Of a stretch of 64,000 nt of DNA, positions 1-64,000 are shown one piece after another. A model generated the notes under the pieces. That model had not been told where the DNA came from. It worked only from the letters and a program-made list of their open reading frames with translations, and searched no databases. Positions within the stretch are counted from its first letter, which is position 1. The number at the start of each line of letters is the position of its first letter. The translations under genes were made by a program, and so were the position numbers. The DNA is from Ranitomeya imitator. Lineage: Eukaryota. Where the stretch lies: positions 307,768,001 to 307,832,000 of the forward strand of contig NC_091284.1 of assembly GCF_032444005.1 (NCBI RefSeq). The letters run 5' to 3'.

Positions 1-595
1 TGGGTAAATGAACCAATATGAAAAATATCCTATTTACAGTAATGAATATGCGGCTCCACCCCTATGGGAGGTGGAGCCGCATATTCATAACTGTAATCGG
101 CGGCCCCACGTGACCGCATACAGTAGAAGGTGCAGCCAGGAGAGGAAGCTGGGTGAGTATTTTCAGAACAGCGGGGGGGCGCACAGGGGGTGGGGACATG
201 GACCTTTATTTTATACACAAAAAACCACAAAAAATGGATTATTCGTATCATCTCTGCTGCACAGAAGATATCAATGGCAGCTTCAGCACCATGTGGGGGG
301 GACAGCGCTTACTGGAGCGCTGTCTCCTGCACGGCACACGGACTGCACACGGACAACGTCCGTGTGCGGTACGTGTTTTACACGGACCCATTGACTTTAA
401 TGGGTCCGTGTAATACGTGCGCTCCCACGAACACTGACATGTCTCCGTGTTTGGCACATGGAGACACGGTCCACAAAAAATCAATGACATCTGCACAGAT
501 GCATTGATTTTAAAGCGTCTACGTGTGTCAGTGGCTCCGGTACGTGAGGAAACTGTCACCTCACGTACCAGAGCCACTGACGTGTGAAACCGGCC
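1..595. mobile_element. Right part of a PIF/Harbinger-type MITE (family A)
   Basis: Ends ...GTGTGAAACCGGCC followed by TAA; internal hairpins; same family at ~26975-29039 (inverted) and ~59010-59535. Confidence 0.75.
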
Positions 596-978
596 TAAGA
601 TTTGATTTTTTGCGTATTTAGTTTTATGTTTGTATGGTCGTCTGGCTGACAGGCATCTCTCCTGACTCCTCCATGCACATGCTTGCAGCCATCACACATG
701 CCTAACAGCGCCTTATTTCCCATGGAACAAAAAGAAAGGCGATTTGAAATAATTGTTTCCACAAACATTTGGTGGAGAAAAATTAATTTGTGACACTGCT
801 ATATACTTTGGATGTTTGTTTGATTCCATGGAAATCTACGGGTTTGGCTGTCATTTGCCAATGTCTATGTCCAGGTTAAGTTAAGCGTGAAGCTGTTGTC
901 AGTTTGTATCAGTGTTCATCTTGTGGACAAGTATTGTACTTAATGGTTCCCTCTCTGTTTGTGTCTTCTCATTTGTAG

Positions 979-1065
979 CATGCAGCAACATTGGAGCAAA
1001 AGCAAAATGACACCGAGAATAAGAAAGTTCATGGTGAAGTGGTGAAATATGGCAGTGTAATCCAG
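979..1065 (+). CDS. ITPR3: ITPR3 coding exon (human-equivalent exon 4), 87 bp, phase 0/0
   Basis: AG at 977-978, GT at 1066; translates [29 protein letters not shown], matching remembered ITPR3 [29 protein letters not shown] rather than ITPR1/2. Confidence 0.97.
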
Positions 1066-1561
1066 GTAGGCACAGTCCCATGTAGTTTTACAGAGCTCAG
1101 TACATTGATTGTGTAAAGAAATTGTCTACGAGGACAACCCTCATATACGTGAAGTTGCAATATCATTTTTTATTCTTTTTCTCTAAAAAGGATTTAACTG
1201 TATATCCCTAGTGGAACCATATTTTTAGCAACAAGGGCTTGGGAGTGTTTGTCTTCTTATTTTACCCATACCCACGCACATCCGGCATGCTTGAGCACTT
1301 CGGTAGCAGATATCTCTCATCAGTAGCAGATATATCTCGATTCAATTCAGAATAAAAGGATTGTGCATGTTGAAATTACTTTTTTCTCTTTAACATTTGG
1401 TATCGGGAGAGAGTGGGGACATGCCATGTCAATTAAATGGTAGAATCGTGGGTTTGGCTGGCATTCATTATAATGGTATATTACCCTAAGATCCCTTAAT
1501 ATACGGTACGTATGGTATGGTCTGTCTACCATTTCCTTTTTTATTCCTTACTTTATTATAG

Positions 1562-1720
1562 CTGCTTCATATGAAAAGTAACAAGTACCTCACTGTGAAT
1601 AAACGCCTTCCTGCGCTGCTGGAAAAGAATGCCATGCGTGTTACACTTGATGCAACTGGAAATGAGGGGTCCTGGCTCTTTATCCAACCCTTTTGGAAAC
1701 TGCGCAGTAATGGAGACAAT
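1562..1720 (+). CDS. ITPR3: ITPR3 exon 5, 159 bp
   Basis: AG 1560-1561, GTAAGG 1721; [53 protein letters not shown], with type-3-diagnostic residues (LDATG, WLFIQ, SNGDN). Confidence 0.98.
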
Positions 1721-2045
1721 GTAAGGAAATCTATGAAGCGTTCAAGGGGCTAAGCTAATTGCAAAGTAAAGTTGACAGCAAAGGACACTTGCAGCATGTT
1801 AAAAATATGAATCCCATCCAAACCTCAAAATATTGAGGTAAAATACTTTATTCTCCGATTTTACTTCAGTGATGAAGTCTTTTTCCATTTACTGTGCTAC
1901 TGTCCTTCTGTCTACTGGGAGAGGTGATGGATTCTCCTTCCTGTTGATTGAATACCTGTGAAAAGATCATTTTAGACTTAAAGAGAAAGACTTGTAAGGA
2001 AAAGTACAGTAAATTAGGTTAAACAATCGATTATTTTATTCGACG

Positions 2046-2645
2046 TCACAAATTATTATGCAAATGCTATTTTTCTCATATTCCTAAGTAGTCTTTGCAA
2101 ATAAGTCAGCATAATGTTCAAATCATCAACCATTAGAGTAAAAACTAATTTTATTGGACAAACCTCCCAATGATAATAGTATTTTTTCAAAACTTAAAAA
2201 CCTCAAAATGCACAATTACAAATTATTTTGCACAACAGAGTTTCCAAACATTTTATAGGTTGTAAAGAACTGAAATTCGTTGAATTTGCAGCATTAAGAA
2301 ATTACTGAAATCAAAAGCTTTTTCAATGAAAAACATTTTAACAGGCCAAGTTACATGTTAACATAGGAACCCTTCTTTGATCTCACCTTCACAATTCGTG
2401 TATCCATATCCAACTTGTGGGTTTTTTAAGAGTTTCTGCTTGTATTTCTTTGCATGAAGTCAGAATAGCCTCCCAGAGCTGCTGTTTTGATGTGAACTGC
2501 CTCCCACCCTCATAGACCTTTTGCTTGATGATACTCCAAAGGTTCTCTATAGGGCTGAGGTCAGGGGAAGATGGCGGCCACACCATGAGTTTATCTCCTT
2601 TTATGTCCATAGCAGCCAATGACTCTCAGGTATTCTTTGCAGCAT
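2046..2645 (-). mobile_element. Decayed Tc1-like transposon fragment (transposase C-terminus plus 3' end)
   Basis: ORF 2389-2619(-) contains WPPSSPDLSPIENLW, the Tc1 catalytic-Glu motif; boundaries approximate. Confidence 0.85.
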
Positions 2646-4081
2646 GAGCATCATATTCACCTACCTGCGCGAACTCGGTGCTGCCACAGTATTTTGTTCT
2701 TGTGCTCAGCGGTCACGTGCTACCGTTCATTAAGGTGATAAATATGGACGTTTCTCCACTCTAGGTGGAGCACATATTCATCACCTTAATGAGCGGTACC
2801 ACGTGACCGCTAAGCACAGGAAGAGCTGCAGGAAGGCGCCGGCGGACGGAAAGAGATGCAGTGCCAGCACCCAGGCTGCGCAGGTAGGGTGAGTATGATG
2901 TTTTGTTTTGGAAACATGCACACAGGGAAAGGGGATAAGGAGGCATGCATACAGGGACGGAAATGAGAGGCATGCATACAGGGATGGAACGGGGGAGGCA
3001 TTCATACCAGGACAGGAAAGGGGGAGGCATGCATACAGGGACTGAACGGGGGAAGCATGTATACACTGACGGGGAGGCATGCATACATGGACGGAACAGA
3101 GGAGGCATGCATACCAGAACAGGAAAGGGGGAGGCATGCAGACAATGACAGGGACACGGACGGGGAGGCATTCATAACAGGACTGGGAAGGGGGAGGCAT
3201 GCAGACAATGACAGGCACAGGGGAGGCATGCAGGCAGGGATACGGACGGGGAGGCATTCATAACAGGACTGAGAAGGGGGAGGCATGCATACAGGGACTG
3301 AACTGGGGAGGCATGCATACAGGGACGGAATGGGGGAGGCATTCATACCAGGACAGGGAAGGGGGAGGCATGCATACAGGGACGGAACGGAGGAGGCATG
3401 CATACAGGGACGGAACGGGGGAGTCATTCATACCAGGACATGGAAGGGGGAGACATGCATACAGGGACCGAACGGGGGAGACATGTATACAGGGATGGGG
3501 AGGCATGCATACAGGGACGGAACAGAGGAGGCATGCATACAGGGACTGAACGGGGGAGACATGTATACAGTGATGGGGAGGCATGCATACAGGGACGGAA
3601 CGTGGGAGGCATTCATACCAGGACAGGGAAGGGAGAGGCATGAATACAATGACAGGAACAGGGGGGCATGCATGCAGGGATGGGGAGGCATTCATAACAG
3701 GACAGGGAAGGGGGAGGCATGCATACAGGGACGGAACTGGGGAGGCATTCATACCAGGACAGGGACAGAGGGAGGTATGCATATGCATACAGGGACGGAA
3801 TGGAGGAGGCAAGCATACAGAGACGGAACGGGGGAGGCATTCATACCAGGATAGGGAAAGGGGAGGCATGCATACAGGGACTGAACGGGGGAGGCATGCA
3901 TACAATGACAGGGACAGGGGAGGCATGCAGATGGGGACGGGGAAGCATTCATACCAGGACAGGGAAGGGGGAGCCATGCATACCCGGCTTATACTTGAGT
4001 CAATAAGCTTACCCAGTTTTCCGTGGCAAAAGTAGGTGCCTCGGCTAATACTCAGGTCGGCTTATACTCGAGTATATACGG
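2646..4081. mobile_element. Tc2/pogo-type non-autonomous element (right end) carrying a minisatellite
   Basis: Terminates ...CTTATACTCGAGTATATACGG|TA, i.e. a CCGTATAT-type TIR with TA flank; left end absent, abuts the Tc1 fragment. Confidence 0.6.
2931..3985. repeat. G-rich minisatellite, ~28-29-bp unit (GGGGGAGGCATGCATACAGGGACGGAAC and variants), roughly 35 copies
   Basis: Direct reading; explains all repetitive ORFs at 2761-4035. Confidence 0.95.
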
Positions 4082-4289
4082 TAATGTATTTTGTGGACCA
4101 CATATACTGTATTATGCACTTTACTTTTGGGGATATAAGATGCACCTTTTAGCAAGAAAATATAGTGTCAACTATGTAGCCTATGTTATTTACTTGTACT
4201 ATTAATATTTATTTATTTTCTTACTACAGTGTGTTTGCTTACTTTGTTTTTAAGAAAAAATCTTGCTAACAAAAGTGTGCCTCTTATTA

Positions 4290-4750
4290 CAGAGGCAGCT
4301 TCCTATGTGTGTTGATGTAAGTGTTTGGTGTGTACATATTGGTGGATATAACTGATCTATGTGTGGCGGTGTAGCTGAGCTTTATGTGTTAATGTAGCTG
4401 TGCTCTTTGCGTGTGGACTTAGCTAGGTATATGTGTTGACCTACTAGAGTTGTGTGTGCACGCATTTAGTAGAACTGCTTGTGTGTACATGTGTAGCAGA
4501 GTTCTGTGTGTAGCAAAGTGTGTGTAGCAGAAGAGGATATGGGTGTGTTTGTAACAGAGCTGTATGTGTATGTAGCAAAACTGTGTATATGTAGCAGAGC
4601 TGTGTATGCACATGTAGCAAAGCAATGTGTGTGTATATAGTCGAAATGTATGTGTATATACAGCAGAACTGAGTATGAATGTAGTGTGCATGTAGCAGTG
4701 CTGTGTATATGTGTGCACTGCAGAGAATATACATAATGTGTGTGCTGTAA
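4290..4750. repeat. Degenerate TG-rich low-complexity tract (TGTGTAGCAG-like units)
   Basis: Direct reading; followed at ~4900-4944 by a degenerate Tc2-like end (...AAAAAATACTG|TA). Confidence 0.75.
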
Positions 4751-4992
4751 AACTATATGCGATCTACTACCTCTCTATTCTACCATAGTGCATTTCAATG
4801 AATGATATTTTCCTTACCCCTCCTCTTATTTATACCTCCCGAGAAATTTAATTAATAGGAAGTATGTTTTTCCTTTTTTCTGCTTTCTAAACCTGGGGTG
4901 TGTCTTTTTAGTAAGATGGATCCTAAAGTCAAAAAAATACTGTATATATTTCTGTGTACTGAATATGAAATAAAAATGCACCCCTCTTATAG

Positions 4993-5091
4993 GTGGTTGT
5001 TGGTGATAAGGTAAATCTTAACCCTGTGAATGCTGGGCAACCCCTACACGCCAGTAACTATGAACTCAGTGATAACCCAGGCTGCAAGGAG
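4993..5091 (+). CDS. ITPR3: ITPR3 exon 6, 99 bp
   Basis: AG 4991-4992, GTAAGA 5092; [33 protein letters not shown] (not in the ORF track). Confidence 0.96.
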
Positions 5092-6587
5092 GTAAGAACA
5101 ATAGATGGCTGGGCTTCTACTCTGTTTCGACATGTACACATCTAATAACTTGGAAGATGCAATTGTTTCCTATTCATTATTGTTCAGTGAATGATTATAA
5201 AGCAAAATGTTTTTGTCTTGTAATTTCAATGTGACTATAATTTTTTATTAATTAAGCTTTCTTGATTTCCCAGATTTCGTTTGTGTCTAGTGAAGTCTGG
5301 CGAACTAACAGTTGCAGATATACATTTTAATTTGCATATTTAAAGAAAATAAAACTCTGTTGTTACTTCCGCCTTATAATCTGAATTTTGGGATGGTTCA
5401 CTGACTACGTTATGGAAACTGAGTATTCAAGAAAGCTCTGTAGTTGGTTTTCTAATGCTGAAATATATTTGTATTTTCAATGTAAATGTGGGTGTTCATT
5501 ATAGGCATTTTCCTCTTATGAGGGTGCAAAGCAAGCTGTGACAAAAATGGCACGTGTAAATCTATCACCTATATATATTCTGTTTTTCTGACAGCCTGTT
5601 AGACCTACATTTTTATTAGTTTAATTTATGTATGTAGCAGTTTATGGCATGTCTTAGGCAAATTTAAAATGAGCATTCAACATATGGGAATTTAACACAT
5701 TTAAACAATGTTTTGCAGCGCAGCGACAGAATTCTGCTGGTGTATGGCAAGGTTACATGATTGTTTTTTAATTCTCTTTAATACCCCTCACTGCTTGTCT
5801 GGAGACAAGACAAAGTTGTCAGTATTCACTTATGTTCTGAGGGAAGCTTGTAGTGGCAGTGCAGTGAGATCAGGCAAATTGGGCACAACATACATGTGTG
5901 ATTACTGAAATTTTTGTCTCATCTCCAGACAGCCAGTGTGGGGGTAGTAAAGCAGAGATGACAGTGTTAAGAGGAGGACGGTTGATAAAATAATTTGTAA
6001 TGTGACACATCTAAACTCAGCTGTGCTGTTACTCCTCCCACACTGACTGCCAGGAGATTAAAGTTCAAAAATGTGAAGAATCACACTCATGCCTGCTATA
6101 CTCACAGCAACAGCAAGTTTTAATGGCTTTGCAGTAAGATCAGGGGTGTCATTATATGCCTCACAGTGAGAAACCTTTTCTTAGCTATGATGAGGGCATG
6201 TTCTTCTTTCTCGAGTGTTGCTGCCTGCTTATGATTGGTCAACATATTAGAGGGTGAAGAAGTACATGCCTAAAGTGAAAGCTATCTGATGACAATCACT
6301 TGTTCTTAAAAAAAAATCTTACTACCAAATACTCTGATTGGAGAGGACAAAATAAACAAAAAACATGTTTTATCCTGTTCTGCAACCACAATTACATTGT
6401 GTGTTCATTTGTCCAGTTCAAGATAAAAATTTGATGAAAGATCCTCTTTAAGGTCACAGGTATAGTGGTCCCTAAAGGGGATGTCTAAATAAAAAAAATA
6501 ACTTTAGATGTGTTCCTAATATAAATGCATACAACTTTGTAATGTATTTCAATTTACAAAAGAGTCCAAGGCTTTAGTTGCTACTAG

Positions 6588-6863
6588 TAGTGATGAGCGA
6601 GTATACTCATTACTCGAGATTTCCCGAGCATGCTCGGGTGTCCTCAGAGTATTTTTTAGTGCTCGGAGATTGTTTTCATCGCCGCAGCTGAATGATTTAC
6701 ATCTGTTAGCCAGCATAAGTACATGTGGGGGTTGCCTGGTTGCTAGGGAATCCCTACATGTAATCAAGCTGGCTAAGAGATGTAAATCATTCAGCTGAGG
6801 TGAGGAAAACTAAATCTCCGAGCACTAAAAAATACTCGGAGGACCCCCGAGTGCTCATCACTA
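6588..6863. mobile_element. hAT-type palindromic MITE, 276 bp
   Basis: TIR TAGTGATGAGC...GCTCATCACTA; perfect 8-bp TSD GCTACTAG at 6580-6587 and 6864-6871. Confidence 0.92.
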
Positions 6864-6989
6864 GCTACTAGTGGTCTCAGCAGCTCCACTTCCAGTTTGG
6901 GATTAGCACAGGAGAGGCTTTCCTGTGTTAGCATCTCATCAATGCTGTGTGTAGAGAGAACTGGCTGAATTACTAATTTCAATAGCTAA

Positions 6990-7716
6990 AGGTACCGTCA
7001 CACTGAACGATATCGCTAGCGATCCGTGACGTTGCAGCGTCCTTGCTAGTGATATCGTTCAGTTTGACAGGCAGCAGCGATCAGGATCCTGCTGTGCCAT
7101 CGTTGGTCGGTGCAGAAAGTCCAGAACTTTATTTCTTCGCTGGACCTCCTGCAGACATCGCTGAATCGGCGTGTGTGACGCCGATTCAGCGATGTCTTCA
7201 CTGGTAACCAGGGTAAACATCGGGTTACTAAGCGCAGGGCCGCGCTTAGTAACCCAATGTTTACCCTGGTTACCAGCGTAAACGTGAAAAAAAACAAACA
7301 CTACATACTTACCTTCCGCTGTCTGTCCTCCGGCGCTGTGCTTCTCTGCACTGACTGTGAGCGCCAGCCAGCCGGAAAGCACAGCTGTGACGTCACCGCT
7401 GTGCTTTCCGGCTGGCGCTCACAGTCAGTGCAGAGAAGCACAGCGCCGGAGGACAGACAGCGGAAGGTAAGTATGTAGTGTTTGTTTTTTTTTCACGTTT
7501 ACGCTGGTAACCAGGGTAAACATCGGGTTACTAAGCGTGGCCCTGCGCTTAGTAACCCGATGTTTACCCTGGTTACCAGGGGACCGGCATCGTTGGTCGC
7601 TGGAGAGCTGTCTGTGTGACAGCTCTCCAGCGACCAAACAGCGACGAAACAGCGACGCTGCAGCGATTGGGATCATTGTCTGGATCGTTGCAGCATCGCT
7701 TAATGTGACGGTACCT
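6990..7716. mobile_element. PIF/Harbinger-type MITE (family B) with internal ~70-bp palindromes
   Basis: TIR AGGTACCGTCACA...TGTGACGGTACCT; 3-bp TSD TAA on both sides. Confidence 0.9.
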
Positions 7717-8220
7717 TAAGCCAGACCCCTTTTTGTGTATACATTGTCTTTGACAAAGTAAGCGGACTGCCTTAGCCATTGATATGACCAGTAAGATAGC
7801 ATTCTTCACACAAAGCATTGATGATCGTTCTTTGGTGTTGAGGACAGAACAATTAGTTTTCTAGCATTTTGTTATACATTTATTTGGTCCCTGACCTTTG
7901 CTAATAAATTAGACGCTGTGGTCTTTATTGACCACCGGCTTTAGGTGATTAAAGGGAGGGCCAGGTTATCTCTGATCCTGACAGTTTTAACAAAGTGTAA
8001 GCTGTAAAATACATTGCTGATGGCACAGGCAAAAGCCCCATGTGCCCACATCATGCCTGCATCACCCCAGCAGTGTAAGTGAACAGTGTGTTTCATAAAT
8101 AGGCCATCATGTTCTCCTGATGAGTGCGTTGTCATTTCACAAATGGCACAGAACATGCTACCATTTGAACAGTAAGACTGTAGTGTACCCAAGAATTTCA
8201 TTGGAATTACTCTGTTTTAG

Positions 8221-8304
8221 GTGAACTCCTTAAATTCTAACACCAGCTGGAAGATCAATCTTTTCATGCAATACAAAGACTACATGGAGGATGCCCTGAA
8301 AGGG
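8221..8304 (+). CDS. ITPR3: ITPR3 exon 7, 84 bp
   Basis: AG 8219-8220, GTGAGA 8305; VNSLNSNTSWKINLFMQYKDYMEDALKG. Confidence 0.96.
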
Positions 8305-9365
8305 GTGAGAACAAATATTCCTCTTCTTTAATTGATTATTAGATGTGTAGTAATGGATAACTGCTATATTAGTCACACTTTTTGTGTCATTAGACTCTGC
8401 AGTCACATGTCACATTACCTACAGTCATATGTCACTAACTTACAGATGGTATGGCAGATGGATTCTGGGGTCAGACTACACACAGGGTTTGTTTGTAGCC
8501 TGTAAATATGGGGACACGTTGCTCTGCAGTTACTTAAATTATTTGCCAAGTTTCTTTTTTTTTTAGTTTTCATTTTTTTATTTTAGATATATTGAAGCAA
8601 TAAGATTGAAAAAGAGTACTTAATTTAGGTTTAAAAGGTACAAGGAAATGGATTTTTAATGGGTGCTCCTATTTTCAGATATTTTACCTGCTTGGACCTA
8701 TTGCAGTTTTTTTTACCCAAGCTGATGCAATAAAAGCCAGGAGCTCCTGAGGGGTTTGCATGGAAAGTTGTTCAGGAAATGTAAGGGTTATTTGTTGGAC
8801 AGCTCATCAGATTGGTGCAGGTCCAACACCCAGCACCCCCATTTATCAGCTTCCATTCACTTTCTATTGAAGTGAGCTGTATTACCTGAGAATGGCTCTA
8901 CAAAGTTTACAGAGCTCTGATGTCCTGGCTCTGTACACTGGGTACTTGTAGTCTCCATGGGACCTGCAAACAGTTGGTGTTCAACTCCTACTGATCTGAT
9001 ATCAATGACCTATGCAATCCATGATAAAGTGGAACATTGTCACCACCTTTTTACAGTATATTGTATTTTTTTTTCATTGAAATCTGTGAGTGGTAGATTA
9101 AAAACTGATAAAATTATTGACATTTGACACTTTCTATCTAAGTTGCAAAACAAAATAAAATAATTGAAAAAGATGCATGTGTGATAATAATTTGCCCATT
9201 CTCCTAAGCACATAGTGAAGGCTCCACATTGTTTTTTCATTTGCACAAATGCTCCAAGATGCACCATAAATAAGTTATGTTTGTGCACTAGCTTTGTACG
9301 TCTTGTCTGTTTTTGCTGCATATATTACTTTGGCTAATATACTCATTTGTGTGTAATTTTCATAG

Positions 9366-9512
9366 GGGGATGTGGTTCGTCTTTTTCATGCCGAGCAAGA
9401 GAAGTTTCTTACATGTGATGAATATAAGGCTCGGCATCATGTATTCCTGCGTACCACCCTGCGCCAGTCCGCCACTTCAGCTACCAGTTCCAACGCACTT
9501 TGGGAGGTGGAG
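9366..9512 (+). CDS. ITPR3: ITPR3 exon 8, 147 bp, containing the IP3-contacting RTTLR motif
   Basis: AG 9364-9365, GTGAGA 9513; [49 protein letters not shown]. Confidence 0.98.
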
Positions 9513-9784
9513 GTGAGAAGCTCTTTGCCATTTTTGTCTTGTTATAAAATGTGGGTTGTGTCCTTCTAACAATCCCCTTTTGATAATAGAGCTCCCTAAA
9601 ATAACATGATGACAGGCTGTCCAGCATCTGGGGGCCACAGCCATTACCTATAATAGACAGATTTTTTTTTAATGACATCAAGGCCTAATTAATGGGGTAC
9701 TTGTCGATGTACACAGCTACATATAGTTAACGATTAACTTTTTGATGTTTTCCATTCTATTTTGCTTCTTTTTTTTTATTAAAG

Positions 9785-9880
9785 GTGGTACATCATGATC
9801 CTTGCAGAGGGGGTGCTGGCCACTGGAACAGTTTATATAGATTTAAACACCTTGCAACTGGAAACTACCTTGCCGCAGAA
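9785..9880 (+). CDS. ITPR3: ITPR3 exon 9, 96 bp
   Basis: AG 9783-9784, GTAAGT 9881; [32 protein letters not shown]. Confidence 0.98.
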
Positions 9881-10962
9881 GTAAGTTTGGGGCATTATAT
9901 TGAAATATTTGATGGCTTATCTATGCAACTATATGGTGATTGTATTTTGATAGCTAATGCTGTAGTTAATGTTTAATTTGACCATAGGCATCATGGTGTG
10001 GGGCATAGAAAAGCTTTGTCATGCTCTACTTTTGCACAACCCATTCACTGCTGCTCATTTTCTGAGTAAATGTGGCAGTGCTCCTCATGCTATCTGTAGA
10101 TGATAGCTAATTATCCCATTGTGTATTTTATTCTAACATTGTTGACGTGATAAGAGCAGTGGTTTCTCCTACATTAATTTCCATAGCTATTGGGAAAGGT
10201 ACGTATAATGTGGTCAGTTCGGTTTTCTGCACAATAAGCTATGCGGAATAGTGTCCTTAATCTAAAGTACAGCACTTTGGCATTCAGACACCAGACTGAG
10301 AAGCGTTCTATTTTTACAATAGTCAGTTTGCATTTGCAAGAAGCCAGTTTTAGGTGGTAATCCAGGTATTTGGACTTGTCTCGCTTTGACTGTACTGAAA
10401 TTACTCAGCTCTGTAAAAGGGGCCATCATTAGCTGTAGATGTGAGTAGTGAGAGCCAATCTGTCTAGATAGGAGCCGTGACATCACTGTAATTTACACAC
10501 ATTTGACAAATACTTATAGAGATATGGAACACATTTCCAGCACAGAACCTCATATCTTAGGAAAAGGTGTGTCTCTGTTTATGGGGATTCAGTGCGATAA
10601 GGGGCATGAAAGAACATGTATGCCCGTGTTTAGTACAGCGTCTCGTAGGTGTGTTTTATGTGCAGTTTTCAGCTGCTTATCTCAGTTAGAACAATAAATA
10701 ATATATTAATAATGCAGTCCTCGGCTGTTACAGGTCTTCTGAAGAGTATGATGTAGGATACGCTTATTCCTCATGCTGTCCGTGTCCATAGCACAACCGT
10801 GCAGGAACCAATGTGCGCCAATGTGCAAGTGCACACTGTAATTTTCACCCTGACCACACCACGGTTCTGTGGGAAAAAAGCCGCAGCATGCTGTGGTCTG
10901 TTCCGATTTACTGACCAGGCTAGTGCATGTAAATAGCCGGCATCTGCTGCACCCGTCTGCTG

Positions 10963-12200
10963 CACTGTGTACAGAATTATTAAGCAAGTTGTATTTTAGA
11001 GGATTATTTTTATTATTGCTCAACAACTATATTCTCAATCAACCCAAAAGACTCATAAATATCAAAGCTTAATATTTTTGGATGTTGGAGTGGTTATTTT
11101 TTTGATTTGGCTATCTTAGGAGGATATTTGATTGTGCAGGTAACTATAACTGTGCAGAATTGTTAGGCAACGTAATAAAAAACAAATATATTCCCATCTC
11201 ACTTGTTTATTTTCACCAGGTAAACCAATATAACTGCACAAAATTTAGAAATAAACATTCCTGACATGCAAAAACAACCCCCCCCCCCAAAAAAAAAAAA
11301 AAAATAGTGACCAATATAGCCACCTTTCTTTATGATGGCACTCAACAGCCTTCCATCCATAGATTCTGTCAGTTGCTTTCTGTTTGCAATCAACATTTTG
11401 TGCAGCAGCCACCACAGCCTCCGAGACACTGTTCCGAGAGATGTACTGTTTTCCGTCCATGTAGATCTCACATTTTATGAGGGACCACAGGTTCTTTATC
11501 GGGTTCAGATCAGGTGAACAAAGGGGCCATGTCAGTATTTTTTCTTCTTTGAGACATTTACTGGCCAGCCACGCTGTGGAGTTTTTGGGAGGCATGTGAT
11601 GGAGCATTGTCCTGCATGAAAATCATGTTTTTCTTGAATGATACAGACTTCTTCCTGTACCACTGCTTGAAGAAGTTGTCTTCCAGAAACTGGCAATAAG
11701 TCTGGGAGTTGAGCTTCACTCCATCCTCAACCCGAAAAGGTCCCACAAGTTCATCTTTGATGATACCAGCCCATACCAGTACCCCACCTCCAACTTGCTG
11801 GCGTCTGAGTCGGAGTGGAGCTCTCTGCCCTTTACTGATCCAGCCTCTGGCCCATCAAGAGTCACTCTCATTTCATCAGTCCATAAAACCTTTGAAAAGT
11901 CAGTCTTAAGATATTTCTTGGCCCAGGCTTGACGTTTTATCTTATGTTTCTTGTTCAAAGGTGGTTGTTTTTCAGCCTTACTTACTTTGGCCATGTCCCT
12001 GAGTATTGCACACCTTGTGCTTTTTGTTACTCCAGTAACGTTGCAGCTCTGAAAAATGGCAAAGCTGGTGGCAAATGGCAGCTTCACGCTTGATTTTCCT
12101 CAATTCATGGGCAGTTATTTTGCACCTTTTTTGCCCAACACGCTTCTTGCGACCCTGTTGGCTATTTGCCATGAAACGCTTGATTGTTCGGTGATCACGC
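10963..12200 (-). mobile_element. Frameshifted Tc1-like transposon, cut at its 5' side by the ERV
   Basis: Fragments with WTDEMRVTLDGP, FMQDNAPSH and WPLCSPDLNPIKNLW across ORFs 11245-12172(-); TIR-like CACTGTGTACAGAATTATT at 10963. Confidence 0.9.
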
Positions 12201-12706
12201 TGTTATGGAAATCTGGTTTGGGATGAATCTATCCCCGTATGTGCTGCGGTCGTTCCCAATTATCAGATCAGATATGTTGAGCGCTCAAGAAAGAATGAGT
12301 CTGACATGAAAGTGACAGTATAACATTCCATTCAGATCTCCTGGTTTATTCTTTGATACATAGTTTTATAGATGCGTATAAAAAGGTGGTGGTTAGTAAA
12401 TTAACATAAAATTTAGCTATTATTTCATTGGCTGACTGAGTACATAATATATTTAACTGAGTACATGGCATATTCTGACTAAAGTCTTACCTAACAAGCT
12501 GATTTAGCACTCTTGGAAGCATCTGTCACCCTTGTCCTGCTATTTCAGCAAGATTTAGCGATATTCTTAGACATCAGTTCAGGACATCTGGCCTAAGTTC
12601 CTGTTTTAGGGTGCCTGGAAAGTACCAAGGAACCATCTGGCCTAGCTCATGTGGTTAAGTTGAGCAATTGATTATAAACTATCTGAGTGTAATAAATATA
12701 TATATA

Positions 12707-12757
<51 letters not shown>

Positions 12758-12855
12758 CTTTTATGTGAGTATATATATTGCTTTTATGTGAGTATATATG
12801 ATTAAAGGAGTATACATGCAAGTGAGATCTATTTGATATATATATTTCTATCACA
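12201..12855 (-). mobile_element. 3' LTR of a class I ERV (655 bp, TG...CA, contains a (TA)n tract)
   Basis: Minus strand TGTGATAG...ATAACA, preceded by a polypurine tract AAGGGGGGAT (12856-12865); AATAAA on minus near 12344-12349. Confidence 0.88.
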
Positions 12856-15800
12856 ATCCCCCCTTAGATATCACTTGCCCTAATCCTATCCTCCTGTCCC
12901 AAAGCGCTGCAACTCTTTTGTGCTGCCGGTGAACTAACGCATGCCTAGCGCACACGCCCCACTCCGTACAGACTTTTCGCAAATTGGCGGTCAGGAGATC
13001 TGTCCCTAAGGGGGGGTTCGTTGCAATCAGTCCCTTAGTCAACAGCATGTGTAGTGAGCAGTGGGTATTCTTTATCAGGTAGGTCATCCACAACATCATT
13101 CTGGCTTGGGTGTCATCCTCTAGTAGGAGAGCTTTCTTGCAATGTGATGAGTGGATCCAAGTGGGTCTTCCCTCCAGCTTCACAGAGGTTGGTGTCATCA
13201 GCGGCACTTGGACAGGACCATCAAATCTGGGATCGAGTGGTGTTCTCCTTACAAACTTTTTTCACCAACACCCAGTCTCCTGGCTTCAAGGAGTGCGTAC
13301 CGGACTCTGAATCTGGATCTGGCAATGAAGAAAAAAACTCGAGAATGGATGTTAGCAGGTTTCTTGGTGAGTTGAAATACCTAAGCAGACAAAATATCAT
13401 ATTGCATTGCCAACTGCTGGGGGAAGAATACTCCTAACCTGGGGCTGGACCCAAACAGAATCTCATGTGGTGACAGCTTTTCTGGGCCCCACGGAGTGTG
13501 CCTTACACTAAACAGTGCGATTGGGAGTGTTTTAGGCAATGGTTGGCGTGTCTCTTGGGCAACTTTCAACATCCTGTTCTTAAGTGTCCCATTCAGTCTT
13601 TCTACTTTCCCGCTACTCTGAGGGTGGTAGGGAGTGTGTAGGCCTAAGTCTGACCCTACTGCTGACCAGATCTCCCTGGTGAGGTTTGCTGTGAATGCGG
13701 GTCCCTGGTCACTTTCTATCACTTCTGGGACCCCGTATCTGCACACGATCTCTGAGAGTAGCTTCTTTGCAGTAGTCTTTACTGACTGATTCCTCACTGG
13801 GAAAGCTTCTGGCCATCCTGAAAACACGTCCACAAGGGCATATTCGAATCCTCCACTTGGCGGCATCTAGATGTGGTCTATCTGGATCCTCTGGAAGGGG
13901 TACAGTGGTCTGGCAAGATGATGTGTGGGAACTTTTTCTTCTAGGGTTGCATTTGCCGCAGGTCAAACAGCTGCTTGTGAATTTGGCTGTTAGGGTGGAG
14001 ATCCCTGGAGCGAACCAGTAAGCACCGATCAGATCATTCATCTGTGTCTTTGATCTGTGCGTGGGCCCATGTGCCCACTGGACCACCATAGGGTACATGC
14101 TTCGGGGTAAACAGGGATTGTAGTCCATTGCGTATACCCTTCCTTCTTGATGTGTTGCACCCTTCCACATCCAACTTTTCATTCTCCTCCTCTGGAGCTT
14201 GCTCCTGCAAATTCTTAAACAGATCCAAATACGTCATCTTGTCTGGTGTCTTGTCTTCCTTTGGCTGCTTCTTTGGCTGCCATATCCGCCATGTTGTTAC
14301 CCCGTGCCTCTATTGTGTTCAGTTTTCCATGTGCTTTGACTTTCAGTACTGCCACCATTTTTGAAAGTTGAAGTGCGCTCAGCAGGTCCTTAATGGCTCC
14401 ATGATGCTTCACGGTTGTTCCGCTTGCTGTGATGAAGTCCCTTGCATCCCCAATAGGTCCAAAATCGTGTGCTATGCCATTCGAGTACCTTGAATCGGTG
14501 TATATATTCGCAATTTTGCCTTCTGCAATCTGGCAGGCCTTTGTCAGCGCTGTCAGTTCTGCTTCCTGGGCTGACAGGCTAGGCGGCAGACTTCTGGACC
14601 ACAGGTTTTCTTGATTGCTGGCCACTTGCACATCCCGTGTGGAATCTTCCTTCATCATCTGCAAATCTGGAGCCATCTACGAAGAGGATCAACTCTGGGT
14701 TGGCCAGTGGCTCTTCTGCCACATTGGGTAGTCCTGCTGTTTCCTGTTGCATGTTGCTGAAGCAAACATGGTCATCCGTCTGGAGCAAATCCAGATCCTT
14801 GTGGAAGGTATCGTGCAGACTTTGATCTGGAGGGTCCATATCCGTATCCCCCTTGGGAGTGGGAGTAGAGTGGCCGGATTGCATCTGGAGATGGTGACAT
14901 TGTCAGGCAGTAGTAGGGAGCACTGCAGGCGAAGATGTCTTGCGGTGGAGAGATGTTTTGGCTGGGTTTGGTTGAGAATTGCTGAGATGTAATGTGGAGC
15001 CAGGATTTCCAGTGGATGTCCAAGAATGATGTCAGCAGTCTTGTCCAGGAGGGCGTGTGCTGCAAATACTGCTCTCATGCAGGAGGGGGCTCCCCTTACA
15101 ACTGGATCCAGGTGAGCTGAAAATAGCCTCGAGGTCTCTGTCTTCCCCCGTGAATCTGCGTCAGGACTCCGGTAGCATGACCTTCTTTCTCCATCAGGAA
15201 GAAACAAAATGGCTTCTCGTAGTCAGGCAGGCCCAGTGCTGGCGCTGAGACTACAGAGTCTTTTAACTTCTTGAACGAACTGAAGGCCACATCTGTCAGC
15301 AGGAACGGGGTTGCATTAAGGCAGTCATACAGAGGCTGCATCAGGACTGAGGCATCGGGGATCCCGAAACTAGACCAAGGAAGGCCTGTAGCGCCTTTGG
15401 AGTTGTTGGAGGAGCCATCTTCTCCACTGTGGTCTTCCAGTCATCTGTCAGGTGTTTCGTCTGGTGAGCAATGCAGTGCCCAAGGAACGTAACTCGCTTC
15501 AGACACCACTGGACTTTGTTCTTTGAGACCTTGCAGCGCTGCTCCACCAGGTAGAGTAGGAGAAACAGGGAATGTGCTTTACATGTGTCAAAGTCAACTG
15601 CACAAAGGAGCAGGTCGTCCACGTATTGTAGTAGGGTCACTATTGCATGTTCTGTGATCCAGTTGGCGAGGACTGTGGACATTGCTTTGGTGAATTGTGA
15701 GGGGCTTTTCTGGGCCCCCTGGGGCATCACCGCCCATGTGTACTGTGTCCCTTGATGTGTGAAGGCAAACAGGAACTGGTCGTCCGGATGGAGGGGAACA

Positions 15801-17970
15801 CTGAAGAAAGCATTGGCCAGGTCGATCACCGTGAACACTTGCTGTGGAAGGCACATTTGAGAGCAAGGTGTGCGGAATCGGCACAATTGGGGTTTCAAAT
15901 ACTGTAGTGTCATTCACAGCTCTTAGGTCATGTACCATTCTGAACTTGGCTGGCTCTCCTTTTGCAGTCATTTTCTTGACAGGGAAGAGTGGGGTATTGC
16001 AAGGAGACATGCAGGGGATGACTACCCCTATTTCCAGGAACACCTTCAATTGGTCTGAGATGGCTTGACTCTGGGCGATGGACAAGGGCCAGTATGGGTC
16101 ATAAGGCCAGTATGGGCCTTACGAGGATATAGAGTGTTGTGAATTCTGTGGTCAAGCTCCCTCCTGTGGTCATGAGTGGTACTTCGGCTGGTTCTGTCTA
16201 TGAGCTTCCTCTGGTGGATGTAAGTGGGGCTGCGGCTTCTGAGTTCCCTTCCTCAGGTGACGAGGTTAAGTCGTTAGGTGCTGCTCTATTTAACTCCACC
16301 TAGTTCTTTGTTCCTGGCCTCCAGACAATGTTCCAGTATTGGTCTTGCTCTCTCTCCTGGATCGTTCTTGTGGCCTGTCTGCCCTGCATAAGCCTAGTTC
16401 TGCTTGTGTTACTTTTGTTTGCTATTTTTTCTGTCCAGCTTGCTATATTGGTTTGTCTTGCTTGCTGGAAGCTCTGGGACGCAGAGGGAGCACCTCCGTG
16501 CCGTTAGTCGGTGCGGAGGGTCTTTTTGCGCCCTCTGCGTGGTTGTTTGTAGGTTTTTGTGCTGGCCGCAAAGCTATCTTTCCTATCCTCGGTCTATTCA
16601 GTAAGTCGGGCCTCACTTTGCTAAAATCTATTTCATCTCTGTGTTTGTATTTTCATCTTTACTCACAGTCATTATATGTGGGGGGCTGCCTTTTCCTTTG
16701 GGGAATTTCTCTGAGGCAAGGTAGGCTTATTTTTCTATCTTCAGGGCTAGCTAGTTTCTCAGGCTGTGCCCGAGGCGCCTAGGTCTGGTCAGGAGCGCTC
16801 CACGGCTACCTCTAGTGTGGTGTGATAGGATTAGGGATTGCGGTCAGCAGAGTTCCCACGTCTCAGAGCTCGTCCTATGTTATTAGTAACTATCAGGTCA
16901 CTTTGTGTGCTCTTAACCACCAGGTCCATTGTGTTTCTGAATCACCAGTTCATAACAATAGAGTGCCTGGCTTTAGTGATACCCGCACTGGGGCAACTTG
17001 AAGTTTTCCCACGTCTTGGGGTCCCTTAGACCATAGACTTTCTGGTACTACGTCCAGTACCTCCTTTGGTAGGCCTCCATCGGTTGTTTGAGGTTCCTGT
17101 AGGGCCGCCAGCATGACTCACTCTTCCTTGGTCAGAGGTGAAGAAAGGGTCACGGTCCCATCTTCCTGGAACACTATGGTTGCCTTTAGTTTTTGTACTA
17201 GGTCTGCCCCCAGTAGGTTGAGTGGGCAGGTTCTTGACACCACAAACTGGGACAGGATAGAGTGTCCTGGCTGAGTGCACACGCTCAGTGGCTTTGTAAG
17301 CTGAGAATGTCTGACTTGACCATCAATGCCTACGCAAGACACAGAGGATTCTGATAGGCAGGTAGGGTCATGGAGTTCCACATGTCTCATCACACTTCTG
17401 GCTGCACCAGTGTCCACAAGAAAAGACCTGACAACGTCATCCACTTTCAGGGTAATTTGGGGAATTGGTCCTGCAGATGGGGTTTTGCATGTCAGGAGCG
17501 TGGTGCCTTGCGGACCTGGCTTGCCCCTGTCCTATGGGCGGGGTGTTTCACTGTTTACTTTGTCTGCTCCTTGGTCTGCTCCTCTGGGCAGGGTCTTGGG
17601 TTGTGGTGGAGCTCTGCACCGACTCTGGTAATGACCCAATTTGCCGCAGTTGAAACATCTGACATTTCTTCTGTCTCTGTATTGCGGTGGCTCTTCCGAG
17701 TCTATGGCCACCATGAGGGGGGCCGTCTTCCGCACTCCTGGCTGAGACTCAATCCCCTTGGCCACTGTGAGCAGGGTGTCCATTGCTATCGACCTGTACT
17801 CGGGTCTAGCCACTATCAATGCTTCCTGATTGGCTCTCTGAGTCCATGCACAAAGGCCTGTGCCAACATCTGCCTGTGTATCTGGTCATGAATGGTGAAG
17901 CCCAGGTCCTGGAGAACCTGCATTACTCTGCCATGAAACTTCTCCACAGACTGTCTTCTCCTGACTCATG
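12856..17970 (-). mobile_element. Class I (gamma/epsilon-like) endogenous retrovirus, 5'-truncated gag-pro-pol pseudogene, no env
   Basis: Gag CCHC knuckle CFNCGKLGHYQSRC; TAG then in-frame ITLKV...FLVDTGA protease; RT with MPQG and LLQYVDDLLL; RNase H FVDGS / SAQEAEL / IYTDSRY; integrase PYHPQSSGKVERLNGTLK and a GP(Y/F)-like C-terminus; multiple frameshifts. Confidence 0.92.
16135..16957. mobile_element. Solo LTR (823 bp) of an unrelated LTR retroelement inserted in the ERV pol
   Basis: TGTTGTG...CATAACA with ATAGAG immediately on both sides; ERV pol frame resumes across it. Confidence 0.9.
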
Positions 17971-20900
17971 TCATGTAAGCTGAAGGCATAATAGACTAAT
18001 ACAGAGCATGTTGATTAGTTTTTCATGGCGTATACATCAACATTTTTATTGTAGTTTTTTAGGGCACAAACAGTGCCATTAGATAATTACTTTAAATTCT
18101 GTGTTCACACGTGGCATTTTTGCAAAGGATTTTTCTTTTTAATTATGTTTTTTTTCTACAGAAAAAATGCTGCTTTTTAGGGTAAGTTCACACTAGGCGG
18201 TTTTTCAACATTTTTTTTTACTGCAGCAAAACCTGATCTCTTGGCAGGAAAGAAACTTTTTTGTGTATTTTTTGTTGCAGTGTTGGCATGCAAAAGGCCA
18301 CGTTCAGACATCCAATTTTCACTTATGTGTTCTATGTGTGGTTATCATGGATAGAAAATGTACCCACTAAAAACTATGGTACTGTTTAAAAAAAGAAACA
18401 AGACATCTCTTTGTTTGATTGGAGTCATAGATTAAAATTACGAGCCGCAGCATGTCAATTTCCGTTGCAGAGACACTAGTCTCCCCAACAGAAATTTCCA
18501 CAATAGAATGTGTTGGATGCGGTAAATCAGCATGGTTAAGTTCACATGCGGATTTACCTGCGTGAGAAGAACGCAGTATTTTGGACGCAGTGAAAATATA
18601 CAGCATCCAAAACGCTGCTACTTCCTCAAGGTGGGCACCCGGCCTAACAGATATGAAAAAAAAAAATAAAGTGAAATATTTTCCTATGAAAAAAAATTAC
18701 TGACAAATAAATAATGGTAAAAACTGACACACTGACCACACAACAATGAAACTCAGATCCAAGAAAAGTCACTGACATCTGAAGGAGGCATAAGTCTGAT
18801 TTAAGATGGCTGTAATGTTGTCTCATGGTGGGCAGCAATACCTGGCCCTTAACAAGCTTATAGCCTGCAGCTCAGTTTCAGTGAACCAATGGTGGCAATT
18901 CCCTTTGTGGTTGCTAAAAGGAGAAAGACATTTTTTCAAAAGCAATCTGTAACTACTTCAATGGGAAGTGATAAGTAACATTGATTTATCATTTACATTT
19001 ATATTGATGTACGTTTCCCTGTAACACATAGTATAAGCTAATGAATAAATACATCTGTAGCTTACAATAAGTACATAACAATAGAGCAGAATGATTTACT
19101 GTGTATCTTCATATGTGCAGTATAATGAACACTAGGGCTTCTCTGGAAAGCTGCTGGGCCACAGAGCTGCTGCTTGATTGAAGTCATTGTTTATGAGCAT
19201 GTTGTTAAGCTGTTTGAGGAATTTGCCAGACTGCCTCCACATGGAGCTTCAAACTTGTGAACTTTTCATGGAATCTGCTGTTAATATCTGTGTGGGAAGG
19301 TAAACTGGCTTACGGAAAGTAAAATGAATTAGGTGTCCTGTTTGTTTTATTTTTAGTGTTATTTACAGTGTATAACTGGGATTGTTTCTCCTTATAAAGA
19401 GTGCCAAGGTGACGTAAGGAGACTTATAGGCCATGCAATGCTCCTCTGGGAATTCAAATATACAAACTGCCTCTTCAGAGAACATGAGGACTTGAACTCT
19501 AGCAACACCTAATGGATATAACAATCCTAAAAATCAGTTTTGAGCCTTTAATGAGCCTTGTAACATGACAGGATAAAAGTCTAACCAAAATCTCGATATT
19601 GAGTTTCGGTTGTTTGTCCTTCCTCAGTGCAGGGCAGGAGATCTGGTTTGGTTGGGTGAGAGGCCCCAGACAAGGGTGTGCAAAGGTGAACGATTCTTCT
19701 TGTGGAAAAGTGAACCGAGCCAGGGTAATCCTCCTCTTGAAATATGAAAATAGTGTATAGCAATGCTGTTCAGTATAGAGGTTATGTAGATTTACCTACA
19801 TACACGTGTTGATTTACCTCATGTCCACTGTGGTTCTCACTGATGACATTTCCTGTAATACATACCTGCACTCAGGCTAAGTTAATAATCCTTTAAATGT
19901 TGGAGTGTGAGAGAGAACTGACCCATATGTTTTATGTCATACCTAGGTTGGGTTTGAGCCTAATGCCATGAAGCGTAGAAATGTCCTTTAGTGACATACA
20001 AGGAGTGTTCCAGGTCAGGCCTTTATACACAAGGAGCAGTATTGTTATATGATGTCCCCAGTGTAATTACATCAGTTAGATCATAGCTCAGAAGGAATTA
20101 AAGAACCAGCTAGAGGCAGACAAAACAAGTGGTATAACCATGGCGGGAAGCGCTTACAATGGCTTGGCAACGTGAACAAGTGTGGACAAGTAGGACGAAA
20201 TACATCTATCTCAACTGACAGCTCTTAGGGGAGAGTGGGGAACAAGAAGGTTGACGTAGGAAGTTGGGAAGGGTGTTTTATAGTCCTAGGCAGTCTGATG
20301 GTAAAATAGTACATGATAGGTATATTGGCTGTCTCTGGATGAATTCTGTATTAATACTGTGGAATGTGTAGGAGGCTTAGATGTTTGCGGTAGCATTCCT
20401 CACATAGGGTGCTGCTAGGCTAGTCTTGTAGCATGACAAACATGCTTAGGAGAAAATAGAAAGGTGAAATTCATTATTTGAACAATAGGTGGTTTAGCAA
20501 ATACTTAGGTATTTACAGGCTTTGACTGATGTGACTTACATGGAGAATGAGTATTGTGCGCTGACTGCTCTCAGGGAATGTTCTTCATTTGTATGATGAC
20601 GTGTACAGTATTGAACATGGTTAGAGATGTCTGTTTTACCTGCTGTATGGATATGCTGTATGTTGCTTATGTTTTCACCGGAGAAAAATATTTTAACTCC
20701 ACTACATGGCTTGTGATGCCTTCACAATAACGCCAGCCACCTAATTTACACAAACACATCCACTGCTATGTAGTAGGTGTCTTGATTTTTTTTAGCAGGG
20801 TCCTAGCAATGGAGAAGAGGGGACACTTGGGAGAGCATCAAGTGTGTTAGGGTATGTGCACATGTTACAGTATTACAAATACTGGCGTGTTGGCAGGAAA

Positions 20901-21039
20901 AACGCTGGGTAAAATACACTTTTGATGCATTTTATGATGTGTATTTTCCACATTCATTTGAATAGGTGAAAAATGCTGTAAAAATTCAAAAGAAATTGAC
21001 ATGCTGCCGGTTTGAAATTGCACATGCTACAAAGAAAAA

Positions 21040-21545
21040 ATGAGAGCAAAAATTCCAGTTGCATACTGAATGCAAGGGTGGTGACACTAATAGCGGCCCA
21101 CCCTATAGAGGGCAACACAAACTCCAAAGAACATGAGATTAGTAGGAGAATAAGGAGTAACAGGTGAATACAATAAAAGCATACGTTTTTATTACAAAAG
21201 CATTACTAAGAACTGATAACAAGATAAAAGTGACGTAATACAAAGACAAACAGATATAACAGGGACACCCATCACATATAGAAGAGAAATAGAACATTAT
21301 CTGTGCTAAATAGCAATGCATAGAAAGTGCAAGTATAGCAGGTACTATATACTGGTAATGTCAGTCCCCAGGTATCCGCACAGGAGGCAAAAGCCAAAGT
21401 GCAAATTAACACATTTGTATAAGCCAGTAGTATCAGGGGGCGGAGCTTACCAGAAGTGAAGAGGTGACCCTGAGCCGGATGGCAGGAACCCAACGTATGT
21501 TTCTCGTGCTCCAGACACTGCTTTCTCAAGGGGATACAGTGATGT
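21040..21545 (-). mobile_element. Penelope-like terminal repeat remnant with a degenerate hammerhead motif
   Basis: Minus strand TTGAGAA...GAAACATACGTT followed ~290 nt later by AATAAA; no ORF. Confidence 0.55.
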
Positions 21546-21569
21546 GTACAAGGACCTTAAAATAGCCCA

Positions 21570-22250
21570 GATAACTGGTCACAAGGTCTCTCTGGAACAA
21601 TGGCAATCGTGCCCGCGGCAGGTCCTGGCTGATACAGTGCAGTCACAAGGTCACAATGGACCAATAGAAGCGGACCAATGGTAATCGTGCGCCCGGCAGG
21701 TCCTGGCTGATACAGTGCAGTCACAAGCTCACAATGGACCAATAGAAGCAGATACAATGCCGTCACAATGGACCAATAGAAGCAGACCAATGGTAATCGT
21801 ACGCACGGCAGGTCCCGGCAGATACAGTGCATCCAAAGAATAGGAAGAACAGCGCTCCAAACGGGTGTTGTTATGTAGTAGAAAAAGTCTTTATTCCAGC
21901 CATGAAAAGATAGCAACGTTTCGGCCGCACATCCGGCCTTTTTCAAGCATGCGGCCGAAACGTTGCTATCTTTTCATGGCTGGAATAAAGACTTTTTCTA
22001 CTACATAACAACACCCGTTTGGAGCGCTGTTCTTCCTATTCTTTGGATGTGCGTCTTTCCAGGAGGGTTCCCTGGACTTAGAACGAGCGCCCTAAAGAGT
22101 GCGTGCTGTTGGTCACCTGTATGCTATATAGGCAGATACAGTGCAGTCACAAAGTCACAGTGGACCAATAGAAGCAGACCAATGGTAATCGTGCGCGTGG
22201 CAGGTCCTAGCAGATACAGTGCAGTCACAAGGTCACAATGGACCAATAGA
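21570..22250. repeat. ~70-bp minisatellite (GATACAGTGCAGTCACAAGGTCACAATGGACCAATAGAAGC...) interrupted by a Penelope-like insert
   Basis: Units present on both sides of 21831-22130. Confidence 0.85.
21831..22130. mobile_element. Short Penelope-like insertion with inverted terminal-repeat structure
   Basis: Perfect 100-bp inverted arms 21830-21929 / 21950-22049, hammerhead-like core and AATAAA; 14-bp flanking duplication GGCAGATACAGTGC. Confidence 0.75.
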
Positions 22251-22521
22251 AAAAGAAAAAATAAACAGAATGTATGAGAGTTCAAAAATATCATTCATTT
22301 TGTTGGTACAGTAAAATGCTGCCTTTTTAAAGTTTTAGTAAAAACAAGGCAAAAATTCAATGTGTGAACATTACCTTAGTGAGGAAGTTGATGGCTAACT
22401 ATAAACACAGCAATAAAGTTGATTTTTGCCTCCTTTGGATGTTCTTAATTGGAAGAATAAATCCTAGGAAAAGTTCCCAGAATTTGTTTACTTATAGAGA
22501 TCTTGGGTATTACATTTGTTA

Positions 22522-23246
22522 AGGTACCTTCACACTGAGCGAAGCTGCAGCGATACCGACAACGATGTCGATCGCTGCAGCGTCGCTGTGTTGTCGCTGG
22601 AGAGCTGTCACACAGACAGCTCTCCAGTGACCAACGATCCCGAGGTCCCTGGTAACCAGGGTAAACATCGGGTTACTAAGCGCATGGCCGCGCTTAGTAA
22701 CCCGATGTTTACCATGGTTACCAGCGTAAACGTTAAAAAACCAAACACTACATACTTACCTTCAGCTGTCTGTCCTCCGGCGCTCTGCTTTCCTCTGCAC
22801 TGTCAGCGCCGGTCAGCCGGAAAGCAGAGCGGTGACGTCACCGCTGTGCTTTCCGGCTGGCCGGCGCTGACACAGGATGCAGGAGGAGTGCAGAGAAGCA
22901 GAGCGCCGGGGACAGACAGCTGAAGGTAAGTATGTAGTGTTTGTTTTTTTAACGTTTACACTGGTAACCAGGGTAAACATCGCGGCCCTGCGCTTAGTAA
23001 CTCGATGTTTACCCTGGTTACCAGTGAAGACATCGCTGGATCGGCGTCACACACGCCGATCCAGCGATGTCAGCGGGAGATCCAGCGACGAAATAAAGTT
23101 CTGGACTTTCCTCAGCGACCAACGATCTCCCAGCAGGGGCCTGATCGTTGGTCGCTGTCACACATAACGATTTCCTTAACGATATCGTTGCTACGTCACA
23201 AAAAGCAACGATATCGTTAACGATATCGTTATGTGTGACGGTACCT
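22522..23246. mobile_element. PIF/Harbinger-type MITE family B, inverted relative to the 6990 copy
   Basis: TIR AGGTACC(T/G)TCACAC; TSD TTA on both sides. Confidence 0.9.
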
Positions 23247-23776
23247 TTAGGAGGGCTGCATTCCCATTCTGGTAGCATAACCTAAGATCATCAATGTATA
23301 TACGTTACCATACGATGTAGCTGCTTCACAAATAAAATTCACACACATTGTTGTCAAAAGGAGAAAAGAATTCCCTGTGTGAACTCAGACCGACTGACAT
23401 TGTGGAAATGAGTCTTGTTAGAATACGTAGAAAGAGTGATGCAAGAAAGAAAAGATTTCTTAAAAGTCTGCTGCAGTGGAGACTGTGTGTCCTTGGCACA
23501 GTTTGACTAGTCACTGTTCTTCTGCCATCTGCAAGTAGCCGGAAAATGATGACCGGATTGTTTCGGCTGGTTCACATGGAAAGGAAGTGATTCTTTCTGT
23601 TATGTTCAATTGGCATGAATAGACTGAGACATGGCAAAGGGTAAATCATTCCTCATCATACTTAAGTGGTTAATCTTAACCAATACGTTTGACTTTTAGT
23701 AATGTTATATTTAATTACATTATTTTACAGTTATATATTCTTATACTCCTATACAAAAGCTATAGCTGTAGACTAA

Positions 23777-26700
23777 AGGTAAGTTCACACAGGGCGTTTT
23801 TGCTGCTTTTTTTTAAGCAAATTTTCAGCTGCTTTTTACAGTACCAGCAAAGCCTATGAGATTTCAGAAATTTCGTGCACACACATTGGGTTTTTGTGTG
23901 ATCTTTTTTTTTTTTTTTTGCTTTGCAGCTTTTTTTTTACATAGGGCATGTCACTTCTTTCAGGGTTTTTTCAGCTTTTTTCACCCATTGACTTGAATGG
24001 ATGATGAAAAAACGCTGCAAATACGCAGGTTGACTTTTCTTGCAGCATATTTGTTGCAGAATAGTCAAGGACAGCCAGATGTGATGTCACACTCGGCTCT
24101 GCTACTAGATGACAGGCTGGATGATGCGTCCATGCAGCCTGTCATCCAGCAGCGGACCCCCCATTCACTTGAATTCGGGGTCCGACATTAGTGTTTGACA
24201 CGCTGTCATATGCATGACAGCGCCGCAAACACCGCTTCTGATCGGCGGGGAAATCCTCCCCGCTGGTCAGAGAGCCGCGGCTCCCACGCTGTCAGAAGAC
24301 AGCAGGAGCGATCAGCTGTGATCGGAGATGTAAACTCACCTCCGATCACTGATGTCAGCTGATAGGACTACGGCTCCCGTCATCTGACACCTACAGCCGC
24401 TAATTACAGTGACAACAGGAGCGGCGGATGGGAGTTTTCATCTTTCGCTCCTGCGCTATAAATAAATTACTTAATTAGGGGTTCCCCCTAATTTTGATAA
24501 CCAGCCAGACAAATCTCAACCCTCAGCTGTCAGCTTCAGCAAGGCTAGTTATGAAGAATATAGGGGTCCTCACGCTTTAAAAAAAATAAAAAAAATTTTT
24601 TTAATAAATTATTTTAAAAAACGGCGTGGGTTCCCCCCCATTTTTGACAATCATCCTTGCTAAAGCAAACAGCTGGGGGCTGGTATTCTCAGGCTGGTAA
24701 GGGGCCATTGATATAGGCCCCCTCAGCCTAAAAATAGCAGCCCGGAGCTGCCCATAAAAGGCCAATTCTGGTGCTTTGCCCGCCTCTTCCCACTTGCCCT
24801 GTAGCGATGGCAAGCGGGATAATGAGGGGTTAATGTCGCCTTCCTATTCTAAGGTGATATTAAGCTGGCTTAGTAATCGATAGGCGTCAATAAGACATCT
24901 ATCCGTTACTAATCCTATAGCAGTTAAAGGCTTAAATAAGCACACACACACATGCAGAAAAAAGTTTGTTTTTTGCTCCCCTCTTTCCCAGAGCCATAAC
25001 TTTTTTATTTTTCCATTACTATGGTCATGTGAGAGCTTATTTTTTGCAGGACGAGTTTTGCTTTTAAACGACACCATTGGTTTTACTATGGCTTGTACTA
25101 GAAAACGGGAAAAAATTCCAAGTGCGATGAAATTGAAAAAAAGTGCAATCCCACACTTGCTTTTTGTTTGACTTTTTTGCTACGTTCACTAAATGCTAAA
25201 ACTAACCTGATATTATGATTCTCTAGGTCATTATGAGTTCACTAGATTGTGGCCCGATTCTAACGCATCGGGTATTCTAGAATATGCATGTCCCCATAGT
25301 ATATGGACAATGATGATTCCAGAATTCGCGGCAGATTGTGCCCGTCGCTGATTGGTCGAGGCAACCTTTATGACATCATCGTCGCTGTGCCCGTTGCTGA
25401 TTGGTCGAGGCCTGGCGGCCTCGACCAATCAGAGACGCGGGATGTCTACGTCCTTTATGACATCATCGTCGCTGCGCCCGTCGCTGATTGGTCAAGGCCG
25501 CCAGGCCTCGACCAATCAGAGACGCGGGATTTCCAGGACAGACAGACAGACAGAAAGACAGACAGACGGAAAAACCCTTAGACAATTATATATATATAGA
25601 TAGACACCTAACATGTCTAGGTTATTTTTTATCTAAGTGGTGAAAAAAAATTCAAAACTTTGCTAAAAAAAAAAGTGTCATTTTCCGATACCCATAGCGT
25701 CAACATTTTTCATGATCTGGGGTCGGGTGAGGGCTTATATTTTGCGTGCCGAGCTGACGTTTTTAAAGATACCACTTTTGTGCAGATACGTTCTTTTGAT
25801 CGCCCGTTACTGCATTTTAATGCAATGTCGCGGCGACCAAAAAAACGTAATTCTGGCGTTTTGAATTTTTTTCTCGCTATGCTGCTTAGCGATCAGGTTA
25901 ATGCTTTTTTTATTGATATATTTAAATTTTTTTTCATATTTTTAAAAACTTTTTTTTAAACTTTTGTTATGCTTCAATAGCCTCCATGGGAGGCTAGAAG
26001 CTGGCACAACTGGATCGGCTCAGCTACATAGCAGCGATCATGAGATCGCTGCTATGTAGCTGAAATGCAGGCTTGCTGTGAGCGCCGACCACAGGGGGCA
26101 CACACAGCAGGCCGGCATCAGTAAGGACCTCTCAAGGACCTCTATGGTTACCATCCTGACGCATCGCCGACCCCTGATCATGTGACGGGGGTCGGCGATG
26201 CGCTCATTTCCGGACATGCGGCCGGAAGCGGTAGTTAAATGCCGCTGTCAGCGTTTTGACAGTGGCATTTAACAGGTTAATAGCGGCGGGTGAATCGCGA
26301 TTTCACCCGCCGCTATTGCGCGCACATGTCAGCTGTACAAAACAGCTGACATGACGCGACTTTGGTGTGGGCTCAGCGCCGGAGCCCACATCAAAGGGGG
26401 AGACACGACATGCGCTGTACTATTACGGCGCATGTCGTGAATGGGTAAAACATCACACAGTTTTGACAATCTTTTTATTGTTCTGTCATTCCAAAGCGAA
26501 GCTATCGATCTTCTGTAATAAAAATAAAATAAAAAAGCAAAAGCATACTCCCTGATCTGTCGTAGTCCGATATATCGAGTGTCCCATGCAGTATCTGGGG
26601 GAGATAAAGCTTACAACCAGGAGCGATGCTAATGCGATCGTTCCCGGCTCTAAGCTACTGGGAAATGAATGAGACGGAGCGGGCGCAGGCTCAGTAACTA

Positions 26701-26935
26701 GCGATGACGTCACTGATCTATTCTATCTATTCATTCTATCTACAGGAAGTTGTTTTTTTTTTTCTCTGTGTGCACTCAACTTTATTGGCATGCACGAAGA
26801 GAAAAAAAAGCACAAAAAAAAATGCACAAAAAACGCGGTTTAGGTGCGTTTTTGGCACAGCTTCTTTCTTGCTAAGATGATCTGATTTTGCTGCAGAAAA
26901 AAAACGCAACAAAAACGCCCTGTGTGAACTTACCC
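23777..26935. mobile_element. Non-autonomous Harbinger-type element with nested inserts
   Basis: TIR (A/G)GGTAAGTTCACACAGGGCG at both ends, TSD TAA; contains a truncated piggyBac-type copy (~24960-26430) and a Helitron. Confidence 0.8.
25242..25600 (-). mobile_element. Non-autonomous Helitron, 359 bp
   Basis: Minus strand 5'-TC...CTAG-3' inserted at A|T with no TSD (empty site GAGTTCA|TAGACACC seen in the intact host copy near 27317-27331); subterminal hairpin CCCGAT-N8-ATCGGG. Confidence 0.88.
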
Positions 26936-26974
26936 TAAAGCTGTAGCAGAGGTGTATTTTTCAGTAATTTAATA

Positions 26975-29039
26975 TACAGTACACTGACACACGTAGACAT
27001 ATTAACCCCTTCATGACCAGGGGATTTTTCGTTTTTCCGTGTTCGTTTTTCGCTCCCCTCCTTCCCAGAGCCATAACTTTTTTTTATTTTTCCGTCAATT
27101 TGGCCATGTGAGGGCTTATTTTTTGCGGGACGAGTTGTACTTTTGAACGACATCATTGGTTTTAGCATGTCGTGTACTAGAAAACGGGAAAAAAATTCCA
27201 AGTGCGGTGAAATTGCAAAAAAAGTGCAATCCCACATTGGTTTTTTGTTTGGCTTTTTTGCTAGGTTCACTAAATGCTAAAAATGACCTGCCATTATGAT
27301 TCTCCAGGTCATTACGAGTTCATAGACACCAAACATGACTAGGTTATTTTTTATCTAAGTGGTGAAAAAAAATTCCAAACTTTGCTAAAAAAAAAAAAAA
27401 AAAATTGCGCCATTTTCCGATACTCGTAGCGTCTCCATTTTTCGTGATCTGGGGTCGGTTGAGGGCTTATTTTTTGCGTGCCGAGATGACGTTTTTAATG
27501 ATAGCATTTCGGTGCAGATACGTTCTTTTGATCGCCCGTTATTGCATTTTAATGCAATGTCGCGGCGACCAAAAAAACGTAATTCTGGCGTTTCGAGTTT
27601 TTTTCCCGCTACGCTGTTTAGCGATCAGGTTAATACTTTTTTTTATTTGATAGATCGGGCAATTCTGAGCGCGGCGATACCAAATATGCGTAGATTTGAT
27701 ATTTTTTTTATTGATTTATTTTGATTGGGGCGAAAGGGGGGTGATTTAAACTTTTATGTTTTTTTTATTTTTTTCACATTTTTTTAAACTTTTTTTTTTT
27801 TAACTTTTGCCATGCTTCAATAGCCTCCATGGGAGGCTAGAAGCAGGGACAGCACGATCGGCTCTGCTACATAGCAGCGATCTGCTGATCGCTGCTATGT
27901 AGCAGAATTGCACGTGTGCTGTGAGCGCCGACCACAGGGTGGCGCTCACAGCGACGGGCAATCAGTAACCATAGAGGTCTCAAGGACCTCTATGGCTACA
28001 ATGGAGACGCATCGCCGACCCCCGGACATGTGACGGGGGTCGGCGATGACGTCATTTCCGGCCGCCCGGCCGGAAGCGGTAGTTAAATGCCGCTGTCTGC
28101 GTTTGACAGCGGCATTTAACTAGTTAATAGGTGCGGGCAGATCGCGATTCTGCCCGCGCCTATTACGGGCACATGTCAGCTGTTCAAAACAGCTGACATG
28201 TCCCGGCTTTGGTGCGGGCTCACCGCGGAGCCCTGCATCAAAGCAGGGGAGCCGGCATCGGACGGTATAGTACGTCCGATGCCGGTAAGGGGTTAAAATC
28301 AATGCATCTTTTCAGATGTCATTGATTTTTTGCGGACCGTGTTTCCGTGTGCCAAACACGGAGACATGTCAGTGTTCGTGGGAGCGCACGAATTACACGG
28401 ACCCATTAAAGTCAATGGGTCCGTGTAAAACACGTACCGCACACGGACTTTGTCCGTGTGCAGTCCGTGTCCCGAGCAGGAGACAGCGCTACATTAAGCG
28501 CTGTCCCCCCCCACTGGTGCTGAAGCCGCGATTCATATGTTCCCTGCAGCAGCGTTTGCTGTAGAGAAGATATGAATATTAGTGTGTAAAATCCAGATCC
28601 AGGTCATCACCCCCCTCCCCCCCCCCGCTGTGATTAAAATACTTACCTAGCTTCCGGATCCCTCGCAGCGTCCTGTCCTGGCCGCACCATGTATTGTATG
28701 AGCGGTCACGTGGGACCGCCGATTACAATCAGGATTAGGCGGCTCCACCTCCCATAGGGAGGGATCTGGATTTTACACACTAATATTCATATCTTCTCTA
28801 CCGCAAACGCTGCTGCAGGGAAGATATGAATGGGGCTTCAGCACGATGCCGGGGACAGCGCTAATCTTTAGCGCTGTCTCCGGCACGGTGCGTGTGGTAC
28901 CCAGTGGGCACATGGGCGGCACACGTGTGCCGCACGTGTGCCACACTGATGTACCACAGAAACGCAGTGGCACAGGACACAGATAATTCCGGTACCGATT
29001 TTTCTGGTACCGGAATTATCTGGACGTGTGAGACTGGCC
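26975..29039. mobile_element. Harbinger MITE family A (inverted copy), split by a piggyBac-type element
   Basis: Reverse complement of the 1-595 internal sequence on both sides of a TTAA; ends ...GTGTGAGACTGGCC|TTA. Confidence 0.75.
27006..28292. mobile_element. piggyBac-type non-autonomous element, 1287 bp
   Basis: TTAA|CCCCTT...AAGGGG|TTAA; related copies at ~24960-26430 and a diverged one at ~40430-41230. Confidence 0.8.
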
Positions 29040-29733
29040 TTAGGTAAGAGTTCCACAAGTTGTGACGGAACTTCAGTGATTTGTTCTTATATTTCATTAT
29101 TATTTATATTATCTATGGTTTATATACTTTACTGGCCGTAGCTTCATGCATGCTATTTAATATAGCACCTAGTTTACAAAATGTTTGGCCCAGTTGAAAA
29201 ATATAATGGTATTGTTCACAGTGGTCTATGTAAAGATGAAAGTTGGAATATTTCCCATGAGAAATTATGGATTTAACATGGTCTGTTTTGTGTGTTGAAT
29301 GTGTGTAAGCATTGGGTGACAACAGCCATTTATTCCCTTTCTGAGCTGCTACTGGTTGTCAGGTAATGACCATGCTATACAGATAAGAAAAAAATATTTA
29401 ATCAACTCTCTGGTGTTGGAGACGTTCCATAGTGTAGTAGGCGCGGTGCACGGAAAAACTCCATGTCTGTTCTTTGGTGAACATGGATGGGAAGTAATAA
29501 CAGGTAATCCAACAATCACTGTTTCAAAAAGTCATGATTAAGAGCCAATTTATGGTTCAAAATACATAGACCCGGTGTCTTTTGAGCTTTAGCATCATGT
29601 GTTTTGTTTATCTTGTGTTCAATGTTTTCCCAATAAACGTGAAGTTTTATTTTTAAACCTACGAATGCTGGATTACTCGTCATCTCTTACTGTGTATGCG
29701 ATACAGATGCATACTTTGAGAGGCCAATGTTAA

Positions 29734-31011
29734 AGAGAATCTATGACCAGATTTAGGCTGCATGCCCACTTTGCGTTTTTATGCGTTTCCGCCACATTTT
29801 TTGCCTCAGCAGAAACGCTTAAAAACGCATTCTCATGCAATCCTATGGGATTCCGCAGTTGCTGTGCCCATGCTGTGGATTTTCCCGCTGCGGAATCACG
29901 TAGCAGTAAAATCCGTAGCATGTTCCTTATATCTGCAGAATTGCAGCGATTCAGCAGCCATAGGATTGCATTGAAACGCTCACTGTACCCATGTGGCTAT
30001 GCCCACCGTGCGTAAAGTGAGCGCTTCATGTGCGGATGGTATCCAGGGTATGGAGGAAAAAGAGACTCATCTCCAGGCCCTGGGTGCAATATTCCTGTAA
30101 AAAAAAAGGAGAATTAAAATAAAAAATAGGGATATACTTACCTTCTGATGGCCCCCGGAGTCCTCCCGCCTCTCAGCGGTGCACGCTTCAGCTTCCGTTC
30201 CCAGTGATGCATTGCGCGAATCACCTGAGATGACATCGTCACCGTGACTTCACAAAGGTCCTTTGCGCAAAACATCCCTGGGAACGGAACGTACTGGGAG
30301 CACCACTGAGGAGATCAGGGGCTGTCGGAAGGTGAGAATAACCATAATTTTTATTTTTTTAATTATTTTTACATTCTATCTTTTACTATTGATGCTTCAT
30401 AGGCAGCATCAATAGTAAAAAGTTGGTCACACTTGTCAAGCAATATGCTTGATAAGTGTGACCAACCTGTCAATCACTTTTCCTAGCGATGCTTCAAATC
30501 GCTTGTAAAAGCGCAAACATTCTGCAAGCTAAAAACGCTTGTAAAACACTTGTGTTTTGCGGGAATACACATGCAAATTCCGCATGCATTTTACCAGCTG
30601 CAGGGAGTTGCGGAAATGCTGCGGACATTTGTGCAGCATTTCTGCAACATGGGCACATAGCCTTACACTCTCTGGTCTGGGAGCAGTATAAAGTAGTAAT
30701 TTCAGCAATGTCTCACTTACCTCTAGATATTCTTCAGTCGTATATGATGCAATGAAAGCTGATTCTATCTGAGCCTTTGTTTGACAACTTTGTTTCAATT
30801 ATTGTGCATAGGGAAACAGAGGAATCGGCTCATGAATAGACAGGACTCCACAACACACACACATTGAGAGATCTCCTAAGCTTGGTTCACTCTTCTGCAA
30901 ATATTCTAGAAAAACTGCAAGTTACTGTACACACCGTTATATTCAGGATATCTGTCCCTGCATTTTAGGTTGTATTCAGATGCAACAGCAAAACCTGTTG
31001 GCAGATTTCCT
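29734..31011. mobile_element. Old Kolobok/T2-type MITE interrupted by a Harbinger MITE
   Basis: TTAA|AGAGAATCT...AGATTTCCT|TTAA, imperfect TIR. Confidence 0.5.
29756..30662. mobile_element. Harbinger-type MITE
   Basis: TIR GGCT(GCA/ATG)TGCCCA; TSD TTA on both sides. Confidence 0.8.
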
Positions 31012-31129
31012 TTAATGTCTGCAACTCCAGTGTATTTAGGATAAGTTTAGGAAAGTTTCTATTTTTGTGCATTATTTGAAGAGGTGTCATCGTAGAAATG
31101 TTCAGTTTGTGTTGAAACTGGCAGACAAT

Positions 31130-32345
31130 TAGTTGCGGATTAGAGGTTAAACCTGCGGCAGTGCAGAGACATACTGTATATGAGTACGAGGTGTTGGGAG
31201 GAGTTTGAGCCGTCTGGCAAGGTTGGAATTATTTTTATTATTAAGGGCATAAAAACATTGTTGAGACCAGTGAATGACTCGGTCTACGTTTTCGGAGAGG
31301 CAATAATCGAGTTTTGTGTGCGTGAGGTCATGGTATGTAGAAGGGGAGTTCAAGTTCTTCATCTCGGACTCTAATGTTGAAACTCTATTCTCCAGAGCAG
31401 TTATTCTTGCGTATCTTTCTTCTTACGAGAAGCTTCTTGAATGGAGAAGTCTATCAACACAGCTTTAACAGCTTCCCAAAGGGAGACTGGAGAAGAAGCT
31501 GACTGAAGGTTCAGAGAGAAATATTAATTGAGATGATGTTTCAATCTCTGAGCAATTTCAGGATAAGAGAGTAAGGAGTCATTCAGAGTCCAGTTGAATG
31601 AATGGTGACGTGGGTGTAAAGTAGAGCAGGTGAGCTGGAATGGAGAGTGGTCTGACCAGGGAGTTGACTGTATAGAAATGTTTGTTATATTAGTTATGAA
31701 TGATGTGTGGGTCAATATGTGATCTAGTGTGTACTAAATGTCATGGAGGGATATATGTATAGTCTTTGACCAACGGGAATTGTTCTCTCCATTAATCCAC
31801 CCATTGGTACAGGGAAAGGAGTTTTTTTTGGAGCAGCTGCATCTGTAGAAAGAGGAGCTAATGAGAGAGTCAGAGTTTGAGGGTTTGTAGACTTGTAGAA
31901 AGCAGGGTTAAGTATACTGTTGGAGTCACCACATTGTAGTGTAGTGCCTTGGGCATGTTTGGAGACTAAGTCAAGTAGTTGAGAGAAGAAGGCAGATTAG
32001 GAATATTGGGAGCATGGTAGGACACAAAGGTCACCACCTCATCAGCGACAGAGCCAGTCACCATGAGATAACGGCCCTGTTTATCTGCGACTAATGATTT
32101 AAAAAATGAAGGGACAAATTTTTTGAAGCAAATGGCAACACCTTTAGTTTTTTTTGGGATGCTAGCTGTGTAGAAAAGTGGGCAAGAGGGGGACAAAAAC
32201 TTTGGGTACAATGAAGTAGAGAAATGTGTCCCATGAAGGCAAATCACGTCTGCTTGCTGGAATCTGTAATTGGGGAAAGCTTTGGTACGTGTGTGCGGTG
32301 AATTAAGACCCAGCACATTGTCTCATAAGATGGTTAAAGGAACCT
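31130..32345 (-). mobile_element. L1-clade LINE ORF2 fragment (apurinic-like endonuclease and downstream region; RT missing)
   Basis: NVLGLNSP...DVICLHGTH...KGVAI...DKQGRY...SYHAPN, then SDHSP and WTLNDSLL; stops and frameshifts. Confidence 0.85.
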
Positions 32346-33062
32346 TGATAAGAGTGTCAGGGTTATATAGAAACCTCCTGTGGCCGGTAATTGATAATGG
32401 GAGGATAAATTGTTATGAGTCCCCTCGGTGGGGTTAAGGTGGGTAGATTAGTTAGTGTAACTTTTAGAAGATATGGGGGACAAAAGTTGGAAAGTGGGGT
32501 ATAGTGTAGAAAGTATTGAATATTGCATATTGAACAACGCATTATTGGGTATAATAAGTATATTTATATTTTAGGAAAGGGGGAGATCGGGTGAGCTGGG
32601 TGGATTTAGTAGGTAGTGAGTCTGGTATAGGAAGTGAGGAGTACCAGATTAACCTCAATTATTATGGTTTCAAGAGACCGAAGAGCAGATAGTGCTTCAG
32701 GACCCAGGCAGATGGCAGTTAAGCCTAGCCCACACACTAACACATGGTTAGTTTGGGTAAATTGAAGGACTGCTATTTTGAATATTACTGTAAGAATTCA
32801 TATAAAATCCAGACTTGAGTATTTAATTAAATAGGCTAGAAGAGCAGCATTCTGATGGTTAATTCCGTGGAGGAGTGTTACATGGGCATTGTTCATGGCA
32901 GTCTTACAGATGTTAATAGGGCTTCCTTAGACAGGCCTAGCGCAAACCACTTAAAGGCCTTAGCCATTTAACCCATGGACTGGGATCTGGACTTACACAG
33001 GGGTCCCTGGTTTAGGGCCATGGAAAAGATTGCTGGCCAGTAAAGCAAGCTGAATGCAAGAA

Positions 33063-33344
33063 GGGGCAGCAAGGTGGCTCAGTGGTTAGCACTGCAGCCT
33101 TGCAGCACTGAAGTCCTGCCTTCCAATCCCACCAATGACAACATCTGCAAGGTGTTTGTATGTTCTCCCCGTGTTTGCGTGGGTTTCCTCCAGGCACTCC
33201 AGTTTCCTCGCACATTCCAGAAACATACCGATAGGGATTTTAGATTGTGAGTCCCATCGGGGACAGCGATGATAATGTGTGCAAACTGTAAAGCGCTGCG
33301 GAATATGTTAGCGCTATATAACAATAAGGTTATTCTTATTATTA
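33063..33344 (+). mobile_element. tRNA-derived V-SINE with an L2-like tail
   Basis: A-box-like GGTGGCTCAGTGG; V-domain GTATGTTCTCCCCGTGTTTGCGTGGGTTTCC; tail GTAAAGCGCTGCGGAATATGTTAGCGCTATATAA; (TTA)n end. Confidence 0.85.
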
Positions 33345-33345
33345 A

Positions 33346-33648
33346 GGCTTGGTTCACATTGCGTTTACAACAGCCCGTTCAACACATACGGTAACGGGCC
33401 GCTGTAAATGCAAGTGCCGGTATGGCAGCACGCTAGCGCAGATATAGCATCTGCTAGCTCTATCTGCGCTAGTGGTGACGGACCCGGAAACACTGCAGCC
33501 CGCGTCTCGGGGTCAGTCACTCAATGACTGCACATCGTTAGCGCACGCCCATTATGAGCGTGCGCTAGCGATGCATCTGACATTGCTTTCAATGGCGGTG
33601 TTGACGGACTACGTTACACCGCGTTTACAACGCAATGTGAGCCCAACC
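33346..33648. mobile_element. Harbinger-type MITE inserted at the SINE tail
   Basis: TIR GG(C/T)T(T/G)G(G)(T/C)TCACATTGCGTT; TSD TAA. Confidence 0.75.
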
Positions 33649-33699
33649 TAACATGCATGCATGCATGCATGCATGCTGATCATCCAATGAAGTCTTCCT

Positions 33700-34240
33700 C
33701 TTCGGATTCCGCTCAAGTTCTGCTTTTTTCCATCTCAAGAAAAATTTACCATCATGCAGTTTGCGTATTTATGCATTTTGGACATTTGTCGTTGCATAAG
33801 ATCATTATTGTTACATTATTTAGTGACAAGATTTGTTGTGTTCCATATATTCTTGTATTATGTTTAGTTAAAGTACATATGTGTTTCCTTTTTTTTTTTT
33901 TTTTCTATTTCTGCCTATTCCGTGAACTTTTTGTTTCATGTGGCCAATTGCTGGTTCACATTCACCACCAGGTGTTTTCATTCTCAGTGGATTACTTTTC
34001 CACCTGATCATTGCACCGGTGTGTTCAATGGATTCTTACATAAAAAGTACGGAACAGGCCAGACACTAGATATCATGATTAAGGGTGCTTTGCCACCTGA
34101 AACGCGTAGATAGATAGTGTTTTTATCCTTATTGTGCTGATGTTTTTATCCTCTGCTTCTATATGAAGTGAATAAAGTACCAAGTTTTTACTTTTCACTG
34201 TCTCGTTGAGCTGGATATTCTTTTTTTGCTTTTTGGAGCC
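33700..34240 (+). mobile_element. Penelope-like terminal repeat (sense to ITPR3)
   Basis: T-rich UTR-like sequence, hammerhead-like fold at 34063-34120, AATAAA at 34171; boundaries approximate. Confidence 0.6.
34063..34120 (+). ncRNA. Candidate minimal type I hammerhead ribozyme with an A3-U8 core variant
   Basis: Stem I ACACTA-GA-TATC / GATA-GA-TAGTGT; core ATGATTA; stem II GGGTG-CTTTGC-CACCT; GAAA; palindromic helix III ACGCGT; GUA cleavage triplet. Confidence 0.6.
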
Positions 34241-34248
34241 CAACCTAA

Positions 34249-37200
34249 CCCCTTAGTGACGGAGCCAAATTTTTAAAATCTGACCAGTGTTACTTTGTGG
34301 TAACTCTGGAACGCTTCAACATATCCCAATGATTTTGAGATTTTTTTTTCGTGACACATTATACTTTATGATAATGATAAATTTAGGTCAGTATGTTTTG
34401 TGTTTATTTATAAAAAATATCAGAAATCTGAGAAAAATGTTAAAAAATTAGCAATTTTCAAACTTTCACTGATTATCCCTTTAATCCAGATAGTCATACC
34501 ACACAAAAACATTAATACATAACATTTCGCAAATGTCTGCTTTACATCAGCACCATTTATAAAATGTTCTTTTATTTTGTTAGCATTTTAGGAGGTTTAG
34601 AAATGTAGCAGTAATTTTTCATTTTTTTCAAGGAAATTTACAAAAATTTATTTTTTTAGAGACCTATCCATGTTTGAAGTGCCTTTAGGGGTCCCATATA
34701 TTGGGAAACCCCCAAAAGTTATACTATTGTAAAAACAGCACCCCCTGACATATTGAAAACTGCTGTCAGGTAAATTATTAACCCTTCAGGTGATTTAAAG
34801 GAATTAATGCAAAGTGACATGACAGAAATGAAAATGTGTATTTTTACCACCTAAATGCCACTAACTTCTGAACAGTGTGAGGCTGTGGCCTCTGATACAG
34901 CTGTTTGTTCTCCCCAGAATGTGCATGCAGACGGATGAAGTCCATAGGTGTGCATGAGAGTCACGTATCTCCGGTTCGGGTTTTCCAGGTGGCTGAAGGC
35001 CACAGGTTTGTGTGTGTTTAAAAACCCTGCAGTAAGGGGTTTGGGTGTGTCGGGTGTCTGGCCAGGTCAGGCCAGGTGTGCGAGGTGCACGTCAGTGTCA
35101 GTCTGGTGTGTGCTGGTCTGCAGAGTGCATGGAGGCCAGCAGAGCCAGCACCCAGAGCACCCAGAGCAGCTGAATAGCCTGGCACCCGCAGTGTACACAG
35201 AGATGCAAGTCGTCCATGGCACTGGTCACGGATGTGGACAGTCCTGTGCCCGGAGGAGTCGGATGTGGACAGTCCTGTGCCCGGAGGTGGATGTCCTGTG
35301 CCCGTAGGAGTCAGATGTGGACAGTCCTGTGCCCGGAGGTGGATGTCCTGTACCCGAAAGAGGACTAGCATGTGCAACGATTGCAAACAGGTGGATATGG
35401 TGCACGGCTGCTATCCGGAAGATATCCTGAACTGTGTACGACTGTGTAAGTAAAGAGTCTGTAAAGAGACTGTGATACAGCGATGCAGGACACCCACAAG
35501 AACTAGTCAGAGGAGGACTGGCGTGTGTAGTGTCTGCAACATATGAGGCTGTGTGTATGGAGATGTATGGAGACTGTGAGATGGCGTGCGGTCGCCCAGG
35601 GAAACTGGACAAGGGACGTCTGGCCCGTTTAGGGACCGCAAATCTAAAGCCACGTGATATGTATTGCTTTGAACTGGTGTAAACTGGTCACTGATTATAT
35701 CCACTGAAGTTATATGCATCTATATGAATTGGACTTTAATGCTGTGAAGAAACACATTAAAAGAGACTTTTGTGTTTGAATTTGTGGGTCACTGCCTCTT
35801 CACTGCGTACGATGCTACAGCAGCTTTACAACAGGTTACAACAGCCGTCAGACTCTAAGGCCGCCATTTGGTCATGAACTGCCATGGCAAACATCAGGAC
35901 CACACAATCATAATCTGAGGGCACCAATTGGGATAAATAGGAAGCCCCCACACTCTGTTGACAGCAGCATCTAAGGGGTTAAACAGAGTTGGATGGTGCA
36001 AACACTGATCGTGGCTGACGCAACAAGTTGTCAGCTACTGTTGTGGTCAAAAGTACTGACACCTCTGCAATTCTCAGATAATACTCAGTTTCTTCCTGAA
36101 AATGATTGCAAACACAAATTCTTTGTTATTAGTATTTTCATTCAATTTGTCTTAAATGAAAAAACACAAAAAGAATTGTCCTGAAGCCAAATTGGATATA
36201 ATTCCACACCAAACATAAAAAGGGGGTGGACAAAAGTATTGGCACTGTTAGAAAAAATCATGTGATGCTTCTCTAATTTGTGTAATTAACAGCACCTGTA
36301 ACTTACCTGTGGCACCTAACAGGTGTTGGCAATAAATAAATCACACTTGCAGCCAGTTGACATGGATTAAAGTTTACTCAACCTCATTGAGCATGGAGAA
36401 AAGAAAGAAGACCAAAGAACTGTCTGAGGACTTGAGAAACCAAATTGTGAGGAAGCATGAGCAATCTTAAGGCTACAAGTCCATCTCCAAAGACCTGAAT
36501 GTTCCTGTGTCTACCGTGCGCAGTGTCATCAAGAAGTTTAAAGCCCATGGCACTGTGGCTAACCTCCCTAGATGTGGACGGAAAAGAAAAATTGACAAGA
36601 GATTTCAACGCACGATTGTGCGGATGTTTGATAAAGAACCTTGACTAACAACCAAACAAGTTTAAGCTGCCCTGCAGTCCAAGGGTACAACAGTGTCAAC
36701 CCGTACTATCCATCGACGTCTGAATGAAAAGGGGCTGTATGGTAGGAGACCCAGGAAGACCCCACTTCTTACCCCAAGACATAAAAAAACCAGGCTGGAG
36801 TTTCCCAAAACTTACCTGAAAAAGTTTTGGAAGAATGTTCTCTGGTCAGATGAGACAAAAGTTGCTTTGCTGCCTCTGGCACTGGACTGCTTGACCGTGT
36901 GCATGGCATTATGAAGTCTGAAGACTACCAACAAATTTTGCAGCATAATGTAGGGCCCAGTGTGAGAAAGCTGGGTCTCCCTCAGAGGTCATGGGTATTC
37001 CAGCAGGACAATGACCCAAAACACACTTCAAAAAGCACTAGAAAATGGTTTGAGAGAAAGCACTGGAGACTTCTAAGGTGGCCAGCAATGAGTCCAGACC
37101 TGAATCCCATAGAACACCTGTGGAGAGATCTAAAAATAGCAGTTTCGAGAAGGCACCCTTTAAATACCAGGGATCTGGAGCAGTTTGCCAAAGAAGAATG

Positions 37201-37550
37201 GTCTAAAATTCCAGCAGAGCATTGTAAGAAACTCATTAATGGTTACCGGAAGCGGTTGGTCAGTTATTTTGGCTAAAGGTTGTGCAACCAAGTATTTGGC
37301 TGAGGGTGCCAATACTTTTGTCTGGCCCATTTTTGGAGTTTTGTGTGAAATGATCAATGTTTTGCTTTTTGCTTCATTCTCTTTTGTGTTTTTTCATTGA
37401 AGACAAATTAAATGAAGATAATAACAAAGAATTTGTGATTGCAATCATTTTCAGGAAGAAACTGAGTATTATCTGACAGAATTGCAGGGGTGTTAATACT
37501 TTTGGCCACAACTGTATAGTGGACAGCTGTTGGATTGTCACCTGTATGGG
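34249..37550. mobile_element. Large degenerate piggyBac-type (CCCCTT-terminal) non-autonomous element hosting a Tc1; right end not found
   Basis: Starts CCCCTTAGTGAC; internal ~26-bp tandem GATGTGGACAGTCCTGTGCCCGGAGG repeats at ~35229-35355. Confidence 0.45.
36038..37514 (+). mobile_element. Tc1-like transposon with long TIRs and a decayed transposase
   Basis: TA flanks; TIR C(A/T)GTTGTGG(C/T)CAAAAGTA; KTKELSEDLR...WSDETK, QQDNDPKH, SPDLNPIEHLW; stops and an internal deletion. Confidence 0.92.
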
Positions 37551-38136
37551 GAGGCTAGTCTCTTATATCTCAGGTCAGTTAAAAGACGTATTGGCGGTCT
37601 TTAAGGGTCATCACTCAAGGTTGGTACCAGTAGATCAAATACAGAGACAGAATCTTTGGGCAGGAGAATATTCAGAAAACAGGTTAAGGTCAGAAAAGGG
37701 TAAATACAGGCAGAGCAGGAGCACACAGACAGCATAACAGTTGTTTTCTCCATAACTGACAAAGGAAAATGATTCTCAGGAGTTTAAATCATGACCAGCC
37801 TTGCCCCAGGCTGACAGCAAAGAGAAACACTACGTAGCCACTAAATAACCTCCAAGTTTCCGGGCTGTGTAAAACTACAAGTCCCAGAAGGCTACAGGAC
37901 CACTGTATTGTCACCCTGCGTCGCCTGCCAGCCGAAGCGGACTCAGAAGGGACAGGCATCGGCATGGCTGTGACAGATAGATCTTATAGTGCTTTCGTAG
38001 TTCTTTACATTTTGACATCACTCACGATACATTGACTGTGAGAGAATACTGTGTTACTGCCATGGTCCTGTGTTTTTCTTTCTGTATCATTCAGTGCAAT
38101 GCACACAAGTTATTGTTTATTTCTTAATTTTTTTAG

Positions 38137-38205
38137 GAAAACCCTACCTATAAGGGGGATGCCCCCGAGTCTAAGTCTGGATCATCTTATGCGGTAACAT
38201 CATCT
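38137..38205 (+). CDS. ITPR3: ITPR3 exon 10 (variable loop), 69 bp with the GTAAGT donor or 57 bp with the upstream GTAACA donor
   Basis: Polypyrimidine tract and AG at 38135-38136; ENPTYKGDAPESKSGSSYA(VTSS) matches ITPR3 ENPSYKGDA...; both donors are in frame. Confidence 0.9.
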
Positions 38206-38946
38206 GTAAGTATTGTTTCCCTAAAATAAAGAAAACACCCAAGCAAAATGCAACTTCACCTTGAAAAGTGCAGTATAAGCCAAAATATTTTTCAGTTCTT
38301 ACCAAAGAAAAATGTAATTCGCAATCTGTGGCACAAAGAAGAAACTTCCGTGTAGAATAATGAGGGATGTAGACACTCGGAGAGTGTTATGTAATGCATT
38401 GCCCTCTTACTTGCACAGGAACAAAACCTACATTCCTGAAATGACATATCTAGTCCATCTCCCCAGTGAGAAGAAGTTAATTTAGATCTCTCAAGCTAAT
38501 ACCCAATGCAGCCATTTCATTTTTCTGTTTGCTTCGTGCTAATTTTATCAAGGTCCTCCTTACAACGGCGCTGCTGTATTAAAAACAAATAGGACTGCAA
38601 AGCATCCCTGGAGAATGGTTCTCTGCTTTGCCTTAGAAACGTGACCTCTTGGGCTGCATTTTATTTATGCTTTCTTTTTTTCCTCCTGCCATATTCTACA
38701 TGGTCTTCTTAACACCTGTATTTCATATCCTTCTGTAGTTCTAACGTTTCTTATTTATTTTAGTAAATCTGTGCAACTCCAGGCTTTCTGCTTTCTCTTC
38801 CTGGCTTTTCCTGAATTATTTAACCTCTCCATAAATTCAACTCCTCACAGTACTTTTATTTCTTTTCTTTCTCTTGGTTTTTTCCTTCTTCATCTCTCAA
38901 TTTTCAGCCTCTGCCATCTCTCCATTGACCCCCGATCTTCTCTCAG

Positions 38947-39089
38947 GTAGTGAACAGTCGTCCCAATCGCAGGAACGCTGGAGAGAAGATTAAGTATCGC
39001 CTTGTTGCTGTACCGCACGGCAATGACATTGCCTCATTGTTTGAACTGGATCCAACTACTCTACAGAAGACAGATTCATCTGTGCCCAG
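38947..39089 (+). CDS. ITPR3: ITPR3 exon 11, 143 bp, phase 0/2
   Basis: AG 38945-38946, GT 39090; [47 protein letters not shown](R). Confidence 0.97.
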
Positions 39090-40216
39090 GTACCTTCAAT
39101 ATGTCATAAAATGATTGCGTATACAGACACATTGCTCCTGCTCTGCTCCTAGGTGTAGTGTTGCCTCCTAGGGCTTGTTGTAATGGCTTATTTGCCTTGC
39201 TGTGTGTAAATTCTGTTTTATTAGCCTTCAGTACATCTGTTAGCCTATTGTTTCAATTCCCTCACAGTAAAATAGAACTTCCTAGCATTACTCCTGAGCA
39301 TTCCTCTTTGAAGCTACAGGTCATGTCCTCTTTTTCCAGTCTCTTTCATGCATGATAATAAGAACATCCTGAACCTTGGGGAAACTTTTGATGTACTTTT
39401 CTGTCTTTTTTTACATCAGACTGTAAAAGCTATCAGCTAGGCTCTCTATTGCGTTGGACGTACAGACCCAAAGTTCTGGCTTTACACCCCTATAGTTAAG
39501 TAATAGACTGTCAGATGCCAATAGATCTTGTCAGTCTCTAGTCTCCATTCTATTTTCGATGCCTGTTTAGCAGCAATAAGTGAGGACATCTTATCATATA
39601 AGTCGTGAAACTGGAGTTATTTCTTCCAGAGACCCCTGGCATTCTCTTACTATTAGCATTTCAAGAATTCACTACGAGAATAACGCTGCCACAGCATTTG
39701 TGACATAAAACACAATTTTTTATTCTAAATAGTTAAAACTGAATAGTTTTTCCTTCTCTCATGTAAAAAATCGAATTGGTTATCCTCTTTCTGACAGCTG
39801 GAAGCCATCGAGGAACCTATCAGGCAACACGTTTGCTAGTCTAGGTTCATTGCTCTGATGTGATGCTGAAATTAAGTATTCAGTTCAGATTCCTTTGATT
39901 TACTATGCAATATCCTCATAAAATTACTTACAGTTACTGGAAAAGCAGAAAAGTGAAATTTCTGTTTTGTGCATCTTATCTAATGGAATCTTGTAGTTCC
40001 ATATTTCTGTCAGTCTGGAGGCCTGACTTTGGTTGTGTAATATCCTGTAACTTTGCCTTCTTTCTTGCCAAAATGCAATTTGTGAGTGTCTGCCTATGAT
40101 CCTATTGATGTTTTCCTCAGTAGCATCCCCAAACATTTGGTGAGAACTGTATGCACCTCTGATGGGACGTAGTTATTCAGTCTGCTGACTAACGTTCATT
40201 GCTTGGCTTTCATCAG

Positions 40217-40316
40217 AAACTCGTTTGTGAGGCTACGACATTTGTGCACCAACACATGGATTCAGAGCACCAATGTCCCCATTGATGTTGATGAAGAACG
40301 GCCAATACGTCTGATG
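40217..40316 (+). CDS. ITPR3: ITPR3 exon 12, 100 bp, phase 2/0
   Basis: AG 40215-40216, GTAAAA 40317; (R)[33 protein letters not shown]. Confidence 0.97.
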
Positions 40317-42271
40317 GTAAAATCACAATCTCTTTTCTTAGATATCTTTTCTGAAGGTCTTTTAATGAGTGGTAGTTGGTTTTTAACATCTTCAGGATGC
40401 AGGTAATTTTTGTTATTGCATTATCATTTTTTTGCTCCCTTCTTCGCAGAGCCTTTTTTTTTTTTAAATTTTTCAATTGACGTAGGTGTTTCAGGATTTT
40501 TTTTAGCGGGACCAGTTGTAGTTTTGCATAACACCATTAACTTTAGCTTTCGCTGTATTAGAAAACATGAAAAAATTTCTAGTGTGATGAAATGGTGAAA
40601 AAAATGCAATTTTACAATGATTGAGTTTTGTATTTACAACATATTTTTGTTGGTAAAAATCACTTTTCAAAATGATTTTCCAGATAAGTACGATTATGAC
40701 AACATCAAATTTACATACATGTTTTTTATATGGTTTCTGTTTCCACTTTTTTTTACAGCATGAACTGACAGTTTTATTGATACCAATTTAGGATATACAG
40801 TATATCACATTTTGATCACGTTCTGTTGCATATTTTAGGCCAGTGTGGTGACCAAAATACAGCAATTCTGGCATTTTTATTTTTTTCTCAGTATGGCGCA
40901 TTTCATTTGGGTTAACGAATTTGATATTTCCATAGGCCAGACTTTTACAGATGCAGCAATACTGAATATGTTTGTTTTTTATTTTTTAATGGGTAAAATG
41001 GGGGAGAGAGGTGGAAGATTCAAACTTTTATATATTATTTAATTTTAAAACCCTTTTTTGATTTTTTGGGTTTATTTTTTAGGTTCTTTTTAGACTTCAA
41101 CCTGCGATCGACCAATCATTTCTATTTTATACTGCATTACCAAAGTATTGCAGTATATATAGCAAAAAGTGCAGGCTCATATAAATAAAGCTCTTTCTGT
41201 CCTTGAGCCTAATATGACTAGCCAAGATGCCAACAACAGGGCTCTTAAGCATGCCCCCGGCTACTGTGGCAACCCGTGATTGCCCTGCCCTCTATTGGCG
41301 GTGGCGGGGTGAGGGCAATGTGAGCCAGTGCACACAAGCACTGGCAACTGTCCCATTTAAACACTGGTTTAGAAAGAAGCATTCGGGAAAAATATACACA
41401 ATAGAGTGACCCTATTTAAGAAGAAGAGAAAAAGAGTAAAAAGGTATGTATCACACAGGAGATTGTATGGTGCCCCGGTTTGAAATTTCACCTGCTGCTG
41501 CATCATGGTTGGGTGGAGCCCCCAGTAAAAATTCTCCGTATAGGGAATAAAAGAACTAAGATAGGCTGCATGGATGGAAAAGAGTCTCTTACTACAAGTT
41601 CAATGAGGGTTCTTACAATGCGCTTCAATGCTGTGCCGGCATCGTTTTCAAGTCATAAAAATTGACAGACAGTGTTTACAGGTACAGAGGCGTATTTAAG
41701 GCCTAAAATGGGTGCTATATATTTGTGGACCACCCATTTAAGGGTGGGTAAGAAATTAAAAAGAAATAAACTAGAAATGAAAAACATGTCTATAAGTAGG
41801 TGGAAAACAAAAAGTTTTGATTAAACCAATTGAAGAGGTGGTTAGTAACAACATGCAAGAAGAGGAGTTAAAAAAAAAAGAAAAAGTGTAAAAGTAGTGT
41901 ACAGAGTGTGAGGGAAACGAACTATTAAAGGGTACAGTAAAAAAAAAAAAAAAGGGTAAAATAAGTTGTCAGACCACAGAGTGTTTAGAAGGCAATATTT
42001 CAGAGTAGTATTGTGAAAATAAAACAGTAAAACCTATAAAATTAAATTTAACACATATTGACATTGGAATAAAAACAAATAAGAGAAAAATAATTGCAGC
42101 TAGCATAAAATAAGGGAGCAATGTAATAAATGTTGGTAAGAAAATAAATGATACTGATAAAATAATGTAATAGAATGTGAAATATGTTTAAAAAATGCAT
42201 TCTTTTTTTTAAGTTTATGGCCACCAAAATTTGTAAGACAGTGAATTGCAAAAAATATATATTTATATAGA

Positions 42272-42395
42272 TAATGGTGGCCCGATTGTAACGCATCGGG
42301 TATTCTAGCATATGTATGTAGTATAAAACCCGTGCCAATATCGCTGATTGGTCGCGGCTGGCCGGGCGCCACCAATCAGCGAAGCGTGGTTCAGG
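42272..42395 (-). mobile_element. 3'-terminal fragment of the same Helitron family as 25242-25600
   Basis: GGTGGCCCGATTGTAACGCATCGGGTATTCTAG matches the Helitron terminal hairpin region. Confidence 0.7.
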
Positions 42396-42707
42396 AAGAA
42401 GTGTTCCCCACCTTAGTGAGGGTCTCAGCAGTCTATCTCCTGCGCTCAAGAAGTTATCCCTTAACCCATGGATACAAGATAACTTTACATCTTGGTACAA
42501 AACTTTTACCCCGTCAGTTATATAAGGTCTGACAGAGTGTAACCCTCAGTTGACCACTATAGATTTTGTGCCATTTGCTTGTAATAGTCAGGGATCTTTA
42601 CTGGTGGTTTTAGAAAACAAACCAACAAACACATAAGTGGGTATTTACATGTAAATTACAGCTGATTAACTTGCCTCTTCTTTTCTATGTGTCTTTCCTT
42701 TGAATAG

Positions 42708-42868
42708 CTTGGCACTTGCCCCACTAAAGAAGATAAAGAGGCTTTTGCCATTGTATCTGTGCCTGTTTCTGAGATACGTGACTTGGATTTTGCAAATGAT
42801 GCCAGTTTAATGCTGGCTAATTTTGTGGAACGTTTGATTGAGGGATTCATCAGCCAGAATGACCGCAG
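42708..42868 (+). CDS. ITPR3: ITPR3 exon 13, 161 bp, phase 0/2
   Basis: AG 42706-42707, GTAGGG 42869; [53 protein letters not shown](R). I did not find the next exon (FVIQLLEDL...) in the window. Confidence 0.97.
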
Positions 42869-43173
42869 GTAGGGATTTTCATTCCCAATGATTAATGATA
42901 TAACTTTACTGATACTAGATTCATGCTGCTCAAACCACGGGAAGAATGAATCAAAGTCGGGCTGAAGCCAGTTATATTTTATGTGGCGTTTCAGAGATAA
43001 TATAGTTTAAAAAGCCAGCAGGGGACCCGAAGGAGAGACCTGACTAGTCTGATGTGGTCACCGGCCAGCTCTTCTTTGCCCTGCTCCAGTCCATGTATGT
43101 ACATAGGGAAAGACCTGACTAGTCTGATATGGTCACCAGCCAGCTCTTCTCTGCTCTGCTCCAGTCCATGTAA

Positions 43174-44801
43174 CAGTACAGACCAAAAGTTTGGACACAC
43201 CTTCTCATTTAACGATTTTTCTGTATTTTCATGACTATGAAAATTGTAAATTCACACTGAAGGCATCAAAACTATGAATTAACACATGTGGAATTATATA
43301 CTTAACAAAAAAGTGTGAAACAACTGAAATTATGTCTCATATTCTAGGTTCTGTGAAGTAGCCACCTTTTGCGTTGACTGCTTTGCACACTCTTGGCATT
43401 CTCTTGATGAGCTTCAAGAGGTAGTAACCGGAAATGGTTTTCACTTCACAGGTGTGCCCTGTCAGGTTTAATAAGTGGGATTTCTTGCCTTATAAATGGG
43501 GTTGGGACCATCAGTTGTGTTGTTCAGAAGTCTGGTGGATACACAGCTGATAGTCCTACTGAATAGACTGTTAGAATTTGTATTATGGCAAGAAAAAAGC
43601 AGCTAAATAAAGAAAAACGAGTGGCCATCATTACTTTAAGAAATGAAAGTCAGTCAGTCCAAAAAATTGGGAAAACTTTGAAAGTGTTCCCAAGTGCAGT
43701 TGCAAAAACCATCAAGTGCTACAAAGAAACTGGCTCACATGAGGACGGCCCCAGGAAAGGAAGACCAAGAGTCACCTCTGCTTCTGAGGATAAGTTTATC
43801 CGAGTCACCAGCCTAAGAAATCGCAGGTCAACAGCAGCTCAGATTAGAGACCAGGTCAATGCCACACAGAGTTCTAGCAGCAGACACATCTCTACAACAA
43901 CTGTTAAGAGGAGACTTTGTGCAGCAGGCCTTCATGGTAAAATAGCTGCTAGGAAACCACTGCTAAGGACAGGCAACAAGCAGAAGAGACTTGTTTGGGC
44001 TAAAGAACACAAGGAATGGGCATTAGACCAGTGGAAATCTGTGCTTTGGTCTGATCAGTATAAATTTGAGATCTTTCGTTCCAACCACCGTGTCTTTGTG
44101 CGACGAAGAAAAGGTGAACAGATGGACTCCACATGCCTGTTCCCACCGTGAAGCATGGCGGAGAAGGTGTGATTGTGTGGGGGTGCTTTGCTGGTGACAC
44201 TGTTGGGGATTTATTCATAATTGAAGGCATACTGAACCAGCATGACTACCACAGCATCTTGCAGCGGCATGCTATTCCATCCGGTTTGCATTTAGTTGGA
44301 CCATCATTTATTTTTCAACAGGACAATGACCCCAAACACACCTCCAGGCTGTGTAAGGGCTATTTGACCAAGAAGGAGAGTGATTTGGGTGCTACGCCAG
44401 ATGACCTGGCCTCCACAGTCACCAGACCTGAACCCAATCGAGATGGTTTGGGGTAAGCTGGACTGCAGAGTGAAGGCAAAAAGTGCCAACAAGGGCTAAG
44501 CATATCTGGGAACTCCTTCAGGATTGTTGGAAGACCATTTCCGGTGACTACCTCTTGAAGCTCATCAAGAGAATGCCAAGAGTGTGCAAAGCAGTCATCA
44601 AACCAAAAGGTGGCTACTTTGAAGAACCTAGAGTATAAGACATATTTTCAGTTGTTTCACACTTTTTTGTTAAGTATGTATTTCCACATGTGTTAATTCA
44701 TAGTTTTGATGCCTTCAGTGTGAATGTACAATTTTCATAGTCATGAAAATACGGAAAAATATTTAAATGAGAAGGTGTGTCCAAACTTTTACTCTCTACT
44801 G
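43174..44801 (+). mobile_element. Tc1-like transposon, ~190-bp TIRs, frameshifted transposase
   Basis: TIR CAGTACAGACCAAAAGTTTGGACACACC; ORFs 43585-44151 and 44133-44456 with GRPR, WSDQ (E changed to Q), QQDNDPKH, PDLNPIE. Confidence 0.92.
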
Positions 44802-45020
44802 TATATACATAGGGAGAGACCTGACCCGTCTGATGTGGTCACCTGCCAGCTCTTCTCTGTCAGCTCTTTTTTGTCCTGCTCCAGTCCATGTATGTACATA
44901 GGGAGAAACCTGACTAGTCTGATGTGGTCACCGGCCAGCTCTTCTCTGCCCTGCTCCAGTTCATGTATGTACATATTGAAAGACCTGACTAGTCTGATGT
45001 GGTCACTGGTCAGCTCCTCT

Positions 45021-46412
45021 CTAAAAAAAAAACACCAAAAACAGGCAAAGATGCTTACCTGTCTAAATAGGCCTCAATACAAATGCACAAGCAGGGTGCA
45101 GCGGACCCAAACAAAATAGCAAATGCACAGGTGCAATACCTAATGAAACAGCCAGCCTTCAATAAGGGTTTGGCCGTGTGGTACACCAATGCACTAAGAT
45201 AAAATACTCTGTATGTGGCGTGTTCACACAAGGAATACAAAGCATCTGGCTACAGCCTATTAATGACGCCCTATGGCGGGCTGCCCAGTGCTAAAATGCA
45301 TCCCGTTCGAACAGAGGCCAGTGTACAGAACAATTTGGGCCCAGCTGCACCCTTCAAAAAATATACATTCAAAAAAAAAAAAAAAAACATAAATATATGT
45401 AAGGTATTAGTTGATATTGGGGCCATAATATGGAAGCTGGCAACCCACGCCAAGGGTCCTTACGTATTGCCAGTCCTACTCTAACATGAAAAACACCAAA
45501 AAAGGACACATTCAAGAAAAAACACCAAAAACAGGCAAAGATGCTTACCTCTCTAAATAGGCCTCAATACAAATGCACAAGCAGGGTGCAGCGGACCCAA
45601 ACAAAATAGCAAATGCACAGGTGCAATACCTAATGAAACAGCCAGCCTTCAATAAGGGTTTGGCCGTGTGGTACACCAATGCACTAAGATAAAATACTCT
45701 GTATGTGGCGTGTTCACACAAGGAATACAAAGCATCTGGCTACAGCCTATTAATGACGCCATATGGCGGGCTGCCCAGTGCTAAAATGCATCCCGTGCGA
45801 ACAGAGGCCACAGTGTACAGAACAATTTGGGCCCAGCTGCACCCTGCAAAAAATATACGTGCAAAAAAACAAACAAAAAAAAACAAAACATATAAATATA
45901 TGTAAGGTACATATATTTATATGTTTTTTTTTTTTTTGCACGTATATTTTTTGCAGGGTGCAGCTGGGCCTAAAAAAACAAAAAAAAACAAAAACATAAA
46001 TATATGTTAGGTACATATATTTATATGTTTTTTTTTGCACGTATATTTTTTGCAGGGTGCAGCTGGGCCCAAATTGTTCTGTACACTGTGGCCTCTGTTC
46101 GCACAGGATGCATTTTAGCACTGGGCAGCCCGCCATAGGGCGTTATTAATAGGCTGTAGCCAGATGCTTTGTATTCCTTGTGTGAACACGCCACATACTG
46201 AGTATTTTATCTTAGTGCATTGGTGTACCACACGGCCAAACCCTTATTGAAGGCTGGCTGTTTCATTAGGTATTGCACCTGTGCATTTGCTATTTTGTTT
46301 GGGTCCGCTGCACCCTGCTTGTGCATTTGTATTGAGGCCTATTTAGACAGGTAAGCATCTTTGCCTGTTTTTGGTGTTTTTTCTTGAATGTGTCCTTTTT
46401 TGGTGTTTTTCA
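45021..46412. repeat. Direct-plus-inverted (fold-back) triplication of a ~400-490-bp unit
   Basis: Copy 1 ~45022-45511, copy 2 ~45512-45915, reverse-complement copy ~46010-46412, with a short extra inverted segment between. Confidence 0.9.
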
Positions 46413-49400
46413 GCTCTTCTCTACCCTGCTGCAGTTCATGTGTATACATAGAGAGAGACCGGACTAGTCTGATGTGGTCAATGGCTAGCTCTTCTCTGCC
46501 CTACTCCAGTTCATGTATGTACATAGGGAGAGACCTGGCTAGTCTGATGCGGTCACCGGCCAGTTCTTCTCTGTCCTGCTCCTGTCCATGTATGTACATA
46601 GGGAGACCTGACTAGTCTGATGTGGTCAACGGCCAGCTCTTCTCTGCCCTACTCCAGTTCATGTATGTACATAGGGAGAGACCTGGCTAGTCTGATGCGG
46701 TCACCGGCCAGTTCTTCTGTCCTGCTCCAGTCCATGTATGTACATAGGGAGAGACCTGGCTAGTCTGATGCGGTCACAGGCCAGTTCTTCTCTGTCCTGC
46801 TCCAGTCCATGTATGTACATAGGGAGAAACCTGACTGTACATAGGGAGAGACCTGGCTAGTCTGATGCGGTCACCGGCCAGTTCTTCTCTGTCCTGCTCC
46901 AGTCCATGTATGTCCATAGGGAGAGACCTGACTAGTCTGATGCGGTCACCGGCCAGTTCTTCTCTGCCCTGCTCCAGTCCATGTATGTACATAGGGAGAG
47001 ACCTGGCTAGTCTAATGCGGTTACCGGCCAGTTCTTCTCTGCCCTGCTCCAGTCCATGTATGTACATAGGGAGAGACCTGGCTAGTCTGATGCGGTCACC
47101 GGCCAGTTCTTCTCTGCCCTGCTCCAGTCCATGTATGTACATAGGGAGAGACCTGGCTAGTCTGATGCGGTCACCGGCCAGTTCTTCTCTGCCCTGCTCC
47201 AGTCCATGTATGTACATAGGGAGAGACCTGGCTAGTCTGATGCGGTCACCGGCCAGTTCTTCTCTGTCCTGCTCCAGTCCATGTATGTACATAGGGAGAG
47301 ACCTGGCTAGTCTGATGTGGTCACCGGCCAGTTCTTCTCTGCCCTGCTCCAGTCCATGTATGTACATAGGGAGAGACCTGGCTAGTCTAATGCGGTCACC
47401 GGCCAGTTCTTCTGTCCTGCTCCTGTCCATGTACTGTATGTACATAGGGAGAGACCTGACTGTACATAGGGAGAGACCTGGCTAGTCTGATGCGGTCACT
47501 GGCCGGTTCTTCTCTGTCCTGCTCCAGTCCATGTATGTACATAGGGAGAGACCTGACTAGTCTGATGCGGTCACCGGCCAGTTCTTCTCTGCCCTGCTCC
47601 AGTTCATGTATGTACATAGGGAGAGACCTGGCTAGTCTAATGCGGTTACCGGCCAGTTCTTCTCTGCCCTGCTCCAGTCCATTTATGTACATAGGGAGAG
47701 ACCTGCTAATCCACTGGATCAGGGAGAGGGTAATCCGGCCTGAGACGGCATCAGACTAATCAGGTCTCTCTCTATGGTGTCCGCCCGGCTTTTCAAACTG
47801 TTTTCTTTGAAACAAGTTCTGTACTTCAGAGTGAAACCTACATGGCTGCATTTGCTCAGCCAGGCTCTGATTTATAGTGCCCGTGGTTCTGGGCAGCATG
47901 AGCCTAATGACAAGTTGCCTTTAAGAGTCACATGGTGACTGCTTTTCACATTTTATTCAAGACGTGTTGCTTTTGCTTTCTTTTTATCAGAGAGCTTTGA
48001 TGCTTATTAGATTAGACATGATGTTTTTTAAATGGTATTCTAAAGATTGTAATATATGTCCAGTGATATATGGTCCACATATGATATATGGTCCATGTCA
48101 TCAATACATGTCTGGTTTTATTATTATTTTTGCACATGGGTTGAAAATCTGAGTTTTGCCGCAGATATTGTGTGCCCCACACAGGGTAATACTCCTTCTG
48201 TATTGTAGACTACTAAGTCTGAACACTTACTGCTTTCATTAGAGTGCTGTCTGTAAGGCTGGGGTAATTCAAGCGTCTAAAAAAAATTGGAGCCCGGGTC
48301 CAGAAGGACAAGTGCTACCTGCTGTAATGTGCGCTCCCCGCTCGCAGTTCTGCGCCTGCTTCTAATCTCGTGGTGGTGTCTCAGTCTGGCAGAGCTCACC
48401 ATGTCGTACTTACCTGAGAAATGTGCAATTATTTGTTCCTGTATCAAACATGAGTTAGCAGCCTGTCTACAGCCATCTTGTCGCATGCATGCATTCATAG
48501 CTAGACACTTACACATACTGTACATACTCATCAGCCCCCACTGAGAACACACAGGAGGGCTGAGACATTGCAAAAAGAGCACCTAATAAATGGCGGCAAA
48601 GACATACAGGTTTTCTATATCCTTGTATACACTCTTACTTTTTGACATAGTGTTAAAATCAGCATTTCTGTTCTGAACACTTTGTATTGTGCAGTTGTGG
48701 CTAAATGTGGAAATAAGTAATTAAGCATCTTGGCGTAAAAACAGTTAATTGGCTGAACACTAAAAACAAGTCCTATATTGGTGCCTATTCCAACCACTCC
48801 CTATGTGTTTAGGCCTATTAATAGGATGTGTAGGTTAAATAGCACCTTTATCATGGGCTGCTTCTAATAGCCATTCAATGTATTGTTAAACACATCCTTA
48901 TCTGCACCGTGCACATTTATGATGTAACAATGAGCATCCGCTCACTACACAAACACAGATAACAGCCTGAACCCAAGCAACCCTCAGATAGAAGACTGTT
49001 CTGCGCCATCTCATTAAATCGCTGTGGATAGGTCATCATTACACAACCACTTATTGTGCATATATAGTCAGCATACTTTTACATCATCCTGTTCATTACT
49101 GATGCTCACATTAGCCAGATCCATAGCACGGAGGCATTGTGCAGTGTTGGGCTGAATTAGGATGTTCTTTCCCTGGGGTTGTGTTTCTAGTCTAGTCCTG
49201 TTGAGTGCACAGGAGCTCTCCATGTCTGCTGTGAAATTGTGTCTGTTGATCCTTCTATGAATGGTAAAAATTCTTCACAGTCCACACCCCAATGACTTCA
49301 TTCCTGCTGTCTGAGACATGCAGGGTCTTAATAAGGTGCATGCAGAACAAGGATTAACAAGACTCTAAGCAGTATGATGCTACAGTAACGCTTGGTGTTG

Positions 49401-49730
49401 TTTAATCCTTTGTGGTGACTGATTTCAGATTTTTTTAATACTTAAATTAAATCTGTGTGTTGTGCTGCTTCATTTAATGTATGATTTATAAAATAATGTT
49501 CCCCTTAAGTCTAGGATCTGTGTTGTATCCATACAGCTCAGTTATAAAGGCCAACAATATGCTCACACTGAAATAATATGCAACATACTGATGGGCTGCG
49601 GAAAATTCCTCATATCGAGATCTTAGAAATGTGATGGGAGCAAGCAATCCGTGACCCATATCCCATATGCAACCAACACTCTGCTCTGCCAGTTGGCAAG
49701 ATATATATATAATATGATATATATATATAT

Positions 49731-50957
49731 ACGAGCAGGTTGCAGGATGCAGTGACGGACAGGAGGCAGAGCATGCAAGGGTTAACAAGTATAACAGTTT
49801 TAATGTAACAGGGGGTTAACTCCAAGCAGGGAGGTGCAGGGTTAAACAGGGGATTAAACAGTTCAAACCGCAAAAAGGATATGCAGAGTTCAAGAATAAA
49901 CAATCAGGTAAAGGCGATTCCAGTGAATACAGTAGTCACTCAAATGATGAAGTCCATAGTGCCCACAATGGCAGGTGCAGGGTTTTTTCTAATGAGCTCA
50001 TGTAGACAACAATGCCTCATCTACTGGCGGTAGCGGTCGGTCTCTGGTATCTTCCACTGAGCCTAGTCCATATGCTGAAGTTGCTGACAAGGGTGTGGGC
50101 CACAGTCCTGTACGAACCCAACGTGGCTCTGCAAATATACACTGGCAAAGTCAGGGTCTCCCATGAGCGGGAAAGAATGAGCTGGTAAGGTGGGTTACGG
50201 AAGTCTATCCAGTACTCAGTTCTCTCTCTGCGGCACGTGCGCTGTACTCACGGTCATGAAGCACACGGCACACCGCTCTCTAGGCGCATTGCACTCTCCT
50301 CTCTTTGCTGCGCGCTGCCTGCTCCTGCCAAGACTGAGGCGCTGATAACCACTGGCGCGCTGCTTCTCCGGTGGGGTACTGCACCTGACCTCTCTCTGGC
50401 AGCAAGCACACAGTACTCACTAGCCTGGAACGTTCAACACCTCGCTCCGTGGTGACCAAGGGGCACCCTGCACGTCTCTCCTCACAGTCTCTGTCAGCTG
50501 TGACAGCGGTGCTTGGGCGTGGGCCTGTGCTGTACGGATTTTCTGGGACCAAAGCACTCACTGGTCCCTGTTGCTGAACACATAGCTTCCCTGTGCACAG
50601 CAGTCCCTCTCTCTATGGATTTCTGCAGCACTCCCGGCCTTTCTCTTTCTCTGGTGCGGCCCCTTTGCAGTAGAGGGGGCTGCCGCAGCGCCGGTCCTCC
50701 GTGGGGAAACAGGAAGCAGAGTGCACCGCTCACCTCTCTGCGTGCTGCCCTGGGTTGGCGCCAGACTGCTCTACTGTGTGCACTTTCCCCTTTTATAATT
50801 CCCCCTCAATCAGGAGGAAGATCTGCCTCACTCCAGCTTCCCCAGGCAAACAAGGAAGATCCGTCTCACTAAAGCTTCCCCCTGGGAACAGGGAATGCAG
50901 CCTTTTCAGTTCTGGACTCGGCACGCAGGTACCCGCGGTGCTGTCATCCCCCTTACA
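49731..50957 (-). mobile_element. Probable solo LTR (~1.2 kb) flanked by TA-rich sequence
   Basis: Minus strand starts TGTAAGGGGG, has TATAAAAGGGG near 50790 and ATTAAA near 49800; far end lacks a perfect CA. Confidence 0.55.
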
Positions 50958-50965
50958 TACATATA

Positions 50966-52573
50966 CAGTGAGGCAAAAAAGTATTTAGTCAGTCAGCAAT
51001 AGTGCAAGTTCCACTACTTAAAAAGATGAGAGGCGTCTATAATTTACATCATAGGTAGACCTCAACTATGGGAGACAAACTGAGAAAAAAAAATCCAGAA
51101 AATCACATTGTCTGTTTTTTTTTATCATTTTATTTGCATATTATGGTGGAAAATAAGTATTTGGTCAGAAACAAACAGTCAAGATTTCTGGCTCTCACAG
51201 ACCTGTAACTTCTTCTTTAAGAGTCTCCTCTTTCCTCCACTCATTACCCGTAGTAATGGCACCTGTTTAAACTTGTTATCAGTATAAAAAGACACCTGTG
51301 CACACCCTCCAACAGTCTGACTCCAAACTCCACTATGGTGAAGACCAAAGAGCTGTCAAAGGACACCAGAAACAAAATTGTAGCCCTGCACCAGGCTGGG
51401 AAGACCGAATCTGCAATAGCCAACCAGCTTGGAGTGAAGAAATCAACAGTGGGAGCAATAATTAGAAAATGGAAGACATACAAGACCACTGATAATCTCC
51501 CTCGATCTGGGGCTCCACGCAAAATCCCACCCCGTGGGGTCAGAATGATCACAAGAACGGTGAGCAAAAATCCCAGAACCACGCGGGGGGACCTAGTGAA
51601 TGAACTGCAGAGAGCTGGGACCAATGTAACAAGGCCTACCATAAGTAACACACTACGCCACCATGGACTCAGATCCTGCAGTGCCAGACGTGTCCCATTG
51701 CTTAAGCCAGTACATGTCCGGGCCCATCTGAAGTTTGCTAGAGAGCATTTGGATGATCCAGAGGAGTTTTGGGAGAGTGTCCTATGGTCTGATGAAACCA
51801 AACTGGAACTGTTTGGTAGAAACACAACTTGTCGTGTTTGGAGGAAAAAGAATACTGAGTTGAATCCTTCAAACACCATACCTACTGTAAAGCATGGTGG
51901 TGGAAACATCATGCTTTGGGGCTGTTTCTCTGCAAAGGGGCCAGGACGACTGATCCGGGTACATGAAAGAATGAATGGGGCCATGTATCGTGAGATTTTG
52001 AGTGCAAACCTCCTTCCATCAGCAAGGGCATTGAAGATGAAACGTGGCTGGGTCTTTCAACATGACAATGATCCAAAGCACACCGCCAGGGCAACGAAGG
52101 AGTGGCTTCGTAAGAAGCATTTCAAGGTCCTGGAGTGGCCTAGCCAGTCTCCAGATCTCAACCCTTTAGAAAACCTTTGGAGGGAGTTGAAAGTCCGTGT
52201 TGCCAAGCGAAAAGCCAAAAACATCACTGCTCTAGAGGAGATCTGCATGGAGGAATGGGCCAACATACCAACAACAGTGTGTGGCAACCTTGTGAAGACT
52301 TACAGAAAACGTTTGACCTCTGTCATTGCCAACAAAGGATATATTACAAAGTATTGAGATGAAATTTTGTTTCTGACCAAATACTTATTTTCCACCATAA
52401 TATGCAAATAAAATGTTAAAAAAACAGACAATGTGATTTTCTGGATTTTTTTTTCTCAGTTTGTCTCCCATAGTTGAGGTCTACCTATGATGTAAATTAC
52501 AGACGCCTCTCATCTTTTTAAGTGGTGGAACTTGCACTATTGCTGACTGACTAAATACTTTTTTGCCCCACTG
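50966..52573 (+). mobile_element. Full-length Tc1-like transposon (1608 bp) with ~210-bp near-identical TIRs
   Basis: TA TSD on both sides; TIR CAGTG(A/G)GGCAAAAAAGTATTTAGTCAG. Confidence 0.97.
51335..52357 (+). CDS. Intact Tc1 transposase, 340 aa, DD34E
   Basis: HTH region with GAPRK, WSDE, HDND-34 aa-PLEN; no stops or frameshifts. Confidence 0.95.
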
Positions 52574-53365
52574 TATATTCCTAATTCATAGAACCAGCAT
52601 CCATACACTTTAGGTGTGAGCTATACTTTAGGACATTCACCTTTCTGGAGAAGTGAAAAGGGTGCAATTGGGATGTGGAAATAGGTCCCAAAACACCTGT
52701 ACTCCAAATATAAGTAGTACAGATCCTATTGACATATACAATATATCCCACTGTAGTGCTATGCTTAGGCCGGTGTCACACTAGAGAGGAATATGGACGA
52801 GTGCTATGCGAGAAAAAAAAAAAAAATCGCATAGCATTCGGACCAATGTTAATTTATGGGGCAGCTCCCATCAACTTTCTTTTTCCCACACTCAAGAGTT
52901 CACCGCGGGTCAGGCTGGGAGGCTGCGCTGACTTCACTGACGCTGACAGCTTCTCATTCATTCCTCAGTGGTTTACAGCCAGGGCAGTAGCATTAGCACC
53001 GCTCCCGGTTGTAAACTATTTAACCCCCAGATATGGATTACGCTGTGGGACTCAGCGGTATATGGTATATTGTTGGTTTTTATATTTTACTTATTACAGG
53101 AGATCAAGGGCATCGTTTGGATTACTTTTTTTATGCCTGTGTGTGTGTTGATTTAACCCTTTACAAACTTTAGGATTAGTAATGGATAGGGGTCTTATTG
53201 ACACCTCTCCATTACTAATGGGCTTAATGTTACCTTACAATACAAAGGTGACGTTAACCCCTTATTAACCCTTATGCCACCGCCACAGGGCAGTGGGAAG
53301 AGAGAATAAGTGCCATAATTGGCGCATCTTACACATGCGCATTTTCTGGGGTGGCTGGGGGCATA

Positions 53366-55017
53366 CTGTTAGGGCCAGAAATATTTGGACAGTGACACAA
53401 TTTTCGCGAGTTGGGCTCTGCATGCCACCACATTGGATTTGAAATGAAACCTCTACAACAGAATTCAAGTGCAGATTGTAACGTTTAATTTGAAGGGTTG
53501 AACAAAAATATCTGATAGAAAATGTAGGAATTGTACACATTTCTTTACAAACACTCCACATTTTAGGAGGTCAAAAGTAATTGGACAAATAAACATAACC
53601 CAAACAAAATATTTTTATTTTCAATATTTTGTTGCAAATCCTTTGGGGGCAATCACTGCTTTAAGTCTGGAACCCATGGACATCACCAAACGCTGGGTTT
53701 CCTCCTTCTTAATGCTTTGCCAGGCCTTTACAGCCGCAGCCTTCAGGTCTTGCTTGTTTGTGGGTCTTTCTGTCTTAAGTCTGGATTTGAGCAAGTGAAA
53801 TGCATGCTCAATTGGGTTTAGATCTGGAGATTGACTTGGCCATTGCAGAATGTTCCACTTTTTGGCACTCATGAACTCCTGGGTAGCTTTGGCTGTATGC
53901 TTGGGGTCATTGTCCATCTGTACTATGAAGCGCCGTCCAATCAACTTTGCAGCATTTGGCTGAATCTGGGCTGAAAGTATATCCCGGTACACTTCAGAAT
54001 TCATCCGGCTACTCTTGTCTGCTCTTATGTCATCAATAAACACAAGTGACCCAGTGCCATTGAAAGCCATGCATGCCCATGCCATCACGTTGCCTCCACC
54101 ATGTTTTACAGAGGATGTGGTGTGCCTTGGATCATGTGCCGTTCCCTTTCTTCTCCAAACTTTTTTCTTCCCATCATTCTGGTACAGGTTGATCTTTGTC
54201 TCATCTGTCCATAGAATACTTTTCCAGAACTGAGCTGGCTTCTTGAGGTGTTTTTCTGCAAATTTAACTCTGGCCTGTCTATTTTTGGTATTGATGAATT
54301 GTTTGCATCTAGATGTGAACCCTTTGTATTTACTGTCATGGAGTCTTCTCTTTACTGTTGACTTAGAGACAGATACACCTACTTCACTGAGAGTGTTCTG
54401 GACTTCAGTTGATGTTGTGAACGGGTTCTTCTTCACCAAATTAAGTATGCGGCGATCATCCACCACTGTTGTCATCCGTGGACGCCCAGGCCTTTTTGAG
54501 TTCCCAAGCTCACCAGTCAATTCCTTTTTTCTCAGAATGTACCCAACTGTTGATTTTGCTACTCCAAGCATGTCTGCTATCTCTCTGATGGATTTTTTCT
54601 TTTTTTTCAGCCTCAGGATGTTCTGCTTCACCTCAATTGAGAGTTCCTTTGACCGCATGTTGTCTGCTCACAGCAACAACTTCCAAATGCAAAACCACAC
54701 ACCTGGAATCCACCCCTGACCTTTTAACTACTTCATTGATTACAGGTTAACGAGGGAGACGCCTTCAGAGTTAATTGCAGCCCTTAGAGTCCATTGTCCA
54801 ATTACTTTTGGTCCCTTGAAAAAGAGGACGCTATGCATTACAGAGCTATGATTCCTAAACCCTTTCTCCGATTTGGATGTGGAAACTATCATATTGCAGC
54901 TGGGAGTGTGCACTTTCAGCCCATATTATATATATAATTGTATTTCTGAACATGTTTTTGTAAACAGCTAAAATAACAAAACTTGTGTCACTGTCCAAAT
55001 ATTTCTGGCCCTAACTG
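53366..55017 (-). mobile_element. Full-length Tc1-like transposon (1652 bp), short ~35-bp TIRs
   Basis: TA TSD; TIR C(A/T)GTTAGGGCCAGAAATATTTGGACAGTGACACAA, with one mismatch at terminal position 2. Confidence 0.96.
53621..54658 (-). CDS. Intact-frame Tc1 transposase, 345 aa, DD34E
   Basis: GRPR, WTDE, MDND-34 aa-PIEH; no stops. Confidence 0.93.
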   Translation of the reverse strand: MRSKELSIEVKQNILRLKKKKKSIREIADMLGVAKSTVGYILRKKELTGELGNSKRPGRPRMTTVVDDRRILNLVKKNPFTTSTEVQNTLSEVGVSVSKSTVKRRLHDSKYKGFTSRCKQFINTKNRQARVKFAEKHLKKPAQFWKSILWTDETKINLYQNDGKKKVWRRKGTAHDPRHTTSSVKHGGGNVMAWACMAFNGTGSLVFIDDIRADKSSRMNSEVYRDILSAQIQPNAAKLIGRRFIVQMDNDPKHTAKATQEFMSAKKWNILQWPSQSPDLNPIEHAFHLLKSRLKTERPTNKQDLKAAAVKAWQSIKKEETQRLVMSMGSRLKAVIAPKGFATKY

Positions 55018-55378
55018 TATGTTTTTAGCTGGAGGGGGGCAATAACCATGGTCCCTCTCTAGGCTCTTAATATCTGCCCTCAGTCACTGGCTTTCCCTCT
55101 CTGGTGCAGAAAATTGCGCAGGAGCTCACGCCATTTTTTTCCGTGAAAACATTATTTTATTAAATACATACAGGTCCCAAATTTTACACACACATACTAC
55201 TAACAGTAGTATCCACTGACATATAAATCTAACTGTTCTGCGATGGTTTACTGTATGTAAACCATGTCTCCTATCTTGTCGGCTTCTGGAATGATTTCAC
55301 AGAAGCCGACAAATGAATTATCGGCTATTCTGCTACAGGTGCATCTCACAAATTGTGTTCCCTTTATTTTTTTGAGCA

Positions 55379-55419
<41 letters not shown>

Positions 55420-55716
55420 ATCTGCCGTTTTTTAATCTCTCACTCGCATTGCAAATGGATTACATACGAATCACTGTTCGGGGAACATTTGTGCGATTCT
55501 CGGCCGTCAAAATCGGACTGTTTTTTTATACGTTAAGTGTGACTCCAGCCTTAGAGGGAATCTGTCAGCAATATCCAATGATGTATTATTTAATGGGTGC
55601 AACCATTCTGACACACAGGGTTTTTTACATTTAGCATGAAGCAGAGCTCAAAAGCTAACCCTGCCCACACCAGGCTCTGTATGTACAATGTCTATAGACA
55701 CAAAGTGACTGTTTAA

Positions 55717-55808
55717 AGGGACACTGTCACCTGAATTTGGAGGGAACAATCTTCAGCCATGGAGGCGGGGTTTTTGGGTGTTTGATTCACCCTTTCCTTA
55801 CCCGCTGG
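55717..55808. mobile_element. Left arm of a Kolobok/T2-type MITE cut by the hAT insertion
   Basis: TTAA|AGGGACACTGTCACC...; near-identical to 57313 onward. Confidence 0.85.
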
Positions 55809-56465
55809 CAGGGTGGATAAAAATCAATGTTTTTTTAAAAAAAATAAATAAAAAAAATCGGATTTTTTTTATTTAAATCGGATTTTTTTGATTTAAATCG
55901 GATTTTTTTCAATAAACTGTTTTGAGGAAAATATTTTACCATCCAAAGGTTCTTCCATCATGAGATAAAGCTGAGTTGTTTAACTCAGTAGAATAAAGGC
56001 TGTATATGTGTAACATTCACAATGCCATGCTCTTCCAGAGGTTTCTGTAGGATTAGTGGGCAGTTTCTCTCCTATATTATCACAGACGCTCGCTTTACTT
56101 ACGCAGTTCTCAAAACTGAATTTGACTCCGCAGAGGTCCCAGCCTCTTCTTCACGGCAAAAATGTTACAATATGAACAGAGTTGAGAAAAAGACCTTAAT
56201 CCTATTGTTCTACAAACCTATGAATACAGAATCAACCCCTTCAGTGCCAAGTCCAAGAAGTTAGACAATGTTTCTGATTGTTTGGAGTGGAATAGATCTG
56301 CACAACACAAGAAGAATGTGAATCTAAGTGTGAGGAGGAAGAAGGGCAAGCAGACAAGAAAATGAAAGTGAAACTTTGAGCACAATACTGCAGCATAGCC
56401 ACAGACAGACAAGTCTGGATCTGTTTGTGTGTACGATCTGAGGTTTATTACATTCTTTCCTTATA

Positions 56466-58843
56466 ATGGCAGCAGGCCGTAAAAGAGACCCAGTTTGGGA
56501 ATATTTTAATGAAGCTCCTTCGCCTATCGGTAAGGCAGGCATGCGTGCAAAATGCAAACGATGCAACAAAGAGATGCAAGGCCTGGTGGCGCGAATGAGG
56601 CAACATCATGAGAAGTGCGGTGATGAAGATGACCAAAGAAACACTTCTGAACAGGCAGGATCTTCAGGTTGGTAAACATTTTTATTGAATCCTATTTCTA
56701 AAGACTGAACTGTCATGTGTGAGAAAAATTATATTTCTTATTATTACTGCATGTTACTGTCATTTGGTACAGTTATGAAGAAAAACAAATATTCCTTTTG
56801 GGGCAGGGGCAGTGATGTGTTGTGTACAATAAGCAGAAATTGTATAAACAATAAAATAACAGCATTGACTTTTTTTGTTTAGGGGAATTCATGGATTCTG
56901 GAAACTATCCACCTCCAAGATCACCATCATCCTGTTCTACAGTTTCAGAGTCATCCATCCAGGATAGTGCTTCATTAGCAGCAGCATCATCATCAGACAC
57001 CCACAGCCACATATCACCATCACCCAAAAGGAAGAAAAAACCTTTACCTCCTGGAACCACCATAGATAGGTTTGTGATAAGAACTAGTAGATTAGAAAAA
57101 GCGTTGATTGATGAAAAAATTGCCCAGTTTATTTATGCAACGAACTCTTCTTTCCGTCTGACTGAGAACCCACATTTCATTAATATGGTTCAGTCACTGA
57201 GACCAGGATACAGTCCACCCAGCAGAGCTGATGTTGCAGGGAAACTGCTGGATCAAGTGTATGACAGAGAAATGGAGAAATGTGCAACAGCTCTGGAGGG
57301 TAAAATTGTTAAAGGGACACTGTCACCTGAATTTGGAGGGAACAATCTTCAGCCATGGAGGCGGGGTTTTGGGGTTTTTGATTCACCCTTTCCTTACCCG
57401 CTAGCTGCATGCTGGCTGCAATATTGGATTGAAGTTCATTTTCTGTCCTCCATAGTACACGCCTGCGCAAGGTAAGATTACCTTGTGCAGGCATGTACTA
57501 CGGAGGACAGAGAATGAACTTCAATCCAATATTGCAGCCAGCATGCAGCCAGCGGGTAAGGAAAGGGTGAATCAAAAACCCCAAAACCCCGCCTCCATGG
57601 CTGAAGATTGTTCCCTCCAAAGTCAGGTGACAGTGTCCCTTTAACCTAAGTATTGATGGGTGGAGTAATGTCCACAATGATCCTATTGTATGTGCTTGTA
57701 TAACAACAGAAGAAGGTAAAGTCTTCCTTGCACAAACAACTGATACGTCAGGAAATGCACACACAGCAGAATACTTACAAGAAGTGGCAGTAAAAGCTAT
57801 AACGACATGTGAACAAAAATTCAAATGTCTAGTACGCAGTTTGGTCACTGTCAATGCTGCAAACGTATCCAAGATGAGAAGAGATTTAGAAGAGCAGGGA
57901 GTGAATACAAAGATGCTAATAACATATGGTTGCAGTGCTCATTTGCTGCACCTCTTAGCCAAAGATTTAAGTGTTCCAGAAATAAAGGCTAATGTTGTTG
58001 AAATTGCTAAATACTTCCGTAATAATCATTTTGCTGCAGCAGCTCTGAAAAGGATGGGTGGAACCAAGCTAACGCTCCCACAAGATGTTAGATGGAACTC
58101 TGTGGTGGACTGTTTTGAGCAGTATATCAAAAACTGGCCTATTCTGATGACACTTTGTGAAGAAAATCGAGATAAAATAGATGGCACTGTCACGGCCAAA
58201 AACATTAGGCTTAAGAGAAATGTTGAACATATGCTGAGCTTCCTGAAACCCATCTCTCAAGCTTTAAACAAAGTACAGAAAAATAGCTGTTTTATTGCGG
58301 ATGCTGTTGAAATTTGGAAGAAACTTGAGTGAACATTTAAAAACAGAACTACACATGGACAGAATTAAATTACAAGCAGTAAACAAACGAATGGGACAAG
58401 CACTGACTCCAGCTCATTTTTTGGCAAATATTGTCAATATCCAATATCAGGGTCAAAACCTAAGTGCTGAGGAAGAGGAGTTAGCTATGACATGGGTATC
58501 CAGCAATCATCCATCTTTAATGCCAACTATAATAAACTTCAGAGCTAAGGGGGAACCATTCAAGAAATATATGTTTGCTGAAGATATTTTAAGGAAGGTC
58601 ACACCAGTAAACTGGTGGAAGTCACTTAAGCGCTTGGAATTAGAGACTGTTCAAGTAATGATTTCACTTTTAACAGCAGTAGCTTCTTCTGCAGGCGCTG
58701 AAAGAATATTCTTTTCCTTTGGACTGATTCATTCTAAATTGAGAAATCGGTTGGGACCCAATAAAGCAGGAAAGCTTGTTTTTCTTTTCCAGATTATGAA
58801 TAGGAACAAAGAAGAAGATGATGATGAAGATGACGACAAGTGA
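56466..58843 (+). pseudogene. Two-exon BED-finger hAT transposase pseudogene (exon 1 56466-56667, intron 56668-56882, exon 2 56883-58843)
   Basis: BED finger W...CKRC...HHEKC; a GT-AG phase-1 intron restores the frame; SIDGWS; VTVNAAN (catalytic D changed to V); hATC WWKS...SSAGAERIF; MITE insertion and a +1 frameshift near 58325. Confidence 0.88.
57313..57640. mobile_element. Kolobok/T2-type palindromic MITE, 328 bp, inside the hAT ORF
   Basis: TTAA TSD on both sides; TIR AGGGACACTGTCACCTGA; removal restores GKIV-NLSIDGWS. Confidence 0.92.
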
Positions 58844-59009
58844 GCTACAGAGGACAGCAGGGACAGTAGTATTTAAGTTTTTCATGTGTCGGCTGGGCTG
58901 ACAGTCTAAGTTTCTTATAATATATATATATTTTGTTTAGCCAAATTAGTTAAACATGGATGTTTGTTTAAGCAAATAACTTGTGCTGTAATGTTGTTAT
59001 TGTTTCAGT

Positions 59010-59535
59010 TGGCTGTCGCTTCTTCCTGTTCTGGCCTCACCTTCTACTGTATGCGGTCACGTGGGGCCGCCGATTACAGTCATGAATATGCGGCTCCACC
59101 CCTATGGGAGGTGGAGCCGCATATTCATTACTGTAAATGAGCGGCCCCACGTGACCGCATACAGGAGAAGATGCGGCCAGGAGAGGAAGCAGCGCCGGCG
59201 AGGGAGCGAGCCGGGTGAGTATTTTCAGAACAGTGGGGGGGACAGCGCTTAATGTAGCGCTGTCTCCTGCACGGCACACAGACAGCACACGGACAACGTC
59301 CGTGTGCGGTACGTGTTTTACACAAACCCATTGACTTTAATGGGTCCGTGTAATACGTGCGCTCCCACGAACACTGGCATGTCTCCGTGTTTGACACACG
59401 GAGACACGGTCCGCAAAAAATCAATGACATCTGAACAGATGCATTGATTTTTATGTGTCTACGTGTGTCAGTGGCTCCGGTACGTGAGGAAACTGTCACC
59501 TCACGTACTGGAACCACTGACGTGTGAAACTGGCC
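59010..59535. mobile_element. Right part of Harbinger MITE family A
   Basis: Near-identical to 1-595; ends GTGTGAAACTGGCC. Confidence 0.8.
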
Positions 59536-59869
59536 TTGTGTCTGCAGCACTGACAGCTTATAAATCATTGCAATGCTTCTGCATTGCTATGCTTTATAAC
59601 TGCGATCAGAGTTGTGAAAGTCAAAGTCCCATAGGGAAACGAAGTTAAAAAAAAAGTTTAAAAAATGATAAAAATATTTTTTTAAATATCACAAAATATT
59701 TTTTTAAATATATTCTATCAATAAATATATATTTTTATAAACAAACAAAAAAATTACACATTTTTGATATCGCCACGTCCGGAATGACCCAACCTACATA
59801 AATGTCCCACTAGTTAACCCCTTCAGTGAACAACGTAAAAGAAATAAATAAAAAAGAAGCCAAAAAACT

Positions 59870-60535
59870 ATGCTTCAACAAAGCTGGCATTGGGCAGGTT
59901 AATCTTTGGGAAGGACATATGAATCAAGCCGCATACAAGGTTATCCTGGAAAAACAGTTGATTTCTTCTGCTCAGGCAATGTTCCCCAACTCTGAGGACT
60001 GTTTTTTCCAGCAGGACAATGCGCCGTGCCACACAGCTAGATAAATCAAGGCGGGGATGAAGGACCACCACATCAAATCCCTGTCATGTCCAGTCCTATC
60101 TCCAGACGACCTAAACCCCACTGAAAACCTCTAGAATGTAATGAAGAGGAAGATGGATAGTCACAAGCCATCAAAGAAAGAAGAACTGCTTAAATTTTTG
60201 TACCAAGAGTGGCATAAGGTCACCCAAAAGCAGTGTGAAAGACTGGTGGAAAGCATGCCATGACGCATGAAAGCTGTGATTAAAAGTCATGGTTATTCCA
60301 CAAAATATTGATTTCTGAACTCTTCCTGAGTTAAAACAATTGTATTGTTGTTTCTATATGATCATGAACTTGTTTTTTTTTCATTATTTAAGGTCTGCAA
60401 AAAATGCATTTTTGTTATTTTGACCATTTCTCATTTTCAGTAAATAAATACAAAATGTATTGCTTGGAAATTTGGAGACATGTTGTCAGTAGTTTATAGA
60501 ATAAAATAACAATTGACATTTTACTCAAAAATATA
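59870..60535 (+). mobile_element. Tc1-like transposase C-terminal fragment
   Basis: FQQDNAPCHTAR...SPDDLNPTENL...KAVIKSHGYSTKY with stops. Confidence 0.85.
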
Positions 60536-60563
60536 TATTTATTGTAAGATAGCGCTAACTGAG

Positions 60564-61337
60564 TGTGTTGGGAAACTCGCTTGGCAGCAGGATTAAAGCA
60601 CTCAGACACGGTTTCTCCACATAAACAGTCTGTCTGGTTTATGTAGACTCATAAACCGCATCACAAAGAGTTCATTATATACATCAACGGAACACATTAA
60701 CCACCAACAGTCTCTTCCAATGGCAGATACTTCTCTGCCCGTAACCCCTTTATCTGGAGTTACCTTACAGGAGCTCCGGCTCCACACACTGACTCCTGTC
60801 AGTCCTGGTTCCCAGGGGAAAGCTGCCTCACTGGGATCACCGTCCTTGTGACCAGGGCACCTCAGATAGTCCAGACCCGCAGTAGGAACTGTAGCTTCCC
60901 CAACACAATAGCCGTCCCAGGCTCTGCAGATACGGCCTCTCCATGCACTGTTCAGGAAGTCCAGTCCTAGGCACTTCCAACATGCAGGCCTTTAGTCCAT
61001 GGTCTCACCATGTGCTTCCTGGAATTCAGTCTACTCCAGGACATTCCAACACACTGACCATTCAGTCTATAGCCTCACCAGGTGCTTCCAGGAAACCAGT
61101 CTACTCCAGGACATTCCGACACACATGCCATGCAATCTGAACCATGTGAGCAATCCCTGGTCACATGTAACTGTAAGCACTCCCATAGATGGGTGTTGTG
61201 TGTGGTTAGCCAGTCCCGCCCAGCTCACCAGATAACCCTGCAAGCCTCCCTTTACAAACTATACAAATACTTGTGGGACTAAAGGTCTCAGAACAACAAT
61301 ACTACAGGCTTACAGCTCAGACTCCCTCTGCGACACA
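60564..61337. mobile_element. LTR-like repeat (possible solo LTR)
   Basis: TGTGT...ACACA termini and internal CAGTCTACTCCAGGACATTCC duplication; no TSD identified. Confidence 0.4.
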
Positions 61338-61442
61338 TACCGGCCATTTACAATCATGCTGGACACTGTTTCATTATCATCATTACAGATGCGCCTCCAT
61401 GCACATCCTGAGGCCTGAGGAACATGTAAAATGGGTCACTGC

Positions 61443-61482
<40 letters not shown>

Positions 61483-61485
<3 letters not shown>

Positions 61486-64000
61486 GATGTAGCGATGTCC
61501 TTGCTGTGCAGTGAATAGGCAGTGACCCATATAAAGTTCAAACAAAGTCTTGTTTATTACACAGCATACTCACAAACCGGAAAAGAAAGTAAACAAGTCC
61601 TTCAGTATGCAGCCGGGAAAAAAAATAACAGCAGTCCATAGTCCGCTGCCGTGAGCGTATTACACCCCCGTGTACGCTGGGGTGTCTGGCTTTTCAGGCT
61701 CTGCCTGGCCCGTGTTTCTCCACACGGAAGGAGCTTTGCACAAGCCTCCTGCAAGGTCTGACTCCCAGACCAGACTGACACACCCAAACTCTCTTGCTGG
61801 GGTTTTTTTTTCTATCATCCAGATTCTATGGCCATGGGCCACTATAAGATCTGGGCTGGAGGAAACGGACCGGCCCCACTACCATCCTGCAGTCCGTTTC
61901 AAAATAAAAGCCTATACCAGGTTTTCCTGAATAAATTCTGGGACAAATAACTTGACCCAGTTCACATTTACTTTTATTCTTCCCTGTGTCTCACAGGCAA
62001 CCTGCTGTGAGCACAGGGCACTCCAGCGGATCTAATATGCTTCTAAGCACATCCTGGGGGACACATAGCGACCCTCGCATATGACACCGGTCACTGCCTC
62101 ACATACCCCCCCCCCCTCTGTTCAGACTTGTGGGGTTGAACATTTGTCAGCATACATGGTGCCCGTGACAGGGCATCTGCATTTCCCTGTGATTTACCAG
62201 CCCGATGTTCCACAGAGAAGCTGAAATTTTGTAGGGACAAGAACTATCTGGTGACTCGGGCATTTCTTTCCTTTGCATTTCTCATCCAGACAAGGGGTGA
62301 ATGGTCTGTTACCAACCGAAACTGACCCCCGAGCAAATAGTAGCGTAGGGACTCCAAGGCCCATTTGATCGCCAAGCACTCCTTCTCCACTACGCTATAA
62401 TTTTTCTCTGCCGGGGTCAGTTTCCTGCTTAAATAGGTGACTGGATGCTCATCCCCGTTCACCTCTTGCGACAGCACCGCTCCTAAGCCTACCTCTGAGG
62501 CATCGGTTTGCACAATAAAGGTTTTCTTGAAGTCGGGGCTGATGAGGACCGGCTGTCCACACAACGCCGACTTCAGAGACTGGAACGCTTCCTCTGCTTG
62601 AGGATTCCACTTGACCATCACCGTTTTCTTCCCTTTTAACAGGTCCGTTAGGGAAGCCGATTTACCAGCAAAATTGGGTATAAACCGACGGTAATACCCA
62701 GTGATGCCAAGGAATGCCCTCACTTGTTTGGAACTTAAGGGCTTGGGCCAGTTTTGAATGGCCTCAATTTTGTTCACTTGAGGTTTGATAACCCCCCGGC
62801 CGATCACGTATCCCAAGTACCGGGCTTCCGTGAGACCTATCGCACATTTCTTTGGGTTTGCTGTTAACCCTGCGGCTCTAAGAGACTCTAGCACTGCTTG
62901 TACCTGGGACAGATGGGTATCCCAGTCGGTACTAAAGATGACTATGTCATCCAAATAGGCTGACTCATAGTCTCTATGTGGCGCTAACACAATGTCCATC
63001 AGCCTCTGAAATGTGGCCGGAGCTCCATGTAACCCAAAAGGTAAGACAACGTATTGAAAGAGACCCTCTGGGGTTATAAAAGCGGTCTTTTCCTTCGCTG
63101 ACTCTGTTAAGGGAACCTGCCAGTAACCTTTCGTGAGATCCAGTGTGATGAAGTACTGGGCCTTCCCCAGTCTCTCAATTAGCTCGTCCACCCGTGGCAT
63201 GGGATACAGGTCAAATTTTGATACTTCATTTAACTTCCTAAAGTCATTACAGAAACGTAATGACCCATCAGGTTTCGGAATTAGTACAATGGGGCTAGCC
63301 CACTCACTTCGGGACTCCTCAATGACTCCCAACTGAAGCATTTGCTTTTCCTCGGCCGCGATGGCTTGCCTTCGGGCTTCTGGCACTCGGTACGGTTTCA
63401 TCCGCACCTTTACCCGGGGCTCAGTGACAATGTCATGCTGAATCACTGAGGTTTGCCCCAGCAGCTCTGAGAATACATCCATATTCTGCTGTACCAAAGC
63501 TCGAGCCTCCCGCCGCTGCTGTTTTGTGAGGGCATCACTGACCTTTACCTCACACCTGGCTGTGTCCTTGGCCAGGGCCAGAGGGACCTCCGATTGTATG
63601 ACCGTAGTTGCATCTGTGACCAAACATTCTCGGTCCTTCCAGGCCTTTAGCAGGTTTACATGGTACAACTGTTCGGGTTTTCTTTTCCCGGGTTGGTACA
63701 CTTTGTAATTCACTTCCCCCACCTTTCCCCGTATCTCATACGGCCCTTGCCACTTGGCCATGAGTTTACTCTCTGGGGTGGGCACTAGTACCAACACCCG
63801 GTCTCCTTCTTTAAAGGACCTGACCGTGGCCCTTTTATTATAGGTACGGCTCTGAGCGGCCTGGGCATCCAACAGTTGCTCCTTTACGATGGGTTGCACG
63901 ACTGCAATCCGATCCTGCATACTTGCCACATACTCGATAACACTCTTATGTGGAGTGGGCTCCTGTTCCCACGTCTCTTTGGCTACATCCAACAGCCCCC
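61483..64000 (-). mobile_element. Gmr1-like Gypsy LTR retrotransposon, 3' part (LTR 61483-62103, PPT 62104-62118, pol)
   Basis: Pol ORF 62244-63992 runs integrase C-terminus (WQGPY) then RT (YLDD) then RNase H (TDAS...EKECLA); TG...CA LTR after a G-run PPT; abuts (TA)n. Confidence 0.93.

What the first reader, a model, noticed from the sequence alone, without database searches (positions are those of the whole stretch)
34063..34120. Sense-strand hammerhead ribozyme candidate with a compensatory A3-U8 core inside ITPR3 intron 9
Seen in sequence: ACACTA GA TATC | ATGATTA | A GGGTG CTTTGC CACCT | GAAA CGCG TA | GATA GA TAGTGT. This folds as a type I hammerhead: stem I of 4+6 bp around a GA/GA loop, stem II of 5 bp with a G-U closing pair, and a self-complementary ACGCGT helix III ending in a GUA triplet. 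The core differs from CUGAnGA at exactly positions 3 and 8 (C to A, G to U), preserving the tertiary Watson-Crick 3-8 pair. Established: Penelope-like elements carry minimal, dimer-dependent hammerheads in their terminal repeats, and the 3-8 pair tolerates compensatory swaps; U3-A8 is the usual natural variant. Inference: A3-U8 is an unusual natural solution and the covariation argues for past selection on cleavage. Because it is sense to ITPR3 and followed by AATAAA (34171), it could cut or terminate the pre-mRNA.
Basis: partly seen in the sequence, partly recalled or inferred. Interest (0 to 1): 0.8.

Follow-up and report, generated by a model that had tools for sequence, protein, structure and literature searches.

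The report
Lone hammerhead-like motif in receptor intron
A 58-base stretch in an intron of an IP3-receptor gene does fold like the small dimer-dependent hammerhead ribozymes of Penelope-like retroelements, but two catalytic-core letters differ, it has no partner copy, and it is most likely an inert relic or a look-alike, not a ribozyme that cuts the gene's RNA.

Summary
It has helix I (6 bp, a GA/GA loop, 4 bp), core AUGAUUA, a bulged A, a 5-bp helix II, GAA, the palindrome ACGCGU, A17, and AATAAA at 34171. It lies sense in a ~29-kb intron of an IP3-receptor gene.

A minimal-hammerhead descriptor finds only this site in the window. About 0.003-0.02 such sites are expected per window by chance. 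The layout matches published PLE and amphibian type I hammerheads.

Against membership and function:
- No Rfam hammerhead model scores it, even on 84 nt.
- C3 and G8 are A and U.
- The 10.1-11.1 pair is G-U, not G-C.
- The best fold pairs A3-U4-G5 with helix III, leaving about 0.4% of the ensemble hammerhead-compatible.
- The window holds no second motif and no second ACGCGT for dimer formation.
- Complete double-mutant data show that only the G3:C8 swap rescues activity (PMC9901934).

One sequence cannot show covariation, and no paralogue could be retrieved.

Most likely this is an inert relic of a truncated PLE or retrozyme copy, possibly a 583-bp insertion with a 14-bp target duplication. 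A chance hairpin remains a serious rival. Interest is low.

The parts
34063..34074 (+). Helix I, 5' strand: 6 bp outer stem, GA of the GA/GA internal loop, 4 bp inner stem
34075..34081 (+). Core strand AUGAUUA, hammerhead positions 3-9. A replaces C3 and U replaces G8. A3-U4-G5 also reads as an AUG that opens a 12-codon ORF.
34082..34082 (+). Unpaired A between position 9 and 10.1, a feature typical of PLE minimal hammerheads
   Evidence: PMC4209133
34083..34098 (+). Helix II, 5 bp, with a 6-nt loop. The 10.1-11.1 pair is G-U instead of the conserved G-C.
34099..34101 (+). G12 A13 A14 of the core
34102..34107 (+). ACGCGU: the A15.1-U16.1 pair capped by the palindromic tetraloop CGCG. This helix III can form only between two copies. 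It is the only ACGCGT in the window.
   Evidence: PMC7229834
34108..34108 (+). A17. The predicted scissile bond is 3' of this base.
   Evidence: Inference from hammerhead numbering; not tested
34109..34120 (+). Helix I, 3' strand. It lies within a short (GATA)n-like run.
33653..34235 (.). Putative 583-bp insertion that carries the motif. It also holds (CATG)n at its left end and a T18 run at 33887-33905. It has no paralogue in the window. Its orientation and family are unknown.
33639..33652 (+). Left copy of the exact 14-mer GAGCCCAACCTAAC, the putative target-site duplication. It overlaps the right end of the MITE.
34236..34249 (+). Right copy of the same 14-mer
33347..33648 (.). Neighbouring PIF/Harbinger-like MITE with 21-nt inverted ends and TAA on both sides. 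It is older than the putative insertion.
34171..34176 (+). AATAAA hexamer, one of 64 on this strand of the window
9746..9973 (+). Open frame holding the upstream IP3-receptor exon (MIR domain, profile positions 48-87)
38929..39111 (+). Open frame holding the downstream IP3-receptor exon (MIR domain, profile positions 94-136)

Best explanation
The motif is a solitary, catalytically inert hammerhead-like element. It is most likely the ribozyme remnant of a 5'-truncated Penelope-like or retrozyme-type retroelement copy that landed, sense-oriented, in a ~29-kb TE-rich intron of an IP3-receptor gene.

Shown:
- The sequence has the full scaffold of the dimer-dependent type I hammerhead, with 11 of 13 core letters.
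- It lies in the intron on the sense strand.
- It is single-copy in the window.
- Its most stable fold is a plain imperfect hairpin in which A3-U4-G5 pair with helix III.

Inferred:
- It descends from a retroelement hammerhead.
- It sits in a 583-bp insertion (33653-34235) flanked by a 14-bp target duplication.
- It does not cleave at a meaningful rate, because it has no partner for helix III, carries A3/U8 and a G-U at 10.1-11.1, and is trapped in a competing fold.
- It has no effect on the host transcript.

Whether A3/U8 was inherited from its source element or arose in this copy is unknown.
For: - Architecture: a 4-bp inner helix I with an internal loop and a closing stem, an unpaired base after A9, G at 10.1, and helix III of one A-U pair with a palindromic tetraloop. 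These features are listed for PLE minimal hammerheads (PMC4209133) and amphibian type I hammerheads (PMC7229834). The axolotl constructs end in the same way, GAAAC-palindrome-GU-H.
- Unlikely by chance in one window: it is the sole descriptor hit, against a null of 0.0025-0.02.
- Such motifs are common in non-mammalian vertebrates: about 9,000 minimal hammerheads in Xenopus tropicalis, and 44% of Xenopus retrozyme-related copies overlap introns.
- An exact 14-mer direct repeat brackets 583 bp around the motif. Isolated repeats of 13 nt or more at 100-1500 nt spacing are rare in the window.
- The predicted cut site lies 127 nt from the right end of that insertion. In Anolis Poseidon copies the distance is 85-92 nt, or about 125 nt with the optional tail (PMC11167929).
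- Inertness: single minimal hammerheads show no detectable cleavage, and amphibian monomers give 6-22% per hour even with canonical cores.
- Only the G3:C8 swap rescues 3-8 changes in a full double-mutant map.
- The hammerhead fold is -14.9 kcal/mol against an MFE of -17.9, so about 0.4% of the ensemble is hammerhead-compatible.
- The window has no second motif or second ACGCGT.
Against: - No Rfam hammerhead model reports the site, even at E up to 10 on 84 nt.
- No paralogue exists in the window, and none could be fetched from any collection. Descent from a retroelement family is therefore unproven.
- No RT/GIY-YIG ORF is nearby. The reverse transcriptases in the window are LTR-type.
- The 3' end of the putative insertion is T-rich, not the AC-rich stem-loop described for Poseidon. 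The target is not AT-rich.
- The 10.1-11.1 pair is G-U, and helix II has 5 bp, not 6-8.
- If the copy decayed neutrally from a canonical core, two specific transversions with no stem mismatch are about as improbable as a pure chance match (my estimate).
- An 11-mer shared with the left end of the neighbouring MITE allows a different reading of the flanks.
Confidence: 0.5

Rival explanations
1. Chance look-alike. This is an ordinary imperfect hairpin in unique or unclassified intronic sequence. Its 3' arm is a short GATA-type run, and it happens to carry UGA..A and GAAA around an apical stem-loop. It has no evolutionary link to ribozymes.
For: - The minimum-energy fold is a simple hairpin that uses A3-U4-G5 as stem.
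- There is no Rfam hit, no paralogue and no PLE ORF.
- Two core letters and the 10.1-11.1 pair deviate from the consensus.
- The descriptor was defined after the fact.
- At about 0.0006-0.0025 per 64-kb window, a genome of several gigabases holds tens of such sites, and a scan of many windows will surface some.
Against: - Within this window the expectation is far below one, and the candidate is the only scaffold of 674 with all eight fixed core letters; none has one mismatch.
- Features that were not demanded, or were only optional, in the descriptor also fit the published family traits. These are the bulged base after A9, G at 10.1, the outer closing stem, and the GUA triplet also seen in the axolotl.
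Confidence: 0.35
2. The motif is the central hairpin of a second PIF/Harbinger-type MITE (about 33949-34245) related to the neighbouring one. The hammerhead resemblance is incidental.
For: An 11-mer at 33952 matches the left end of the neighbouring MITE. The 14-mer at 34236 matches its right end plus TAA. The spacing is nearly the same, 602 against 597 nt.
Against: - Identity stops abruptly after 11 and 14 nt, with no graded similarity, and the outermost left bases do not match.
- The segment has no MITE-like overall fold: z = 0.0 against -7.5 for the neighbour.
- No inverted ends were found.
- An 11-mer match within 1.4 kb is not rare by chance (my estimate is about 0.2).
Confidence: 0.08
3. 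One reading: an active A3-U8 hammerhead that self-cleaves the IP3-receptor pre-mRNA, alone or as a dimer, and with the AATAAA downstream truncates or terminates the transcript.
For: - The orientation is sense.
- The scaffold is intact and the 3-8 pair is Watson-Crick.
- U3-A8 variants exist and cleave.
- AATAAA lies 63 nt downstream.
Against: - The window holds no partner motif for helix III.
- Monomers of this class are inactive or slow even with canonical cores.
- Double mutants at 3 and 8 other than G:C have low activity.
- The competing fold dominates.
- The 10.1-11.1 pair is G-U.
- AATAAA occurs about once per kb here.
- In Anolis Poseidon no RNA-seq ends were seen at the hammerhead site even for a canonical motif.
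Confidence: 0.03

Closest known systems
Minimal hammerhead ribozymes of Penelope-like elements (Cervera & de la Pena 2014, PMC4209133)
   Same: [quoted passage not shown] A 3-8 covariant (U3-A8) is known in Schistosoma.
   Different: A3-U8 replaces C3-G8 or U3-A8. The 10.1-11.1 pair is G-U, not G-C. Helix II has 5 bp, not 6-8. No PLE ORF, flanking repeat or second copy is nearby. No family of paralogues has been shown.
Amphibian type I hammerheads of non-LTR retrozymes and newt satellite 2 (PMC7229834; Li, Clavereau & Pollet 2026 bioRxiv)
   Same: Helix III is a single base pair capped by a palindromic tetraloop. The 3' core ends GAAAC-palindrome-GU-H, with GUA in axolotl Rtz353. Activity depends on dimers. 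Host repeats have low GC and units of about 300 bp. Monomer derivatives are scattered through genomes, including introns.
   Different: Those have canonical CUGANGA cores, a 6-bp helix I and a 4-bp helix II with conserved loop-loop contacts, and occur in tandem arrays. Here there is one copy, no tandem repeat and a variant core.
Rfam Hammerhead_1 / Hammerhead_3 / HH9 / HH10 / type II models
   Same: General three-helix junction and most core letters.
   Different: None of the models reports the site at gathering score, or at E up to 10 on 84 nt.
Box C/D snoRNA (weak Rfam resemblance only)
   Same: AUGAUUA resembles a C box and CUGA a D box. The site is intronic.
   Different: E-values are 1.8-5.2, about 50 bits below the gathering scores. 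The boxes are only about 15 nt apart, and there is no terminal stem next to the boxes. It is not a member.

Membership tests
Hammerhead ribozyme (any type) | Three helices around a junction, in the order I - core - II - GAA - III - H17 - I | tested here: met
   Helix III exists only as one A-U pair with a palindromic loop, as in the dimer-dependent natural forms.
Hammerhead ribozyme (any type) | Conserved core C3 U4 G5 A6 N7 G8 A9, G12 A13 A14, A15.1-U16.1, H17 | tested here: not met
   Eleven of 13 letters are present. C3 is A and G8 is U. The pair stays Watson-Crick. The only natural 3-8 variant found in the literature I could read is U3-A8.
Hammerhead ribozyme (any type) | Recognised by a curated covariance model (Rfam 15) | tested here: not met
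   No hammerhead family is reported at gathering score or at E up to 10 on 601 nt and 84 nt.
Hammerhead ribozyme (any type) | Site-specific self-cleavage 3' of position 17 | not testable with these tools
   This needs in vitro transcription or RNA-end mapping. Indirect evidence is against it.
PLE minimal hammerhead | Unpaired nucleotide between 9 and 10.1; palindromic 15.2-16.2 and loop 3; helix I of 4-5 bp with loop 1 | tested here: met
   compared with PMC4209133.
PLE minimal hammerhead | Conserved G10.1-C11.1 pair and a long helix II (6-8 bp) | tested here: not met
   The pair is G-U and helix II has 5 bp.
PLE minimal hammerhead | Lies in the terminal repeat of a Penelope-like element, or in a truncated copy of one | tested here: inconclusive
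   No RT/GIY-YIG ORF is nearby. A 14-bp direct repeat around 583 bp, and the 127-nt distance to its right end, fit a truncated copy. There is no homology evidence.
PLE minimal hammerhead | Belongs to a multi-copy consensus family with compensatory changes in the helices | not testable with these tools
   There is no paralogue in the window.
PLE minimal hammerhead / amphibian retrozyme | A second motif close by (tandem or within reach) to build the dimeric helix III | tested here: not met
   It is the only descriptor hit, even when relaxed. It holds the only ACGCGT in 64 kb. There is no tandem duplication.
Box C/D snoRNA | C and D boxes brought together by a terminal stem, with guide-length spacing, scoring at the Rfam gathering threshold | tested here: not met
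   Scores are 9.7-12.5 bits against thresholds of 60-75.

The most novel reading that the evidence does not exclude
The copy is a faithful, young member of a retroelement hammerhead family whose consensus core is A3-U8. That would be a natural covariant of the C3-G8 tertiary pair not reported in the literature I could read, and it might still cleave as a dimer in its parent element. Two points are compatible with this. The putative insertion post-dates a MITE that still has undecayed CpGs, and its 14-bp duplications are identical. The A3/U8 change also moves the AUG of a CUG-AUG-A core one codon upstream in the same frame. This would matter only if the parent's ORF starts in the core. In the one PLE I could read about (Anolis Poseidon) the ORF starts after G8.
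Probability: 0.17. Interest if true: 0.5.

Novelty: new member of a known kind. Interest (0 to 1): 0.25.

Why it matters
If the A3-U8 core turned out to be the consensus of a real family, it would add a second natural covariant of the hammerhead's 3-8 tertiary pair. G8 supplies the general-acid 2'-OH, so the variant would be a useful natural test of how much the base identity at position 8 matters, and it would show that descriptor searches fixed on CUGANGA undercount retroelement hammerheads. As it stands, the site is one more solitary hammerhead-like relic in a TE-rich intron of a non-mammalian vertebrate. That situation is already described as common, and nothing indicates an effect on the IP3-receptor transcript.

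Tried and rejected
- Rfam at gathering score on the whole window, and at E up to 10 on 601 nt and 84 nt. No hammerhead or other ribozyme appeared, only insignificant snoRNA-like matches.
- Paralogues in the window by blastn (word size 9) and nhmmer --max: none.
- An internal tandem duplication that could supply a partner: not significant.
- Translated ORFs across the motif, used as probes against the 5.8-billion and 1.84-billion protein sets: nothing.
- A control with an ORF from the neighbouring SINE gave one weak EukProt hit. These sets therefore do not hold this genome's spurious ORFs, and the negatives say nothing about copy number.
- Exact look-up of the intact Tc1 transposase, to locate the genome: not on record.
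- DNA patterns from the motif and flanks in viral contigs and metagenome contigs (both scans used): nothing.
- The Lunse 2017 and Przybilski & Hammann 2007 papers are not held. My recollection that all four Watson-Crick 3-8 pairs keep some context-dependent activity is unverified.
- I did not build a covariance model from the four published retrozyme hammerheads, because that would have meant typing long sequences.
- pre-miRNA reading: rejected because of the 5/6-nt internal loop and the absence of any Rfam miRNA match.
- Second-MITE reading: kept only as a minor rival.

Full report
**Observation.** In hammerhead numbering the parts are:
- helix I 5' strand, 34063-34074: 6 bp, the GA of a GA/GA internal loop, then 4 bp;
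- core AUGAUUA, 34075-34081, positions 3-9;
- an unpaired A at 34082;
- helix II GGGUG/CACCU with a 6-nt loop, 34083-34098;
- G12 A13 A14, 34099-34101;
- the palindrome ACGCGU, 34102-34107, giving the A15.1-U16.1 pair and a CGCG tetraloop;
- A17 at 34108;
- helix I 3' strand, 34109-34120.

AATAAA is at 34171. RNAfold reproduces helices I and II at -17.9 kcal/mol, z = -3.3. The hairpin survives in a 206-nt context.

**Gene context.** Pfam places IP3-receptor exons on the + strand. Ins145_P3_rec is at 1562-1750. MIR is at 9366-9566, 9746-9973 (profile positions 48-87), 38929-39111 (profile positions 94-136) and 40173-40403. The motif therefore lies, in sense orientation, in an intron of about 29 kb. 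I could not verify that the gene is ITPR3 or that this is intron 9. The intron and the rest of the window are full of transposons: Tc1/mariner, hAT and LTR-type pol genes, a SINE, and a Harbinger-like MITE. The repeats look anuran to me, but that is from memory only.

**Is it more than chance?** I wrote a minimal-hammerhead descriptor with positions 3 and 8 left free. The candidate is the only hit on either strand of the window, even when the descriptor is relaxed to 3-bp stems and a non-palindromic helix III.
- Markov sequences give 0.01 hits per window, and 0.0025 with a Watson-Crick 3-8 pair.
- I also used the real sequence as its own control. It contains 674-1114 structural scaffolds of this shape. 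Only the candidate carries the eight fixed core letters; none is one mismatch away and three are two away. An arbitrary 8-letter core is met 0.017 times on average.
- An outer closing stem like the one here is seen in 17% of scaffolds.

The motif is thus unexpected in one window, roughly 1 in 400 to 1 in 2000. The descriptor was written after the fact, and a genome of several gigabases would still contain tens of chance instances.

**What it resembles.** Cervera and de la Pena (PMC4209133) list the traits of metazoan PLE minimal hammerheads:
- a long helix II;
- an unpaired base between 9 and 10.1;
- a conserved G10.1-C11.1 pair;
- palindromic 15.2-16.2 and loop 3.

They report thousands of mostly solitary copies in fish, coelacanth, Xenopus and reptiles. 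[quoted passage not shown] The published axolotl constructs end GAAAC-palindrome-GU-C/A. The candidate has the bulged base, the palindromic helix III, the short helix I with a closing stem, and the GUA triplet. It departs in four places: A3, U8, a G-U at 10.1-11.1, and a helix II of only 5 bp. No Rfam hammerhead model reports it, even when only 84 nt are searched at E up to 10. It looks like this family, but membership is not established.

**The 'compensatory' core.** C3 and G8 pair, and U3-A8 is the covariant seen in nature. The inference of past selection does not follow, because covariation is a property of an alignment and here there is one sequence. I could not obtain relatives.
- There are no paralogues in the window.
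- ORF probes, DNA patterns and an exact-protein look-up found no relatives in the public collections.
- A control with a SINE ORF gave only one weak EukProt hit. The protein sets do not cover this genome's non-coding ORFs, so those negatives are uninformative.

Experimental data argue against activity. [quoted passage not shown] A3 also has a cost of its own. In the minimum-energy fold, A3-U4-G5 pair with C-G-U16.1 of helix III. The hammerhead secondary structure is 3 kcal/mol less stable, -14.9 against -17.9, and only about 0.4% of the ensemble is compatible with it.

**Can it act on the pre-mRNA?** Motifs with this helix III need a second copy. Single minimal hammerheads showed no detectable cleavage and dimers only weak cleavage. 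Axolotl monomers with canonical cores reached 6-22% in an hour. In Anolis Poseidon no RNA-seq ends map to the hammerhead site. The window holds no second motif and no second ACGCGT, and there is no tandem duplication. AATAAA occurs 64 times on this strand, about once per kb, so its presence 63 nt downstream means little. I put the functional reading at about 3%.

**Surroundings.** Just upstream lies a Harbinger-like MITE at 33347-33648. It has 21-nt inverted ends, TAA on both sides, fold z = -7.5 and CpG observed/expected of 1.15. The exact 14-mer GAGCCCAACCTAAC, made of the MITE's last 10 nt, the TAA and one flanking base, recurs at 34236-34249. Isolated direct repeats of this length are rare in the window. 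The simplest reading is a 14-bp target-site duplication around a 583-bp insertion (33653-34235) that arrived after the MITE and carries the motif.

The predicted cut site is then 127 nt from the insertion's right end. In Poseidon of Anolis, genomic copies end 85-92 nt past the cut site, or about 125 nt with the optional 30-40-nt tail. This is suggestive only. The insertion's 3' end is T-rich, not AC-rich, the target is not AT-rich, and there is no homology evidence.

A minor alternative is a second MITE, because an 11-mer at 33952 matches the neighbour's left end with similar spacing. Against it, identity stops abruptly and the segment has no MITE-like fold (z = 0.0).

**Weighing.** Neutral decay of a canonical copy into exactly A3/U8, with all 21 base pairs intact, is about as improbable as a chance match (my estimate). 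The realistic choices are three:
- a copy of a source element that already had A3-U8;
- a decayed relic;
- a look-alike.

I give about 0.5 to descent from a retroelement hammerhead, inert here. Within that, about 0.17 overall goes to a true A3-U8 family. I give about 0.35 to chance, 0.08 to a MITE-borne hairpin and 0.03 to an active ribozyme acting on the gene.

**Verdict.** This is an ordinary kind of object for a TE-rich intron of a non-mammalian vertebrate. The one point of possible interest, a natural A3-U8 core, cannot be decided with these tools and needs a genome-wide family consensus.

Noticed in passing
window 33347-33648: PIF/Harbinger-like MITE: 21-nt terminal inverted repeats (86% complementary), TAA on both sides, a very stable fold (DNA z = -7.5) and undecayed CpGs (observed/expected 1.15 against 0.49 for the window). 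It is inserted in the A/T-rich tail of a tRNA-type SINE at about 33060-33330.
   Followed up: partly
window 33639-33652 and 34236-34249: Exact 14-nt direct repeat GAGCCCAACCTAAC bracketing 583 bp. It looks like the target-site duplication of an insertion that post-dates the MITE. The insertion starts with (CATG)n and holds a T18 run at 33887-33905. Its family and orientation are unknown.
   Followed up: partly
window 34075-34113: The A at hammerhead position 3 creates an AUG that opens a 12-codon ORF (MIKGALPPETRR, then stop). It is in the same frame as the A6-U7-G8 AUG of a canonical CUGAUGA core. In some PLEs the ORF starts inside the hammerhead (PMC11167929).
   Followed up: no
window 51335-52357 (+) and 53624-54667 (-): Two Tc1/mariner (Sleeping Beauty-like) transposase reading frames of 340 and 348 aa without stops, with HTH_SB, HTH_Tnp_Tc3_2 and DDE_3 domains. 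They may be recently active copies. Fragments lie at 36854-37273 and 43567-44148.
   Followed up: partly
window 13384-15913 (-) and 62247-63998 (-): LTR-retrotransposon pol remnants (RVT_1, RNase H, integrase). The second runs off the window end as an open 584-aa frame.
   Followed up: partly
window 56400-58840 (+): hAT-type transposase remnants (DUF659 and the hAT C-terminal dimerisation domain).
   Followed up: partly
window ~2900-4000 and ~46700-47700: Two blocks of tandem satellite-like repeats, with many 14-mers recurring at regular spacings (multiples of about 28 and about 75 nt).
   Followed up: no
window 25340-25356 and 25476-25492: Isolated exact 17-nt direct repeat 136 nt apart, possibly another target-site duplication around a very short insertion.
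   Followed up: no
window 34068-34142 (+): Weak box C/D-like look (AUGAUUA as a C box, CUGA as a D box). Rfam E-values are 1.8-5.2, far below the gathering scores, so I judged it insignificant.
   Followed up: yes
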